Shown here in pieces: positions 1 to 64,000 of a stretch of DNA of 64,000 nucleotides (the stretch's first letter is position 1; each line of letters begins with the position of its first letter). The stretch is from an uncultured Clostridia bacterium. GTDB taxonomy: Bacteria; Bacillota; Clostridia; Christensenellales; UBA1242. The position numbers and the translations under genes are program-made. Under the pieces are notes generated by a model. It did not search any database. It saw nothing but the letters and a program-made list of their open reading frames with translations, and had not been told where the DNA came from. The stretch is taken from NCBI GenBank assembly GCA_944381105.1, contig CALWJU010000022.1:10083-74082 (forward strand), read 5' to 3'.

Positions 1-1
1 A

Positions 2-3000
2 GAGGTTACAACAACCGCTAGCAATGACAGCGAAAATCTTAGACCTATAATTTACAATAATGGACTTGAATTATATATATCAGAAAAAGACCAATCTTTA
101 TCTATGGGAGATATTTCTGTATATCACTACACATTACCACAAGATTACTCTCAAAATGAAGATGACTATATTCTTACTGCGACAATAACTCTACTAAATA
201 GAGATAGTGCTCTCGATGAGGAAACAGGTGTATATAATTTCATATTTGAAATATCTTTCTCTGTATATGTTGATTATAGAAGTAGAATAGATAGGGATAT
301 TGACTTTACTGTCGCTTTTGAAAGCAACTCGGGTAGCAATAGTTCGAGCGTAAATGGAGATGAGGGACAGATAACACTTAGCCTAACAAGGCAAAACTTC
401 ACAAATATAGATGTAACAAGTTTTAAAGTGGATAGGTCTGTTTGGACAAATGTAGATGGCACTTATTATACCGCACATCAAAAGGGTGAGCAGGCAAGCG
501 TATTTAGTCCAGGAAGCAGTTCAATTTTACAAATTACAGCAAACCCATACTTTGCTCATTATGATTATGTTGAGATTTCTTATAGCAATGTAGCAGTAGC
601 AAACGCAGTTGATTTTGAACTTTTACAACCTTATGGTTCAAATTATGATACCTTTATCTCTTTTGCTGGTGCTGATGTTTATACATATGGAAATACTCTA
701 AGATTTACACCTGATAGAAGCCTCGATTATGATTATGGGACACTTTATTTTAGAGCCTCAATAAGTTCATCAGTTGATTCAGATAGCATAATAAGATTTA
801 ATGTATCCTATTATACTAGTGAGGGCGAACTTTTAAGTCAGGTAAATTATTATATAACAATAAATTATCTCGCACAGCCAACTATTCTTGTTGATGGAGA
901 ACAAGATGCTTTTATTGCACTCGGTTCTAATGCAAATGTAGAGATTCAAGTTTTCTCTGACCAAGTTCTAGATAGTTTAACACTTGAAGGAGAAGGATTA
1001 GAAGGTTTAAATTTATCATCTTTTAGCGAACAAGAGTCTGATAGTAATACAAATATCAAGACATATTCAGCAACAATATCTGCCTCAGTCAAGGCAAGTG
1101 TTGCTTCCGCTAACAATACTTTTACTGTCCATGCGGTTGTAAGAAGGACACAAAATGGAGTACAAGAGACAAGACATGTATACGCAAATGTTACTTTGGT
1201 AGACTTTAAGATTGATACATCAAATGTGGGAATAGATGGTATAGAGGATGGCAACTTGGATGTTTGGCAAGGAGTAGGAAAAGCCTTCGAAGTAGATTAC
1301 AACATTTTGCCAGAGAGTTATAGTTATGACCATAACGACAGCGAAAGCGTAGAAAAGGTTAGTGATCTTTTAAATAGTAGGCAAGAATTTGAAATAAATC
1401 AATATTATGTATCGAGTAAGACAGATGCTGAGACTGATGAAGAAATTATTCAATATGCTATAAATTACAACTATGAAGAAGGTAGAGCATACACTCTAAG
1501 CGAAAGACTATTCTATATTGTTAATGGAAATGAAGAAATACCAGTTACAGATGAGTACAGAAATTCTGCTGGCGCAAGGTTTGAGTTTACAACCAATCAA
1601 GACGGAAGTCAGGATGCTGTTATTATAGGAGCAAGGCAGGGGGAAGTCGTTTCGTTTAGATTGAAAACATTTATTTATACTAGCAATGGTGGAACAGTTT
1701 CATATTCAACTGATTTTACAGTAACTGTAAATGTATACTCTGATGAAGATTTGCCTTTAACAATTTCAAATGCTACCGAATTTGAAAATCTTAATCCATC
1801 AAATTATACGAGTGGAGAAATCACACAAAATGATTATATCTTGACAAGTGATATTGTTCTTGAAAATCATAGTGCTTTCAATACAGATTTGATAAGTTCC
1901 CTTGACGGAAATGGTTATACAATATATATAAGAAGTTACAATCAGTCAGCAAGCGGAACGTTAAATCTAGCATTATTTAACAATATATTAAGTACAACCA
2001 CATTAAAAAATGTTAGGGTAAATGTCTATAATGGTGGACAAATCACAGTTGACCTTAGCACTCTTTCGAGCAGTGCAAGAATAAACATTGCTGGACTTGC
2101 TATAACAAATGAGGGTATAATAACAAATTGTGAAGTTGTTTCTTTCTATACAGATGGATATGCAAGTGGAACGTCTGATCTTTTAGTTCCAGCGACAGTC
2201 GAGCATAGCAACCCATCAGGCTTTAATGTTCGCTTCATAAGGGGAGCAAATACAACAGAGGAAATCTATATTTCTGATGGTTCTTCTTGGACTCCACAAA
2301 TAGCAGGATTAGTATTGCAAAATGTTGGAAATATTACAAATTCACGAGTAGGAGGAGACTCTGTAACAATATTAGGTGAAGACCGATCAGTGATTGATAG
2401 CAGTGGCAACACTGTTGCTATGGGCTATACATTCGCATCAGAAATTGATCTTGATACTTTCTATATAATAGGTCAAGGCGATATGGCTGGTTTTGTTTTG
2501 ATAAATTCAGGTTCAATTGCATCTTCATATGCAAAATTACTTGATATGGAAAATAAATCAAATTCAACCGCATATGACACCTCTGGCTTTGTGGGAACAA
2601 ATAGCGGAAATGTTATTACAAGTTATGTAGAAGGAAAACAAGACGAAAGCGACACTTCGGAAAGTCAAAAATATGCCTATACTGGTACATCATTAAAGTC
2701 TGCATATGGTATAATCGCTGGTTTTGTCAATGAAAACACAGGGACAGTTAAAGATAGTTATTCAAATATTTTAATATCCAATTCTTCAAATGCTTTGAAT
2801 GTATATCTTGCATCAGGTTTTGTTTATATAAATGAAGGCACTATTGAAACATCGTATTCTGCTTCACAAATAGCAAATTCACGTTCTACACAGATGAATT
2901 TTTCAGGAGTTAACGCAAGTGGCGACCTACTAGCAAATGGCAACTATATAAATTGTTATTTCTTTAACGCTTCAAATTACAATAACCCTGACTCTTCTGA

Positions 3001-6000
3001 TAATTCAAATGAAACGTTGTACGATACAGGAGCGGTGCTAATTACAAATCCAGAATCTTCAACATATTTCTATGGCTTCGCAATAGCAAGTTCTGAAAAT
3101 GATGGTATTTGGACAATAAGCGATGAGAATGGAATAAAACTTATTGAGCCTAACATTAAATCATACTCACATAGATACATTTCTTATATTCCAGACGACC
3201 AAGATTACGACGGAATAACAGGACAGGATGAACAAGGAAGATATGTTCTTCCTTATGCAATCTTGCAGTTTACCGATTCATCAAGAGAGATAAATACTGC
3301 TCTTGGTTCTGAAAACAATCCTATAATTATCTCAAATGCCCAAGAATTTGTAGAAGCCATGGGTACAAGCCAATCTTCATATACATCGCAGTATTTCAAT
3401 AGTTACTCGATTTGGGGAACATATAGAATGGTATCAAATATTAACCTCTCTGATTTAAGCACTTATATAAATTTACCATCAGTATCCAAGGCATTCTCAG
3501 GAAAATTTTATGGAAATGGGTTTACTATTTCAAACCTTTCTATTGCATCATATAATGCAGGAGTAGGTTATGGATTGTTTGCTTCTCTCGAAAGTAGGAA
3601 TAATTCAACTCCATTAATCAGCAACCTTTCGCTTACCATAGACCATGTTACAGCAGGAAATGTATCCATGGTTGGTGGTGTTGCTGGATATGCAAAAGAT
3701 TCTATACTAGTAAATATTGATATTACATTTAACGATGGAGCACAGATAAGTGGACTAAACTTTGTTGGTGGACTTGTCGGGCTATCATTTGGTAATAGTG
3801 TGATAAGAAACATTACAGTTCAAGACCCAAGCGTAACAGCAGAGACATATTCAAATAATGTAAGTGGTGATTATTTTACATCTAGCGTTATAACATCAAT
3901 AAGAAATAATATTAGAAATAACTTAAATAATTCGACTACTGTAAATTCATCGATAATCAATACGTTAAGTGTTTACTCATATGCTGGTGCTGTTACAGGA
4001 TACTCAGACCACTTTGTAACAATGTTAAATTCATTTAATATCAATCAAGCATTTGACTATACTATAAACAACATAAGAGTTAATGGAACGGTCTTTGTTC
4101 AAGGACAGATTGCAGGTGGATTGTTCGGACTTACATCTTATCAAACAAATGTAAGAGATGCAGGACTTGTTATAACCGCTGACAATGATAATGTCGATTC
4201 TCATATTATTGCTACCAAGTATTTCGCTGGTGGTGTTGCAGGTCAGTCCTTTGGTGGAATGAGTAGAATATTTGCTGAGTATGAATCAAGTATACAAAAT
4301 GATATTGAAGATGGGCTTTCAAGTTTCTACTTAAATAATGCAGAGGTGCAAAGGGGTGCAACAAATATCTTCTACCTTGACTCTAATCCATATGATCAAA
4401 TGTTTATAGGAGGTCTTATAGGTTATGTAGAAAGTGGTAGACTTGAAGTATCTTACTCCAAATTAAATGTAGTAAGCAATACAGCAGACTTTGCGGGTGG
4501 TATAATAGGAGGAATTGATCTAACTAATGCAAACACCTATCTTGCAGAGGCAGACTTATTGAATGAAGACGTATTTACAAAATATTTCATAAATGAAGTT
4601 TTTGCCACAGGAGATATTAGAGCAAGACAAGACGGCGATGATTTAGTAATGACCGCAGGAGGTATTATTGGTGCAAGTTATGGTCAAAACAATAGTATCG
4701 CTTTGCTTGCTGTTAATGCTTTAAATTACATCGCAAACTACGACTATCAAAATGAAGATGTTATAAATATTAATAATGATATAAATATTTCATCAACTAT
4801 AAAGACAAATTTAATTCTTGGTTCGGCGTTTGAGAGCAAAGATAGTACATCTCAAAGCGAAATAAATATAAATAATTTCACAAGTTTTATTAACCTCATT
4901 AGATTACGAGGTGATAATGGTGTAAGTGGAGTTAATTCTGCAACAGTGGCTTATTATGAAAGCTATACTTTTGACAACTTTATTGCAGCAATGAATTTGT
5001 TTGGTTCTGTCAGTGGAGGATTGCAAGACAACACTCTGTACGAAAATAATTATGTATATGCCATAAGTTCACCAATCAACTATACCTCATCTGATATAGG
5101 ACATACATTTACTCAACAAGCATTTTTAAGTTCTGGTGTATGGAGTACTGGGAATTGGACCCATGATCCAGAGGATTTGTTCCCATCAATTATGTATCAA
5201 AGGGTAACAAATTACATTTACCTAGATGACTACGCTGAGAGTGTTGAACGTGTATTCTCACTACTTAATTCAGGTGGCGGAAGTGATATAACAATTGTGG
5301 TCCGAGGTCTTGCGTCTGAGGATACAACTGATGAGTATAGTCATATAGATTTACGTGATTACGCTGATATTATTGATAATTATATGGTTAGAGGCTTCTC
5401 AGGTTCAATAATAGGAGGAAATTATTATATTACTGATGGTATTGACGAAGATACCAATGCAAATCGTACTCGTGTAAGAATAATATCTGATAAAAGTTTC
5501 ATAGAGTCAACTGGACCTGGTTTCTATATGAATGATGTTATAATTGAGTATGCATCACAAGGTTCAATAGATATCACAGCAAATACACAAGGTAGTGCTG
5601 GATTATTCTCTATGAGTGATTTAAATGAAGCGACTATAACCAATCTCGAAATAAGATTAAATTCACCAGTGGTGCTTACAGAAGAGAATAGTGGGACAAC
5701 TTCAAATGAAATCACAGTAGGTTTACTTGCTCCACAAATCATAAATTCTTCAATTACAAATTTAACAATTGATGCTCAAAATGTAAGTAGTTCATCCTAT
5801 CTTTTATCGACAAATATACAAAATAGTTATGATTCAATATCTGCTGGTATTATTGCAGGTGTAATGAATCAAACAAGCACAAGTTCAATTATGCAAGTAG
5901 ATGGTTTTAACCTGAATTCTTCTGCAAACCTAGTAAATCTCTATTCAGCAGGTAGTACAGAAGTTGATTTCCACAATCTATATCTAGGTAGTTATTTTGG

Positions 6001-9000
6001 AAGAATTATAAGATCGGATTCTGCTCTTGATATGCAATTAAATTTACAAGGAATTGATTTAAGTAGTTCTTCTTCTGATACAAATAAGCGTCTGTCAGTA
6101 AGCAATATTTCAGCAGAAAATGCCTATATTGGCGGTTATATCGGAATGAATAACGGTCTAGATCGACTTACTTTACAAGATGATTTCTCGACCTATATTG
6201 ATATTTTCCTTGATGATACGTCTATAAGTGTTACACCAACATTTGATAACCTTTATACAGGACTTATTTTTGGATTTGCAGGTAACACAAATATTAATTC
6301 TATAAATTTTGCTTATTCAAGTTTTGACGGTGGATTGTATGTTGTTCAAAATGGAACAAACAATGAAACAAATAGAGTTGAAATTACAAACCTTTATGCT
6401 GGCGGATTTGCTGGTAGACTTGAAAGTGCTATGACACTATCAAACATTAGCCAAATGAGTTATGAAGTAGTTTCAATTACAAGCAGTACTAGTGTGGATA
6501 TTTCGTCAATGGATACAACAAGAGATACCTTTGAATCTTCGGAATATGTAAGCAATACATTGGACATTTCAGGTACAGCAAAAGTAGGTATTGTCGTCGG
6601 CTCGACAAGTTCGACATTCTCTATGCAAGGGACAGGTTCAGACTTTACCGTGCTTAACAGAAATGGACAGACAATAAGGCTTTCTGGACTTACAAGTGGT
6701 TCGGCGGTCGGATCGGTGATAGGAGAATCGACATCAACGCTTGCAAATTCTATAACAGGTACTAGTACAATAAACCTCACAAGCGGTATTGTTTCTAATG
6801 CTCAAATTGTAGCAATAGGAGATAGTGAGGACGCTGAGGTATCTGTGGGCGGAATAATAGGACAGGTTGTTCATGACACTACATATGAAGACAGTGCATC
6901 GGCGAGGGTGTCAGTGGGGTCGTTAAACACTGCGTATGTCGGCTTTATAGGTGCAGTTTATTCAAACATTGAAAACTTAAATTTCGGTGGTATTATAGGA
7001 AGGACATTGTTTGCAAATAGTAATGATTCTATCAACTTAACAAATACATATTATGGTGGAGTAGTAAAGATATTTGGTGAGAATAGCGAAAATTCAAGGG
7101 CTTACGTCGGAGGTTCTGTTGGTTCTCTTGAATCAAGTCAGACATCAACAAGCACGTATAATGTAAGGCTAATAAATTCATTTAACTACGGAGATGTGTT
7201 CGTTGAATATGATGAATTTGAGTCATTAAATCATTACATATTTGGTGGACTTTTAGGAAGAATTGAAAGTGCTTATAGAATAACAGCAAGTGGCAACTAT
7301 TCTATGGTTAGCAGTCATAATACGAGATTTATAGGAAATGACGAAAATGACCTAAATAATTCAAGCCATGCTTTGTTTGGGGATACTCCTGTATCTGCTA
7401 CAAGCGGAGCAATTAATAATAACTATTATAATTTTGCTGTTTCTCTATGCTCGGACGAATATGGTACAGATATAGCATATAGTTCTGCATATAGAATAAA
7501 TGGCTTTGGATATGGAGAAAGTAGCATAGGAGGCACAGATGGTAGCACTACATTAACCATGCTTGATCGTTACGATGAAATATCCAGATTGATATATATT
7601 GATGAGGGAAGTGTTGAAGAGGGACACAAAGTAAATCCTATAAACCTTTCTTCTGCAAATACATCTATGATAGATATAGAGTATAAATATAATGGTATTA
7701 CATATACAACATTTACGGAAACATCTACACTTTCAACGCAAATATATACAAATGGAGCAGATAGTACAAATCTTGAAAATGTTGCTATTATAGGGAATGG
7801 ACAGGAAATAACATATTCCTTAGATGATGATAGCCTTTCTCGGTCATCAATTATAAATAAATTAAGCGGATTCTCTTATGTTTCTAACCTTGTTGTAAAT
7901 CTAGATGTAGAATTAGACAGTACTGACTCATCGTTTGCTGGCGTTGCCAACGACATGTATGATAATACAATGATTTATGGTGTACAAGTTAAAGGAACAA
8001 TGAGCATAGGTGGAAACACTGTTAAAAACTTAGCAGGAATTGTTGCAAACCTATATTCAGGCAGATTGCAAGAGGTAAATACCAGCCTTGATATAATATA
8101 TAGAAGTAGCAGAGATGGATATGTCTACGGTATTGCAGACCTAGTAAATGAGATAAGCGGAGGAATAACCGACGGTTCACTCAATAAAATAATAGTAGAT
8201 TCTTATTCAACAGGTAGCATTACATCATATATTTCAGCAAATCTATACGCATTCAGCGACACACCATCAACGGATACGTTTAGAATAGATGGATGTTATT
8301 CAATTGCAAAGTTGGATAGAAATGATTATATGTCGAGTAATGATGGTGATGGAATATTATCGGTATTTGGTGTTGAAAATGCGAACGATAACATCATAAA
8401 TTCCTACTTTGACTATAACGCAGTAAATGCAGATGTATTAGAGATAGGTACAGACTACCAACTTTCAACGAGTGGATTGATGAATAATGCTGATCTTTCA
8501 TCTATATATGATGAGAGAAATATTGACTTTAATTATGGCTATCCAACATCAAAAATAGGTGCATTAAAGACCTCTTCATTTGCTGAGATTACAAGTTCAA
8601 ATTCAGCCACAAGCGATATGTACGAGTACTATGTAAACGAGACAGAGTATTCTCGTCTTGCAAACTTTGAGACGCCATCAGATTATGATAGTGCATACTT
8701 TATCATAACTAATGCAGGGGTACTTGCTCAATCAAATTCATTGACAAAAGAGATTTCAGAGGAAACATATAATATTAGAAATTTCATGCTCCAATATGAT
8801 ATAGATTTGTCTCAGTCAGAATATAATGACAACTGGACAAGTCTGCTCTTTGAGGCAGAGACCTCAATAGTTGAGGGTGATGATCCAAATTCTACCGAAG
8901 ATGATGTAGAAATATCATCGTTTGCGCCAATTTATCTTGATGGTAGAGAAAAGACTATTTCAGGGTTAAATGCACCATTGTTTGAGACAATAGGTATCTC

Positions 9001-12000
9001 AGCGGATGCCGATGCGACTCAACTCTCGACAATTAAAAATTTGAGATTGACTGACGCTAATGTAAATAATTACGGCATACTTGCAAAAGTTATTTACAAC
9101 ACCTTTGTAACAAATATGACCTTGATTGGTAATGTGTCAGGAAATAGTTCGGGCTCGCTTGTCGATAGCACTCAGCAAGAAGATTTATTCGGAGAAAGTT
9201 CGTCATATCTAACAATAGGTGCTCTCGCAAATGAGGCAGAAAATTCAAATATTTCTGCAATAACAAATATTGTTACTATAAATGTAACAGAATACAACAA
9301 CAGTAGTAATATCCTCGCTGTTGGCGGACTTGTCGGAACAATGCACAACAGCCAAATCAACTATTCTTCAAATTACGCTCCTATAAATGTAGCAGTTGCA
9401 AATGGCAATAGTGAAGCATATAGTAAAAACTACTTTGTCGGCGGACTAGTTGGTTTTGTGTTCAATAATAGCGAAAATAACGAAGAAACAAGCAGTCTAA
9501 GGTATAGTTATAATGCATCCTCTGTAATGGCAGGATACGCAAATACTAATAGCCTTTTAACAACACAGGGTCAATATTATGTTGGCGGTCTTGTAGGTTA
9601 CAGCAGTGCTAATAATTTGACAATATCAGGCTGTTATAACTCTGGTGCTATCAAATCAGGCAATAAGTCAAATGGCAGGACAATAAATAATACAGTTCAA
9701 GGAATATCTTATGGCGGTGGTATAGTAGGACATGCAAATTACGCAAGCCTTGACAACTGCTATAATGAAGGCACTATCGAGGCACTTGGTGCAAGTCCTG
9801 TAACAGATTTTAGATGGGCAACTAATTACGATCTTGAATTATATCAATCAAATCAAAAAAATGTTTATGCGTATGCAATAGGACATTTTGACGCCTGGGA
9901 TGGCGACGAGGGTTCTCTTCAAGTTTATGATAATAGTTCAGACTCTGTCTATATGAATGGATCATATCTCGACCAAGACAGTATAATAAATAGTTGGAGT
10001 TGGTCGGATATTAGCAGCAGGGTAGCGACATCTTCACTTGGAATGGATCAAGATTCAAGAATAGCTGTTTCCACAAATATAGGCAATGACACCTTGGGTT
10101 TAATCCATATATACGATATTCGTGGGGCAAGAGTCGTGATTAATAGTTACGGAATCTTTAGATATTCCGATAATGCTTCAGATGATGTAATAGTAACATC
10201 TTACAATAGTTTTGGTTTACCAACAAATTTTATATTAAAATTAAAAGTAACATTAGGTATACAATATTATTATGATGAAGTAAGAAGTGGTGGAATTTTT
10301 GTAGATTTTGGAGTTTTTAAATTAGATTTATCATCTTCAGACAGTTTGGTGGACACTTACCGAGCAGAAAATGACGAATACGCATCAATTGACTATTCAA
10401 ATGCTTACGCAGATTATGAAAAACAATATTTAGAAGACAACAACAGTTTTCTCATTTCTAATTATAACGACACAGCAATAGAGAGTGATGGGGAGAATAT
10501 TAAGAGGAATACTCGAAGCAACATTACAACAAATATAGAAGATATTAAGGTAACCACAATTGATGGTATATCATACTATCTTGCCGATTCAGATGGGCTT
10601 AATGCTATATTTGGTGCTGGCATGTTTAACTACCAGATTACAGAAACATGGGAAGAATTAGGACTGCCGTATGTAAATGATAGGTCTTATTATTCAGTTT
10701 CAGCATGGACAGATGATGATACTCCATTATCAACTTATGTAGATAGTGTCAACGAGAATGGTATAACATTTACAGCATATAGCAGTGAAGAGGTTGAAGG
10801 TAATATAAATTATAGAGTAACTCTTGATTATGACGTTTCATTAAACTTCAACATGTCATCATTAAACTATTATTATATAGATGGCTATTCATTCGGTATT
10901 GGTATAAACAATTATCAAGAACTTCAACCTATTGCAGACTATACTCTCATAGATGGAAGCGGTAAAGAATATAAAAATGTAGTAGTTAAAGCGATCTATT
11001 TAGAAGATGGACAATCTTTGCCAGCAACGGAAGAAATAGGAAGCGACCAAGATTTTGTTGAAAGTAATCCAAATATCGTCTACTTTGCATTGCAAGATAA
11101 TATGCTTATCTATATTCCAAATGCTGAACTAAATAATGGTAGGATGTCGACCATAGTCAACAGAGAAGACGTAACACTTAATGGAGTAGGTACAGTATAT
11201 ACATATAATAATGAGGATGGCACTCAGACTACGGAGACTGGACAAGAGGCATTTAATCATGCCGTACTCGATATAATAGAAAATAGATTTGCAGGCAAAG
11301 AATATTATTGCACGATAAGCGGACTTGAAAGTAGATATAAGACAGTTTCGTTTGGTGGAGTTCGAGGTAGTGCAGATAGTGATAGCATTAGCGATATCGT
11401 TGAAGGTCTTGAAGAAGATTTTGGAGGATTAACAGGGGAGAGTGAAGGAAATAGTTCTTTATCATATGGTCAAGTTATAGACGTATGGTACAATGAAAGC
11501 ACAATAACTCAAAATGACGAGGGCTATCAAGTAATGCTTTCCGCTCTTGCCAATACCAATATTGACGAGGCTGTTGCTATAAATAACAGCGGAGAGGTTG
11601 TTTTAGGATTCTATAACAACACATGGCTTTTAGGAGAAGAGACAACTATTTCAAGTGGTGGTCATACCTATGAGGTGTCCCTAAATGACAATACTTTGAC
11701 ATTGTCAGGAGAGGGTATCAATGAAGATGATGTTCGCTCATTCCTTGAAAGCATAAGTGCAATTGCAAATGATTTCTCGGACACTCTTTCTTTTGAAGAT
11801 TTAAATCTATTTAACCATTTAATCGACAATTTTACCGATGAAATTGCTATAAATTTCAGAGGAAGCGGGGTTGGAACGGCAACAGCAACATTTGCAAAAG
11901 TTTGGTCATTTAATTCAGAAAACAATATGATTTCAATAAATGACGGCGGTGCTAGTATAGTCGAAGAAATCGTGCGAGAAAATGTAACCCCTTATACATT

Positions 12001-14446
12001 TACTTTGGCTAATGGAAGTACTATAAATATCTATCAAGGGGAGATAATATTTGATTATGTACAATCATACTATACATCTTTATATGAAATGTCTTTGCAT
12101 ATTGACGATATAGATTTTGGCGATACACTTATTTATGATGTGTCAGTTACAACTGATGGTGAAACACAATCTAGTCGTTCCGCAATCACACAGACTAATC
12201 AAGCCGGTGGAAGTCTAGATATCATCTCGGGCGGACTAGACTTTATAGTTGGAGAGTCTTCAACTTATCAAATTGATATCTATTCAAGTTATGTTTTAGG
12301 AGATGACGTTTTAGAAAGATTTTATGTCAATGTTGATAACGTTATAGACAATTCGTCAATTTACTCTCAATTTGTCTTTACAGGTAATATCAATCTTGAT
12401 AGCCAGACTATTGAAGAAACTAGCATTTTATTCAAATATGGAGATGTTTTCTTAACATTGAATTATACTACTTTACAATACCCTAGGTTAAATGAAGACG
12501 GAGAACAGATAACCGATATAGAAGGAAATCCGTTAGTTGATAATCATGAAATTTTTGTATTAAGTGATTCATATAACAATACAATTTTAGAATACGATTA
12601 TTTCGTTAATGAATATGTGATTTATTTTGGAAATGACGGACAAATTCTTGATCCTGTTGATGAAGATCTAGGAACGGAGGAAGCAGGGGGAAGAACTTTA
12701 ACTTTGGAAGAAATGGAAGAAATGTATAATAATAATGAAAGTATTTACGATTCTCATGGAAATGGATATTTTATTAGAGATCTTTTTATCTTAAATGATG
12801 ATGGCATATATCAAAGTGTAGTATCCAAAGAAGAAATTGAAGGGCTGTTTAGTATTGAAAGTGTTGGAGAAGTAAATTATCTAGTTCTAACAGATAATGA
12901 TTATGATGTTATGGAAGACCCTATTGATTTAGGCAATGGTACATCTTACAACAATCAAATAGAGGCTCAGTCTTACGATTGGCAACAGAGTCCTACTTAT
13001 TTTAGTGAATATTCAAGTTATCAAATTGATACAAACATATTAAAAGACTATAAAGATATGTTTAACTATACTCTCGGAGGAAATCAAGATTTATATTCAA
13101 CATCAATCGATCAATTTGATAATACTCTTATTTACAATGTTCTGCTTAGACCGACAAGCAATGTGGCATTAGAGATTTCAGTAAAAGATGAATATAGTGC
13201 TAGTGAAGGTTTCGATAGTGATGTTACAAATGAAGATTTAGAGGTAAGCCCTGTTTATTCAATAGTACTTATGAATGATACTATGTTTACAAACATTTCA
13301 AATATTGGATTTGCCAATACAAATGGTGTAAGCATTATGGGTAATGGCTATTATATTTCTTATTATGGAGCACCGCTATACAATCGAATGCAAGGAGGAA
13401 TCTTTAAAGATATTTACTTCTTAGGCGAAAATCACGATACGTTATTCTTGAAGAGAAATGATTCGGCTATTGAGAGTGAAGATGAAAGATTTTCACAACA
13501 TCTTTACAACATTAAATTGTATGGTTCAGTTTCTGATTTCAATAAAGACTATGGTGCTTTGATTGATTATGATTTAGATTACTCAGCAACACAACTTGAT
13601 ATTACAAGTTATGTATCTATTACCTCAGATATTAACACTAACAACAATAGTCAAGCAACAAATGTTGGAAAAGGTGGCAACACCTATGACCTAACACTGT
13701 TTAGTGGATTTAATGCAACAGAAAACGATAGTCCTCTTCGCTTTACAAATTATGGTTTTATCTCTGCATCAAACGGACTTGACGGCAAAAATGGTGAGAA
13801 TGGAACCCGCTTTGGTGAAGATGGCGAAAACGGATATGATGGTAGCGCTGGTAGAAATATAATTATTTCTGAAAATAGTGTAATTAGTTTGAATTATTTC
13901 AGCAATAATGGTATAATTAAAGCAGGCGATGGTGGAAATGGTGGAGCAGGTGGCTCAGGATATAGAGCCGAAGAAGACTTACTAGATATAAACTCTGGTA
14001 TACAAACACCTGGTCAGGCAGGTCAAGGTGGCAATGGCGGAGACGCTGGAAGTATCATTTTAGTAAATCAATCTGACTCTGACGAACAACCACAGACGCC
14101 TAGCCTATCGCAACGTGGCATAAATGGACAAGACGGAGCAAGAGGAAGATATAGTATAAGCTCAAATGCAAACTTGAATTTAGTTGATGCTAGTGGTTTT
14201 ATATACAGTCTATTTATATGGGACACAATAAATCACTTAAACAATGATGCTCTTAATACAATTGCAGGATCATATACTTTAAGAGATGGTTCAGAAACAA
14301 GGTTTACTCTATATGAATTCAATACGTCAATAAGGGATCAACTACCAAGTTGGTATACCCTAGAAGGTGATTACGCCACACAGTACCCTACAAGCGATTG
14401 GGACGGAAACACTTACGATGAAATAAAATCAGAAATAAATACTTAG
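2..14446 (+). CDS. Giant (>4,814 aa within window) secreted/surface repeat protein, GLUG-like beta-helix architecture; 5' end outside window
   Basis: Single uninterrupted ORF. The same frame has no stop from nt 2 to the first ATG at 104, so the N-terminus lies upstream of the window. Recurrent module-start motif GNG(Y/F)xI (LDGNGYTIYI ~nt 1905, FYGNGFTISNL ~3510, IGNGQEITY ~7795, LDGREKTISGL ~8940, MGNGYYISY ~13340). Many N-x-G-x-I-x-x-S-Y strands (ITNEGIITNCEV, NVGNITNSRV, NSGSIASSYA, NSGNVITSYV, NEGTIETSYS). Many GG(L/I)(V/I)G motifs (FVGGLVGLSFGNS, FAGGVAGQSFGG, FIGGLIGYVESG, YVGGLVGYSS). No C-terminal TM or LPxTG. Confidence 0.85.
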   Translation, partial: EVTTTASNDSENLRPIIYNNGLELYISEKDQSLSMGDISVYHYTLPQDYSQNEDDYILTATITLLNRDSALDEETGVYNFIFEISFSVYVDYRSRIDRDIDFTVAFESNSGSNSSSVNGDEGQITLSLTRQNFTNIDVTSFKVDRSVWTNVDGTYYTAHQKGEQASVFSPGSSSILQITANPYFAHYDYVEISYSNVAVANAVDFELLQPYGSNYDTFISFAGADVYTYGNTLRFTPDRSLDYDYGTLYFRASISSSVDSDSIIRFNVSYYTSEGELLSQVNYYITINYLAQPTILVDGEQDAFIALGSNANVEIQVFSDQVLDSLTLEGEGLEGLNLSSFSEQESDSNTNIKTYSATISASVKASVASANNTFTVHAVVRRTQNGVQETRHVYANVTLVDFKIDTSNVGIDGIEDGNLDVWQGVGKAFEVDYNILPESYSYDHNDSESVEKVSDLLNSRQEFEINQYYVSSKTDAETDEEIIQYAINYNYEEGRAYTLSERLFYIVNGNEEIPVTDEYRNSAGARFEFTTNQDGSQDAVIIGARQGEVVSFRLKTFIYTSNGGTVSYSTDFTVTVNVYSDEDLPLTISNATEFENLNPSNYTSGEITQNDYILTSDIVLENHSAFNTDLISSLDGNGYTIYIRSYNQSASGTLNLALFNNILSTTTLKNVRVNVYNGGQITVDLSTLSSSARINIAGLAITNEGIITNCEVVSFYTDGYASGTSDLLVPATVEHSNPSGFNVRFIRGANTTEEIYISDGSSWTPQIAGLVLQNVGNITNSRVGGDSVTILGEDRSVIDSSGNTVAMGYTFASEIDLDTFYIIGQGDMAGFVLINSGSIASSYAKLLDMENKSNSTAYDTSGFVGTNSGNVITSYVEGKQDESDTSESQKYAYTGTSLKSAYGIIAGFVNENTGTVKDSYSNILISNSSNALNVYLASGFVYINEGTIETSYSASQIANSRSTQMNFSGVNASGDLLANGNYINCYFFNASNYNNPDSSDNSNETLYDTGAVLITNPESSTYFYGFAIASSENDGIWTISDENGIKLIEPNIKSYSHRYISYIPDDQDYDGITGQDEQGRYVLPYAILQFTDSSREINTALGSENNPIIISNAQEFVEAMGTSQSSYTSQYFNSYSIWGTYRMVSNINLSDLSTYINLPSVSKAFSGKFYGNGFTISNLSIASYNAGVGYGLFASLESRNNSTPLISNLSLTIDHVTAGNVSMVGGVAGYAKDSILVNIDITFNDGAQISGLNFVGGLVGLSFGNSVIRNITVQDPSVTAETYSNNVSGDYFTSSVITSIRNNIRNNLNNSTTVNSSIINTLSVYSYAGAVTGYSDHFVTMLNSFNINQAFDYTINNIRVNGTVFVQGQIAGGLFGLTSYQTNVRDAGLVITADNDNVDSHIIATKYFAGGVAGQSFGGMSRIFAEYESSIQNDIEDGLSSFYLNNAEVQRGATNIFYLDSNPYDQMFIGGLIGYVESGRLEVSYSKLNVVSNTADFAGGIIGGIDLTNANTYLAEADLLNEDVFTKYFINEVFATGDIRARQDGDDLVMTAGGIIGASYGQNNSIALLAVNALNYIANYDYQNEDVININNDINISSTIKTNLILGSAFESKDSTSQSEININNFTSFINLIRLRGDNGVSGVNSATVAYYESYTFDNFIAAMNLFGSVSGGLQDNTLYENNYVYAISSPINYTSSDIGHTFTQQAFLSSGVWSTGNWTHDPEDLFPSIMYQRVTNYIYLDDYAESVERVFSLLNSGGGSDITIVVRGLASEDTTDEYSHIDLRDYADIIDNYMVRGFSGSIIGGNYYITDGIDEDTNANRTRVRIISDKSFIESTGPGFYMNDVIIEYASQGSIDITANTQGSAGLFSMSDLNEATITNLEIRLNSPVVLTEENSGTTSNEITVGLLAPQIINSSITNLTIDAQNVSSSSYLLSTNIQNSYDSISAGIIAGVMNQTSTSSIMQVDGFNLNSSANLVNLYSAGSTEVDFHNLYLGSYFGRIIRSDSALDMQLNLQGIDLSSSSSDTNKRLSVSNISAENAYIGGYIGMNNGLDRLTLQDDFSTYIDIFLDDTSISVTPTFDNLYTGLIFGFAGNTNINSINFAYSSFDGGLYVVQNGTNNETNRVEITNLYAGGFAGRLESAMTLSNISQMSYEVVSITSSTSVDISSMDTTRDTFESSEYVSNTLDISGTAKVGIVVGSTSSTFSMQGTGSDFTVLNRNGQTIRLSGLTSGSAVGSVIGESTSTLANSITGTSTINLTSGIVSNAQIVAIGDSEDAEVSVGGIIGQVVHDTTYEDSASARVSVGSLNTAYVGFIGAVYSNIENLNFGGIIGRTLFANSNDSINLTNTYYGGVVKIFGENSENSRAYVGGSVGSLESSQTSTSTYNVRLINSFNYGDVFVEYDEFESLNHYIFGGLLGRIESAYRITASGNYSMVSSHNTRFIGNDENDLNNSSHALFGDTPVSATSGAINNNYYNFAVSLCSDEYGTDIAYSSAYRINGFGYGESSIGGTDGSTTLTMLDRYDEISRLIYIDEGSVEEGHKVNPINLSSANTSMIDIEYKYNGITYTTFTETSTLSTQIYTNGADSTNLENVAIIGNGQEITYSLDDDSLSRSSIINKLSGFSYVSNLVVNLDVELDSTDSSFAGVANDMYDNTMIYGVQVKGTMSIGGNTVKNLAGIVANLYSGRLQEVNTSLDIIYRSSRDGYVYGIADLVNEISGGITDGSLNKIIVDSYSTGSITSYISANLYAFSDTPSTDTFRIDGCYSIAKLDRNDYMSSNDGDGILSVFGVENANDNIINSYFDYNAVNADVLEIGTDYQLSTSGLMNNADLSSIYDERNIDFNYGYPTSKIGALKTSSFAEITSSNSATSDMYEYYVNETEYSRLANFETPSDYDSAYFIITNAGVLAQSNSLTKEISEETYNIRNFMLQYDIDLSQSEYNDNWTSLLFEAETSIVEGDDPNSTEDDVEISSFAPIYLDGREKTISGLNAPLFETIGISADADATQLSTIKNLRLTDANVNNYGILAKVIYNTFVTNMTLIGNVSGNSSGSLVDSTQQEDLFGESSSYLTIGALANEAENSNISAITNIVTINVTEYNNSSNILAVGGLVGTMHNSQINYSSNYAPINVAVANGNSEAYSKNYFVGGLVGFVFNNSENNEETSSLRYSYNASSVMAGYANTNSLLTTQGQYYVGGLVGYSSANNLTISGCYNSGAIKSGNKSNGRTINNTVQGISYGGGIVGHANYASLDNCYNEGTIEALGASPVTDFRWATNYDLELYQSNQKNVYAYAIGHFDAWDGDEGSLQVYDNSSDSVYMNGSYLDQDSIINSWSWSDISSRVATSSLGMDQDSRIAVSTNIGNDTLGLIHIYDIRGARVVINSYGIFRYSDNASDDVIVTSYNSFGLPTNFILKLKVTLGIQYYYDEVRSGGIFVDFGVFKLDLSSSDSLVDTYRAENDEYASIDYSNAYADYEKQYLEDNNSFLISNYNDTAIESDGENIKRNTRSNITTNIEDIKVTTIDGISYYLADSDGLNAIFGAGMFNYQITETWEELGLPYVNDRSYYSVSAWTDDDTPLSTYVDSVNENGITFTAYSSEEVEGNINYRVTLDYDVSLNFNMSSLNYYYIDGYSFGIGINNYQELQPIADYTLIDGSGKEYKNVVVKAIYLEDGQSLPATEEIGSDQDFVESNPNIVYFALQDNMLIYIPNAELNNGRMSTIVNREDVTLNGVGTVYTYNNEDGTQTTETGQEAFNHAVLDIIENRFAGKEYYCTISGLESRYKTVSFGGVRGSADSDSISDIVEGLEEDFGGLTGESEGNSSLSYGQVIDVWYNESTITQNDEGYQVMLSALANTNIDEAVAINNSGEVVLGFYNNTWLLGEETTISSGGHTYEVSLNDNTLTLSGEGINEDDVRSFLESISAIANDFSDTLSFEDLNLFNHLIDNFTDEIAINFRGSGVGTATATFAKVWSFNSENNMISINDGGASIVEEIVRENVTPYTFTLANGSTINIYQGEIIFDYVQSYYTSLYEMSLHIDDIDFGDTLIYDVSVTTDGETQSSRSAITQTNQAGGSLDIISGGLDFIVGESSTYQIDIYSSYVLGDDVLERFYVNVDNVIDNSSIYSQFVFTGNINLDSQTIEETSILFKYGDVFLTLNYTTLQYPRLNEDGEQITDIEGNPLVDNHEIFVLSDSYNNTILEYDYFVNEYVIYFGNDGQILDPVDEDLGTEEAGGRTLTLEEMEEMYNNNESIYDSHGNGYFIRDLFILNDDGIYQSVVSKEEIEGLFSIESVGEVNYLVLTDNDYDVMEDPIDLGNGTSYNNQIEAQSYDWQQSPTYFSEYSSYQIDTNILKDYKDMFNYTLGGNQDLYSTSIDQFDNTLIYNVLLRPTSNVALEISVKDEYSASEGFDSDVTNEDLEVSPVYSIVLMNDTMFTNISNIGFANTNGVSIMGNGYYISYYGAPLYNRMQGGIFKDIYFLGENHDTLFLKRNDSAIESEDERFSQHLYNIKLYGSVSDFNKDYGALIDYDLDYSATQLDITSYVSITSDINTNNNSQATNVGKGGNTYDLTLFSGFNATENDSPLRFTNYGFISASNGLDGKNGENGTRFGEDGENGYDGSAGRNIIISENSVISLNYFSNNGIIKAGDGGNGGAGGSGYRAEEDLLDINSGIQTPGQAGQGGNGGDAGSIILVNQSDSDEQPQTPSLSQRGINGQDGARGRYSISSNANLNLVDASGFIYSLFIWDTINHLNNDALNTIAGSYTLRDGSETRFTLYEFNTSIRDQLPSWYTLEGDYATQYPTSDWDGNTYDEIKSEINT
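3495..4700 (+). repeat. Densest cluster of GLUG-like GG(L/I/V)xG motifs inside the giant ORF (protein-level repeats)
   Basis: Translation shows VGGVAGYAKDS, FVGGLVGLSFGNS, YAGAVTGYSD, IAGGLFGLTSY, FAGGVAGQSFGG, FIGGLIGYVESG, FAGGIIGGID and TAGGIIGASYGQ at roughly regular spacing. A second cluster lies at ~9300..9790. Confidence 0.6.
13775..14152 (+). repeat. Gly-rich collagen-like/GGxGG low-complexity segment near the C-terminus of the giant ORF
   Basis: GLDGKNGENGTRFGEDGENGYDGSAGRN ... GDGGNGGAGGSGY ... GQAGQGGNGGDAGS ... GINGQDGARGRY, read directly from the translation. Confidence 0.6.
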
Positions 14447-14457
14447 GAGATGAAAAA

Positions 14458-15207
14458 ATGAAAGAAGCAAACAAAACAGAAAACGGAAAATGTATTCATG
14501 ATGGACACAGAAAAAGACTTATCAATACTGTAAACAAGGTTGGTCTTCAAGGACTCAGCAAAATTCAAGCAATGGAATATATTTTATTCTTTATCTATCC
14601 ACGAGGGGATGTAAATCCTCTCGCCCACCGCTTGCTTGACCGATTTGAGAACGTTCAAACAGTACTTGAAGCGTCGGTAGAAGATTTAATGGAGGTTAAA
14701 GGAGTAGCAGAAACAACTGCACAAAAGATTCACTCTTTACTTGAAATTTTTTACTATTACACAAATGAAAAACTCGAAGCAAAGCCATTAAAATCATTAG
14801 GAGATTTCCTTGATTATATGGAACAACTTCTTAGATACCGTAGTGATGAAGAAATGCATATCTATGGTGTAAATACAGCAGGCGAGATTATACAAGGTAG
14901 GTGTTTAGCCAAAGGCACAACAAAGATTGTCGGTGTAGACATGCGAGATATTGCTCTTTATCTTTCAACATTTAAAGTTCCAGGAGCGTTTATTGTTCAC
15001 AATCATCCAGGTGGCAACTGTACTCCATCAAAACAAGACGAATATTCTTTTGACAAAATGAAAGGAGTATTTGAAATTGCAGGTTGTAAACTCATGGATT
15101 CTCTTATAATTGGAAAAAATGGCATTTACAGCATGGATAGAAAATGTAACCTAAGAGTGTTTAGTGAAGGTTTAGAATATTTCCAATCATTGCTCCTAGA
15201 AGACTAG
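14458..15207 (+). CDS. radC: RadC-family JAB/JAMM domain protein with HhH region
   Basis: JAMM signature HNHPGGNCTPSKQD (H-x-H-x7-S-x2-D). HhH-like VEDLMEVKGVAETTAQKI. SD aggag 6 nt upstream. Starts 11 nt after the giant ORF stop. Confidence 0.85.
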   Translation: MKEANKTENGKCIHDGHRKRLINTVNKVGLQGLSKIQAMEYILFFIYPRGDVNPLAHRLLDRFENVQTVLEASVEDLMEVKGVAETTAQKIHSLLEIFYYYTNEKLEAKPLKSLGDFLDYMEQLLRYRSDEEMHIYGVNTAGEIIQGRCLAKGTTKIVGVDMRDIALYLSTFKVPGAFIVHNHPGGNCTPSKQDEYSFDKMKGVFEIAGCKLMDSLIIGKNGIYSMDRKCNLRVFSEGLEYFQSLLLED

Positions 15208-15550
15208 CAATAAAATTCATCAAAAATCCTAAAATTATGAAAAGCCAAAGACGAGGGGATTTGTCCTCTCGTTTTTTGTTTTCTTCGTTTTCTAGCAGTT
15301 CGTTTCCAAAAGGTAGCACACATAGGCAGTACACACCACCATCATCGTATTTTATTGAAATATATTCTTGACGCTCTAAAAACGTAAGAATATTATCAAG
15401 TGCCTCAGCATCTATTTTATATTTGCTAGGCATTGCAGAAATAATGTCCTTTGATTCTATTATGTTATATGATCCATAAGGGCATTCTTTAACTAATATT
15501 TTAAGTACAAGTTTTGACTTTATGTCAAGCATAGAACTATTTTTTGCCAT
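15161..15550 (-). CDS. Small wHTH-like protein with C-terminal TM helix (paralog of 15625..15990)
   Basis: ORF open to 15694, but the 5' part overlaps the divergent gene and promoter. ATG at 15550 (MAKNSS...) lies downstream of TTGTCA-17-TAAAAT (15567..15595). C-terminal TM is LWLFIILGFLMNFIASLLGAMIG. Aligns with the neighbour (KLVLKIL / KLVLKYL, EYISIKY / NYIEFVV, VYCLCV / YYYCVKL). ATG 15568 is an alternative start. Confidence 0.55.
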   Translation of the reverse strand: MAKNSSMLDIKSKLVLKILVKECPYGSYNIIESKDIISAMPSKYKIDAEALDNILTFLERQEYISIKYDDGGVYCLCVLPFGNELLENEENKKREDKSPRLWLFIILGFLMNFIASLLGAMIGNILNLH

Positions 15551-15566
15551 TATATCAACTTTATTC

Positions 15567-15616
15567 ATTTTAATTCTTGTAATATTTTTTGACAAAATTG
15601 TAAAAATAATTACAAG
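15567..15616. promoter_or_regulatory. Back-to-back divergent promoters with overlapping -35 hexamers
   Basis: Minus strand: TTGTCA (15590..15595) -17 nt- TAAAAT (15567..15572). Plus strand: TTGACA (15589..15594) -16 nt- TACAAG (15611..15616), 8 nt before ATG 15625. Confidence 0.35.
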
Positions 15617-15624
15617 GAAAAGAT

Positions 15625-15990
15625 ATGCCTGATAATAGAAAAGAAAAATTAGTGCTAAAATATCTTTGTAAGGTATGTACAGGTAAGAAGACATACCTTA
15701 TTTCTCCACATGAAATTGCAAAAGAAGTTTGCAAAAAAGAGGTGCTATCAGTTAATGAGATAGATGAGATAATGGCTAGTTTATCTTTACAAAATTATAT
15801 AGAATTTGTTGTTTCTGACAGTAAAAGTGGTTATTATTATTGTGTGAAATTAAAAAAGAAGGGGCAAACATACCTTTCTGATGCTAAAAGACAAAAGAAA
15901 GCCCTTTTTATGCTTGTTTTACGTAGTATTTTTCTTGCAACTGTCAGTTTTGTGTTTGGTTTAATCTTAAAAGCAATTTTCAAAAGCTAA
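15625..15990 (+). CDS. Small wHTH-like protein with C-terminal TM helix (paralog of 15161..15550)
   Basis: 121-aa ORF. C-terminal TM is LFMLVLRSIFLATVSFVFGLILKAIF. N-terminal ~75 aa align with the divergent neighbour. Confidence 0.6.
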   Translation: MPDNRKEKLVLKYLCKVCTGKKTYLISPHEIAKEVCKKEVLSVNEIDEIMASLSLQNYIEFVVSDSKSGYYYCVKLKKKGQTYLSDAKRQKKALFMLVLRSIFLATVSFVFGLILKAIFKS

Positions 15991-16074
15991 ATTGACTTAA
16001 AGTCTTTTATTAATTTAAAGAAAATTGCTTTATAAAATAGACAAATTGTATTATAATTATCAAAAGGATAGAAT

Positions 16075-18039
16075 ATGGACTTTGATTTAGTTTCAAATTA
16101 TAAACCCTCTGGCGATCAACCTCAGGCAATAGAAAAACTTGTTGATGGCTTTAAAGATGGGCTAAAAGAACAAGTCTTGCTAGGCGTTACAGGAAGTGGA
16201 AAAACCTTTACTATGGCAAACTTAATAGCAAGAATGAAGAAACCTACACTTGTTATTGCTCATAATAAAACCCTCGCCGCCCAACTTTGTAATGAGTTTA
16301 GAGAATTTTTTCCGCATAATCGTGTGGAATATTTTGTATCTTATTATGATTACTATCAGCCAGAGGCTTATATAGTTTCAACTGATACATATATAGAAAA
16401 AGATATGGCGATAAACGAGGAAATTGATAAACTTCGTTCCTCAGCAACCTCCTCAATTCTTGAAAGAGAGGATGTTATTATAGTTGCGTCCGTCTCATGT
16501 ATCTATGGACTTGGTAATCCTGATGAGTATTATAATTTACATATTACTCTTAGAGAGGGTGAATTGGTAGATAGAGATGATGTAATATCAAAATTGATCG
16601 ATATTCAATATACACGTAATGATGTAGATTTTAAACGTTCAACATTTAGAGTAAAAGGTGATACTCTTGATATATTTCCATCAAACCAGTCAGAACTTGC
16701 TATCAAGATTCGTTTTTTTGGAGATGAGATAGAAAAGATATATAATTTTGAGCCTGTCTCTGGCAACCTTATAAATGAACTGAAATATGTTTCTATTTAC
16801 CCAGCAACTCACTATGCAGTTGGTCGAAAGAGACTGGAACAAGCACTTGCTCAGATTGAAAAGGATAGAGTAAAAGCTGTTGATGATTTTACTAAACAAG
16901 GTAAATACATAGAAGCCGAAAGAATTGGGCAAAGAGTGTCATATGATCTTGAAATGATGAGAGAGGTGGGGTATTGTAACGGTATAGAAAATTACTCACG
17001 TTATTTTGATGGGAGAGAGCCAGGAGAGCCACCATATACTCTAATAGATTACTTTCCAAAAGGTTTTTTAACTATAATAGATGAAAGTCATATGACCTTG
17101 CCTCAAATTCGAGCCATGTACAATGGCGACAGGGCGAGAAAACAATCATTAGTCGACTATGGTTTTAGACTTGAAGCGGCAAAGGACAATAGGCCGCTAA
17201 CTTTCAGCGAGTTTGAAAGTAAAATAGGACAGGTGATGTATGTATCTGCAACTCCAGCCCAATATGAACTTTCTCACGCAGATCAAGTTGTCGAACAGGT
17301 TATAAGGCCAACAGGATTACTTGATCCTATTATCGAAGTAAAACCAATAAAAAATCAAATAGAGGATCTAATGCTTGAAATTCAAAAGGTCATTGCTCAC
17401 AACGCTCGTGTACTTGTTACCACACTGACAAAAAAGATGGCAGAGAGTTTGACGACTTATCTGCAAGAGCATAACTTTAAAACAAAATATATGCACTCAG
17501 AAATAGATACTATGGAAAGGGTGGAAATTGTAAATGGGTTAAGACTAGGTGAATTTGATGTGCTTGTAGGAATAAATTTGTTAAGAGAGGGACTAGATAT
17601 GCCAGAGGTAGAACTTGTCGCAATACTTGACTCCGATAAAGAGGGATTTTTAAGAAGTGAGGGGGCGCTTATCCAGACCATTGGTCGTGCGGCAAGAAAT
17701 GCAAATGGTAGAGTTATAATGTACGCAGATACTATGACCGACTCAATGAAAAGGGCAATAGATACAACAGAGAAACGTAGAAGATTGCAAGAAAAATACA
17801 ATAAAGAACATAATATTATTCCAAAAACCATTATAAAAGAGGTTAAAAACACACTAGAAATAACTAAGAAAATTACAGATGGTAAATTGAAGCGAGAAGA
17901 GTTGCCAGCAGAAATTGAAAAACTTACAGGTATGATGAAAGTAGCCTCTGGTGCACTTGATTTTGAAAGGGCGATAGAACTTCGTAATCAAATACAAAAA
18001 CTTCGAAAGCAACTTGAATCTTATAATAAAAAGAAATAA
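16075..18039 (+). CDS. uvrB: Excinuclease ABC subunit B
   Basis: N-terminus [22 protein letters not shown]. Walker [13 protein letters not shown] box (IIDESHMT). C-terminal UVR motif ([17 protein letters not shown]). SD aagga upstream. Confidence 0.97.
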
Positions 18040-18085
18040 AATTTTACAAAATTAAAAAATTTTACAAAAATATATTTGTTTGCTA

Positions 18086-18114
18086 TTGACAAATATATTT
18101 TATTGTGCTACAAT
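18086..18114 (+). promoter_or_regulatory. Sigma-70-type promoter for the lipoprotein gene
   Basis: TTGACA (18086..18091) -17 nt- TACAAT (18109..18114). SD ggag before ATG 18133. Confidence 0.5.
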
Positions 18115-18132
18115 AATAGTGGGAAAGGAGAT

Positions 18133-18807
18133 ATGAGTATGGGAAATAATAAAAAAAATTTGCCTAATTGGGCAAAATTAAAAAAGACTATTCTTTTAAG
18201 TTTAGTTGCTTCAACTGCTCTTGCAGCATTTTCAGGCATATTTATTGCTTGTGATGAAAATGAAAACAATCAAAACAATCAAAATGGACAAAACGAGCAA
18301 AATCAAGAGGCGTTGTTGGCGGAATATCATCAAAGGATAGAAGAAATAAAAGGTGATATGGAAGAGGTAAATCAGGTTCTTGAAGAATATGAAGAAATGA
18401 TGGATAAGTATAGAGAAGATGGAGATATTCTTGCATTTGATGAATATTATCAAAAATATGCTGAATACGATAGTGAAAATATGAAGCCTTTGGAAGAAGA
18501 ATATCATCAATTGCTTTTAAAAATTCTAGAAATAGAAAATTTAGATATATATAATCAACTAAGCCAAATGGAGCGATCATTAGAAGAAATGCAGGCGGAA
18601 CAAACTAAAATTAGGGAACAACAAAATGAATGTTTATTAAATGGAGATTTTGAACGTCATGCACAATTGGAACAAGAATTTAATGTTATATTAAAGCAAT
18701 ACAATACGCTGTATAACCAATATGTTGAAATGTTAGATACGATAGAAGATAAATATGTAGATGGCTATCATTACCAACTCGAAGTTGATGAAAGTGAATT
18801 AGGATAA
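18133..18807 (+). CDS. Lipoprotein, Q/N/E-rich coiled-coil
   Basis: Start moved to ATG 18133 (SD aaaggag). Signal peptide plus lipobox: LLSLVASTALAAFSGIFIAC|DENEN. Remainder is NQ repeats and E/Q-rich heptad-like sequence. Confidence 0.7.
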   Translation: MSMGNNKKNLPNWAKLKKTILLSLVASTALAAFSGIFIACDENENNQNNQNGQNEQNQEALLAEYHQRIEEIKGDMEEVNQVLEEYEEMMDKYREDGDILAFDEYYQKYAEYDSENMKPLEEEYHQLLLKILEIENLDIYNQLSQMERSLEEMQAEQTKIREQQNECLLNGDFERHAQLEQEFNVILKQYNTLYNQYVEMLDTIEDKYVDGYHYQLEVDESELG

Positions 18808-18833
18808 TTTGAATTTTATTAATAATCAAAAAA

Positions 18834-18859
18834 GTCAAACAAAATGTTTGACTTTTTTT
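18834..18859 (+). terminator. Rho-independent terminator
   Basis: GTCAAAC-aaaat-GTTTGAC followed by a T7 run. Confidence 0.65.
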
Positions 18860-18879
18860 AAGCAAATGTATTAAAAATA

Positions 18880-18908
18880 TTGTTAGTTTATGGTAAAAGA
18901 GGTATAAT
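18880..18908 (+). promoter_or_regulatory. uvrA promoter, -10 only 6 nt from the ATG (leaderless candidate)
   Basis: TTGTTA (18880..18885) -17 nt- TATAAT (18903..18908) -6 nt (aaaaat)- ATG 18915. No SD is possible. Confidence 0.5.
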
Positions 18909-18914
18909 AAAAAT

Positions 18915-21755
18915 ATGAAGGATAAAATTATAATAAGGGGTGCAAAGGAGAACAATTTAAAAAATGTTTCCCTAGAAATACCAAAGAATAAACTTGTAGT
19001 TTTTACAGGAGTAAGTGGATCAGGAAAGTCAAGTCTAGCCTTTGGCACTATTTTTGCAGAAGGGCAGAGGCGATATATTGAAAGTCTATCTTCTTATGCT
19101 CGTCAATTTTTAGGTCAAGCACAAAAACCTGACGTTGAGTCAATTGATGGACTAAGCCCTGCCATATCAATAGACCAAAAAACCACAAACCATAATCCTC
19201 GTTCAACTGTGGGGACGGTAACTGAGATATACGATTATTTGAGATTGTTGTTTGCACGTGTTGGGACGCCATATTGTCCACACTGCCATAAACCTATATC
19301 TCAGCAGACAGTAGATCAAATAGTTGACTCAGTTTTGTCAATGCAAATGGGAAGTAAACTCACTATTTTAGCCCCAATTATAAGAGGACAGAAGGGTGCT
19401 TTTGCAAAGCAGTTTGAAAGTCTAAAAAAGTCAGGCTTTACACGTGTGCAAGTGGATGGAAGTATTTATTTGCTGGAAGAGGAAATAAATCTTGACAAAA
19501 ATATAAAGCATAATATACGAGTAGTTGTTGATAGATTAGTTCTTAAAGATGGGATAAATTCACGTCTTACAGACAGCATAGAGACTGCGGTTAAACTAGC
19601 AGAAGGGCTGGTGATTGTGGCAAACGAGGATAGTGAGCAACTTTACAGCACAAACTACTCATGTGCATATTGCGGATGGACGCTTGAAGAGATTACGCCA
19701 AGGCTGTTTTCATTTAATGCTCCATACGGTGCATGCCCTACATGTTCAGGACTAGGAGTTTACTCAGATGTTTCCGAAGATATAATTTTAAAGGATGGTA
19801 ACTTGTCTGTAAATGAGGGAGCATTTAATGCAACAGGTTGGAGAATGGACGGAGGAGGACTCGCTGAACGATATATAAAGGCACTAGCAAAAAAATATAA
19901 CATAGATCTTGATTGCCCTGTGAATAAACTGCCTAGGAAACAACTAGATTTGTTATTATATGGAAACAATGGAGAAAAACTCGATTTATATGAAAATGAG
20001 GCAAGGAATAAAACATTTGAGCATTTTAATGGCAAAAAAGCCCTTTCATTTGAGGGGATTATAAACAATTTAAAACGTAGACTTGCTGAGACCAAAAGCG
20101 ATTTCATTAGGTTTGAGATAGGTAAATTTGTCAGAGAAATAACCTGTCCAACCTGTAAGGGTAAACGTCTTAATGAAAGTGCACTTTCGGTAAAGATAAA
20201 AGGGAAAAACATTGCCGAATTATGTAATATGTCTGTTGGAGAACTATTACCATACTTTGATGACTTAAATTTATCTAAGGAAAAGACGGAGATCGCAAAG
20301 AGCATACTTAAAGAAATAAAGGCACGACTTAAATTTTTGTCTGATGTAGGACTTGAATACTTGACGCTTTCACGTTCAGCAGAAACATTGTCAGGAGGAG
20401 AATCTCAAAGAATAAGACTTGCCACCCAAATAGGCAGTGGACTGTCAGGAGTGTTATATATTTTGGATGAGCCATCAATTGGTTTGCATCAACGAGATAA
20501 CGATAGGCTTATAGCAACATTAAAACATCTTAGGGACTTAGGTAACACTCTTGTCGTTGTAGAACATGACGAGGACACAATTAGATCTGCTGATTGGATA
20601 GTAGATGTTGGACCATATGCTGGGGTGCATGGTGGAGAGATTGTTGGAAATGGTACTTATGAGGATATAATTAAATCGCCAAATTCTATCACTGCTAAAT
20701 TTTTAACAGGACAAGAGAAAATAGAAGTACCTAAAACGAGACGCACTTCAAATAAATTTTTAAAAGTGAGGGGTGCAAAAGAAAACAACTTAAAAAATCT
20801 TGATGTAGACATTCCTCTTGGTACTTTCACTTGCATTACAGGCGTGTCAGGAAGTGGAAAATCTTCCCTTTTAAATGAGGTAATATTCCCATACCTATCT
20901 AATACACTAAATAATTCAAGACTGGAACTCGGCAAATTTGACAAAATTGAGAATGTTGATTTACTAGATAAAGTCATAAATATAGACCAATCTCCAATAG
21001 GCAGAACTCCACGTTCCAACCCTGCAACCTATGTAGGCATGTTTTCGGCTATCAGAGATTTGTTTGCAAGCACGCCAGACGCAAAAGCAAAGGGTTATAG
21101 TGCTGGAAGATTCTCTTTCAATGTTAAGGGCGGAAGATGTGATGCTTGCGAGGGTGCAGGCGTCAAAGAAATAGAGATGTATTTTCTTCCAGACATAATT
21201 GTTCCATGTGAAGTTTGTAAGGGGCACAGATATAACAGAGAGACGCTCGAAGTGCGATACAAAGGTAAAAATATCTCTGACGTACTTGATATGACAGTTG
21301 AAGAGGCACTTAAATTCTTTGAAAATATTCCTTCTATTAAGAACAAGGTACAGGCACTCCATGATGTAGGACTTGACTATATAAAACTCGGTCAGCCAGC
21401 AACAACACTTTCAGGAGGAGAGGCTCAAAGAGTAAAACTTGCAACTGAACTTTCTAAGAAGTCCACAGGTAAGACTATCTATCTTCTTGATGAGCCAACC
21501 ACTGGACTTCATATGTATGACATAAAAAAATTGATAGCAATTCTTAATCGCCTTGTAGAAAGTGGAAATACTGTTGTAGTGATTGAGCATAATCTCGACG
21601 TAATAAAATCTGCTGACTATATTATAGATTTAGGGCCAGAAGGTGGCAGTGGTGGCGGTAAAATTGTCGCAAAAGGGACACCAGAGGAAGTAGCAAAAAT
21701 AGAAAAGTCTTATACAGGAAAATATTTAAAAAAATATCTTAATTTAAATAATTAA
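18915..21755 (+). CDS. uvrA: Excinuclease ABC subunit A
   Basis: [18 protein letters not shown]. Two Walker A motifs ([10 protein letters not shown] twice). Two signatures ([16 protein letters not shown]). Zn-finger Cys clusters (CPHCH, CAYCG..CPTCSG, CPTCKG, CDACEG..CEVCKG). Confidence 0.97.
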
Positions 21756-21780
21756 ATGTTTTTGCAATAAAATTAGTATA

Positions 21781-22020
21781 AAAATCAATTATTTTTATTA
21801 AAATAAGGTTATTTTATTGAATTTTTGATTTTAAATTAAAAATAAATTTTTTAAAATATTATTTAAATAATAAAAAATAGAGGAAAATAAATAAAAAATA
21901 TTTAAATAATAAAAAAATAATAAAAATATTTAAATAATAATTAAAAAATAAACAAAAAATAGGCAAAAATAAATATAAAAATAAAAAATAACGATAAAAT
22001 TATATAAATTAAAAAGAAAA
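21781..22020. repeat. Near-pure A/T low-complexity tract with short imperfect direct repeats
   Basis: I count ~15 G/C in 240 nt. 'aaaatatttaaataataa' occurs twice, plus a third variant. 'aaaaaatagRgNaaaataaata' occurs twice. Confidence 0.8.
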
Positions 22021-22049
22021 AAAGGTTGTAGAATTTCTACAACCTTTTT
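22021..22049. terminator. Bidirectional rho-independent terminator
   Basis: aaaGGTTGTAG-aattt-CTACAACCttt, flanked by an A-run (plus-strand 5' side) and a T-run. Starts immediately after the stop of the minus-strand gene 22048..24027. Confidence 0.8.
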
Positions 22050-24027
22050 ATGCTTTTTCTTCCTCTTTTTCATCCTCATCTGTATTTTTAACCGTTGCTT
22101 TTGACTTTTTTCTTTTTTCTGGTAAAAATTTCAAAATATCATTGAGAGGGTGAGCAGAATCATTTTTTCTAAGTTCTGATAAATCTGAAAGTTTTAATTT
22201 TCTTGTGTTATCAAAGTTCTTTATGAAATTATAATAACTTTCGTAAATTTTATATCTTTCTTCATTTAATATATCTTGTTCATCATTTAAAAACATTTCA
22301 CTTTTCTTTGAATCATCTACAACCCAACTCTCTTGATTTCTTATTGCTTTAATCATGCTTTCCTTCAATCTTGACATATCACTTTCCATTATTCTAAGTT
22401 GGTCTATTTGCTCTGATATAGACTCAGAGTTAATATACCTGTCAGTTAATGTTTTATATTGTTTTTCCTCTGATTTTGTTCTTGCTTTGCCTTGCAGTTT
22501 AGTTAATTTATCATAGTCTTCGCTGAGAGTTTTTATAAGTTTTGCTGTTAATATTCCATAATATTCAACATTATTATTAACGAAACTAGGTTTTTTATTA
22601 GTTCGCCCAGCAGGTTTTCCTGTTGTTTTATTGTCTACTGCATTATTGCTATCTGTTGTTTTATTGTCTACTGTAATGTTGCTTTCTAATGTAGTACTAC
22701 TATTTCCAACAACATGAGTTTCTACATAAATATGTGTTTTTTGTGCGGTATTTCCATTTTTAGCATTTTCAATCTCATTATTTTTAGCCACACCACTTTC
22801 ATTTTGTAAGGCTGTTAAATCTTTACCTGTTTCTACCTTATATATATGGTTTGCAACAATATAACTTATCTGAATAAGGTATTTTAATTCTTCCTGATTT
22901 GTTTGAGAAAGGGCCAATATATCACTGATAGGGTTTGCAAGGGCAATTCCGATAAAGTCGAAAGGATCGTCGACATTTTCTTCATTCATTAAAATAAGAA
23001 AGGCTAGTGATGTTTGCAGGAAATTCTTTTGTTCGTCTTTTGTGTCGTTTGTGTCAACAACAATGTAATTGATTAAACTAAGCGCCTTTGATATATATTT
23101 TGTATTTTGAGTTGCTTTGCCGTCTTTTATAAGGTTGCAATAATTTTTAATGATGTCTGTTATACGGTATTTATCATCATCAGCCTCTGGATGATTTTTA
23201 TTGATTAAATATCTTTGTCTGCCTGCATAATCTATATAAACAAGAGAGTTTTTGTCATTTACATCAACATAATCTGTATTTATTAGTGCCTTGTCGGCAA
23301 GTTTTGTATTGATAATGTTTGCTGTTCCTAAAAATCTAAAATAATCATATGCAACACCTTCACTTGTATAGAGGTATATATCACCATCCACGCCATTTGT
23401 AAAAGCACTTTGATTATTATTTTTAAAGTAAGACATTACTTTGTTTTGAAGGTCGCTTTGTTTTTTGAAAGGACATGATTTTTTCAAAGCATAATAAACA
23501 AGAGGCTTACATCTCTCTTCAATAGCGAGTAGTTCTTCAATATCACTTTTTTTTGTTGCGTTAGTTTTTGCTTCGGTTATTGCAGAGAGGAGTTGCACTG
23601 CAAAATGCTCGTTAGGGATGTTTTCGTTGACATGTAATAAAGCACCTATAAACAAGCGATTACCATATTTTTTTTCAAAATTATCCTTATTAAAAGAGAT
23701 ACCGAAAATGAAATTGTCAAGGGTTGTATTTTTTGCTTTCTTTAATTTTTTGTCATTAAAACATTTTTCTAGACTAATAGCGTCAGCAAGGACTTTTGCT
23801 CTTGTTGTTTTGTTTGCATAACCCTCTTGATCCTCTCTTATTTTCATAAAGGCATCTTTTGGACTCTTGTTTACATCAAGAAGGAAAAGCGAGGTAAGAC
23901 AGTTTGGACGAATTATCCTTGAATCGAAATCATAAATTTTTTGCAGATTGTTCATCACAACATTGTCAAACCCTCTTCCGTTGCTATTCAAAAGGTTGTC
24001 TACCATACTTCTTATTAAATTAGACAT
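22048..24027 (-). CDS. Hypothetical 659-aa cytoplasmic protein, no family recognised; coiled-coil and K/E-rich C-terminus
   Basis: Long ORF with SD ggaggg 7 nt before the ATG and its own terminator. No TM or signal peptide. Internal mini-repeat VDNKTTDSNNAVDNKTTGK. C-terminal 170 aa are heptad-like and charged. Confidence 0.75.
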   Translation of the reverse strand: MSNLIRSMVDNLLNSNGRGFDNVVMNNLQKIYDFDSRIIRPNCLTSLFLLDVNKSPKDAFMKIREDQEGYANKTTRAKVLADAISLEKCFNDKKLKKAKNTTLDNFIFGISFNKDNFEKKYGNRLFIGALLHVNENIPNEHFAVQLLSAITEAKTNATKKSDIEELLAIEERCKPLVYYALKKSCPFKKQSDLQNKVMSYFKNNNQSAFTNGVDGDIYLYTSEGVAYDYFRFLGTANIINTKLADKALINTDYVDVNDKNSLVYIDYAGRQRYLINKNHPEADDDKYRITDIIKNYCNLIKDGKATQNTKYISKALSLINYIVVDTNDTKDEQKNFLQTSLAFLILMNEENVDDPFDFIGIALANPISDILALSQTNQEELKYLIQISYIVANHIYKVETGKDLTALQNESGVAKNNEIENAKNGNTAQKTHIYVETHVVGNSSTTLESNITVDNKTTDSNNAVDNKTTGKPAGRTNKKPSFVNNNVEYYGILTAKLIKTLSEDYDKLTKLQGKARTKSEEKQYKTLTDRYINSESISEQIDQLRIMESDMSRLKESMIKAIRNQESWVVDDSKKSEMFLNDEQDILNEERYKIYESYYNFIKNFDNTRKLKLSDLSELRKNDSAHPLNDILKFLPEKRKKSKATVKNTDEDEKEEEKA

Positions 24028-24063
24028 AATTATTCCCTCCGTTTTGATGTCTATATTTTAGCA

Positions 24064-24106
24064 CAAAAAAATGCCATTTTCAATACCTTATTTAAAAAAA
24101 ATGGCA
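24064..24106 (-). terminator. Rho-independent terminator after the MBL gene (large loop)
   Basis: Minus strand: TGCCATTTT-16 nt-AAAATGGCA followed by a T-run. Confidence 0.45.
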
Positions 24107-24176
24107 ATAATTACAAAAAAATTAAAGTATTTTACGATTTTATATTTAAATTTTGTGAAAAAATATATAAATTTAC

Positions 24177-24959
24177 CTATTTCAAGCGAAAGAAAGAACC
24201 AATATTTGTTGTAGCGACATCAATTTTTACATCTTCGCCTTCTTTAATGCCGTCTTGACCTATTTTAGAAGATATAAAGGTGTATGCAAGTTCTGGGGTA
24301 TTATTCTCCTTGCTTAGATGAGAAAGAACAATCTGTCTTGCACCACTTGCAACGAGTTTTTCAATCGCCTCAGCACTATTGATATTAGATAGGTGGCCAT
24401 TTGGTCCATCTATTCTTCTTTTTAAAGATAGGGGATATTTTACACTTTTATATAGCATATCTCTATCATAATTTGCTTCTATGTATACAATTTGACTTTT
24501 GGAAATCGAATTTATAATTTTATCGTTTATATGGCCAAGGTCGGTTACAACGCTAATCTTTTTACTATCTTGCGAGAAGGAGAACCCAAAGCATTTGACA
24601 TCATGAGGCACTTCGACAGGGGTAATAAGCAGGTCTTGAAACTCAAACCTTCCGTCAAAGACTTTTCTTTGACGAATAGATACCTTTTTAAGTTTATCAT
24701 CAAGTCCCTGCCAAACCTCTTGATGAGCAAATACAGGAATGTCAAATTTAGAAGAAAATACATCAATTCCTTTTATATGGTCGCTATGCTCGTGAGAAAC
24801 AATTATACCATTTATATCGTTAGGCTTTACTCCTATAACACTCAACCTTTTAACTGTTTCTTGACACGATAAACCATCATCCAGCAAAAGATTGATTTTT
24901 TCTGACTGGATAAAGGTAAGATTTCCGTCGCTTCCTGATGAAAGGTTAATAATTCTCAT
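24177..24959 (-). CDS. MBL-fold metallo-hydrolase (YycJ/WalJ-like)
   Basis: MRIINLSSGSDGN..., HEHSDH motif, later conserved H and D. ATG 24959 preferred over 24977, which lies between the -35 and -10 of the best promoter. Confidence 0.8.
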   Translation of the reverse strand: MRIINLSSGSDGNLTFIQSEKINLLLDDGLSCQETVKRLSVIGVKPNDINGIIVSHEHSDHIKGIDVFSSKFDIPVFAHQEVWQGLDDKLKKVSIRQRKVFDGRFEFQDLLITPVEVPHDVKCFGFSFSQDSKKISVVTDLGHINDKIINSISKSQIVYIEANYDRDMLYKSVKYPLSLKRRIDGPNGHLSNINSAEAIEKLVASGARQIVLSHLSKENNTPELAYTFISSKIGQDGIKEGEDVKIDVATTNIGSFFRLK

Positions 24960-24968
24960 AGCGACAAT

Positions 24969-24997
24969 ATTATACATTATTTAATCTTTTTTTGCAA
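24969..24997 (-). promoter_or_regulatory. Consensus-like promoter, -10 is 9 nt from the ATG
   Basis: Minus strand: TTGCAA (24992..24997) -17 nt- TGTATAAT (extended -10, TATAAT 24969..24974) -9 nt- ATG 24959. No SD. Confidence 0.5.
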
Positions 24998-25023
24998 GTT
25001 TTTTGATAAATTAGGGTAAATTT

Positions 25024-25215
25024 TCAAATATTATGTTTTTTATCGAGCAAGGGAGAAGAGATGCTTGACGAAAAATCAAAAGAATAGTTGTCATTGACTT
25101 GATAATTTTCAATGACAGTATCTTCGTTATTATATGTTATTGCAACAGTTGTAACATACCATACAAGCATTGCAAAAAGTGCTATGCAAACAAAAAATAT
25201 AATATTATTTTTCAC
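25024..25215 (-). CDS. Possible small single-pass membrane protein (63 aa)
   Basis: GTG start, one TM (IIFFVCIALFAMLVWYVTTVAI), no SD. Only ORF in this gap. Confidence 0.3.
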   Translation of the reverse strand: MKNNIIFFVCIALFAMLVWYVTTVAITYNNEDTVIENYQVNDNYSFDFSSSISSPLLDKKHNI

Positions 25216-25372
25216 AAAATTATTGTAACATAAGCGTATATAAACTAATTAAAAGAAAAATTGCGATATCCGTCGAAATATAAGTTTTTATATATCATAT
25301 TGTTATTTCATAGTTATAGACTTTATAAATTGAAAATAAATAGCAGAAACCGATAAAGAGTCATTTATTTAA

Positions 25373-25401
25373 TTGACTTTGTTAGGGTAAAGTGGTATTA
25401 T
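25373..25401 (+). promoter_or_regulatory. metG promoter
   Basis: TTGACT (25373..25378) -17 nt- TATTAT (25396..25401). Confidence 0.55.
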
Positions 25402-25470
25402 TTAAATGCAAGAAATTTTGATAAACAAAATTATTGAAATTAAGAATGTTGACAAGTTTAGGAGATGATT

Positions 25471-27039
25471 ATGAAGGAGAAATTTTACATTACAACACCG
25501 ATTTATTATCCAAGCAACAAGATGACGCTAGGAAATGCTTACACTACAATTGTTTGCGATGCACTTGCAAGATTTAATCGTAAGCAGGGTAAAGATGTAC
25601 TCTATCTTACAGGTACAGATGAGCATGGCCAAAAGATAAGTCAGTCAGCCTCTGCTCTTGGCAAGAGTGAGAAACAATTTCTCGATGAAATGGTTGAGGA
25701 CACAAAAGATTTATGGAAACTTCTAGATATAAGTTATGATAAATTTATAAGGACAACTGATGAATATCACGAAAAGGCTGTTCAAAAGATTTTTGCCAAG
25801 TTATACGAAAAAGGCTATATTTATAAAGGAAGTTACAAGGGGTGGTATTGCACTCCATGTGAGTCTTTTTGGACAGAGAGCCAACTTGTCAATGGTAAAT
25901 GTCCAGATTGTGGAAGAGAGGTTAAATTTCAAGAGGAAGAAGCATACTTTTTCAAACTATCAGAATTTTCGGATAAACTACTTAAACTCTACGAACAACA
26001 CCCAGAATTTTTACAGCCAAAGTCTAGGGTGAACGAAATGGTGAACAATTTCATTAAGCCAGGTCTTAATGACCTTTGCGTTTCAAGAACGTCAGTTAAG
26101 TGGGGTGTTCCTGTTGATTTTGATCCAAAACATACGATATATGTTTGGATAGATGCTCTTCCAAATTATATTACCGCACTCGGTTGGGGGAGCGACGATG
26201 ATAGTTTGTTTAAAAAATATTGGCCAGCAGATGTACACGTAATAGGCAAAGAAATAGTAAGATTTCATGCAATAGTTTGGCCTGCCATACTCATGGCACT
26301 TGGAATAGAACTTCCTCATGTTGTATTTGGACATGGTTGGCTGATGTTTGGAGGAGACAAACTTTCAAAAAGCAAGAAAACAAACGAGCATGAGTGTATC
26401 GACCCAAGAATTCTCGCTCCAAGATATTCAGCGGACGCAATAAGATATTTCCTTTATAGAGAAATTCCTTTTGGCTATGACGGAAATTATTCAACAGAGG
26501 CATTTCTTACTCGCTTTAATGCTGACCTATCAAATAATTTTGGAAATTTGGTGTCTAGAACCTTTTCTATGGTAAAAAAATATTTTAATTCCATCATTCC
26601 AGAAAGTTATGATTTAACAGAAGATGACCTTTATTTGAAGGATTATGCTTTAAATGAGGCAAAAGAAGTGTTTAAACATATGGAGAAATTTGACCTTACA
26701 AAAGCAACCGCATCGGTTTTCAATATCTTCACTGAGGCAAATACTTACATTCAAAAGGTTCAACCTTGGGCAGTTGCTAAGACAGGCGACGAAAAACGTT
26801 TAAAGACTATCCTTCGCCTGTTACTTGAAACTATAAGAATAGGAAGCGAACTATTTGAACCATTCGCCCCTGTCTCTTCAAGAAAGGTTTTAAACGCTCT
26901 TGGACTTGATAATAAAACATTTACAAATCTTGATAATATAAATGGACTTGAAAATGGAAAAGAACTTGGCAGTCTAGATATTCTTTTCCCAAGACTTGAT
27001 ATTAATGCCGAACTTGAAAGTCTAAGTAAACTAGGTTAA
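25471..27039 (+). CDS. metG: Methionyl-tRNA synthetase (short form, no C-terminal tRNA-binding domain) with atypical HIGH motif
   Basis: Start at ATG 25471 (SD aggag, 7-nt spacing). TPIYYPSNKMTLGNAYTT. Zn knuckle CTPC...CPDC. KMSKS present as KLSKS. The anticodon-binding region is conserved in layout. Confidence 0.9.
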   Translation: MKEKFYITTPIYYPSNKMTLGNAYTTIVCDALARFNRKQGKDVLYLTGTDEHGQKISQSASALGKSEKQFLDEMVEDTKDLWKLLDISYDKFIRTTDEYHEKAVQKIFAKLYEKGYIYKGSYKGWYCTPCESFWTESQLVNGKCPDCGREVKFQEEEAYFFKLSEFSDKLLKLYEQHPEFLQPKSRVNEMVNNFIKPGLNDLCVSRTSVKWGVPVDFDPKHTIYVWIDALPNYITALGWGSDDDSLFKKYWPADVHVIGKEIVRFHAIVWPAILMALGIELPHVVFGHGWLMFGGDKLSKSKKTNEHECIDPRILAPRYSADAIRYFLYREIPFGYDGNYSTEAFLTRFNADLSNNFGNLVSRTFSMVKKYFNSIIPESYDLTEDDLYLKDYALNEAKEVFKHMEKFDLTKATASVFNIFTEANTYIQKVQPWAVAKTGDEKRLKTILRLLLETIRIGSELFEPFAPVSSRKVLNALGLDNKTFTNLDNINGLENGKELGSLDILFPRLDINAELESLSKLG

Positions 27040-27047
27040 GATAATTG

Positions 27048-27081
27048 AACCTTAGGATTTTTAAAATACCTAAGGTTTTTC
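27048..27081 (+). terminator. Rho-independent terminator after metG
   Basis: AACCTTAGG-12 nt-CCTAAGGTT followed by tttt. Confidence 0.7.
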
Positions 27082-27181
27082 TATTAAATATTACAAAAAA
27101 CTTGATAATGCTTTAAAAATAATATAAAATATAGTATAAAAGCGTAATAAAAAGTGCTAAAATTATAAAAAGGAGTTTTGT

Positions 27182-29797
27182 ATGAATGCGACCGCAATAG
27201 GATGGATAGTAACATGTGCTTTTATCGTTATTCTTATAATAGGATTTTTTGTAGGCTTTTGGAGAGGACTTAAAAAATCGACTGCCAATCTAGTTTTTTC
27301 TGTTATAGGTGCGATAGTTGCTTTTTTTGTAACGCCATTAATATCCTCATCGATTTTGAGTATCAATATTGATAATAATGGAGTGCAAATGAGTCTAAGC
27401 GAATATATTATAGACTCGCTTACTCAAAATGAAAGTATAAGTGTAATAATAGAGCGAAATCCAAATATTCAAACTCTTATTGAAGCACTGCCAAGTGCGA
27501 TAGCAAATGTTGTTGTTTTTATCCTTGTAATGATTGCTGTCCAAATTCTTATTTATATTATTTATAGAATTATAGCATGTTTTACTTTTAAAACTCCGCT
27601 TGGACTAAAAAAACATAGAGTATGGGGAGGGGTTATAGGTTTTGCCAAGGTTTTTGTACTTACAGTGTTTGCTTTTATGCCGATCGCTGGACTTATCGGC
27701 ATGTATGACACCTTGCAAACAACTCAGGCAAACTATTTGCTTGTAGAGAATAACAATAGCGTTGAAGAAAACGAGAGTGGCGATTTAGAAGATGGAACTG
27801 CAAGTGAAAGCGATGAAACAACTTCGGTAAGTCAAGAGACAGACCATAGCACTAGTCTAATTGAGCAGTATGTTCCACAAGAGGTTAGCAACATCATGGG
27901 CGGTCTAGAAAATAATATGCTCATCAAAATTTGTGGAATCTTTGGGCTTGACAATGCAACTTTTGATTATTATTCATCTGTAAAGGTAGGAGATAATAAT
28001 GTCTATATTAGACAAGAGATAGAAACTGTTTATCCTATTGTCGAGTTTGCGTACCAACTATCGCAGGATAGTTCAAATATAACATTTGAAGATGTAAACT
28101 ATCAGAAATTAGAAGAATTTGTAAATAATTTTACAGATGGAGGGCTTTTTAAAAGTAGTGTAGTCGACCTTGCAAGCGATATCATATTAAACTATCAAGA
28201 ATATCCATTTTTAAATGATGTAGATATTTCTCAGTATGAGGATATTTTAGAGCCACTACAACGCTCTATTCAAGTTTATTCACAAGAGCATGAATTACTT
28301 GAAAATTATTTTATAAATGATGTTAAACAAATATTTAGTGCGGTAAGTCTTTTAGGTCAAGAAGGTTTGCTAGATGAAATTGCAAATGCAAACGACGAAG
28401 AACAAATGCTTGATATACTATTTTCAGATGCAAATCTGCAAACAACTGAAAGTGCTATAATAGACCTATTAAATGTAAATATGGTACGTGATGCCATTGT
28501 TCCTATTGCAAACTTGGCAATTTCTAAAATAGATGAACAGATTGGACAGATAACAATTAGCACAGACACATGGGTAGAAGAAGATTGGAAAAGTCTTAGT
28601 TCGTCAATAGTAAATATAGTTAACAACTTTATAAATCTTACAAATTCATTACCTGAGAACACTGATATTATGCAGTTGCTAGAAGATCCAACCATTCTTA
28701 TAACAAATAACAGCATCAACCTTTCAAATATCACAGGAGCACTTGGAGAGATTTTAGACGATGCAATATCAATAAAACTATTCTACACACAAGAGGGTAA
28801 TTCAATAATAGCGGACTTCTTAAATGAAAACAACATATCTCTTCCAACGGAGATTATCTATGATAACAACGGAGAGGTAGTAAATATTGACTCGTATAGC
28901 GACCTGTTTGATTTTATTACTCCTGCACTTAACCGAGTTAAGTCAACAAATCTTTATGAACTTTTAAACAATGATGATCCAAATGAAATAATAACAAGTC
29001 TTGCAAGTCTAATATCAACCGAGGGCAATGAAAATCTGTTAACTGATGTGATCTTGCCTCTCAGCCAAGTAGAGCCAACAAAGACAATAATAGTGGATGA
29101 ACTTTTGCAGACAATCGACACTGATTTGATTTCATTTGCAAATATTGAAGGCTACTATGAGTGGAAGAGTGATTTGGGTTACATTTCAGACTTGCTGATA
29201 ACAACAAACTCTTTATCATATGAAGGCTCAACCTATCTTAACCTACTACTAAGTGGCGACCTTGACACAATCCTTGTAAACATTGATGGCGAAGAATTTG
29301 AAAATATATTAAAGCCTATTCTCTACGCTAAGTCAACAGCAAGTATAAGGGGTGATTTGTTTAATAGTCTAGTTGAAGTTGTAGATAGTTTGACCTCAAC
29401 AACAAATCAACTCAATTTAGAGGGCATTACTCTTGTTGAGGGTGAAGAAGACGACCAAGCACAAGAAATTTGTGATGTGTTTACTGCCTTCTTAGAAATA
29501 AACCATACTTTCAGCGAGGGAATGACTATACAAGATTTAGATAAGACCGCTTTAAGTCAACTGCTTACTGCTATGCAGTCAAACTCATATAGAGTGGAGT
29601 TATTAGGAAAGAGCGAAGAGGGGCTGTTCTATGATATGTATAACAACATTTTGACCTCAATAAAGACATCATATCAAGATGCAATAGCCCTATCAGAAGA
29701 GTTGCAAACAATGTTAGAAGAAGAGAACTACCCATATATAGATTTTACAGAATTATTTAATCTCATAGAAGAGGTAGAAACAAGTTTAGAAGGATAA
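27182..29797 (+). CDS. CvpA-like membrane domain fused to a ~650-aa acidic extension
   Basis: N-terminus WIVTCAFIVILIIGFFVGFWRGLKKSTANLVFSVIGAIVAFFV resembles the CvpA (colicin V production) family GFxRG motif. 4 TM helices, then a D/E/N-rich region without recognisable motifs. The stop is 2 nt before the rsmH ATG. Confidence 0.6.
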   Translation: MNATAIGWIVTCAFIVILIIGFFVGFWRGLKKSTANLVFSVIGAIVAFFVTPLISSSILSINIDNNGVQMSLSEYIIDSLTQNESISVIIERNPNIQTLIEALPSAIANVVVFILVMIAVQILIYIIYRIIACFTFKTPLGLKKHRVWGGVIGFAKVFVLTVFAFMPIAGLIGMYDTLQTTQANYLLVENNNSVEENESGDLEDGTASESDETTSVSQETDHSTSLIEQYVPQEVSNIMGGLENNMLIKICGIFGLDNATFDYYSSVKVGDNNVYIRQEIETVYPIVEFAYQLSQDSSNITFEDVNYQKLEEFVNNFTDGGLFKSSVVDLASDIILNYQEYPFLNDVDISQYEDILEPLQRSIQVYSQEHELLENYFINDVKQIFSAVSLLGQEGLLDEIANANDEEQMLDILFSDANLQTTESAIIDLLNVNMVRDAIVPIANLAISKIDEQIGQITISTDTWVEEDWKSLSSSIVNIVNNFINLTNSLPENTDIMQLLEDPTILITNNSINLSNITGALGEILDDAISIKLFYTQEGNSIIADFLNENNISLPTEIIYDNNGEVVNIDSYSDLFDFITPALNRVKSTNLYELLNNDDPNEIITSLASLISTEGNENLLTDVILPLSQVEPTKTIIVDELLQTIDTDLISFANIEGYYEWKSDLGYISDLLITTNSLSYEGSTYLNLLLSGDLDTILVNIDGEEFENILKPILYAKSTASIRGDLFNSLVEVVDSLTSTTNQLNLEGITLVEGEEDDQAQEICDVFTAFLEINHTFSEGMTIQDLDKTALSQLLTAMQSNSYRVELLGKSEEGLFYDMYNNILTSIKTSYQDAIALSEELQTMLEEENYPYIDFTELFNLIEEVETSLEG

Positions 29798-29799
29798 AA

Positions 29800-30732
29800 A
29801 TGAAAGAATTTAAACATATACCTGTTATGCTTGATGAAGTAATTGACGGACTTGACATAAAAGAAAATGGAATATACGTTGATTGCACAATAGGTGGCGG
29901 AGGGCACTCATCTTTCATACTGAAAAGATTAACCGCAGGACATCTATATGGTTTTGATAGAGATGAGGATGCAATTTCAACCTGTAAGGAGAGATTTAAG
30001 GGAGAAGATAAACTTACCTTAATACATGCAAATTATAAAGATGCACCAAATATTTTAAATGAGAGAAATGTAAATGAAATTGATGGCTTTTTAATTGATT
30101 TAGGTGTAAGTTCTTACCAAATAGATAATGCAGAGCGAGGCTTTTCAATCTTGCACGATGGCAGACTTGACATGCGAATGGATAGGTCGCAAAAACTTGA
30201 TGCTTATTATGTAGTAAATAATTATCCCAAAGAAAGATTGCTCGATATATTGTATAGATATGGCGAGGAAAATAATGCAAGAAAGATTGTAGATAATATT
30301 TTGCTGAGCCGAAGAAATAAACCGATAGAAACAACGGGGGAACTTAAAGAGATAATAGAAGAAAGTTTTCCAAAAAAAGTCATTTATGGGAAAGGAGGGG
30401 TATCAAAAAAAACTTTTCAGGCAATAAGAATTGAGGTAAATCAAGAACTTGACGGAATTGATGACCTCCTTTTAAAACTCATAAAGATGCTAAAATCTGG
30501 TGGTAGAGGAGCGGTATTGACCTTTCATAGTCTAGAAGATAGGATTGTAAAAAATGTTTTCAAAAAGGAGGCTAGCGACTGTATTTGTCCACCTAAAATT
30601 CCTGTTTGTATCTGTGGACATAAAAGAAGCATTAAACTCATAAATAAAAAGCCAATTACAGCAAGTGAAAGAGAACTTAGCGAAAATCCAAGAAGTAGTA
30701 GTGCTAAACTGCGAATTATAGAAAAAATTTAA
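29800..30732 (+). CDS. rsmH: 16S rRNA (cytosine1402-N4)-methyltransferase RsmH/MraW
   Basis: HIPVMLDEV, SAM motif DCTIGGGGHS, DLGVSSYQID, FHSLEDRIVK, NPRSSSAKLR. Confidence 0.95.
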   Translation: MKEFKHIPVMLDEVIDGLDIKENGIYVDCTIGGGGHSSFILKRLTAGHLYGFDRDEDAISTCKERFKGEDKLTLIHANYKDAPNILNERNVNEIDGFLIDLGVSSYQIDNAERGFSILHDGRLDMRMDRSQKLDAYYVVNNYPKERLLDILYRYGEENNARKIVDNILLSRRNKPIETTGELKEIIEESFPKKVIYGKGGVSKKTFQAIRIEVNQELDGIDDLLLKLIKMLKSGGRGAVLTFHSLEDRIVKNVFKKEASDCICPPKIPVCICGHKRSIKLINKKPITASERELSENPRSSSAKLRIIEKI

Positions 30733-30795
30733 CTCTTGCAAGTTTATACAATTGTTTAATGAAATGTAATAAAACAAAAAGGGGGAGAATAAAAT

Positions 30796-31461
30796 ATGGA
30801 TGAAAAGATATTGCTTGCCGAAAAGATAAAAGAAGAAAGTAAGACTGCACAGGCGGAGACATTAAAAAAGATAGAGAAAAAGTATATAGAACTTAAAGGT
30901 GGCGAGAAAGAGCAAGGAGAGAAACAGTTTGAGAAAATAAAGAAATCAAACGAGTATACAGTAAATCCTTTCTCTGCGTCGGCATTTAAAGAGAATGAGG
31001 TAGAGAAAAGAGAAAAAGATAATAATCTATCGGCTAGCAGTTCTTTGGTAATTGAAACGCCTAACTATGATATGATCGAAACTCTCTCTGAACAGCAAAG
31101 GCAAAAGATATTTAAGGTGGAGGAAGGACAAGAAGAAGGAAGCAAGACATCAACTAAGCCTAACAGATTTAAGATAATCATGTTTTCCATACTTTTTGCA
31201 ATTTTTGGTATTTGGGGGATAGTCAATATTGCCACACTAGACAATCTTTCTTCTGCAATAAGTGATATCACAACAGAATATAACATCAACTTATTATCTT
31301 ATTTAAATAATCTCCACAACCTTGATGCAACAAATTCAGAGAACATGGAAAATTTATTTCAGACCATACCAAAAGATGAATTGCCACCAAATACAATAGG
31401 CGAACAATCCAATTGGTTTGATAGATTTTGCAATTTCATAGCAGGGCTATTTGGAGGATAG
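30796..31461 (+). CDS. Single-pass membrane protein in the FtsL position of the dcw block
   Basis: K/E-rich cytoplasmic N-terminus, one TM (FKIIMFSILFAIFGIWGIVNIA), and a Leu/Asn heptad-like ectodomain. Position between rsmH and the PBP. No sequence-level match recalled. Confidence 0.5.
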   Translation: MDEKILLAEKIKEESKTAQAETLKKIEKKYIELKGGEKEQGEKQFEKIKKSNEYTVNPFSASAFKENEVEKREKDNNLSASSSLVIETPNYDMIETLSEQQRQKIFKVEEGQEEGSKTSTKPNRFKIIMFSILFAIFGIWGIVNIATLDNLSSAISDITTEYNINLLSYLNNLHNLDATNSENMENLFQTIPKDELPPNTIGEQSNWFDRFCNFIAGLFGG

Positions 31462-31463
31462 AC

Positions 31464-33362
31464 TTGCGTAAATATTTTACTTTGTTTTCATTAAAGAAGA
31501 GGATATTAGCAATACTTTTGGTAATATCCTTTATTTTTTGTGCATTAGTTGTAAGATTATTTGTAATTCAGATTATCAACGGCAATGATTTGCAGTTGCG
31601 AGCAACAGATCAGTGGACGAGAGACCTGTCAATAGTTGCTCCACGAGGCACGATTTATGACAGCACAGGAGCGACTCTTGCCGTTAGTTATACAACCTAT
31701 AACGTATATGTCAGAGCAAGAGAGGTTACTATGCCAAGTCAAGTAGCATATACTTTATCACAGTTATTAGACTTAGACTTTGCTTCGGTATATGAAAAAG
31801 TTACGAAAAGGTCGGTAAGCGAGGTTTTAATCAAAATGCAAGTCGATGGTCAAACGGCTGAGCAAATTTACAATGAGAAACTTGATGGAGTGTATCTTGC
31901 TGAAACAAGTGATAGATATTATCCTAATGGCAATCTTTTGACGCAGGTTCTAGGCTTTATTAGCGTGGATAATATTGGGCAAACAGGTATAGAGGCGTAT
32001 TACAACGACTTACTGAAAGGAATTGATGGATATAGTTATGTGCAAAGCGATTTGCAAGGCAAAGAGATAGGCGGTAGTTTAAGATATTATGTTCAAGCGA
32101 CAGCGGGAGATAGTTTGACGCTAACAATAGACAGTAAAATGCAACTAATATTAGAAGAGGCCCTTGAACAGATTATGACAGAACAAACACCTAAGGGAGT
32201 CGCTGGATTGATAATGAATGCAAAGACGGGAGAGATTTTAGCACTATCAAACAAACCGAGTTTTGACCTTAACGATGTGCCACGTGATGACCTTGAAACA
32301 CTTTTTGACCAAAGCAGAATAAAGATTGTTACAGACGTGTATGAGCCAGGCTCAACCTTTAAAATATTGACGGTGGCGGCAGCACTAGAAGAAGGTCTTT
32401 GTTCGCTTGATGATACATTCTATTGCCCAGGTTATAGAATAATAGATGGTGAAAGGATAAGATGTTGGAAGACGATAGGTCATGGCAATCAAACGCTGGA
32501 AGAGGCGTTTGCAAACTCTTGTAATTGTTGCTTTATGGATTTAGCATTGAGGTTAGGAGTCGATAAATTTTACGAGTATATGGAAAAGTTTGGTTTAGGA
32601 CAAAAAACAGGTGTAGATATAGCAGGAGAGGCAAGTGGAATATTGATGGACAAATCACAAGTTCGTACAGTTGATCTTGCAAGAATGGGGTTTGGTCATG
32701 CGGTCGCTGTTACTCCAATTCAACTTCTGACAGCGGTTGCAAGCATTGTAAATGGAGGCACTTATAACATACCGAAATTATTAAGTCTAATTACAGAAGA
32801 AGATGGAGATGTAACTACCATTGATACTGAGGTTAAAAGCAAAAATATAGTGAGTAAATCAACATCAGAGATCGTCAATTATTTGCTTGAATGTGCGGAA
32901 AACAAAACAGGTAAATATACCTTTGTAGAGGGCTACAATGTAGGAGGAAAGACAGGAACAGCACAAAAGTATAACGAAAACGGCGGTATTGACCAAGGCA
33001 AATATATATCAAGTTTTATAGGAACTTATCCAGCAGATGACCCTGAGTATATTGTATTTATTATGGTAGATGAGCCAGGAGCAGGTGCGTACTATGGAAG
33101 TATAGTTGCAGCTCCTTATGGGAAAATCGTATTTACAAATTTATTTGAATATCTTGGGGAGGAAAAACAAGATGAAAGCGTCGAAGTTAAATATGTTACT
33201 ATGCCTGACCTAGTTGGTTTAAGTCTAGCAGAGGCTGGCAGTAGACTTAAAGCCCTCAATTTGTATTATGAACTAGATGGAGAGGGAGAGTTTGTAACAG
33301 ACCAACTACCACCGCCAAACACAATGGTGCAAGAAGGTACAACTGTGGTATTGATAACATAA
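31464..33362 (+). CDS. Class B penicillin-binding protein (FtsI/PBP2B-type) with C-terminal PASTA domain
   Basis: TTG start at 31464, preceded by ggagga (5-nt spacing). TM, then SxxK (STFK), SxN (SCN), KTG (KTGT). PASTA-like VTMPDLVGLSLAEAGSRLKALNL. Confidence 0.9.
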   Translation: MRKYFTLFSLKKRILAILLVISFIFCALVVRLFVIQIINGNDLQLRATDQWTRDLSIVAPRGTIYDSTGATLAVSYTTYNVYVRAREVTMPSQVAYTLSQLLDLDFASVYEKVTKRSVSEVLIKMQVDGQTAEQIYNEKLDGVYLAETSDRYYPNGNLLTQVLGFISVDNIGQTGIEAYYNDLLKGIDGYSYVQSDLQGKEIGGSLRYYVQATAGDSLTLTIDSKMQLILEEALEQIMTEQTPKGVAGLIMNAKTGEILALSNKPSFDLNDVPRDDLETLFDQSRIKIVTDVYEPGSTFKILTVAAALEEGLCSLDDTFYCPGYRIIDGERIRCWKTIGHGNQTLEEAFANSCNCCFMDLALRLGVDKFYEYMEKFGLGQKTGVDIAGEASGILMDKSQVRTVDLARMGFGHAVAVTPIQLLTAVASIVNGGTYNIPKLLSLITEEDGDVTTIDTEVKSKNIVSKSTSEIVNYLLECAENKTGKYTFVEGYNVGGKTGTAQKYNENGGIDQGKYISSFIGTYPADDPEYIVFIMVDEPGAGAYYGSIVAAPYGKIVFTNLFEYLGEEKQDESVEVKYVTMPDLVGLSLAEAGSRLKALNLYYELDGEGEFVTDQLPPPNTMVQEGTTVVLIT

Positions 33363-33385
33363 ATGGTAAGATGAAAATTTTAATA

Positions 33386-33415
33386 ATTATTTAAAAAAGA
33401 ATATTTTTAAATAAT
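33386..33415 (+). terminator. All-A/T hairpin after the PBP gene (weak terminator candidate)
   Basis: attatttaaaaa-agaata-tttttaaataat, perfect 12-bp arms. No G/C, no clean T-run. Confidence 0.25.
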
Positions 33416-33472
33416 ACTTGCAAAACCTCTCTTTTGCTTGATAAAATATCAAAAAAAATATAAAATAATATT

Positions 33473-34183
33473 ATGAGCACAATATGGATAATAATCATTT
33501 GCCTGATAGCCTTTGCGATACTCATTTGTTTTCTGCTATCAATTGCGAATTTTTCCTATGATAGATTTCTGCAAAGATATAAAAAACTTGATAAGATAGG
33601 TGTAAACTCAAATCTTACTACTATGGAATTCATAAATCAAGTAAATTATCAGGTCTTTGGGAATAAATTGAAAATACTACAAATCTCACAAGTCGCTGGG
33701 GATGCTTATGGAAGTGGTAAATTATTTTTGTCAACTAGGACAATAAATTCAAATTCAATAGCATCGTTTACTATCATCGCCCACGAACTCGGACATGCAA
33801 AACAAGACTTTGAGGGGAAAAAGTTAAAACGGCTTAAATTTTTGCGAGTTCTCGGTAAATGCTTAGGCTTTTTGCTTCCGCTAGTCTTGCTTTCAGGAAT
33901 AATATTGATGTTTTTTGGCGAAGACTATTTTACTTATGGAATAATACTTTTAGCGGTTGGACTTGGAATATTTCTTCTCGCTCTTTTCAATAAACTTCTT
34001 ACTATTTCAATTGAGAAAGATGCGTCAAGCAAAGCGATTGTGCTGTTAAAAGATTTTTTAAATGATGAAGAACTAAAACTAGCAAAACGCTTCTTAAAAG
34101 ATGCAAGGCTCACTTATTGGGCGGACTTTTTAAGAATAATTCTAGGTTGGACAGGTTTTTCAAAAAAATCAAAACTTTTTTAA
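33473..34183 (+). CDS. YugP-type putative neutral zinc metallopeptidase (membrane)
   Basis: N-terminal TM, HELGHAKQD (HExxH), two C-terminal TM helices. Architecture matches the Zn_peptidase_2 family from memory. Confidence 0.7.
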   Translation: MSTIWIIIICLIAFAILICFLLSIANFSYDRFLQRYKKLDKIGVNSNLTTMEFINQVNYQVFGNKLKILQISQVAGDAYGSGKLFLSTRTINSNSIASFTIIAHELGHAKQDFEGKKLKRLKFLRVLGKCLGFLLPLVLLSGIILMFFGEDYFTYGIILLAVGLGIFLLALFNKLLTISIEKDASSKAIVLLKDFLNDEELKLAKRFLKDARLTYWADFLRIILGWTGFSKKSKLF

Positions 34184-34194
34184 AGGAGGATTTT

Positions 34195-34911
34195 ATGGGA
34201 TATTTAATAGGATATATCATTTCAGGTGTTGTGATTGTTGTATCAATCATTATAGCACTTGTCGCACAAACAAAGGTCAATAACGCTTTTGATGAGTTTA
34301 AAGACACGCCGTCATCAATAGATTTAACAGGCTCTCAACTTGCAGAGAGACTATCAGACGAAAACAATCTTGCTTTAACTGTAAGGGAATGTCAAGGAAA
34401 ACTATCCGATCACTATGATCCTACTGATAAGAGCATAAATATATCACAAAGTAATTTTAATAATAAATCAATTGCCTCACAAGCGATAGTTGCTCACGAG
34501 TTTGGACATGCCATGCAAGACGCAGAAGGGTATGCACCATTTAAAGTGCGACAATTCGTTGTAAAGGCAAGCAATTTAGTCTCACGCATGCTCATGCCGT
34601 TGCTGATATTAGGAATACTTTTACAAGTGTTTTTAATGGGTATCGCTGGAAGTATTATAATTTATGTATCAATTGCAATCTATGCAGTTGCAGTTATAGC
34701 AAATCTTGTAACTTTGCCTGTGGAGATAAACGCATCTTCAAGAGCGAAGGATTTGCTGGTAAGAATAGGGGCAGGTAGCGACGAAGAGGTTAGGGCGACA
34801 GATAAAGTCCTAAACGCAGCAGCGCTGACCTATGTTGCCTCTCTTATGGTCTCTCTTGCTTACTTTATGAGATTTTTGTTTTTGCTTCTTATGTGGACAA
34901 AGAAAGATTAA
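34195..34911 (+). CDS. YugP-type putative neutral zinc metallopeptidase (membrane), tandem paralog
   Basis: Start ATG 34195 after aaaggagg. HEFGHAMQD. Same TM layout as the upstream gene. Confidence 0.75.
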   Translation: MGYLIGYIISGVVIVVSIIIALVAQTKVNNAFDEFKDTPSSIDLTGSQLAERLSDENNLALTVRECQGKLSDHYDPTDKSINISQSNFNNKSIASQAIVAHEFGHAMQDAEGYAPFKVRQFVVKASNLVSRMLMPLLILGILLQVFLMGIAGSIIIYVSIAIYAVAVIANLVTLPVEINASSRAKDLLVRIGAGSDEEVRATDKVLNAAALTYVASLMVSLAYFMRFLFLLLMWTKKD

Positions 34912-34935
34912 AATTTAAAAATAATATAAATAAAA

Positions 34936-34996
34936 ATAATGTATCATAAAAACCTAAAAATCATCTTTGAAAGGCATATTGATACATTATTTTTTA
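34936..34996. terminator. Hairpin terminator between convergent genes (large loop)
   Basis: AATAATGTATCA (34936..34947) ... TGATACATTATT (34980..34991), then ttttt. Confidence 0.45.
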
Positions 34997-35075
34997 TAAA
35001 AAATAAATTTTTACATAAAAATTTTATTGTTTTTAAGTTGAAATCAAAATTTTAGCATTAAATAATTTTAATAAG

Positions 35076-35282
35076 TCAAATACTATTATTTATTAGTTCG
35101 TCAATGCTGACTTTGAAAATTTTAGATAATTTTCTAAGCATGGCAATTGATGGCTCCGTTCGTCCTTGTTCCCAGTTCGCATAGCAGCTTTCAACAACGC
35201 CAAGCTTTTCGGCAACCTGTTTTTGTGTTAGCCCTAAATCTTTTCTTAAATATTTCAAATTATCACAAAATATTTTATCCAT
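35076..35282 (-). CDS. XRE/Cro-CI family HTH transcriptional regulator (68 aa)
   Basis: LKYLRKDLGLTQKQVAEKLGVVESCYANWEQGRTEPSIAMLRKLSKIF is a typical HTH_3 pattern. Confidence 0.85.
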   Translation of the reverse strand: MDKIFCDNLKYLRKDLGLTQKQVAEKLGVVESCYANWEQGRTEPSIAMLRKLSKIFKVSIDELINNSI

Positions 35283-35288
35283 ATAAAA

Positions 35289-35344
35289 ATTTTATGCAAA
35301 ACTAGACAAAATGTCTTGACACTAGACAAAATATCTAGTATAAT
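35289..35344. promoter_or_regulatory. Divergent promoter/operator region with direct repeats
   Basis: Plus strand: TTGACA (35316..35321) -17 nt- TATAAT (35339..35344). 12-nt direct repeat ACTAGACAAAAT at 35301..35312 and 35321..35332. Palindrome CTAGAcaaaataTCTAG fills the spacer. Minus strand: TAAAAT (35289..35294) is 6 nt from the XRE ATG. Confidence 0.6.
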
Positions 35345-35362
35345 TCTATAAAAGGAGTTGAA

Positions 35363-36019
35363 ATGGAAGAAATAAGAATGAATAAAACAGAAGAGAAAAT
35401 ATTGCTTGAAATGAGATTTCAAATTCCACTCATATTACATATATTGGTACCAATAGCCATAGTATTGGCAACATTTTTGGCTGTATTCACAGGTATATTT
35501 GAAGTATGGGCTTTTGTAGTGATTGTTGCAGTTATATATATTGTGTTATGTATTGGCATACATAACGAAAAATGTATAATAACTGACAAGAAAATAAAAG
35601 GGCGTAAATTTATATTTTTTGGTTATAAAAGTTATAATTTAAGATTAGATATGATTGACGGAGTTGAATCGCAAAATATTGCAGGTATCAATGGAATAAA
35701 AATTAAATTTACACAAGGATATGTCAATTCAACTGGTGGGGATAAAACTTTACAAATTGGAAATGTAAAAAATATAGATGAGGTACTTGCTCAGTTAAAT
35801 AAAATTATATCCAGCATAAGAAATGATAAGGATGTTGCAGCTGATTTATCATTAAAACAATCCCAGGCAATCAATAATATAGCGACATCCATTGCATCAA
35901 ATAAACAAAGTGTTGATATAGTTAATTCTTTAAGTCAATTAAAAAGATTATTAGACGAAAAAGTTATATCAAGTGAAGAATATGAAAAAAAGAGAAAAGA
36001 ATTATTAGAAAAATTCTAA
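35363..36019 (+). CDS. Membrane protein with bacterial PH-like domain and C-terminal SHOCT-like motif
   Basis: Two TM helices, then CIITDKKIKGRKFIFFGYKSYNLRLDMIDGVE (bPH-like). C-terminus LLDEKVISSEEYEKKRKELLEKF (SHOCT-like). SD aaggag. Confidence 0.6.
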   Translation: MEEIRMNKTEEKILLEMRFQIPLILHILVPIAIVLATFLAVFTGIFEVWAFVVIVAVIYIVLCIGIHNEKCIITDKKIKGRKFIFFGYKSYNLRLDMIDGVESQNIAGINGIKIKFTQGYVNSTGGDKTLQIGNVKNIDEVLAQLNKIISSIRNDKDVAADLSLKQSQAINNIATSIASNKQSVDIVNSLSQLKRLLDEKVISSEEYEKKRKELLEKF

Positions 36020-36052
36020 AATAAAGCTTTTCTCTTTTTTATTGATTATATT

Positions 36053-37429
36053 TTAGTTAAACTTAACCCTTTCTTCAATATACGAAATAAGCTCATCTAT
36101 ATCAAGCCTTATCTGTTCCATGCTGTCTCTATCACGAAGAGTTACTGTATTATCTTCAAGGGTGTCAAAATCTATTGTTACAGCGTAAGGCGTACCAATT
36201 TCATCTTGACGACGATAACGTTTTCCTATTGAGCCTGCTTCGTCATAATCACACATAAATTCCTTAGACAGTAATTGCAAAACCTCTTTTGCCTTGTCGG
36301 AAAGGTTCTTTTGCAGAGGAAGGACTGCAACCTTATAAGGAGCAATGAATGGGTGGAAATGCATAACAACTCTGCTTTCTCCATTTTCGAGTTCTTCTTC
36401 GTCATAGGCTTGACAGAGTAGTGCGAGAGTCAATCTATCAGCACCGATAGAATACTCAATGACGTTTGGAATATACTTTTCGTTAGTAAATGGGTCGGTA
36501 TAAAGCATGCTCTTTCCAGAATATTCTTGATGACGAGATAGATCCCAAGTTCCACGATGATGTATACCATTGAGTTCTTGCCAACCGATAGGGAAGTTAT
36601 ATTGTATATCACAAGCGGCTTTTGCATAGTGAGCAAGTTTGTCATGGTCATGGAAACGTAAGTTCTCACTTTTAAGACCTAGGTCCTCAACAAATTTTAA
36701 TGCCCTTTGCTTATAATTGTCATAAATGTCGAAAGAGTCATCTTCTTTACAGAACTTTTGAAGTTCCATTTGCTCAAACTCAATAGTTCTAAATAGGAAA
36801 TTCCCAGGAGTTATTTCATTTCTAAATGATTTACCAATTTGAGCAATAGCAAACGGTACTTTTGCTCTTGCTGTACGCTGAACATTTAAAAAGTTTACAT
36901 ATTCGCCTTGACATGTTTCAGGTCTAAGATATACCTTCTCTGCCTCTGCTTCAAGAGTCCCACGAGAAGTTATAAACATAGGGTTGAATTTTCGAATTGG
37001 TGTCCAATTGAAACCACCACAGTGTGGACAGCAAATGTGATGTTCGGCGATATATTGTTCAAGTTGTTCGTTTGTCATAGCCTCAGCCGAGACACTTCCT
37101 TTGCTGTGATTTTCAACTACTGTGTCTGCTCTAAAACGTTGTTTGCATTGTTTGCAGTCCATTTGAGGATCTCCAAAATTCTGGACATGTCCACTTGCTT
37201 CCCAAACACGAGGGTTCATAAGAATTGAGGCATCAACACCATAAGTGGTAGGATCTTCTTGCACAAATCTCTTCCACCATGCTTTTTTTACATTATTTTT
37301 AAGTTCAACTCCAACAGGACCAAAATCCCAAGTGTTAGCAAATCCGCCATAGATTTCACTTCCAGGGAAAACAAATCCTCTGTTTTTACATAAATTTACT
37401 ATTTTATCCATTGTTAATTTAGTTTTCAT
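36053..37429 (-). CDS. glyQS: Glycyl-tRNA synthetase, dimeric (GlyQS) type
   Basis: MDKIVNLCKNRGFVFPGSEIYGG, class II motifs (FRNEITPG, GADRL), Cys cluster CKQCKQ...CPHCGG, C-terminal anticodon-binding domain. SD aaaggag. Confidence 0.95.
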   Translation of the reverse strand: MKTKLTMDKIVNLCKNRGFVFPGSEIYGGFANTWDFGPVGVELKNNVKKAWWKRFVQEDPTTYGVDASILMNPRVWEASGHVQNFGDPQMDCKQCKQRFRADTVVENHSKGSVSAEAMTNEQLEQYIAEHHICCPHCGGFNWTPIRKFNPMFITSRGTLEAEAEKVYLRPETCQGEYVNFLNVQRTARAKVPFAIAQIGKSFRNEITPGNFLFRTIEFEQMELQKFCKEDDSFDIYDNYKQRALKFVEDLGLKSENLRFHDHDKLAHYAKAACDIQYNFPIGWQELNGIHHRGTWDLSRHQEYSGKSMLYTDPFTNEKYIPNVIEYSIGADRLTLALLCQAYDEEELENGESRVVMHFHPFIAPYKVAVLPLQKNLSDKAKEVLQLLSKEFMCDYDEAGSIGKRYRRQDEIGTPYAVTIDFDTLEDNTVTLRDRDSMEQIRLDIDELISYIEERVKFN

Positions 37430-37695
37430 AATATCTCCTTTTAAATTGTATTTTTATGTAAATTAAGTGTTTTTTCGATTTATTTAAGGTTTTTTAATGT
37501 ATTTTTAATTAATTATAAAGTTAAATGATTATGTTTTTGTATGTGCGAGGCATGGTTATTAATAGCAGTGATGACACAATTTATTATGTCTTTTCTAGCA
37601 ACTTAAAATATAACCTATAAAAATTAAAGCAAATACAAACTTTTAAGAAAATTAATAAAAATTAAAAACATAATTTTTAAAGAACAGCATTTCAT

Positions 37696-37838
37696 AAAAA
37701 AAAGCCCTATGCATAAATTTTATGCATAGGGGCGAGATATTTCTATTCGCTGTTCCACCCTAATTCACGTATAAACGCCTTATTTACTGTCTTTACGCCG
37801 ACAAGCGTCTGCTCAGGAACGCCACTTCCTTCATTGCT
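37696..37838 (-). promoter_or_regulatory. Glycine-specific T-box leader (transcription attenuation) upstream of glyQS
   Basis: Minus strand: K-turn-like GCAATGAAGGAAGT. GGC candidate specifier (37797..37799). T-box motif AATTAGGGTGGAACAGCG (37748..37765) with a UGGA bulge. Antiterminator UAGGG/CCCUA plus GCG/CGC. Terminator GCCCCTATGCATAAA/TTTATGCATAGGGC plus T8 (37696..37734). Confidence 0.8.
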
Positions 37839-37844
37839 ATTAAC

Positions 37845-37872
37845 ATTATAGCACAAAATGATAAAAAGTCAA
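37845..37872 (-). promoter_or_regulatory. Promoter of the glyQS T-box leader
   Basis: Minus strand: TTGACT (37867..37872) -16 nt- TGcTATAAT (TATAAT 37845..37850). Confidence 0.55.
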
Positions 37873-38115
37873 ACAAAACATGAAAATTTTTAAAATAATC
37901 TTGTGTTATGTAACTAATTAGTATTGATAAATATTTTTTAATTAATATTTAAAAATATATTTTTATTTTAATTAAATACATTTTAATTATTAGTTTTAAT
38001 ATAAACAAATGTAAAATTTAATTAAAAGTGTGTTAATTTTATATAATTTTTAATTTTTAATATTTTTTTTAATTAAAAAACTATATTTAAAATAATTTTT
38101 TTAATATCCAAAACA

Positions 38116-39711
38116 TTATTTTTTAATATTACTTTTTTCTAAATGTTCAAGATATTCTTCATAAGTGCCTGTAAAATCAATATAATGGTTTTCGTCTACT
38201 ATATCTATTATTCTATTAGCGACAGTCTCTATTATCTCTTGGTCGTGAGTTGCAAACAGAATATTTCCTCTAAAATTTTGCATACCTTTGTTCAGTGCGG
38301 TTATGCTTTCTAGGTCAAGGTGGTTTGTGGGTTCGTCAAAGATAAGTAAATTTCCTTGTTCGAGCATCATTTTGGCAAGCATACAACGAACTCTTTCTCC
38401 ACCAGATAAAACATTGGCAGGCTTTAAGTTTTCTTCTCCTGTAAACAACATTCTTCCCAGCCAACTTCTAATGTATGTTTCATTTTGGTCCTTAGAAAAT
38501 TGTCTAAGCCAATCAACAATAGAACTTGTGTTGCCTTCAAAATATTCATTATTGTTTTGCGGTAGGTTGGTAATTTTTATTGTTTTCCCTATAAATACAT
38601 TTCCGCTGTCTTGTTTTTCTTTTCCTAAAATAATATTAAACAAAGTGGTTAAAATCTGACTATTTTTTGCAAAAAAAGCGACTTTTTGACCTTTTTCAAT
38701 ATTAAAGTTTAGTTTTTTAAACATTCCACTCTTGCTTAAACCCTCAACTTTTAATATCTCTTTTCCTATCTCCTGACTATATTCAAAATTGATGTATGGA
38801 TATTTTCGAGATGATGGTTTAATGTCTTCAATAGTTAATTTTTCAAGTTCTCTTTTTCTGCTTGTTGCTTGTTTGGATTTTGAAGCGTTAGCAGAAAATC
38901 GTGCTATAAATTCTTTTAATTCTTTTGCTCTTTGTTCTGCCTTCTTATTTTGGTCTTTCATTTGTCTTAAAATAAGTTGGCTTGACTCATACCAAAAATC
39001 ATAATTGCCGATATACATATTAATCTTACCATAATCTACATCACAAATATGTGTGCAGACCTTGTTCAAAAAGTGTCTGTTGTGAGAAACAATTATAACA
39101 CAATTTTCAAAGTTTAATAGAAATTCTTCAAGCCACCTTACTGTTTTGAAATCGAGGTTATTTGTAGGCTCATCTAGCACAAGGATATCAGGATTACCAA
39201 AAAGAGCCTGTGCAAGTAGAACTTTAACTTTTTCCTTTGGATCAACATTGCTCATAACTGAGTAGAACATATCCTCGCTTATTCCTAGGCTTTGGAGTAG
39301 AGTTTTTGCTTCACTTTCGGCTTCCCATCCACCTAGTTCTGCAAATTCAGTTTCAAGTTCGCCAGCACGCAGGCCATCCTCTTCGGTGAAATTTTCTTTT
39401 GCATAGAGCATATCCTTTTCTTTTTGTACTTCCATAAGTCTCTTATGACCTAGCAAGACGGTATCAAGGACAGTCTCCTTATCATAGGCGTTTTGATTTT
39501 GTGCAAGCACACTCATACGCTCACCAGGAGTAATAAAAATTTCGCCAGTATTAGGTTCAATCTCGCCCGTTAAAATTTTTAAAAAAGTCGATTTGCCAGC
39601 ACCATTTGCACCAATTATGCCATAGCAATTGCCTTTTGTAAATTTTAAATTGACATCTTTGTAAAGAACTCTTCCACCAAATGCAAGAGAAACATTGCTT
39701 ACTTGTATCAT
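38116..39711 (-). CDS. ABC-F family ATPase (YbiT-like) with degenerate NBD2 Walker A
   Basis: NBD1 Walker A GANGAGKST. Walker B LVLDEPTNNLD. Inter-domain linker (ARFSANASKSKQATSRKRELEKL). NBD2 signature LSGGERVR and Walker B LLIFDEPTNHLD. No TM domain. Confidence 0.9.
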   Translation of the reverse strand: MIQVSNVSLAFGGRVLYKDVNLKFTKGNCYGIIGANGAGKSTFLKILTGEIEPNTGEIFITPGERMSVLAQNQNAYDKETVLDTVLLGHKRLMEVQKEKDMLYAKENFTEEDGLRAGELETEFAELGGWEAESEAKTLLQSLGISEDMFYSVMSNVDPKEKVKVLLAQALFGNPDILVLDEPTNNLDFKTVRWLEEFLLNFENCVIIVSHNRHFLNKVCTHICDVDYGKINMYIGNYDFWYESSQLILRQMKDQNKKAEQRAKELKEFIARFSANASKSKQATSRKRELEKLTIEDIKPSSRKYPYINFEYSQEIGKEILKVEGLSKSGMFKKLNFNIEKGQKVAFFAKNSQILTTLFNIILGKEKQDSGNVFIGKTIKITNLPQNNNEYFEGNTSSIVDWLRQFSKDQNETYIRSWLGRMLFTGEENLKPANVLSGGERVRCMLAKMMLEQGNLLIFDEPTNHLDLESITALNKGMQNFRGNILFATHDQEIIETVANRIIDIVDENHYIDFTGTYEEYLEHLEKSNIKK

Positions 39712-39734
39712 TTTATCTCCTTTAAATCGGTATA

Positions 39735-39763
39735 ATTATATAAAAAATTAAATGAAAAGTCAA
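39735..39763 (-). promoter_or_regulatory. ABC-F promoter
   Basis: Minus strand: TTGACT (39758..39763) -17 nt- TATAAT (39735..39740), then a leader with SD aaggag. Confidence 0.6.
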
Positions 39764-39934
39764 TAAAATGTCTTGTTAAATTAATTAAAAAATAAATAAA
39801 AAAGGAAAATATTTTTCTTATAAATAATTATAATAAATATAAATTGACAAAAAGTGAAATTTATTTGCTTTTTTCGTGCTAAAAATTTATAATAAATATG
39901 TATAAATAAAAAGTTTTGAAATGGAGTGTCCTAT

Positions 39935-42900
39935 ATGAAAAAGGAAAAGAAGGCGAAAAGACAAAAAGAGAATAATAGACGAAAGTGGCCTGTTTGGCTT
40001 ACCGTAATTTTAACTATTCTTGGAGTGGGAGCGGTATCAGGAGTAACAGTGCTTGGCGTTTATCTTGCAGGAGGGTTTGAAGAAAGAGTAATAAATCCTA
40101 GTGATGTAGTTTTTTCATATGACGAAAATCTCTTTAATCAGCAAACAAACCAACTCGAAGTTACAGAAGATTTCACTTTAATGATAGATTCGTCAACATC
40201 CTTTGTTACTAATGACCAAGTTACGCTTTCTTTTGACCTGTCAGCAAATATAGGAGAAGGAGACGAGCCTCAAAGTTTAGAAAGACGTCAAGTTAATGGT
40301 GTATGGTATATAAGCAATGGGATAATAGAGATGCCAGAGACCGTTAGAATAAGACAGCCTTTTACAGTAACATTGAGGACACAGGATTTAACAGATGATG
40401 ATGGCTCAGTTATTGCTGAGGATTGGATAAAGGGTGGAATATCTACAATTATAGCCACATCAGTCTACAATCAAATATCATCTTCGCAACCTTTAAAAAT
40501 TGCTGTTGATGTGCCTGTCTATGATATTGAGGTTTATGCTGTTTCTTCAACAGGCGATGAAACAAATCAAATTGTAACAGGGGAAACCTTTACCTTGCAG
40601 ACAAGATTTATCCCTGAGGCAAGCAGATATATGTACAGTGATGACAAGAATAATGATATATCTGAGGATAGTAGAAGGATTAAGCATACATATTATGTAA
40701 CTAACGACTCATCAGTTACAACAAGATATGAGGATTTGTATAGCGTAAGTTTTATGGCGGGAGAGGATACTGATGATAGTGTATCATTGCAAGGTTATGT
40801 GTTTAGGAATGCAGATAGGCAAATAGAGACAGAGAATTCAATAGAGACCACTTCAAATGTAACTTTTTACACACAGATGTTAAGTCAGTTAAGTCAGGCA
40901 GGAGAGGAGACTGCTCCATCTGGTAGCACAACAATTTCAATTGGTATGGCAAGTGTTGAGAGGTATACTGTTAGTAGTCAAGCATTATCCATGAACACAA
41001 ACCAGAGTTTAAGATTGTATATGAACAGATATATCTATGACGAGAGTTCAAGTTATTTGGGGGTAAATATATATTCTACATCTGGACCAACCATTGAAAG
41101 TATGCTTAGAAATATTGCAATAGCATTTAGTTATGATGGACAAGACCCTACTGATAATTCATTTTTAGAGGTAAGTGGTGGTGATATTGAGGTAATTGAT
41201 GGAGTAAGATATTACAAACCATTTACAGACGGAATAAATAATCTAAATTATAGTTATTGGACGCTCCGCTCTTCAAGAGAAGCAGAAATAACTATGACTA
41301 TTGTACTTTTGATAGAAAACGAAGAGGGTGGATATTCTATATTTGACTTACATCAGCCTTATTATGTTACTCTCCAAGTAACAACTCATGAGGAAGAACC
41401 ATTAGAGTGGGCAACAGACTCAGATACAATAGATGTAATGCTTGGTTATAATAGTACAGGGACAATAGACTCAAAGACCATTGACCTTGAAAGTCTTATA
41501 AGCATACCAGAGAACAATATTTATAGGGACTATGTTTTCTTTGCATGGTTTGGTAATGGAGAAAAAGAAGATTTAAGGCAAACTGTTGACAGTGTAATAG
41601 GCTCAGCAGGATATAATTATGAACTTTCTGGAATGTATGCTACTACTGAAAATATGCTCCTTTTTGCCTTAAATGGAACAAGTATAACCCTACTTGATTC
41701 AGGCTCGTTTAGACTTTATTATGCCACTATAATCACAGAAAATGGCGTTCCTGTATATCAGACAGACTCAACAGGCAATAGAACATATTCTATCGCAGTG
41801 ATGAGCCAGGATTATATTCAAATTAACTGCGAAAAGGAACTCTATCAAGACTCTGTTTCGGCAGGAAGCGTTAATACAGACAATTTTACACCACTTGAAA
41901 ACGGTGAGTATGCAATAAATCAAGGTTCTCAAAGTACTATCTCTTTCTCGTTCGTTATAGATAGTGAAGCATTACCTGTATTTACCGAAGAATACAATAA
42001 TGGCTACATGAGTCTTATGTTCAGAGATACCCAAAATAATGATGTTACATCAAACTTTACAATATTATCACAACAACTAACCAATGACGGAGAAAATGGA
42101 CTTCTCACATATCAAGTTATTGTCAATACTGGCGTTAATATAAGTGTCGAGAATGGTATCTATCTCTCACAAGTAATTTTAAGATATGATGATACAGTAG
42201 ATAGTGAAATCGAATGGAGCATGCCAATCAATGATAGAACAATATGTATCTATGCGCCACAAGCACAAAATATAGAGATAGACACAACCAATATTCAGTC
42301 TTATCTAAACTTTATTACAGGACAAGAAGCAATAGTAGTAAATCAAATTTTAAATACAGCAGGCAATTTTGATACAACAATAAATGTTGGAGATGAGGTA
42401 GTTAACAGTGTTGATGCACTATTGACTCTTCTGCTTGGTGGACAAGCCAACGATACTCAGTATGGTTATGTAGTTATTACCGACCAAAAGGGAAGAGTTG
42501 ATACTCTTGCTGGAAATTGGAGATTTGCTCTTGTTGAAGGTAGTGATGCAAATGCAATAAACCTTAATGGACAAACATTTACATTTAGGCAGGCGGAAGA
42601 TGCAACGGTAAGATTGGCGCTGGAAACAATTGATGGTAATCAAACAAGCCTTTCAAATGGACAAAGTTTATATATTAATGTAACCTCAGAAGGTATAACA
42701 TATGCAGAAAGTTTAACCTCAGAAGATCCTTATCCTGCTGGGGATTACACAGATGATATGTATGAGAGTTCTGATATTTCAAATCTGTATGTTTCAATGT
42801 ACGGAGTAAAGGGCGAAGAGAGAGTAACGCTATCAAATTTAGTTAAATTTTATATTGGCGAGGGTAGAGACGACCAACAATATTATAATATAAGATTTAC

Positions 42901-45900
42901 TTTAAGTCAGCAATATCTCAATGACACAAGAATAACCGACGAAATGTTTATATCGCTATATAATAGCACAGATGGTATGATAAGCCTATATGATAGTGCA
43001 GGACAGTTGATAGAAGGTTTACCAAAAGACGCTCAGGAAATTAAATCTATGCTCAGTGGTGTCGAGTTAAGTGCTATATCTTTTAATAAAAACTTTGCAA
43101 GAAGCAGTCATATCATCGTTTTCTCTATTACAGATACAGGTTCAAATGGTGCGATAACCTCATCACTCAATATGACAATAAGGACTGCTTATACTGTAAC
43201 AAATGTGAATTATCCAGAAGATAACAGAGAACCATTATATGCTCATACTGATTTAGAACTTGTAAATTCTGTAACTAATGAATATTACAGATATTTAGGT
43301 AGAGATGACTATGTCAGCGACTTTGAGACACTTTTTGATGGTGGAGAATTATATTACATTCAAAGTAGTGGCAGTGGCTATGTATTGGTAAATGAAATAG
43401 ATGAAAATGATACTTATATTGGTACATTCGATTCGTCTACTGGAATTATTAATTTTAATGATTTTTGGGATGTGGAGAATAGAGATTTTGCTGTTACGTT
43501 TACCCCAGAAGGAGAGAATTACTTTACTTTAAGTTTGGTAATACAGTTTAGAGTAACACGAGACCTTGCAATCGAAGACCTTAACTCTACTTACTATATT
43601 GTAACAGGAGCAGGTATAACCTATAATGTTGATGACTTTGTAGATAAATATAGACTATCTGCCGAAAATCAATCTGACGCTGATAGGACAAATTTGCAAG
43701 GGCTTACTCTTAGTTATCAATTTAGCGATTATTTTACAGTAAATAGTAATGGAGATATTACTACATTAGATGGTGAACTTTTCTTCTTTGATTATAATGA
43801 AAAACAATTGTTTACTAATTTGACAATTTACTATGTATCTCAAAGTGGTAATATCGAACTTGAAACAATAACAATTCCTATTGAGATATACTCAGGCTCT
43901 CTTCAAGCAGAAGTAGAGGTGGAAGGATATGATATTTATGAAGAGATATCAGGGCTGTTAACCTATCAGACAAGTGATTCGGTTGTCCTTGAAGAGCCTA
44001 TAACCGCACAAGTACAAAATATAACGTCTAGCCAAGAAGATGGAAGTGAAACAATAACAGAATATATTATGGTTCAAGAGGGAACATGGAATTTAGATAC
44101 GACTTTTGTAAGTGGAAGTGGTTATTCTATTTATCCAAGTTTGTTAGATAGTGAGGGTAATTCACTTGACTCCTATTATGATGTGTTCGGTAATGGCGAA
44201 GGTGATGAATTATCTTACATAACAATCAATTTCAGAAATATCAGAAATAGAATCTTACAAGGACTTGAAGAGCCAATCTATCTTGTTTTATATTTTGGTT
44301 CGCCTGATGATAGTGGGATGCCATCATTCCCTGGAACAACTGCTGTAATGTATGTACCTCTTATAATTTCAGCGATGGGATTTGACTATATAAATTATCA
44401 AGAGGATATGGTAGATGATATTGACAAACTCCAAACAGCGATTCAAGATCCAAACAGTTATATAGTTAATGGCGAATATAATGGTCCATATCAAACAATT
44501 AGGGCAGGACAGATAAGTCAAATATTGTCTCAGTATGACTTTACTGACAATACTCAAACAACAGGTTTATATCTTTTAGGTGGACAAGATTTGCAGGCTA
44601 GTATTGACTATTATCCACTAGACAGCACAGGCAGTCTTTTCACAAGTGAAGATATAATAAAGTTTACAAGAATAGATTCAATAGAGATAGAGGATGTTGC
44701 AGAAACTGTGGGGACAATCAGCCTCAATCACTTATCTAGTCTATATCAAAATGAATTTTACTTTGCAGTAAGTTATACATTACAAAGCACTAGTGAAAGC
44801 AGAGAATTTTACTATGTTTACAAAGTTGAACCTGATGTTATAGTTGAAGAACCTGTATATGCTTATAACACAAATTCACAAGGTGCTGTTGAGTATTTAC
44901 AAGGAGAGCAAAACCAAGAAGGTCAAGTAGACTTTAACCAAATATTTGGTGCAAATACGCTAGTGGAAAATCAAAAACGTTTTAACATTACAAAACAATT
45001 TGATATTGTTTCAGTTGATGGCGAGGCGGTAACTGGGCTATATGTTGATATGGAAAGTGAGCAGATGCAATTGTGGATAAGCGTCTTAAATGAAGGTGAA
45101 ACAATTTATGAACTATCCTCTCCATACACAATCGAAAGACCAGATAATGATGAAAATGTTTTAATAGACCTTGCTACAATCTTTGGAGAAGGTGTCAATA
45201 TTACCGAAGGAAATATTATAAATCTTTCTATTTTGTCTGGAAATGGAGACATTTATTACAATGATATGTTAATCTTTTCAGATTTGGTTGAAACAAACGA
45301 AATTGAATATGTTACAGTCGGAGAAGATACCTTCTATGATGAACAAGGTTGGGGTGAGTTCATTGAAATTTACTTTACAAGCGACACTTCAATTATGCAC
45401 TACACTCCTCTTACAAATGAGCAGATAACTATAAGAGTAAAACATAGTTATAATGGCTCGGCAGATGAAAATGAATTGTCCATTATAGGTGGCGAGCAAT
45501 ATTATAGATTTATAGTCAACTCGACGACCTACAATTATTCTGTAAGATTTACAAATGGCAGTGAAACTTTTACAACAAATGGAAGCAATCAAACTTACAC
45601 ATGGGATGATGTGGACAGTGAAGAAAGCGACTCAATAAGAATACATCTTTTGCAAGGTGTCGACGCAGGCTCTTCTGGATATGAAGAGGTTTGGGATAAT
45701 TTACATATCGCCTTAACAAGTGAGACAGATATCGAGGGCAACCTTATAGATAGCGAAAATTCAGCATTAATTGCCGAAGATGGCTATACATATAGTTCGG
45801 CAAGTTCAGCAAATGGACTCTTTACATTAAATTTTGCTGATTATATATCGAGTGCAAGGATACTTGAATTTACACTCTACACCGATCAGGGATATCTTGC

Positions 45901-48900
45901 TACACTTCTCGTTTATATTGATGCAACAGCAAGCGTATCATTTATAAATGATGAAACAGGAGAACTTTCAGGCGGAGATAGCCATATATTCAGTGAAATA
46001 TTTGGTATTCAATTAAATGGTGAGTTAATAGAAAGAGATAACTATACAGTAACAGGGGAAATAACATCATCAACAGAATATCAAGATTTCAGTGGGCAAG
46101 ACTTTGTAGTGTTTGATGAAGATGGCACATTTATAGTTGCAAACTTACTTCGTGATTATCAAGTTACCTTCCGTTTTACAGTAGAATTTAATTCAGGTGC
46201 TGGAAGCGAATTTGAAAATAAAACCTTTATATTTACTCAGCAAATGCTATTAAAGGCAAATGTTACTCATTCTTCCTCAGTAAATGGCGGTCAAGTCATT
46301 GCAGGCGGTGAAAAGACAATAGAAAATGTATTTAATAGTATTAGTGATTTAAATACCAAAATAGTTTATACAGGCACCTCTTCAAGTCAAGCATTTGCAT
46401 CAGTGATATCTGATAATATTATTTTAACAAACTATGTTGCAAATTTGACAAATATGGATGTTAATTTGACGGTAAGAATTTACTTTACCTATGGCGAATG
46501 TGAGGTTACTATTGATACACCTTATCAACAATTTAATATGACCTACTCACTATCGGTATATCCAAGTGTTGATATTACAATTTCTTATCCTCAGCCAAAT
46601 GATGAAAGATTAGAGCAAGAATATTTAGATTCAAATTCAACATACACAAATATTTTAGAAGATTTTATTCTTCACAGTGCTATATTTAGTGATAATTCAA
46701 GACTATCTTTCGCACCAGCAGAGTATGATGATGAGGGAAATGTTTACTATAATTATGAAAACCTGTTAAACTTTGAAGATAACAGCCAAGATGTTTCAAT
46801 TCTGGTTTACTCACTAGAAAATGCGACTATATATTCAGATGCAGGGGAAGAGAGAGAATATTATTTAACAAGTCAGTATATACCAGCAACTGCAAATGAT
46901 ATAGTGTTTGTTCGTGGAAGTCGAAATACATCTGGCGAAATAGTTGACAGCATGAGTGAGTCTTTGATTACTTTGCGTATAACATATCAAAATGTTCAAG
47001 TTGATTATAATATATCTCTTCTCGACAATGTCCTTTCAGTTCAAATCAATAATGTAACAAATAATACAGCAAGGGGACAGTTACCAAGTGGCACAACGGT
47101 TGATTACGAGATAAGTTATATTGACCAGACTAACCTTTCAAGCAGTATGTTCGCTAAGAGTAGGCTTGCTGAGGTTACGTTTAGCCCTTCTTTAAGTCGA
47201 ACAGGTATGTATTATCTTGTATTTAGCGACGGAGAACAATATTATGCTTCATATCCTCAATATATTGAGAGTAGCAGAGCAGGGCTTACTCAAAATATTG
47301 ACCTTGGATACAGTATGACAAGTGCAAATATGGAAGGCGAAACAATAGTATCCTATACAGATTTTGATTATGTTGGTGTATTCCTCGTAACAAATTTTGA
47401 AAATAATAATTTGACAATCTCAAATAATGGACTTATAGTCAATAGCGAAGATATAGCCATAACAGACATTTCAAGTTTAGGAACAAACTTTGATGCCAAC
47501 AATGCAATATTTGAAAGTATTTCATTAATAAATAGAGTACAACTTGTTTACGGCGGTACTTCAAATATACTTGTAGACTATATCTACTATGAACAATATC
47601 TAAATCAATTAAATTTAAATGAAATAAGTTCGAGCGATTTGGATACAATTTCCAGTGCTGAGGTCTTTGGTTCTAATAGTTTTGATAAAGATGATGGCAG
47701 TGAAAATTCAATAGTTGAATTAAATGTTAATTATTACTATATGCCAACGATTGACGTCGATATTGAAGAGAAAATATCTTCTGTACATAATTATGTGATA
47801 TTAGAAACCAATCAAGAATATTCAAGCATGGTTAGTGAATTTGGCGTTCATCATCCAAGTACAGGTCAACTTGTTAGTGTAGGAGATTTTGGAGTAGACA
47901 AGGCAAACCTTTCTTTAAGTGTTATAGAATTAGGTGAGATTTCAGATGAAAGCACTACCGAACTTTTACAAGAATATCTACTTGAAAATAATGAATACGA
48001 GTTTAAAACAACGACTGAGAGTAATCGCCAATACCTAAGGCCTTCACCAAGGAGTAATGTCGGCGAATATACTTATGATTACTGGCTCACACCATTAGGT
48101 GCTGATAATCAAGGCGATTTAGTGCTACTAAAAATAACATACAGCGTGCAACTAGCAGGCAATGGCACAGCCTCAAAAGATTTTTATGTGGTTGTAAAAA
48201 TTATACCTGACTACATAGTATCCTTTGGTGGAAATGCGGTAGACTTTACTGAGGATGATGTTGAGGGTGATGAAATAACAAACATAAATAATATTTATAA
48301 CATTGACCAAGTGCAAGATAATGGTAACTATCAGTCATTTAGGTTGACAAAATCAAGTTCTACCGATGACGGTTATGTTTCAGTTAGACATAGCAATGGA
48401 GATAGTGCAGTACAAAGTGCAGAACTCGCAACCTCTAACTTTACTATCACTATGAGAGTTCCAAGTGATGTTGTAGGAGGTGTTGAGTATAATCAAACAG
48501 ATAATGTGGAGCAGAAACTAGGTGATGATCTTACAACATGGGATTATCAAAGTGGTCAATACACCTTGGTTGACGGAAATGGCACATTATTCCAAAATGC
48601 AAAAGAGGTGATTTTTGGTACTCAATACTTTATGATAGAAGCAGAAGATGATTATGGATTTAGATATGTTGTATATTTCAGTTTGCAATCATCATCAGAG
48701 CCAAATATTTCATCATCTGGTATAACTTTGACAGAGGGCAGTCATTTTGATATTGGTGCTCAATATGATTTGCTAAGAATTAGCACAATCTCAGAAAATG
48801 ATAGTACACAATATGCTATTAATAATATCCCTACTTCTCCTATAAGCACAGATAGCTATGTTACACTTATTACAATAAATGGTTTGCAAGCACATATGTA

Positions 48901-50425
48901 CGCACAGGATCCACTAGGCTATCAAGGTGTGTCATTAGGCGAAAATGGCGGTTATACTACAACTGATTCGGAGATACAGTCAATCTGGCCTAGATGGAAT
49001 CAGTATGTAGAGTTAGGTTATTTTGAAATACCACTAATTAATTACGTAACTATTGACTCTATAAATTTCTATGACGAAAATGATAACTCTGTTGCTGAAA
49101 GGATAGATTTATCAGCAGAATCTTATTACCTAGCCACAAATGACATGGAGGATGAAGATGGAACTGAACTGTTCTATTTCAATGGCTTTGGAAATGCAAG
49201 AGGAGTGTTCACATCAGATAAGGCAAGCCTTATAATGCCTAAACTTACTGACACAGACCTATATAATGAAAGCAATACAGCCTCAGTTCAAATGGTAATA
49301 AGACTTAAATATGAATACAATAATAGTGTTACCGAGTACTACGATTTGATTGTCCCTATTACTGTTGTAAGAGAGGTTACTGTTGTTTCTAACAATGTTG
49401 CACCAGTGAGAGATGGGGTTATGTTTGATGTTGACAATCAATTCAATATAACAGAAAATGGTGGCAATGTAGAGGGAGATTACTCTTATATAAATGACAC
49501 CTTAGAGGTGCTTGTAAATGGTAATAGTACAACCAATTTCCAATTGTACCTAATAAGAGATGACGAGGTAGTAAATCAACAACCAGCGATTGTATCCCTT
49601 ACAAATGGACAAACTATTGCTAGGACAAATTATATTTCAATATCTCAACAATTTGGAAGAAATATACAAGAAGGGGATGAAATAAGAATCGTCCCACTTG
49701 ACAACAATGCGGAATTTTACTATATTACAAATGAGGGAGCAAGTATTGTCAATAATCATTATGTACCAGCAAGTGATGGGCAGGCACTAAGAACTGACGA
49801 AAATGGCAACTATTATCTTGTCAGATTTGGCGAGGAGAATAGTGATAGCGAAACTCGCATTGCCATAGAAACAATTCAGTATGATGCTATATATGTAGAA
49901 GATTCATCGCTCATCGACAATTCAAGCAGTTATTACAATGTAAGGAAATACTATGTTTTAAGTATGACAGGTGGTTATACATATCGAATTTCTAAAAACT
50001 ATTATGTTACAGGATATTATTATTCATTGCAAAGGACTGAGCCAGGCGACATAATTATGGATTACTTGACTATACATGAAGAAAATGGAATAAGATATTC
50101 AGATTTCAATGATTGGAATGAGGCTTTCTCTATGACGGTAGCCAACGCAGATCTTGAAGAAGAAGTTATTAGTGGAAGCAAGAGTGAGTATACATTGTAT
50201 TTAACATTTGTTATTGATTCCACAACTGATCCAAATGCCTCAGGAAATGCAACAATAGACGAAAATGGCAGAATAACTTATACCTCAGAATTTAACGAAA
50301 ATGAATATCTAAGAATAGTCATAAGGATGAAAGTTTCTGGCGTCGATAGAGATATCAGTATTGATGATGCAACGCCACTTGAAATGGACATATTAAGACT
50401 AGCAGCAAGGTCGCAGTCAAATTAA
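39935..50425 (+). CDS. Giant (3,496 aa) N-terminally membrane-anchored surface protein, no family recognised
   Basis: ATG 39935 with ggag 8 nt upstream. K/R-rich start, then TM WPVWLTVILTILGVGAVSGVTVLGVYLAGGF. Remainder is acidic, T/S/N/Y/I-rich and beta-strand-like, with no Cys-rich or catalytic motif seen. No C-terminal anchor. Confidence 0.85.
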   Translation: MKKEKKAKRQKENNRRKWPVWLTVILTILGVGAVSGVTVLGVYLAGGFEERVINPSDVVFSYDENLFNQQTNQLEVTEDFTLMIDSSTSFVTNDQVTLSFDLSANIGEGDEPQSLERRQVNGVWYISNGIIEMPETVRIRQPFTVTLRTQDLTDDDGSVIAEDWIKGGISTIIATSVYNQISSSQPLKIAVDVPVYDIEVYAVSSTGDETNQIVTGETFTLQTRFIPEASRYMYSDDKNNDISEDSRRIKHTYYVTNDSSVTTRYEDLYSVSFMAGEDTDDSVSLQGYVFRNADRQIETENSIETTSNVTFYTQMLSQLSQAGEETAPSGSTTISIGMASVERYTVSSQALSMNTNQSLRLYMNRYIYDESSSYLGVNIYSTSGPTIESMLRNIAIAFSYDGQDPTDNSFLEVSGGDIEVIDGVRYYKPFTDGINNLNYSYWTLRSSREAEITMTIVLLIENEEGGYSIFDLHQPYYVTLQVTTHEEEPLEWATDSDTIDVMLGYNSTGTIDSKTIDLESLISIPENNIYRDYVFFAWFGNGEKEDLRQTVDSVIGSAGYNYELSGMYATTENMLLFALNGTSITLLDSGSFRLYYATIITENGVPVYQTDSTGNRTYSIAVMSQDYIQINCEKELYQDSVSAGSVNTDNFTPLENGEYAINQGSQSTISFSFVIDSEALPVFTEEYNNGYMSLMFRDTQNNDVTSNFTILSQQLTNDGENGLLTYQVIVNTGVNISVENGIYLSQVILRYDDTVDSEIEWSMPINDRTICIYAPQAQNIEIDTTNIQSYLNFITGQEAIVVNQILNTAGNFDTTINVGDEVVNSVDALLTLLLGGQANDTQYGYVVITDQKGRVDTLAGNWRFALVEGSDANAINLNGQTFTFRQAEDATVRLALETIDGNQTSLSNGQSLYINVTSEGITYAESLTSEDPYPAGDYTDDMYESSDISNLYVSMYGVKGEERVTLSNLVKFYIGEGRDDQQYYNIRFTLSQQYLNDTRITDEMFISLYNSTDGMISLYDSAGQLIEGLPKDAQEIKSMLSGVELSAISFNKNFARSSHIIVFSITDTGSNGAITSSLNMTIRTAYTVTNVNYPEDNREPLYAHTDLELVNSVTNEYYRYLGRDDYVSDFETLFDGGELYYIQSSGSGYVLVNEIDENDTYIGTFDSSTGIINFNDFWDVENRDFAVTFTPEGENYFTLSLVIQFRVTRDLAIEDLNSTYYIVTGAGITYNVDDFVDKYRLSAENQSDADRTNLQGLTLSYQFSDYFTVNSNGDITTLDGELFFFDYNEKQLFTNLTIYYVSQSGNIELETITIPIEIYSGSLQAEVEVEGYDIYEEISGLLTYQTSDSVVLEEPITAQVQNITSSQEDGSETITEYIMVQEGTWNLDTTFVSGSGYSIYPSLLDSEGNSLDSYYDVFGNGEGDELSYITINFRNIRNRILQGLEEPIYLVLYFGSPDDSGMPSFPGTTAVMYVPLIISAMGFDYINYQEDMVDDIDKLQTAIQDPNSYIVNGEYNGPYQTIRAGQISQILSQYDFTDNTQTTGLYLLGGQDLQASIDYYPLDSTGSLFTSEDIIKFTRIDSIEIEDVAETVGTISLNHLSSLYQNEFYFAVSYTLQSTSESREFYYVYKVEPDVIVEEPVYAYNTNSQGAVEYLQGEQNQEGQVDFNQIFGANTLVENQKRFNITKQFDIVSVDGEAVTGLYVDMESEQMQLWISVLNEGETIYELSSPYTIERPDNDENVLIDLATIFGEGVNITEGNIINLSILSGNGDIYYNDMLIFSDLVETNEIEYVTVGEDTFYDEQGWGEFIEIYFTSDTSIMHYTPLTNEQITIRVKHSYNGSADENELSIIGGEQYYRFIVNSTTYNYSVRFTNGSETFTTNGSNQTYTWDDVDSEESDSIRIHLLQGVDAGSSGYEEVWDNLHIALTSETDIEGNLIDSENSALIAEDGYTYSSASSANGLFTLNFADYISSARILEFTLYTDQGYLATLLVYIDATASVSFINDETGELSGGDSHIFSEIFGIQLNGELIERDNYTVTGEITSSTEYQDFSGQDFVVFDEDGTFIVANLLRDYQVTFRFTVEFNSGAGSEFENKTFIFTQQMLLKANVTHSSSVNGGQVIAGGEKTIENVFNSISDLNTKIVYTGTSSSQAFASVISDNIILTNYVANLTNMDVNLTVRIYFTYGECEVTIDTPYQQFNMTYSLSVYPSVDITISYPQPNDERLEQEYLDSNSTYTNILEDFILHSAIFSDNSRLSFAPAEYDDEGNVYYNYENLLNFEDNSQDVSILVYSLENATIYSDAGEEREYYLTSQYIPATANDIVFVRGSRNTSGEIVDSMSESLITLRITYQNVQVDYNISLLDNVLSVQINNVTNNTARGQLPSGTTVDYEISYIDQTNLSSSMFAKSRLAEVTFSPSLSRTGMYYLVFSDGEQYYASYPQYIESSRAGLTQNIDLGYSMTSANMEGETIVSYTDFDYVGVFLVTNFENNNLTISNNGLIVNSEDIAITDISSLGTNFDANNAIFESISLINRVQLVYGGTSNILVDYIYYEQYLNQLNLNEISSSDLDTISSAEVFGSNSFDKDDGSENSIVELNVNYYYMPTIDVDIEEKISSVHNYVILETNQEYSSMVSEFGVHHPSTGQLVSVGDFGVDKANLSLSVIELGEISDESTTELLQEYLLENNEYEFKTTTESNRQYLRPSPRSNVGEYTYDYWLTPLGADNQGDLVLLKITYSVQLAGNGTASKDFYVVVKIIPDYIVSFGGNAVDFTEDDVEGDEITNINNIYNIDQVQDNGNYQSFRLTKSSSTDDGYVSVRHSNGDSAVQSAELATSNFTITMRVPSDVVGGVEYNQTDNVEQKLGDDLTTWDYQSGQYTLVDGNGTLFQNAKEVIFGTQYFMIEAEDDYGFRYVVYFSLQSSSEPNISSSGITLTEGSHFDIGAQYDLLRISTISENDSTQYAINNIPTSPISTDSYVTLITINGLQAHMYAQDPLGYQGVSLGENGGYTTTDSEIQSIWPRWNQYVELGYFEIPLINYVTIDSINFYDENDNSVAERIDLSAESYYLATNDMEDEDGTELFYFNGFGNARGVFTSDKASLIMPKLTDTDLYNESNTASVQMVIRLKYEYNNSVTEYYDLIVPITVVREVTVVSNNVAPVRDGVMFDVDNQFNITENGGNVEGDYSYINDTLEVLVNGNSTTNFQLYLIRDDEVVNQQPAIVSLTNGQTIARTNYISISQQFGRNIQEGDEIRIVPLDNNAEFYYITNEGASIVNNHYVPASDGQALRTDENGNYYLVRFGEENSDSETRIAIETIQYDAIYVEDSSLIDNSSSYYNVRKYYVLSMTGGYTYRISKNYYVTGYYYSLQRTEPGDIIMDYLTIHEENGIRYSDFNDWNEAFSMTVANADLEEEVISGSKSEYTLYLTFVIDSTTDPNASGNATIDENGRITYTSEFNENEYLRIVIRMKVSGVDRDISIDDATPLEMDILRLAARSQSN

Positions 50426-50455
50426 AATAATATACTTAGTTAAAAGGAGAAATTA

Positions 50456-51907
50456 ATGGACTGGTTTTCAATATGTTTTATAGTTGTTGTTTGTATTAAT
50501 TTTCTCCTTTTAATAGGTATGGTTTTTCTAGAAAAACGCAAGCCAGAGAATATAATAGCGTGGATAACTGCTATGACATTCTTGCCAATAATAGGGTTCC
50601 TGTTCTACATAGTCTTTGGAAGTGGATTAAGTGTAAGAACCAGACGAATGATGAAAAAGAAGAGAATATCGGAGCGAGACATTATTCGTAATATTAAGGG
50701 TATACAAACACTAGAAGAGGCAAAACTCGATGGTATATTAAAGGATGATCAAGAACTTGTCGCTTTATGCTACAACTATGGATCATACCCAATACCTGGA
50801 AATGATATAAAAATTTTTACAAACGGAAAAGATAAACTTGATAGTTTGAAAAAAGATATAATTTCTGCTAAATATTCAATAAACATAGAATATTATATTT
50901 TCGCAGACGACGAGTCGGGTACTGAGATAATGTCTCTTCTCTGCGATAAGGCAAGGGAGGGAGTGGATGTAAAATTAATCTATGACTCAATAGGCTCACG
51001 TAAAGCTCCACGACGATTTTTTAAACGTCTTGAAAAAGCAGGTGGGCAAGTAGGCGAGTTTTTCCCTCCATTTATGCACATAAGATTGCTAAATCTAAAA
51101 CTTAATTATAGAAATCACAGAAAAATAGTTGTTATTGATGGTAGAATTGGATACACAGGCGGTATCAATATAAGAAATGACCATATTGGACTTGATAAAA
51201 AGTTGTTTCCATGGCGTGATACTCACATAAGAATAGAAGGTGGTGGCGTATACGCTCTTCAAAATATCTTTTTGGACGATTGGCGATATTGTAAAAATGA
51301 TAGCACTCCTCCAAGGCTATATTTGGAAAATGGCTATTTCCCTAGTCCAACGATTCAGGGTAATGCTACTACTCAACTTGTCTATTCTGGGCCAGATAGT
51401 CAAGTGCCTAAGATAGAAGAAACCTATGTAAAAATGATTTTAAGTGCAAAAAATAGGGTATTCATACAAACTCCTTACTTTATACCTGACGAAACGTTCT
51501 CATCGGCACTAAGAATTGCTGTTAAAAGTGGAATAGACGTGCGGATCATGGTGCCAAACATACCTGATAAAAAGACGGTATATCTTGCAACTCTTTCTTA
51601 TTTAAAAGAGATGGCAGAAATTGGCATAAAAATTTATCTATACAATGGTTTTTTGCATAGCAAGACCTTGCTTGTAGATGATAATAAACTTTCAATAGGT
51701 ACATGCAATACAGATAATCGCTCATTTAGATTGAATTTTGAAAACACTGTAATTATCTATTCTCAGCAGTTAAATAAAGAGTATCAACAAATTTTTGAAG
51801 AAGATATAAAAAATTCAAAGAGGGTAGGCATAGATTATTTTAAAAAGAAGAGGTGGATAACCAAGATATTACAAGCAATAATGCACCTATTTTCATCTAT
51901 ATTTTAA
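50456..51907 (+). CDS. cls: Cardiolipin synthase (two PLD HKD motifs)
   Basis: Two N-terminal TM helices. HKD1 HRKIVVIDGRIGYTGGIN. HKD2 HSKTLLVDDNKLSIGTCNTD. SD aaaggag. Starts 30 nt after the giant ORF with no terminator between. Confidence 0.92.
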   Translation: MDWFSICFIVVVCINFLLLIGMVFLEKRKPENIIAWITAMTFLPIIGFLFYIVFGSGLSVRTRRMMKKKRISERDIIRNIKGIQTLEEAKLDGILKDDQELVALCYNYGSYPIPGNDIKIFTNGKDKLDSLKKDIISAKYSINIEYYIFADDESGTEIMSLLCDKAREGVDVKLIYDSIGSRKAPRRFFKRLEKAGGQVGEFFPPFMHIRLLNLKLNYRNHRKIVVIDGRIGYTGGINIRNDHIGLDKKLFPWRDTHIRIEGGGVYALQNIFLDDWRYCKNDSTPPRLYLENGYFPSPTIQGNATTQLVYSGPDSQVPKIEETYVKMILSAKNRVFIQTPYFIPDETFSSALRIAVKSGIDVRIMVPNIPDKKTVYLATLSYLKEMAEIGIKIYLYNGFLHSKTLLVDDNKLSIGTCNTDNRSFRLNFENTVIIYSQQLNKEYQQIFEEDIKNSKRVGIDYFKKKRWITKILQAIMHLFSSIF

Positions 51908-51910
51908 AAC

Positions 51911-51942
51911 AAAAAAGCGAATATATACTATTCGCTTTTTTT
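51911..51942. terminator. Rho-independent terminator after cls
   Basis: aaaaaAGCGAATA-tatac-TATTCGCTtttttt. Confidence 0.8.
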
Positions 51943-52080
51943 AAGTTATTTGTATTGACAATGTTTTAAAAGAAAAATTGATAGAAATTATAAATGAAAT
52001 TTAAAAAACATTTAATTTGTTACGTTTTTTAAAAAGTGCCTGACTTTTTGAATTTGCCACAAAATAAATGCTTTTTTGTA

Positions 52081-53328
52081 TTATTTACTTCTTCCTATTG
52101 TATAATTATCTGTATTTCGGTCTCTCAACGATTTTATTGGATGCTCGCTATCTTGAAGACGATAATCTTTTCCAAACTTTTTTATATGTTCGTTTATAAC
52201 AGCATGAGAAGGCATAGTCTCAACATCTTTAATTATCTTTCTTTGATAGTCAAAGAAATTAGCATTGTCTGGAAGTTTAGTTACATTAATATATTTTTCA
52301 AGAATTCCTGTATTTGATACTGTTTGTCCCAAAATTAACCTTATATAATCTTTTTGAGGAGAAAAGGATATAAGTTCAGGGAATACGCCACCTGGTATAA
52401 CATCGAACCAATCTTTATTTTCATATTTTTGCACAAGAGAAAGTGTATAATGGAGATGAGCAAGTTCTTGTTCGTAGAGCATCTCCCAAATTGTTCTAAT
52501 ATTTTTATCTTTTTCATCATTATACATTGAAAAGTATAAATAACATTCTATATATTCGTGCATCAAAAGGTCATCAAGCATAGTCATCGATGGGTCAATC
52601 AGTGAGCCATATTGAGATACATGCTCTTCTTCAACCATGGCAATCTCAGTGTAAACCTCTCGTCCTTTTTGATGTTTGTAGAAAGAACCTAAATTCATAT
52701 AGTAGTTCATTGTCTGCTGTTCGGCGGCGGTTATTATTGAAACATCACATTTTGTTATTGGGTCTGCTGACATATTAGAAATAGGTTTTTTAATATTATC
52801 AAATGGGTGTCGGTGATGTGCGACAGTAGGTCTACCAGGCATAATTTCAGTATAAGAGCCGATATATTTTTCTGCATGTTCACCCATATCCGTTTCTAGC
52901 AAGTTGGCATATCTATATAAATGGTCAAAATCTTCAAGTAATGCAAAATCTAGTGCGTCTTTTACAAATTGGTTTGTTTGCCTCTGTGCCAAAAAGGCGG
53001 TGAGGTCAACAGCAAGTTGCTCATAACCAAGGGTGGTTTGTAATACATTTTCATCGGCTGGTTTAAGGTTAGCGATAAGTTTTTGTTGCTGTTGTTCGCA
53101 GTTCCGTATAAAACAAACCGCTCTTCTTATGTCATTGTTTCCGCAGTGCCTATTTAGGTGGTGCTTAGACCATACCGCTTCATATTCTGTACCATTCATA
53201 AGAATACATCTTACTCTCGTGTAAGGGTCAACTTCATCTTTATTGTATGGTTTTGGTGAAAGCATTTTAAAACTCATCACTGTACTTTCAATTTTTTTTG
53301 ATTTTTCAAGAAAAGGGTTCAAACTCAT
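52081..53328 (-). CDS. Ferritin-like/rubrerythrin-superfamily di-iron protein (415 aa)
   Basis: Paired carboxylate/His motifs typical of di-iron four-helix bundles (LLEDFDHLYRY; MVEEEHVSQY; YEQELAHLHY). SD ggagga. Exact family not recognised. Confidence 0.5.
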   Translation of the reverse strand: MSLNPFLEKSKKIESTVMSFKMLSPKPYNKDEVDPYTRVRCILMNGTEYEAVWSKHHLNRHCGNNDIRRAVCFIRNCEQQQQKLIANLKPADENVLQTTLGYEQLAVDLTAFLAQRQTNQFVKDALDFALLEDFDHLYRYANLLETDMGEHAEKYIGSYTEIMPGRPTVAHHRHPFDNIKKPISNMSADPITKCDVSIITAAEQQTMNYYMNLGSFYKHQKGREVYTEIAMVEEEHVSQYGSLIDPSMTMLDDLLMHEYIECYLYFSMYNDEKDKNIRTIWEMLYEQELAHLHYTLSLVQKYENKDWFDVIPGGVFPELISFSPQKDYIRLILGQTVSNTGILEKYINVTKLPDNANFFDYQRKIIKDVETMPSHAVINEHIKKFGKDYRLQDSEHPIKSLRDRNTDNYTIGRSK

Positions 53329-53424
53329 ACTGTTCCTCCAAAACTAAGTATTGTCAGATTATTTGCTTTTTATTCGTGTAAGATTATTAAAATAAAAAAA
53401 TTTAGAAATAAAATGCCTTACCGA

Positions 53425-53453
53425 TTGAAAAAACACAAATTTTTTGTTATAAT
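53425..53453 (+). promoter_or_regulatory. Promoter of the U32 gene, -10 is 6 nt from the ATG (leaderless candidate)
   Basis: TTGAAA (53425..53430) -17 nt- TATAAT (53448..53453) -6 nt (ttatat)- ATG 53460. Confidence 0.6.
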
Positions 53454-53459
53454 TTATAT

Positions 53460-55625
53460 ATGAAAAAATCAATCGAACTTTTGTCGCCAGCAGGGAATTT
53501 TAATGCTTTAAAGTGTGCAATAAATAATGGTGCAGATGCAGTATATTTAGGACTCAGCGAATTTAATGCAAGGTCGAACATAGAAAATTTCAACATTGAA
53601 AACCTTGCAGATGCTGTAATGTTAGCACATTTACACAATGTAAAAGTATACTTGACACTTAACACTCTTGTATGTGATAGTGAATTTGAAGAAATTTTAA
53701 AGTTGGTTAAAAAATCACTTTTATGTAAGATTGATGCTTTTATAGTCCAAGATATAGGTCTGGCATATTTTTTGCGAGCAAATTTTCCATACATAGAACT
53801 TCATGCCAGCACTCAGATGGGGATTTGTAATCTTGAAGGAATCAAGGCTTTAAAGGATATCAATTTTTCAAGAGTTGTGCTTGCAAGAGAAACACCGCTC
53901 TCTGAAATTAAGAGAATAAGTGAGAATTGCAGTATACCACTTGAATATTTTATACAAGGAGCATTATGCGTAAGTTTTTCTGGCAACTGTTATCTATGCT
54001 CACTTCTTGCAAGTGCTAGTGGCAACCGAGGCAAATGCAAACAGTTTTGTAGGTTGCCTTATATCTTAGAGCATGATAGTACCAAAGAAAGAGGATATTT
54101 TTTAAGTACAAAAGATTTCTGTATGCTTCAATATTTAAAAGAACTTTATAGGTCGGGTGTAAGCAGTTTTAAGATAGAGGGAAGGGCAAGACGAGAGGGA
54201 TATGTTGCTGTTGCAACAGGAGTTTATAGACAAGCAATTGACAATAATTTTATATACAATGAAAAGGATAAAGAAGAATTAAAATATGTCTTTAACAGGG
54301 GCGATTTTATAAGTGGCTATTTCGGCCAAGAAAAAATCATTTATTATAAGTCGCAAAATCATATAGGTGTAGAGATTGGAAAAATTGAGAAAATTAGAAA
54401 AGGCAAAAAATTTAATGAAATACATATTAAATCTTCAAAAAAACTCAAAAAAGGTGATGTATTAAAGATTTTTGATAGAGAAAGAGAGATAGGTGTAATT
54501 TCGGTTGTCGACTTCAAAGAGTTAGAAAATGGGAAATATATATTGACTAGCAAGGCGGAATTTCCCAAAAATAGCAATGTACGAATGATTATAAATAGTG
54601 ATTTAGAAGGTAAATATCTTGCAAATCAGAAAAAAATAAGTGTGAAAGCAAGTCTCATTTTACAGCCAGGGGAAAAGGCGGTTGTCTTTCTAGAAAGTGC
54701 CTTTACAAAAATAAAATATGAAAGCGATATAGTTGTAGAGAAGGCAAAGACAGCCCCATTAACAAAGGAAGATTGTCAAAAACAATTTGCAAAACTCGGA
54801 GATGAATTCATATTAGAAGAGATAGAAATAGACCTTGGAGATGCCTTTTTAACAAAGGCTCAACTTAACTTGCTTAGAAGAGAGAGTCTGAAAAAATTAG
54901 AAGAAAATATTTTGATAAATTATCAAATTAGAGAAAATATAGACAAAAAGGCTCAATTTTCGCCAAAAAATATAGAAATAACTGATATTTTGCATAAAAA
55001 TGGCGAAATTATTGAGTTTAGCGACTTCTCGAAAATTAAATTTGAAGATGAAAAACTTTATATTTATAAGCCAGCATCATTTGACGAACAAATTTTGTCA
55101 TCTTATAAAAAATTTAGTAAATATAAAATATTCATATCATTGCCTATTATGGCAGACGGCAATGAAATTAATTTGATAAAGAAAATTTTGAATCAATGCT
55201 CAAATTGGGGAGTGGTAGCAAATAATTATTACTCTCTTTATCTGACTACCAAAGAAAAGACAATAATAGGAAGTGGGCTAAATGTTTTCAATTCATATGC
55301 TGTCAAGTTTTATGCGGAACAAGGATTTAAAAATATTATCCTATCTTTTGAAAATCACGATTATATAAAAAATTGTGGTGTAAATACCTATTCATATAAA
55401 AGTTTTTTCCCAGAGTATATGTATTTTAGACATTGCCCTTATAAAGAGAATTTGTCAGGCACATGCCAAAAATGCAATTATGACAATAAACTTACATATA
55501 AGTTAAATAATGTTAGGTTTGATTTAAAGAGGATTAAATTGCTCTCTTGTCAGTTTGTCTTAAAATCAAAAGAAGAAAAAACAATGCCAGTCCCAAAAAA
55601 TTGTGGCTTTATAGAAGAGGTCTAA
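53460..55625 (+). CDS. Peptidase U32 family protein (long form)
   Basis: N-terminus KSIELLSPAGNFNALKCAINNGADAVYLG, HASTQM, VLARE, Cys-rich GNCYLCS...CKQFCR, FKIEGR. These are U32 hallmarks recalled from collagenase-like/RlhA-TrhP family proteins. Confidence 0.85.
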   Translation: MKKSIELLSPAGNFNALKCAINNGADAVYLGLSEFNARSNIENFNIENLADAVMLAHLHNVKVYLTLNTLVCDSEFEEILKLVKKSLLCKIDAFIVQDIGLAYFLRANFPYIELHASTQMGICNLEGIKALKDINFSRVVLARETPLSEIKRISENCSIPLEYFIQGALCVSFSGNCYLCSLLASASGNRGKCKQFCRLPYILEHDSTKERGYFLSTKDFCMLQYLKELYRSGVSSFKIEGRARREGYVAVATGVYRQAIDNNFIYNEKDKEELKYVFNRGDFISGYFGQEKIIYYKSQNHIGVEIGKIEKIRKGKKFNEIHIKSSKKLKKGDVLKIFDREREIGVISVVDFKELENGKYILTSKAEFPKNSNVRMIINSDLEGKYLANQKKISVKASLILQPGEKAVVFLESAFTKIKYESDIVVEKAKTAPLTKEDCQKQFAKLGDEFILEEIEIDLGDAFLTKAQLNLLRRESLKKLEENILINYQIRENIDKKAQFSPKNIEITDILHKNGEIIEFSDFSKIKFEDEKLYIYKPASFDEQILSSYKKFSKYKIFISLPIMADGNEINLIKKILNQCSNWGVVANNYYSLYLTTKEKTIIGSGLNVFNSYAVKFYAEQGFKNIILSFENHDYIKNCGVNTYSYKSFFPEYMYFRHCPYKENLSGTCQKCNYDNKLTYKLNNVRFDLKRIKLLSCQFVLKSKEEKTMPVPKNCGFIEEV

Positions 55626-55628
55626 TTT

Positions 55629-55677
55629 GTTTTCAATCAAAATTTTATTTTGAAAACTAATATATTTATGATAAAAT
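55629..55677 (+). promoter_or_regulatory. Inverted repeat overlapping the dfx promoter (terminator of U32 and/or operator)
   Basis: GTTTTCAA (55629..55636) -13 nt- TTGAAAAC (55650..55657). TTGAAA (55650..55655) -16 nt- TAAAAT (55672..55677). Confidence 0.4.
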
Positions 55678-55704
55678 ATATCTGCAAAATAAAAGGAGAA
55701 AAAT

Positions 55705-56088
55705 ATGAAAAAATTAGTATTATATAAATGCAAAGTTTGTGGCAATGTTGTAATTAAACTTGTAGATAGCAAAGTTCCACTTTTCTGCTGTGGACAAATG
55801 ATGGAGGAGATGAATCCTCTTAAAATTGATGGTGCGACAGAAAAACACCTACCTTGTGTTACAGTAAATTCAACAAATGTTTCTGTTAAGGTTGGACAAA
55901 TTTCTCACCCTATGACAGAAGAGCACTACATTTCTCATATAATAGCCCTTACAGATAAAGGGTATTATGTAAGGTCGCTTTTCCCAAATGAGCAACCTCA
56001 AACAGATTTTGTATTAGGTGAAAATGAGAAATTGATTGCAGTATATTCGCTATGCAATCTGCACGGACTTTGGGTTAAAACCATTTAA
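55705..56088 (+). CDS. dfx: Desulfoferrodoxin (2Fe superoxide reductase)
   Basis: Desulforedoxin-like centre I CKVCGN...FCCG. Centre II ligands EKHLP, HPMTEEH, H, CNLHG. SD aaaggag. Confidence 0.9.
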   Translation: MKKLVLYKCKVCGNVVIKLVDSKVPLFCCGQMMEEMNPLKIDGATEKHLPCVTVNSTNVSVKVGQISHPMTEEHYISHIIALTDKGYYVRSLFPNEQPQTDFVLGENEKLIAVYSLCNLHGLWVKTI

Positions 56089-56225
56089 GATAGACATGCG
56101 ATAATTGATTAAATCTGATAATTATCGAAATTAGGTTTGCTTTTAAAATGAAAGTGTAAAAGTTTTTTAATTGATAAATACATAAACAAATTAACATACT
56201 AAAAAATTCGCTTAAAGGAGTCAAT

Positions 56226-56588
56226 ATGGCAAGAGGAAAAAGTAAAAAAGGACGGATATTTTTTGTCGTTATCTTGCTTTTTGTTATAGTGGCTGGAATT
56301 GGCGGATATTTTACCGCTAAAAGCATCACAGCAAATGACACATTTGAGATTATTGGTGACAGGGAGATTACTCTTTACGTCGGAGAAGATTATCACGAGG
56401 AGGGTGCCATAGCCATTTCTTTTGGGCAAGACATTTCCGATAAAATCAAAATTGAGGGAACAGTCGACACTCAGACAGAGGATACATACTACATAAAGTA
56501 TACAGTTGATGATATAAGGTATCGAGGTGTTGAACGCTATCGTATTGTAAAGGTTGTAGCAAGCGAGGTGGGCAATGAAAGTGTTTAA
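56226..56588 (+). CDS. Membrane-anchored protein with Ig-like (DUF5011-like) ectodomain
   Basis: N-terminal TM IFFVVILLFVIVAGIGGYF, then DTFEIIGDREITLYVGEDYHEEGAIAISFGQDISDKIKIEGTVDTQTEDTYYIKYTV. SD aaaggag. Confidence 0.6.
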   Translation: MARGKSKKGRIFFVVILLFVIVAGIGGYFTAKSITANDTFEIIGDREITLYVGEDYHEEGAIAISFGQDISDKIKIEGTVDTQTEDTYYIKYTVDDIRYRGVERYRIVKVVASEVGNESV

Positions 56589-57759
56589 ACTTTTTTTAAG
56601 TGTCATAGCCTCTCTAATCTTGATAGCGGTAGGATTTGGCGTAGGTTTTGCCTACCGAGTTTTTATTGAGGACGCTCCAATCAGCGAAACTATGCCAACA
56701 GAAGATGAAACAGGAGGCTCGCAGGACGATCAGCCATCAGTGATAGTGGAGGGCGACATATCCATTCACTTTATGGAACTTGGTAACAAATACACAGGAG
56801 ACTCAATCTTTATCCAGTGCGGAGATAACGATATACTCATTGATGCGGGTTCGCAAAATAGTTCTGCTACCACAATTATTAACTACGTCGACCAATATGT
56901 AACCGACAACACTCTTGAATATGTTATAGCGACGCACGGACATGAGGACCATATAGGTGCATTTTATAGCACAAGTACAAGAGAGGGTATATTTGAACAC
57001 TACGTCGTAGAGAACATAATAGACTTTCCGCTTACAAGCAAAACCGACGACGAAATTACAGAAAGGTCGGTTATAGGGCGTTACTACTCGGCAAGAGAAG
57101 AAGAGATTGCAAACGGGGCAAATCACTGGACTGCGCTTGAATGTTACAATAGCGTTAATGGTGCAAGTAGGGTAATACAACTCAGCGATAATGTCGAACT
57201 TGAAATTCTCTACAACTACTATTATGAGGTTAGAGATACAAGTGGCGAGAATAATCACTCAGTTTGCGTAATGATAAATCAAGGCGACAATCACTATCTC
57301 TTCACAGGCGACCTAGAAGCAGAGGGAGAGGAAAGACTAGTTGACTTTTATGAAGAAAACTATGGCGGACTGCCACACTGCATACTTTATAAGGCTGGGC
57401 ACCATGGCTCATATACGTCAAGTACTGATAGTCTTATGCAAGCGATAACCCCAGAATATGTGGTAGTCTGCTGTTGTGCAGGTACTGCCGAGTATACCGA
57501 CGATCCATCAAGACAATTCCCTAGCCAAGACTTTATTGATAGAGTCTCTCCTTTCACCGACAAAGTCTATGTTACATCCGTTGTTGACAATTATAGTGAT
57601 TCAATGTCTGATACAACAGTAAAGTCAATGAACGGAAATATAATCTTCACAGTTACCGACGGCGTAATCTCACTTGAATTTAGCGGACATGACCTCAAAC
57701 TCAAAGACACCGATTGGTTTAAAGAAAATAGAGATTGCCCTCTTGCGTGGCAGACATAA
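56575..57759 (+). CDS. Membrane-anchored MBL-fold hydrolase (ComEC C-terminal-domain-like)
   Basis: N-terminal TM. DSIFIQCGDNDILIDAG, ATHGHEDHIG, GDLE, KAGHHGS. Overlaps the upstream gene by 14 nt. Confidence 0.75.
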   Translation: MKVFKLFLSVIASLILIAVGFGVGFAYRVFIEDAPISETMPTEDETGGSQDDQPSVIVEGDISIHFMELGNKYTGDSIFIQCGDNDILIDAGSQNSSATTIINYVDQYVTDNTLEYVIATHGHEDHIGAFYSTSTREGIFEHYVVENIIDFPLTSKTDDEITERSVIGRYYSAREEEIANGANHWTALECYNSVNGASRVIQLSDNVELEILYNYYYEVRDTSGENNHSVCVMINQGDNHYLFTGDLEAEGEERLVDFYEENYGGLPHCILYKAGHHGSYTSSTDSLMQAITPEYVVVCCCAGTAEYTDDPSRQFPSQDFIDRVSPFTDKVYVTSVVDNYSDSMSDTTVKSMNGNIIFTVTDGVISLEFSGHDLKLKDTDWFKENRDCPLAWQT

Positions 57760-57777
57760 TAAGATATATGACAAAAA

Positions 57778-57809
57778 AGAGCGTAAAAAAGTGTTTTACG
57801 CTCTTTTTC
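57778..57809 (+). terminator. Rho-independent terminator
   Basis: AGAGCGTAAAA-aagtg-TTTTACGCTCT followed by ttttt. Confidence 0.85.
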
Positions 57810-57813
57810 TCTA

Positions 57814-57841
57814 TTGATTTTAAGAAAAATCGTGATATAAT
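57814..57841 (+). promoter_or_regulatory. Promoter, -10 is 6 nt from the ATG (leaderless candidate)
   Basis: TTGATT (57814..57819) -16 nt- TGaTATAAT (57836..57841) -6 nt (ttaatt)- ATG 57848. Confidence 0.55.
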
Positions 57842-57847
57842 TTAATT

Positions 57848-58429
57848 ATGAAAAATATTGAAGAATTAAGAACCTATGGAGACGATTTTTTTGTTGTCTC
57901 CTATAAAGATGATATATTGATTATAGTAGAAAAAGATAGATATGATATTATAAATTTCTCTGGCGAAAAAGATTTTTATTTGTTTGATTGTAATTTGAAA
58001 AATATAGGTCATCTAAATTTTATCTTGCAACATCTTAACGGCAAGCAAATTAAAGAGAGAAAAGACAATGGGTGGCTTGATGTCCCAGAATATTTTGTTA
58101 TTTTAAATGAAATAAATATAAAAGACAATTACCGAGACAACCACTTAGGAAATTTCCTTTTAAATTATGGTATAAAAGATTTAATGGAACTATCAAAATG
58201 GATAAATAAAGAGTTGCCTATTACATTTATAAGAATTAACACACCCGTTACAAGACAATTTTATAAGAAGTGGGGTGCAGAGTATAACGAGGGTAGAACT
58301 GGCTCAAAAAGAGGCTTTTCATATATGATAATTAAATCTCCAAAGCCAAAAGAGGAGTATGAGGGGAAGGTTATCTATAAGTCAATAATTTGTGAGGACT
58401 GTAAGTCTAGTTCACTAGAAGAAAAGTAA
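57848..58429 (+). CDS. Hypothetical protein, possible GNAT-fold acetyltransferase
   Basis: VILNEINIKDNYRDNHLGNFLLNYGIKDLMELSK...ITFIRINTPVTRQFYKKWGAE resembles GNAT motif A/B (R-x-x-G-x-G/A ... N-x-x-A-x-x-F-Y-x-K-x-G-F). Weak call. Confidence 0.4.
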   Translation: MKNIEELRTYGDDFFVVSYKDDILIIVEKDRYDIINFSGEKDFYLFDCNLKNIGHLNFILQHLNGKQIKERKDNGWLDVPEYFVILNEINIKDNYRDNHLGNFLLNYGIKDLMELSKWINKELPITFIRINTPVTRQFYKKWGAEYNEGRTGSKRGFSYMIIKSPKPKEEYEGKVIYKSIICEDCKSSSLEEK

Positions 58430-58430
58430 T

Positions 58431-60608
58431 TTATTCTCGCTCTATCTCTTCTTGACTTTCCTCATTAATTAAATTTTGTCCCATGTCAATGCTTTGTGGC
58501 TGAATAAAAATTACCTTTCCACAACATGGACTAAAATATTCATTTTGATAGACCAGCCATAAAACATTTGCATCTTTAAGGTCTTTTTCAGGCATTGAAC
58601 CATAGGTTCCATCAGTAAAGACAATCTTATTTGTCTCTCTCTTGTTTGTAAACGCTCTTACAGCGGCGTCATAGTTTGTTCCGTCGTATGGTCTAAAAAT
58701 TGTCATCTTGTCAACATCTCGCTCTGTCTTTATTTCAATAAAATCTTTGGTAACAACACCTGCAAAAAATTTAACTTTTAGTGTGGAATTTTTTACAATA
58801 TTTTTGAGTTGTCTTACAAAAGATAAAATCATTCTGTCGCTTACAGATGTCGAGGCATCAATAAGAACCTCAGTCTCGACGCCCTCGTCAAGATCATTCT
58901 CTTCAAGGCGGTAGGCATAATTGTTCTCGGCAATAGAGCGTCTTTGCGACCAAACAGTCTCAGTCTTTTCTACCTCTCTCCTCAAAATGAGTTTCCAGTC
59001 AATGATAGCCTTTGTCTTTCCAATATCTTTAAAGACCGAAGATTTGATAGGCGTCGTATGTTTTACTTGTTCCTGCTTTTGCTGAAATTTCTGTTTAGTT
59101 ATTTCTCTTCGCTCCTGCCTGTTTTTGTTAAACTCCTCTCTCTCGTCAAGTTTAGCCTCATAGTCAGGGGAGTCTTGTTCAAATTTGTCCTTATCAAACT
59201 TCCAAAACTCATTTTTTGCACGAGAGTTGTCTTGCTCTCCTCTCTGCTTGTATCTGTCGTTTTGAGCATCATTTCTGTCATGCTCATGTATTGTAGGCGG
59301 ATTTTTTTCATCCTTGCCGTCTTGCTTTTCCTGATTATCGCTTAAATTGTCATCATCATTTTGCTTGTCTTGCTTTTCATTATTATTCTTTTTCTTAACA
59401 ATCTTGCTCGCTTTTTGAATAATTTTTTCCTTTATGCTTGCCTTTTTTTCTCTTTGAGTTTTCTTATCTTCTTTTTCCTTCTTTTCCTGCTTGTCTTTTT
59501 GAGAATTTTGCTCGTCTTGATTATTTTGCTCTTGTGTAGAGGAATTGCTATCTTGTTTGTTTCCTTTTTGTTTTCTCTCTTGATTTTTATTAAGACTATC
59601 TTCCCAAAGTGAGTGGTCATCTATGGTGTCTTGACTAAAATCAAAATCTTTGACTATGCTATCTTGCGAAGTAGGTGAGTTTTTACTATTTTGATTTTTA
59701 TCTTGCCCACTTTTGATAGTCCCCTCTTGACCATTCTCATTTCGACCGCCACTTGAAGCATTTTCCCCACTTTGAAAAACGCCCTTATTTTGATTATTGC
59801 TTGAAGAATTTTGACTATCAGTTATCTTGTCTTGATTTTCCTTGCCATCAGAGTTGTCGCAACCAGAAGCATTTTGCTCGTTCTGTGAGTTTTTGTTGCC
59901 TTTGCCCTGCGAGTTGCCTTTACTATGCTCGTCATCTTTTCCATTTTCTGAGGAGTTATCTTGACTATTATTTGACTTGTCTTTACTCTGTTTGTCTTTT
60001 CCTTGTTTTTCCTCTTGCGAGTTTTCTCCGTTCCCTTCGCTTTGTCCCTGCTTGTTTTTATCACCATTTTTATCTTTTTCGTCAGACGGCTTATTCTCTT
60101 GCCCTCCTTGGCTGGAACCTTCTTGTTCTTGCTGAGGTTGTCCTTTTTGACCTTGTCCTCCGAAGCCATTGCCTTGTTGCCTCTGCTTTTCTTGATAGAG
60201 CAGGTCATAAAGTTCTTCAGAATTATATTTCAGTGCACCCTTTATGTTGATATAACCATTTGGAATAACAAACCCATCTCTTTCAAGGTTTGCATTTATT
60301 ATAGCATCGGTCGCAATGTTCCACACATGACTATCTCTCATATTTCCGTCTCTGTTTTTCAAACGAAACTTATGCTCAAATTTTATATGCATAAGTTCAT
60401 GTGCGACAAGGAAAATTCTATTGTCTAAATCAAGACCTGCAAAATAATCAGGGTCTATATAGATTGTCTTTCCATCAGTCCCAGCAGTATGATAGGGGAG
60501 ATTGCTGTTATACTTAAATTCAGTCTTAGCAATCTGCGAGGCAAAACGAGGATAACGTGCAATTATCAACTTCTTTATATCTTCAATTAGCCCTAAATCA
60601 CCTTTCAT
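58431..60608 (-). CDS. DUF2201-like protein: N-terminal HExxH putative metallopeptidase domain, ~360-aa low-complexity linker, C-terminal VWA-like domain
   Basis: ATG 60608 with SD aggag overlapping the upstream stop. VAHELMHIKFEH (HExxH at 60387..60401) and WNIATDAIINANL. Linker rich in Q/N/K/E/D/S/G (~59100..60190). MIDAS-like DASTS (58845..58859) in VLIDASTSVSD, followed by an alternating beta/alpha pattern. Confidence 0.75.
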   Translation of the reverse strand: MKGDLGLIEDIKKLIIARYPRFASQIAKTEFKYNSNLPYHTAGTDGKTIYIDPDYFAGLDLDNRIFLVAHELMHIKFEHKFRLKNRDGNMRDSHVWNIATDAIINANLERDGFVIPNGYINIKGALKYNSEELYDLLYQEKQRQQGNGFGGQGQKGQPQQEQEGSSQGGQENKPSDEKDKNGDKNKQGQSEGNGENSQEEKQGKDKQSKDKSNNSQDNSSENGKDDEHSKGNSQGKGNKNSQNEQNASGCDNSDGKENQDKITDSQNSSSNNQNKGVFQSGENASSGGRNENGQEGTIKSGQDKNQNSKNSPTSQDSIVKDFDFSQDTIDDHSLWEDSLNKNQERKQKGNKQDSNSSTQEQNNQDEQNSQKDKQEKKEKEDKKTQREKKASIKEKIIQKASKIVKKKNNNEKQDKQNDDDNLSDNQEKQDGKDEKNPPTIHEHDRNDAQNDRYKQRGEQDNSRAKNEFWKFDKDKFEQDSPDYEAKLDEREEFNKNRQERREITKQKFQQKQEQVKHTTPIKSSVFKDIGKTKAIIDWKLILRREVEKTETVWSQRRSIAENNYAYRLEENDLDEGVETEVLIDASTSVSDRMILSFVRQLKNIVKNSTLKVKFFAGVVTKDFIEIKTERDVDKMTIFRPYDGTNYDAAVRAFTNKRETNKIVFTDGTYGSMPEKDLKDANVLWLVYQNEYFSPCCGKVIFIQPQSIDMGQNLINEESQEEIERE

Positions 60609-60616
60609 CTTCACTC

Positions 60617-60991
60617 CTACATATCAATTACAGCAAAACGGTAAATTTCACTTGATATGTCTTTTAAACTTTTTTCATTTTCAACGGTAAAAACAATAAT
60701 ACAATTGCTCGGCAAATTATATCCATTGTATTCTCTGTCTTTCACAAGTCCTACAAATCTGTCCTGTTGAGGTTTGTCTATCTTGTCTATGTTTTTGATA
60801 ACAAAATAACAAATTTCATATTTCTTGCATTTGTCGTTTAATTTGTTTGCAAAAGGAACTTGATTTAAAAAACTATCACTTACACCTGCTTCCATGCTGA
60901 CAATAGGGGAGAGCGATTTGTACTCGTCTGTTTTGACAATCACACAAACCGCCTTAGAATTTCTTTGCAAATCGATTAAGTCTTTGTTCAC
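60617..60991 (-). CDS. 124-aa protein resembling an AAA+ core that lacks a P-loop
   Basis: GTG start 7 nt after aaggag, which is embedded in the last codons of the upstream gene. YFVIKNIDKIDKPQQDRFVGLVKDREYNGYNLPSNCIIVFTVEN aligns with the Walker-B-to-sensor-1 stretch of the adjacent ATPase (VVIMLDELLNVKPAIQSLVYTLVLNKLVETGKGLKLPANTVVVATGN). No GxxxxGK(S/T). Confidence 0.6.
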   Translation of the reverse strand: MNKDLIDLQRNSKAVCVIVKTDEYKSLSPIVSMEAGVSDSFLNQVPFANKLNDKCKKYEICYFVIKNIDKIDKPQQDRFVGLVKDREYNGYNLPSNCIIVFTVENEKSLKDISSEIYRFAVIDM

Positions 60992-60995
60992 TTAT

Positions 60996-63914
60996 CTACT
61001 CCTTTTCATCTTCATTTTGAAGGTCTTTAAGGTCTATCCCAAGTTTTTCTAAATACTTCTCCATATCAACCTCGTCGAATTCATATACCCAATAACCAAA
61101 CTTATCACACTTGTCAATGGAAGTATATGTGCTATCATTGCAATAAACAGAATCCGCCTTATACCTTTTATCCCAATAATCTTCATCCAAATACGATTCT
61201 CCACTTGACCACTTTCTACCCATTTTATTAAATACTTTTCTTAATATATCTGATTGTTCTTTGGTAGTTGTGTGAATTGCTATCATCCGCTTCGCCTCCC
61301 AAAACTCATCAATGGTAATTTTATATTCCCATTTTTTCTGAGGCTTTGTAGGTGTACTATTTACATTTATGTTTGTTTTATCTCGTTTACTAAGATACTT
61401 TTCCATATCAACCTCGTCAAAGTTGTATACAGTGTGATAATATCCAGCTTCTCCATATCGTCCTTTATTGGAATAAGCAGTGTCTTCTTTGTGCGTTTCC
61501 CAAAAGTTGTTATATGGACGATACGATTTTCCACTATACCACTTTTTGCCCATTTTACGAAATACTTTCATTAAAATTTCGGCCTGCTTTTCGGTAGGTG
61601 TACGAATGGCCAACTCGTCATGTGAGTTCCAAAACTCATCAATTGTAATTTTAAATTGCCCATTTGCCTGAGGTTTTGCAGGAGTACTCCTCACTGTTGT
61701 GATTGTTGAACCTTGCTTGTCAAGATATTTCTCCATATCAACCTCGTCGAAGTTGTATACGGTGTGATAATATCCAGCGTCTCCATATTTTCCTTTATTG
61801 GAATAAGCAGTGTTAGCTTTGCAATCCTCCCAATAATCACTGTCTAAATACGAGTCTCCATCATACCATTTTTTACCCATTTTATTAAATACTTTCATTA
61901 AAATTCTAGCCTGTTCTTTGGTAGGTGTGTGAATTGCCAACAGGTTCCTTGACTCCCAAAACTTATCAATTGTAATTTTATATTTCCCATTTCTCTGAGG
62001 TTTTGCAGGAGTACTCCTCACTGTTGTGCCTGTTGAACCTTGCTTGTCAAGATATTTCTCCATATCAACCTCGTCGAATTCATATATGGTACTCACTCCT
62101 TTGTAAGATTCTACACTACCATAAATTCTGCTATTACTATAAACAGTGTTAGCTTTGCAATTCTCCCAATAATCACTGTCTAAATACGATTCTCCACTTG
62201 ACCACTTTCTACCCATTTTATTAAATACTCTCAATAAAATTTTAGCCTGTTCTTTTGTAGGTGTGTGAATTGCCAACAGGTTCCTTGACTCCCAAAACTT
62301 ATCAATTGTAATTTTATATTTCCCATTTCCATGTGGTTTTGCAGGAGCACTCTTCACTGTTGTGATCGTTTTTTTATCTTGCTTGTCAAGATACTTTTCC
62401 ATATCAACTTCGTCGAAGTTGTATATTTTATAGTTGCCGTTGTTTATTTTGGCGGAGCCGTAACATCTATCATTGCAATAAGTAGTATTTCCTTTATACT
62501 CATCCCAACAATTAAAGTCCAAATAGGAGTCTCCGCTTTGCCATTTTTTGCCCATTTTATCAAATACTTTTCTTAATATTTCTGATTGCTCTTTGGTAGG
62601 TGTATGAATTGCCAACCTGTGTCCAGTCTCCCAAAACTCGTCAATAGTTATTTTGTATTTTTTCTTTGTGCTATTTCTTGACATTGAATTCTTGTCAGAT
62701 ATATTCTTATAGTCAGCCGTTTTCTCATCAGCCATATTTTCATTTTCGTGCAAACTTTCCCTTAGAGCATCTTTTTCCCACATTTCTGCGATTTTTTGCA
62801 TTCTTTTTTCGTCATTTCCAGCCCAATACAAGTCATACACCGAAAGATATTCAGGGTCGCAATAGTCCCGTATAAAATCTCTTGCTTTTTCTAGTTGTTT
62901 TTCATCAGCACTCAAAAGCCCTGCAATATAGGCAAATTTTTCATTTGTGTCAGTCGGCAGATCTACATCTGTATAATTGCCACTTGCAATATCATCAATA
63001 GTCAGTACAGGGTAGTTATAAAAATCATAGAACTCGCTTGCCCACTCATCACGAAGTTTGCTTATGAGTGAGGTTTTAAGCAATTCTTCCACATCCTTAC
63101 CAGCAAACTTGCCATTTTTCAAATCATCTTCAAAGCCATATAACATATTCGAGATAGAAACCCAGCCACGAGGGTCATTAGTCTTTCCACGACAGCCAAA
63201 TTTATCAAGATTTATCTCGCCAACTTCTGGCTCTTCATAGAAATAACCTATCTTTTTTAGTTCATCACTCTTTGAATTTTCAAGATATTTGGTGAAGATA
63301 TATCCCATGACCGCAGGGTGTACCTTTTCAGGTATAGCATATTCGGTGAGCCATTGACTGACCTTAGGTTCCATATCAAGCACATGGTCGAAACGTTTTT
63401 CAAGAGGCTCGGCAAGGTCCTCAGCAACAAGCGAGTACTTTTTTTGGTTGCCTGTTGCGACAACAACGGTGTTTGCAGGAAGTTTTAAGCCCTTTCCTGT
63501 CTCAACGAGTTTGTTAAGAACAAGGGTATAGACAAGCGACTGAATGGCAGGTTTGACATTTAAAAGTTCGTCAAGCATAATCACAACTCTGTCTTTTGCA
63601 GTCTTAGAACGCTCGTATATGGTGTCCGCTATCTCATATAGATACTGCACATTTTCAGCGACAAGTTTTCTCTCTTCATCTGTCGCACAAGCAAGCAGAG
63701 CCTGTTTTGCAAAGTCGGGCGGTATAGATTGACCTGTCTGCAAGTTCATAGAGCCAACTACTTTTTCAGGGAACATATTATTTGTAAGTTTGAGATAAAT
63801 TAAGTCAGGATACAATTTCTTTATCCTCTCAGTTTTACCAATTCCAGATGGTCCACGCAGCAAAACAGATTGTCCTGCATCTATCCAACTCTTTATGATT
63901 TCAGTATCCGTCAT
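60996..63914 (-). CDS. AAA+ ATPase (MoxR/AAA_5-like) with helical middle region and five C-terminal tandem ~110-aa repeats; true start may lie beyond the window
   Basis: Walker A LLRGPSGIGKTE (63831..63854). Walker B VVIMLDE. Sensor-1 VVVATGN. EPLEKRFDHV. The frame stays open from ATG 63914 to the window edge, and there is no good SD before 63914. Confidence 0.8.
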   Translation of the reverse strand: MTDTEIIKSWIDAGQSVLLRGPSGIGKTERIKKLYPDLIYLKLTNNMFPEKVVGSMNLQTGQSIPPDFAKQALLACATDEERKLVAENVQYLYEIADTIYERSKTAKDRVVIMLDELLNVKPAIQSLVYTLVLNKLVETGKGLKLPANTVVVATGNQKKYSLVAEDLAEPLEKRFDHVLDMEPKVSQWLTEYAIPEKVHPAVMGYIFTKYLENSKSDELKKIGYFYEEPEVGEINLDKFGCRGKTNDPRGWVSISNMLYGFEDDLKNGKFAGKDVEELLKTSLISKLRDEWASEFYDFYNYPVLTIDDIASGNYTDVDLPTDTNEKFAYIAGLLSADEKQLEKARDFIRDYCDPEYLSVYDLYWAGNDEKRMQKIAEMWEKDALRESLHENENMADEKTADYKNISDKNSMSRNSTKKKYKITIDEFWETGHRLAIHTPTKEQSEILRKVFDKMGKKWQSGDSYLDFNCWDEYKGNTTYCNDRCYGSAKINNGNYKIYNFDEVDMEKYLDKQDKKTITTVKSAPAKPHGNGKYKITIDKFWESRNLLAIHTPTKEQAKILLRVFNKMGRKWSSGESYLDSDYWENCKANTVYSNSRIYGSVESYKGVSTIYEFDEVDMEKYLDKQGSTGTTVRSTPAKPQRNGKYKITIDKFWESRNLLAIHTPTKEQARILMKVFNKMGKKWYDGDSYLDSDYWEDCKANTAYSNKGKYGDAGYYHTVYNFDEVDMEKYLDKQGSTITTVRSTPAKPQANGQFKITIDEFWNSHDELAIRTPTEKQAEILMKVFRKMGKKWYSGKSYRPYNNFWETHKEDTAYSNKGRYGEAGYYHTVYNFDEVDMEKYLSKRDKTNINVNSTPTKPQKKWEYKITIDEFWEAKRMIAIHTTTKEQSDILRKVFNKMGRKWSSGESYLDEDYWDKRYKADSVYCNDSTYTSIDKCDKFGYWVYEFDEVDMEKYLEKLGIDLKDLQNEDEKE
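60999..62660 (-). repeat. Five in-frame tandem repeats (327..339 nt; 109..113 aa) inside the ATPase gene
   Basis: Protein units start at aa 419, 532, 644, 753 and 863. Consensus: KITIDEFWE..LAIHTPTKEQ..IL.KVF.KMG+KW.SG.SYLD..YW.....T.YSN...YG......YEFDEVDMEKYL. DNA: 72-nt exact identity between 61921..61992 and 62257..62328. 'ccatatcaacctcgtc' recurs five times, with one mismatch in the fifth copy (ccatatcaacttcgtc). Confidence 0.95.
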
Positions 63915-64000
63915 AAGCCTACGCTCATCACTTGGAGTCCTGTCAGGGTTAAGCCTTTCAAGCCTTGACCTCTTGACAGGTTGTGGGGTGGTTTTAATCA

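Follow-up and report, generated by a model that had tools for sequence, protein, structure and literature searches.

The window analysed here is a stretch of 64,000 nt from an uncultured gut Clostridia bacterium, in assembly GCA_944381105.1 (contig CALWJU010000022.1, positions 10,083–74,082 of the forward strand), and its 5′ end is taken up by the 3′ 74% of a giant gene (2..14446; all features described below lie on the + strand, and amino acids are numbered along the window ORF). As a preliminary description of the sequence had stated, the reading frame is open from the 5′ edge, has its first ATG at position 104 and is truncated by the window; it comprises 4,814 sense codons followed by TAG. 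An independent assembly, 100% identical over window positions 4458–25207, has a gene call of 6,466 aa at this locus, and the window ORF corresponds to residues ~1,653–6,466 of the giant protein and ~1,650 aa lie upstream of the window. The next gene, radC (14458..15207, with HhH and JAB domains), starts 12 nt past the stop codon and is preceded by an AGGAG ribosome-binding site. No terminator-like signal was found between the two genes, while a terminator-like hairpin of 13 pairs followed by a T-run lies 3′ of radC (15247..15276), and radC is probably co-transcribed with the giant gene. It is followed by uvrB and uvrA. The upstream side of the giant gene also consists of housekeeping genes, and the synteny is conserved. 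A second giant ORF was considered as a paralogue and rejected, as it gives no BLAST match and contains neither GLUG-like units nor G-x-x runs.

A very long gene from a metagenome assembly may be suspected of being an artefact, and the preliminary description had itself raised the possibility of a chimera. The junction between the 3′ end of the giant gene and radC is present in three independent samples (99.95–100% identity), the window protein is colinear with seven orthologous loci, and more than 100 long relatives match it at the same position. An assembly artefact is excluded by these three independent assemblies together with the colinearity of the ORF with over 100 full-length relatives; the giant ORF is genuine. 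Neither DNA tandem repeats of note nor, by self-BLAST of the window protein, internal repeats were found, and the weak homology between modules described below is visible by profile–profile comparison only.

The preliminary description placed the export or anchoring signal in the N-terminal part beyond the window, and this is where it is found in the relatives. A lipoprotein signal peptide with a lipobox Cys is present at the N-terminus in all seven orthologous loci, and a strict regular expression ([LVI][ASTVI][GAS]C) detects the lipobox in 75 of 86 full-length relatives, with an xxAC seen by eye in nearly all of them (family N-terminus MKKF..L..G..LxAC). The signal was read in the orthologues, the window gene itself contributing the called length of 6,466 aa alone; judging from these orthologues, the window protein would be lipidated as well, and it is probably tethered to the membrane through an N-terminal lipid. 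In agreement with what had been noted earlier, the 4,814 aa of the window protein contain no hydrophobic or transmembrane run, no LPXTG sorting motif (which is also absent from the last 60 aa of the 86 relatives) and no known catalytic motif, including HExxH. SLH, CWB2 or other wall-binding domains were not detected by Pfam, either in the whole protein or in tiles. A sortase-anchored fibrillar adhesin was rejected on account of the missing LPXTG motif and of the absence of serine-rich or tandem repeats. The giant protein would thus be exported by Sec, its lipobox Cys would be acylated before cleavage by signal peptidase II, as judged from the orthologues, and the mature N-terminus would be held in the outer leaflet of the cytoplasmic membrane.

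The first part of the window protein (aa 1–575, 2..1726) is conserved and beta-rich and continues upstream for ~1,650 aa; it has no GLUG units and no Pfam match, shares 31–47% identity with distant orthologues and is found in 65–98 family members. It is followed by beta-helix module 1 (aa 584–1054, 1751..3163), which is supported by AlphaFold2 (AF2), Foldseek, repeat units and orthologue identity, and in which conservation within the family is highest (50–61% identity to distant orthologues). Module 1 opens with the entry motif LDGNGYTI (aa 634–641) and contains six GLUG-like units of the form AGF/LvxxNxGxIxxSY. Module 2 (aa 1104–1504, 3311..4513; entry FYGNGFTISNL, aa 1168–1178) has a GGxxG ladder with two short helical insertions, and is defined by AF2, by invariant GG..G columns, by a subthreshold Pfam GLUG match and by hhalign, which aligns it to module 5 with a probability of 96. 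A predicted beta-helix region (aa 1745–2540, 5234..7621; entry IIGGNYYI at aa 1805) comes next, in which the GGxxG ladder is kept in the family consensus and in which an internal duplication is visible (aa ~2020–2140 and ~2260–2380). Another predicted beta-helix module (aa 2555–2890, 7664..8671; entry IIGNGQEI at aa 2598) has one GLUG-like unit (aa 2676–2701), and module 5 (aa 2899–3300, 8696..9901; entry LDGREKTISGL) has four (aa 3107–3260).

All five module-opening motifs listed in the preliminary description are present, with GNG[YF]xI at aa 636, 1171, 4253 and 4447 and DGREKTISGL at aa 2980. Four of them (636, 1171, 2981 and 4447) are kept family-wide, while the one at 4253, located in an unalignable region, may be a chance occurrence. 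Together with the two degenerate motifs, GGNYYI at 1805 and GNGQEI at 2598, this gives a credible count of six modules in the window from their sequence. The dozens of N-x-G-x-I-x-x-S-Y strands said to follow each module were not recovered: the strict motif occurs 4 times, always within aa 835–944, and GG[LIV][VIA]G occurs 12 times. An iterated HMM built from the protein's own units finds 12 units (6 at aa 695–960, one at 1468, one at 2676 and 4 at 3107–3260). These are tandem units of GLUG form, ~25–30 aa long and fitting (G/A)G(L/I/F)(V/A)GxNxGxIxxSY. Pfam GLUG (PF07581) itself is marginal, with 22.6 bits (E 1.2e-4, 3 stretches) in the tile covering aa 3001–3600 against a gathering score of 20.5 bits; the module 5 stretch is the only one to pass the cut-off, as the tile of aa 1201–1800 (14.8 bits) and an upstream tile of orthologous locus L001 (16.5 bits) remain below it. 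At the whole-protein level, no Pfam family was found at E <= 0.1, and there was no match in NCBIfam or by sequence in the PDB.

The AF2 models cover ~1,560 of the 4,814 residues of the window protein. The model of aa 575–1700 (pTM 0.74) consists of a succession of short solenoid-type strands and is confident for tile residues 10–480 (module 1) and 530–930 (module 2), with low confidence at the linkers and at aa 1505–1700. Its best Foldseek match is 3n6z (E 8.9e-5), and ranks 2–4 are IgA1 proteases, including 7uvk and 6xjb; further down the list are lyases, tailspikes, Ag43 and a serine-rich repeat protein (SRRP), all right-handed beta-helices. The protein in 3n6z (Bacteroides ovatus BACOVA_03286, a “putative IgA1 protease”) presumably carries the Pfam GLUG family, as a weak profile match also suggests. 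By sequence, a profile built from the units of the window protein picks up both 6xjb (E 0.008) and 3n6z; in 6xjb the match covers chain residues 225–316, where the S. pneumoniae IgA1 protease has tandem units. Modules 1 and 2 are thereby shown at the level of the models to be beta-solenoids, as had been anticipated together with their resemblance to GLUG and IgA-protease-type proteins, and we propose that the window holds at least six right-handed GLUG-type beta-helix modules, with one more upstream.

The giant protein thus has the right-handed parallel beta-helix in common with the GLUG proteins 3n6z, 6xjb and 7uvk (G. haemolysans), and the repeat unit (G/A)G(L/F)VGxNxGxIxxSY in common with NTD2 of the IgA1 proteases, although the similarity is too low to be detected in whole-protein Pfam or PDB sequence searches. 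While these structural and sequence matches point to IgA1 proteases, they are limited to the non-catalytic NTD2 beta-helix, which in those enzymes acts as a non-catalytic gating scaffold (PMC9637739). M26 IgA1 proteases are defined by an HExxH zinc motif with a Glu further downstream (PMC9637739); HExxH occurs anywhere in only 3 of the 86 relatives, and Pfam gives no Peptidase_M26 match in the whole protein or in tiles. Unlike IgA1 proteases, the giant protein has no M26 metalloprotease part, HExxH, G5 or LPXTG, and it has at least seven beta-helix modules per 6,466-aa chain, compared to one in proteins of the IgA1-protease type. It is hardly credible that the locus encodes an IgA1-protease-type (M26/Zmp) enzyme or represents an assembly or annotation artefact.

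Many enzymes that cleave glycans are likewise built on a beta-helix, and a cryptic active site in the modules is possible. One or more of them could then act at the surface, as a polysaccharide lyase or glycosidase of the pectate-lyase superfamily, on mucin, plant or algal glycans, which would suit a gut inhabitant. Foldseek does match the fucoidan lyase FdlA, PL6 alginate lyases, pectate lyases, GH55 and tailspike depolymerases (E 0.01–0.4), but these matches are weaker than those to GLUG proteins and IgA1 proteases, and their TM-scores of 0.1–0.3 reflect a generic fold. Pfam lyase, glycosidase and Beta_helix families are absent from the tiles at E <= 10, NCBIfam and PDB sequence searches return nothing, and few of the invariant residues in the family alignment are charged, most being G, N, Y or S. 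A surface glycan-degrading enzyme is therefore considered improbable.

The window protein is part of a family that, by exhaustive search, comprises over 130 clusters at 50% identity. Its members are ~6,000–7,100 aa long (5th–95th percentile 6,004–6,884), colinear, non-repetitive, acidic (pI 4.1–5.0) and without annotation. Word-indexed homologue searches gave no match for aa 2901–3500, 5 fragments only for aa 601–1200 and a single fragment for the C-terminal profile; evidently, the word-indexed database misses the giant relatives, and it was the exhaustive search that exposed the family. No relevant literature was found on giant lipoproteins of Clostridia or on GLUG beta-helices. Extreme lysine depletion was considered as a family trait and rejected, since the family median is 5.3% Lys. 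As a separate observation, the exported proteins of the lineage are very low in Lys, which hints at an adaptation to gut proteases.

Conservation is distributed unevenly along the chain. In the variable region (aa 3400–4400, 10199..13201), delimited by identity to the closest relative (P0006) and by family BLAST coverage, a BLAST match is found in only 0–2 of 152 family members, and aa 3800–4400 are almost unalignable even among the closest relatives: identity to P0006 is ~75% in the core and 26–30% in this stretch. Between two near-identical genomes, dN/dS is 0.01–0.10 in the proximal part, over ~3,250 aa, and 0.24–0.59 in the distal part, remaining below 1 throughout the gene, distal half included. 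In the same comparison one block has a dS of 0.65 against a background of 0.1–0.25, and the recombinant, divergent block between loci L003 and L005 corresponds to module 5. Purifying selection acts strongly on the membrane-proximal half, and we propose that the distal half evolves fast through relaxed or diversifying selection together with recombination. This clean gradient of selection would mark the outward-facing part of the giant protein.

That length, gene order and core modules are so strongly conserved among many species is unusual for an adhesin, and fits a structural or housekeeping role in the envelope equally well. According to this alternative, the protein would be a spacer, a sheath or an S-layer-like scaffold giving order to the wall or the surface, rather than a ligand-binding adhesin. 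The narrow length range of a colinear and non-repetitive family, the conserved synteny among housekeeping genes, the low dN/dS of the proximal part and the structural kind of the invariant residues are all in accordance with it. A pure lattice would however not be expected to have a highly variable, mosaic distal half, wall-binding domains were not detected by Pfam, and the protein appears from its sequence to be a single lipid-anchored chain and not a self-assembling lattice protein. A structural envelope component is consequently regarded as rather unlikely.

Distal to the variable region lies a conserved C-terminal module (aa 4420–4720, 13259..14161), identified by iterated HMM and AF2, the model being confident for tile residues 40–340. 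It comprises a short beta-helix-like part (entry IMGNGYYISY), in which the iterated HMM used above finds no GLUG-like units, followed by a Gly-rich part, and is found near the C-terminus of about 85 family members or more. Foldseek searches against the PDB and BFVD (viral) gave no significant structural match, the matches to PL3 lyases and tailspikes, which would be in line with an enzyme, having E values of ~1–5; Pfam and PDB sequence searches gave none either, apart from spurious PPR matches in the PDB. The Gly-rich part contains five (G-x-x)3-4-G runs (13775..14146; aa 4592–4601, 4605–4617, 4642–4651, 4671–4683 and 4706–4715), where 0.26 are expected from shuffled sequences, and 84% of all (G-x-x)n runs in the family fall within the last 500 aa. 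In the AF2 model these runs are assigned by DSSP to coil, neither helix nor strand, in a block with a pLDDT of 80–91. This module may resemble polyglycine-II sandwiches, collagen-like segments and mycobacterial PGRS. Polyglycine-II is known from the adhesin tip gp38 of phages T4/S16 and from the snow-flea antifreeze protein; here, five runs of 3–4 G-x-x triplets are separated by short strands and adjoin a hypervariable region at the presumed distal end of a fibre. Neither the structural searches of the PDB and BFVD nor the sequence searches gave a match in support of such a likeness, and the module may represent a new protein fold.

The chain ends with a tail (aa 4721–4814, 14162..14443) which is modelled with low confidence, varies across the family and has no sorting signal. 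The diversity of the last 50–250 aa among family members, the long beta-helical architecture and the location of a variable region ahead of a conserved “pre-C-terminal” module are reminiscent of contact-dependent effector filaments of the CdiA or polymorphic-toxin type, in which a beta-helical stalk delivers a variable C-terminal toxin. The tail is however shared between the window protein and P0006, Pfam finds no toxin or pre-toxin domain, radC, uvrB and uvrA follow the gene without any small immunity gene, and a lipid anchor takes the place of two-partner or type VI/VII secretion, all of which makes such a filament very improbable. On the features tested, the candidates IgA protease, sortase-anchored SRRP, polymorphic toxin and assembly chimera were all rejected.

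Among known systems, the closest in general character are the extracellular proteins Giant1-5 of Apilactobacillus kunkeei (3,000–8,000 aa; PMC12863079) and the SRRPs (L. reuteri SRRP, 5nxk), which are likewise very large, elongated and acidic surface proteins of host-associated Firmicutes, elongation being a presumption in the present case. The beta-solenoids of giant Firmicute surface proteins and SRRPs are reported to bind glycoproteins, polysaccharides and epithelial cells (PMC12863079); the giant protein has related beta-solenoid domains and is, like them, diversified by intragenic recombination. No sequence homology to either group was detected. The polarity is also unusual, since the family carries its lipid anchor N-terminally and varies at the C-terminal end, whereas Giants and SRRPs have an N-terminal solenoid. 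The serine-rich or tandem repeats of SRRPs are absent, and a single gene in a housekeeping setting takes the place of a gene cluster. The composition of the window protein fits the signature of giant surface proteins, at least as relayed in a later paper (acidic, with little Cys and Arg and much Thr, Asp and Ser; Reva & Tuemmler 2008, via PMC10756260), and it shares with them the lack of recognisable domains. It differs from giant bacterial genes in general in being non-repetitive and conserved as one colinear orthologue in many species, and it is far smaller than the Omnitrophota giants of more than 30,000 aa (West-Roberts et al. 2023, bioRxiv 10.1101/2023.11.21.568195).

Taken together, the giant protein is somewhat more probably than otherwise a fibrillar adhesin, that is, a lipid-anchored surface fibre presenting a variable binding end. 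The very acidic chain would be a non-repetitive series of beta-rich domains, including the beta-helix modules. Placed end to end, these would form an extended, surface-exposed fibre about 100 nm in length, enough to traverse the wall. The membrane-proximal half would serve as a conserved stalk or scaffold, and the exposed, fast-evolving distal half would end in the conserved module with its five (G-x-x)n runs. Its most likely function would be to bind, without catalysis, an external ligand such as a glycan or glycoprotein of host or dietary origin, or another cell, and the inference of an adhesin or host-interaction factor, already made in the preliminary description, is strengthened because of the selection gradient. 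The observations of that description are partly confirmed and its interpretation is supported; what the present analysis adds is the lipid anchor, the extent of the family, the variability of the distal half and the Gly-rich C-terminal module.

What the family adds to the giant Firmicute surface proteins is a large nameless group that Pfam does not cover and that has no structurally characterised homologue; in the present gut genome, which is small and low in GC, a single such protein takes up ~19 kb. More speculatively, and on balance unlikely, the family could constitute a new class of envelope organelle widespread in uncultured gut Clostridia: a single-copy, vertically inherited fibre of ~100 nm, lipid-anchored at its N-terminus, with a conserved beta-helical stalk, a recombining region and a new Gly-rich, possibly polyglycine-II, receptor-binding tip that chooses the host surface or partner cell, and which would be a functional analogue of the tip of a phage tail fibre. 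Returning to the favoured adhesin, should attachment indeed be mediated by the distal region and the Gly-rich module, both would offer a way to study how these uncultured commensals colonise the mammalian gut and would also serve as a marker for strain typing.

Translation of window 2-14446 (+) gave 4,814 sense codons followed by TAG, in a frame open up to the window edge and with its first ATG at 104, as the preliminary description had reported. The product is rich in Ser, Asn, Gly, Ile, Thr and Asp (pI 4.05, K 1.5%, C 0.1%); a repeat scan detected no meaningful tandem repeats in the DNA of the gene, and BLAST no internal repeats in the protein. An exact look-up of the RadC protein led to three independent samples, and a 44.5 kb ENA scaffold is 100% identical to window 4458-25207, which together show that the giant ORF is not an assembly chimera, a possibility raised beforehand. 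There the gene upstream of radC, the giant one, is called at 6,466 aa, so that 1,652 N-terminal residues lie outside the window.

A scan of species-representative genomes yielded seven orthologous loci, all from uncultured Clostridia or Eubacteriales MAGs, several of whose record names imply a gut origin (e.g. mouse gut catalogue, water-deer colon). Over ~3,800 aa their proteins align colinearly with that of the window (68% identity for locus L001, 35-38% for the others), and in all seven the ORF runs 1,660-1,720 aa further upstream, opening with a lipoprotein signal peptide such as MKKFFVGLLSIFVLLGATVLTA-C-GG. An exhaustive search with aa 601-1800 (numbered from the window start) against 1.84 billion cluster representatives returned 235 relatives, 137 of them with E < 1e-30; most are 6,000-7,100 aa long, with the match at an equal relative position, and across sources none bears a name beyond “hypothetical”. 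Nearly all of the 86 relatives longer than 5,900 aa begin with this same type of signal and a lipobox, and none ends in LPXTG. The earlier expectation of an N-terminal signal beyond the window and of no C-terminal sorting signal thus agrees with the sequences of the family. These results support a giant, acidic envelope protein, probably lipid-anchored at its N-terminus.

Pfam gave no match for the whole protein, while on 600-aa tiles GLUG (PF07581) was the sole relevant family, scoring 22.6 bits at aa 3001-3600 (cut-off 20.5) and 14.8 bits, below the cut-off, at aa 1201-1800; by Pfam score the proposed GLUG motif is marginal. NCBIfam and PDB sequence searches were empty. The AlphaFold2 model of aa 575-1700, built with 11 full-length relatives, has a pTM of 0.74 and is confident at aa 584-1054 and 1104-1504, both of which consist of serial short strands. 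The first Foldseek match in the PDB is the GLUG-type 3n6z, a putative IgA1 protease of B. ovatus (E 8.9e-5), followed by the IgA1 proteases of G. haemolysans and S. pneumoniae and, at lower ranks, by fucoidan, alginate and pectate lyases, phage tailspikes, Ag43 and SRRP. A 26-position profile made from the window's 12 repeat units alone, searched against 177,635 PDB sequences, independently picks up the S. pneumoniae enzyme (E 0.008, three tandem units) and 3n6z. The beta-helix of these proteases serves as their NTD2 gating domain and is not catalytic, the catalytic HEMTH motif lying elsewhere (PMC9637739); the matched units would fall inside NTD2 if, as we infer, the deposited chain begins at about residue 665. 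No HExxH was found in the 4,814 aa, in line with no catalytic motif having been seen on first reading, and we regard a protease, or an artefact, as extremely improbable. G, N, Y and S make up most of the invariant residues, and a glycan-cleaving enzyme, as represented by the lyases at the lower ranks, appears unlikely. The structural identity of the protein is secure, and the models support predicted GLUG-type beta-helices for most of the modelled parts.

Family-conserved entry motifs at aa 636, 1171, 1805, 2598, 2981 and 4447 point to six modules in the window protein, and the family consensus together with a marginal GLUG match indicates a putative additional module upstream of the window. 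The five module-opening motifs named earlier were recovered (GNG[YF]xI at aa 636, 1171, 4253 and 4447; DGREKTISGL at aa 2980), but the “dozens” of repeat strands were not: one module accounts for all four occurrences of strict N-x-G-x-I-x-x-S-Y, there are 12 of GG[LIV][VIA]G, and a self-iterated HMM totals 12 units (aa 695-960, 1468, 2676 and 3107-3260). Profile-profile comparison relates module 2 to module 5 (probability 96%) and aa ~2020-2140 to aa ~2260-2380 (91%).

Near the C-terminus, an iterated HMM delimits a ~350-aa module present in roughly at least 85 family members. It includes the entry motif IIGNGYxISY ... FIKD, after which, at aa 4592-4715, G-x-x triplets come in five runs of 3-4, compared with 0.26 such runs in shuffles; family-wide, 84% of such runs fall within the last 500 aa. 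AlphaFold2, using 20 homologous segments, is confident at aa 4419-4719 (pTM 0.63) and assigns neither helix nor strand to the Gly-rich part (pLDDT 80-91), for which we take a polyglycine-II or collagen-like arrangement to be a candidate. The module has no match among Pfam and PDB sequences, and Foldseek returned nothing significant either from the PDB (best E about 1, with SRRP, tailspikes and PL3 lyases) or from viral models (E no better than 5.5e-3, with probability 0.54 and TM 0.11). A toxin-delivery filament is a very improbable reading of the protein.

Identity to distant orthologues peaks at aa 601-1500 (41-61% per 100-aa window). The closest full-length relative shares ~75% identity with the window protein in the core, drops to 26-30% at aa 3800-4400, a region recognised by BLAST in just 0-2 of 152 family members, and returns to 50% at aa 4401-4600. 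In two near-identical genomes, those with loci L003 and L005, the giant proteins share 96-100% identity over their first ~3,250 aa; in a local stretch matching window aa ~2,560-3,280 this drops to 63-85%, and it then returns to 93%. Their dN/dS (Nei-Gojobori) is 0.01-0.10 proximally and 0.24-0.59 distally. One block (own aa ~4,725-4,965) is sharply bounded, with the remainder of the gene pair ~95-99% identical, and its dS of 0.65 and dN of 0.32, where the background dS is 0.1-0.25, indicate an imported segment; this pattern suggests that one GLUG module was swapped between lineages by allelic exchange. The gradient supports a proximal stalk that is conserved and a distal half that varies and recombines, with the conserved Gly-rich module as its cap. 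A structural envelope scaffold, to which such a stalk could equally belong, is given a limited chance.

The gene lies among housekeeping genes of a low-GC (~34%) bacterium. With an AGGAG ribosome-binding site, radC starts 12 nt downstream (window 14444-14460) and is translationally close-coupled to it; there is no terminator between the two and a strong one 3' of radC (window 15247-15276), so the 19-kb gene and radC may form a single transcript. Other neighbours are uvrB, uvrA, metG, rsmH, a PASTA-bearing PBP, a class II aminoacyl-tRNA synthetase and cardiolipin synthase. Upstream, the orthologous loci carry a divergent PP-loop ATPase and iPGM, which places the locus in the vertically inherited core genome rather than in an island.

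A second giant ORF (window 39926-50425 (+), 3,499 aa, GTG start, pI 4.05, K 1.5%), which precedes a cardiolipin synthase gene, has an N-terminal signal-anchor, KWPVWLTVILTILGVGAVSGVTVLGV; it shows no Pfam match, no BLAST similarity to the first giant, no GLUG-like units and no G-x-x runs. Every protein of the window that is predicted to be extracytoplasmic is extremely acidic and extremely poor in Lys (pI 4.05-4.25, K 1.5-2.5%; e.g. 27182-29797, 56575-57759, 39926-50425 and 2-14446), and cytoplasmic ones have K ~7-12%. The giant family has a median K of 5.3%, so the depletion is particular to the window's lineage; adaptation to gut proteases of the trypsin type is a speculative explanation. 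The protein at 27182-29797 (+) (871 aa) joins an N-terminal CvpA (colicin V production) membrane domain to ~700 very acidic residues (pI 4.05) with no family match. Two adjacent, slightly overlapping Zn_peptidase_2 (PF04298) genes (33473-34183 and 34117-34911, +) reflect a tandem duplication or else a gene split in two. At 58431-63914 (-), a 727-aa protein with DUF2201_N metallopeptidase-like and VWA-like domains is paired with a 972-aa AAA_5 (dynein-related/MoxR-like) ATPase, a pairing common in uncharacterised chaperone or defence-like modules. ORFs of 659 aa (22048-24027, -; called as well in L008, an independent assembly), 415 aa (52081-53328, -), 243 aa (18076-18807, +) and 221 aa (30796-31461, +) matched no Pfam family at E <= 0.001-0.01. 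The 25 called genes end in TAA (20) or TAG (5), never TGA, and none contains an in-frame TGA; the codon thus seems simply avoided in the window, 25 genes being too few to judge the genetic code.

SRRPs are among the known beta-solenoid surface proteins of Firmicutes. Giant ones have also been described there, such as the A. kunkeei Giants (PMC12863079). Unlike either, the present family has no detectable sequence homology to them, reversed polarity with the lipid anchor N-terminal, a non-repetitive sequence colinear in many species, a C-terminal module with no family or structure match, and no annotation whatsoever. At 25-40 residues per beta-helix rung and roughly 0.48 nm each, its 6,466 residues would give a length of the order of 100 nm. 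The likeliest function of the distal end is putative non-catalytic ligand binding, and we favour, with some reserve, a lipid-anchored beta-helix envelope protein with a distal binding function.
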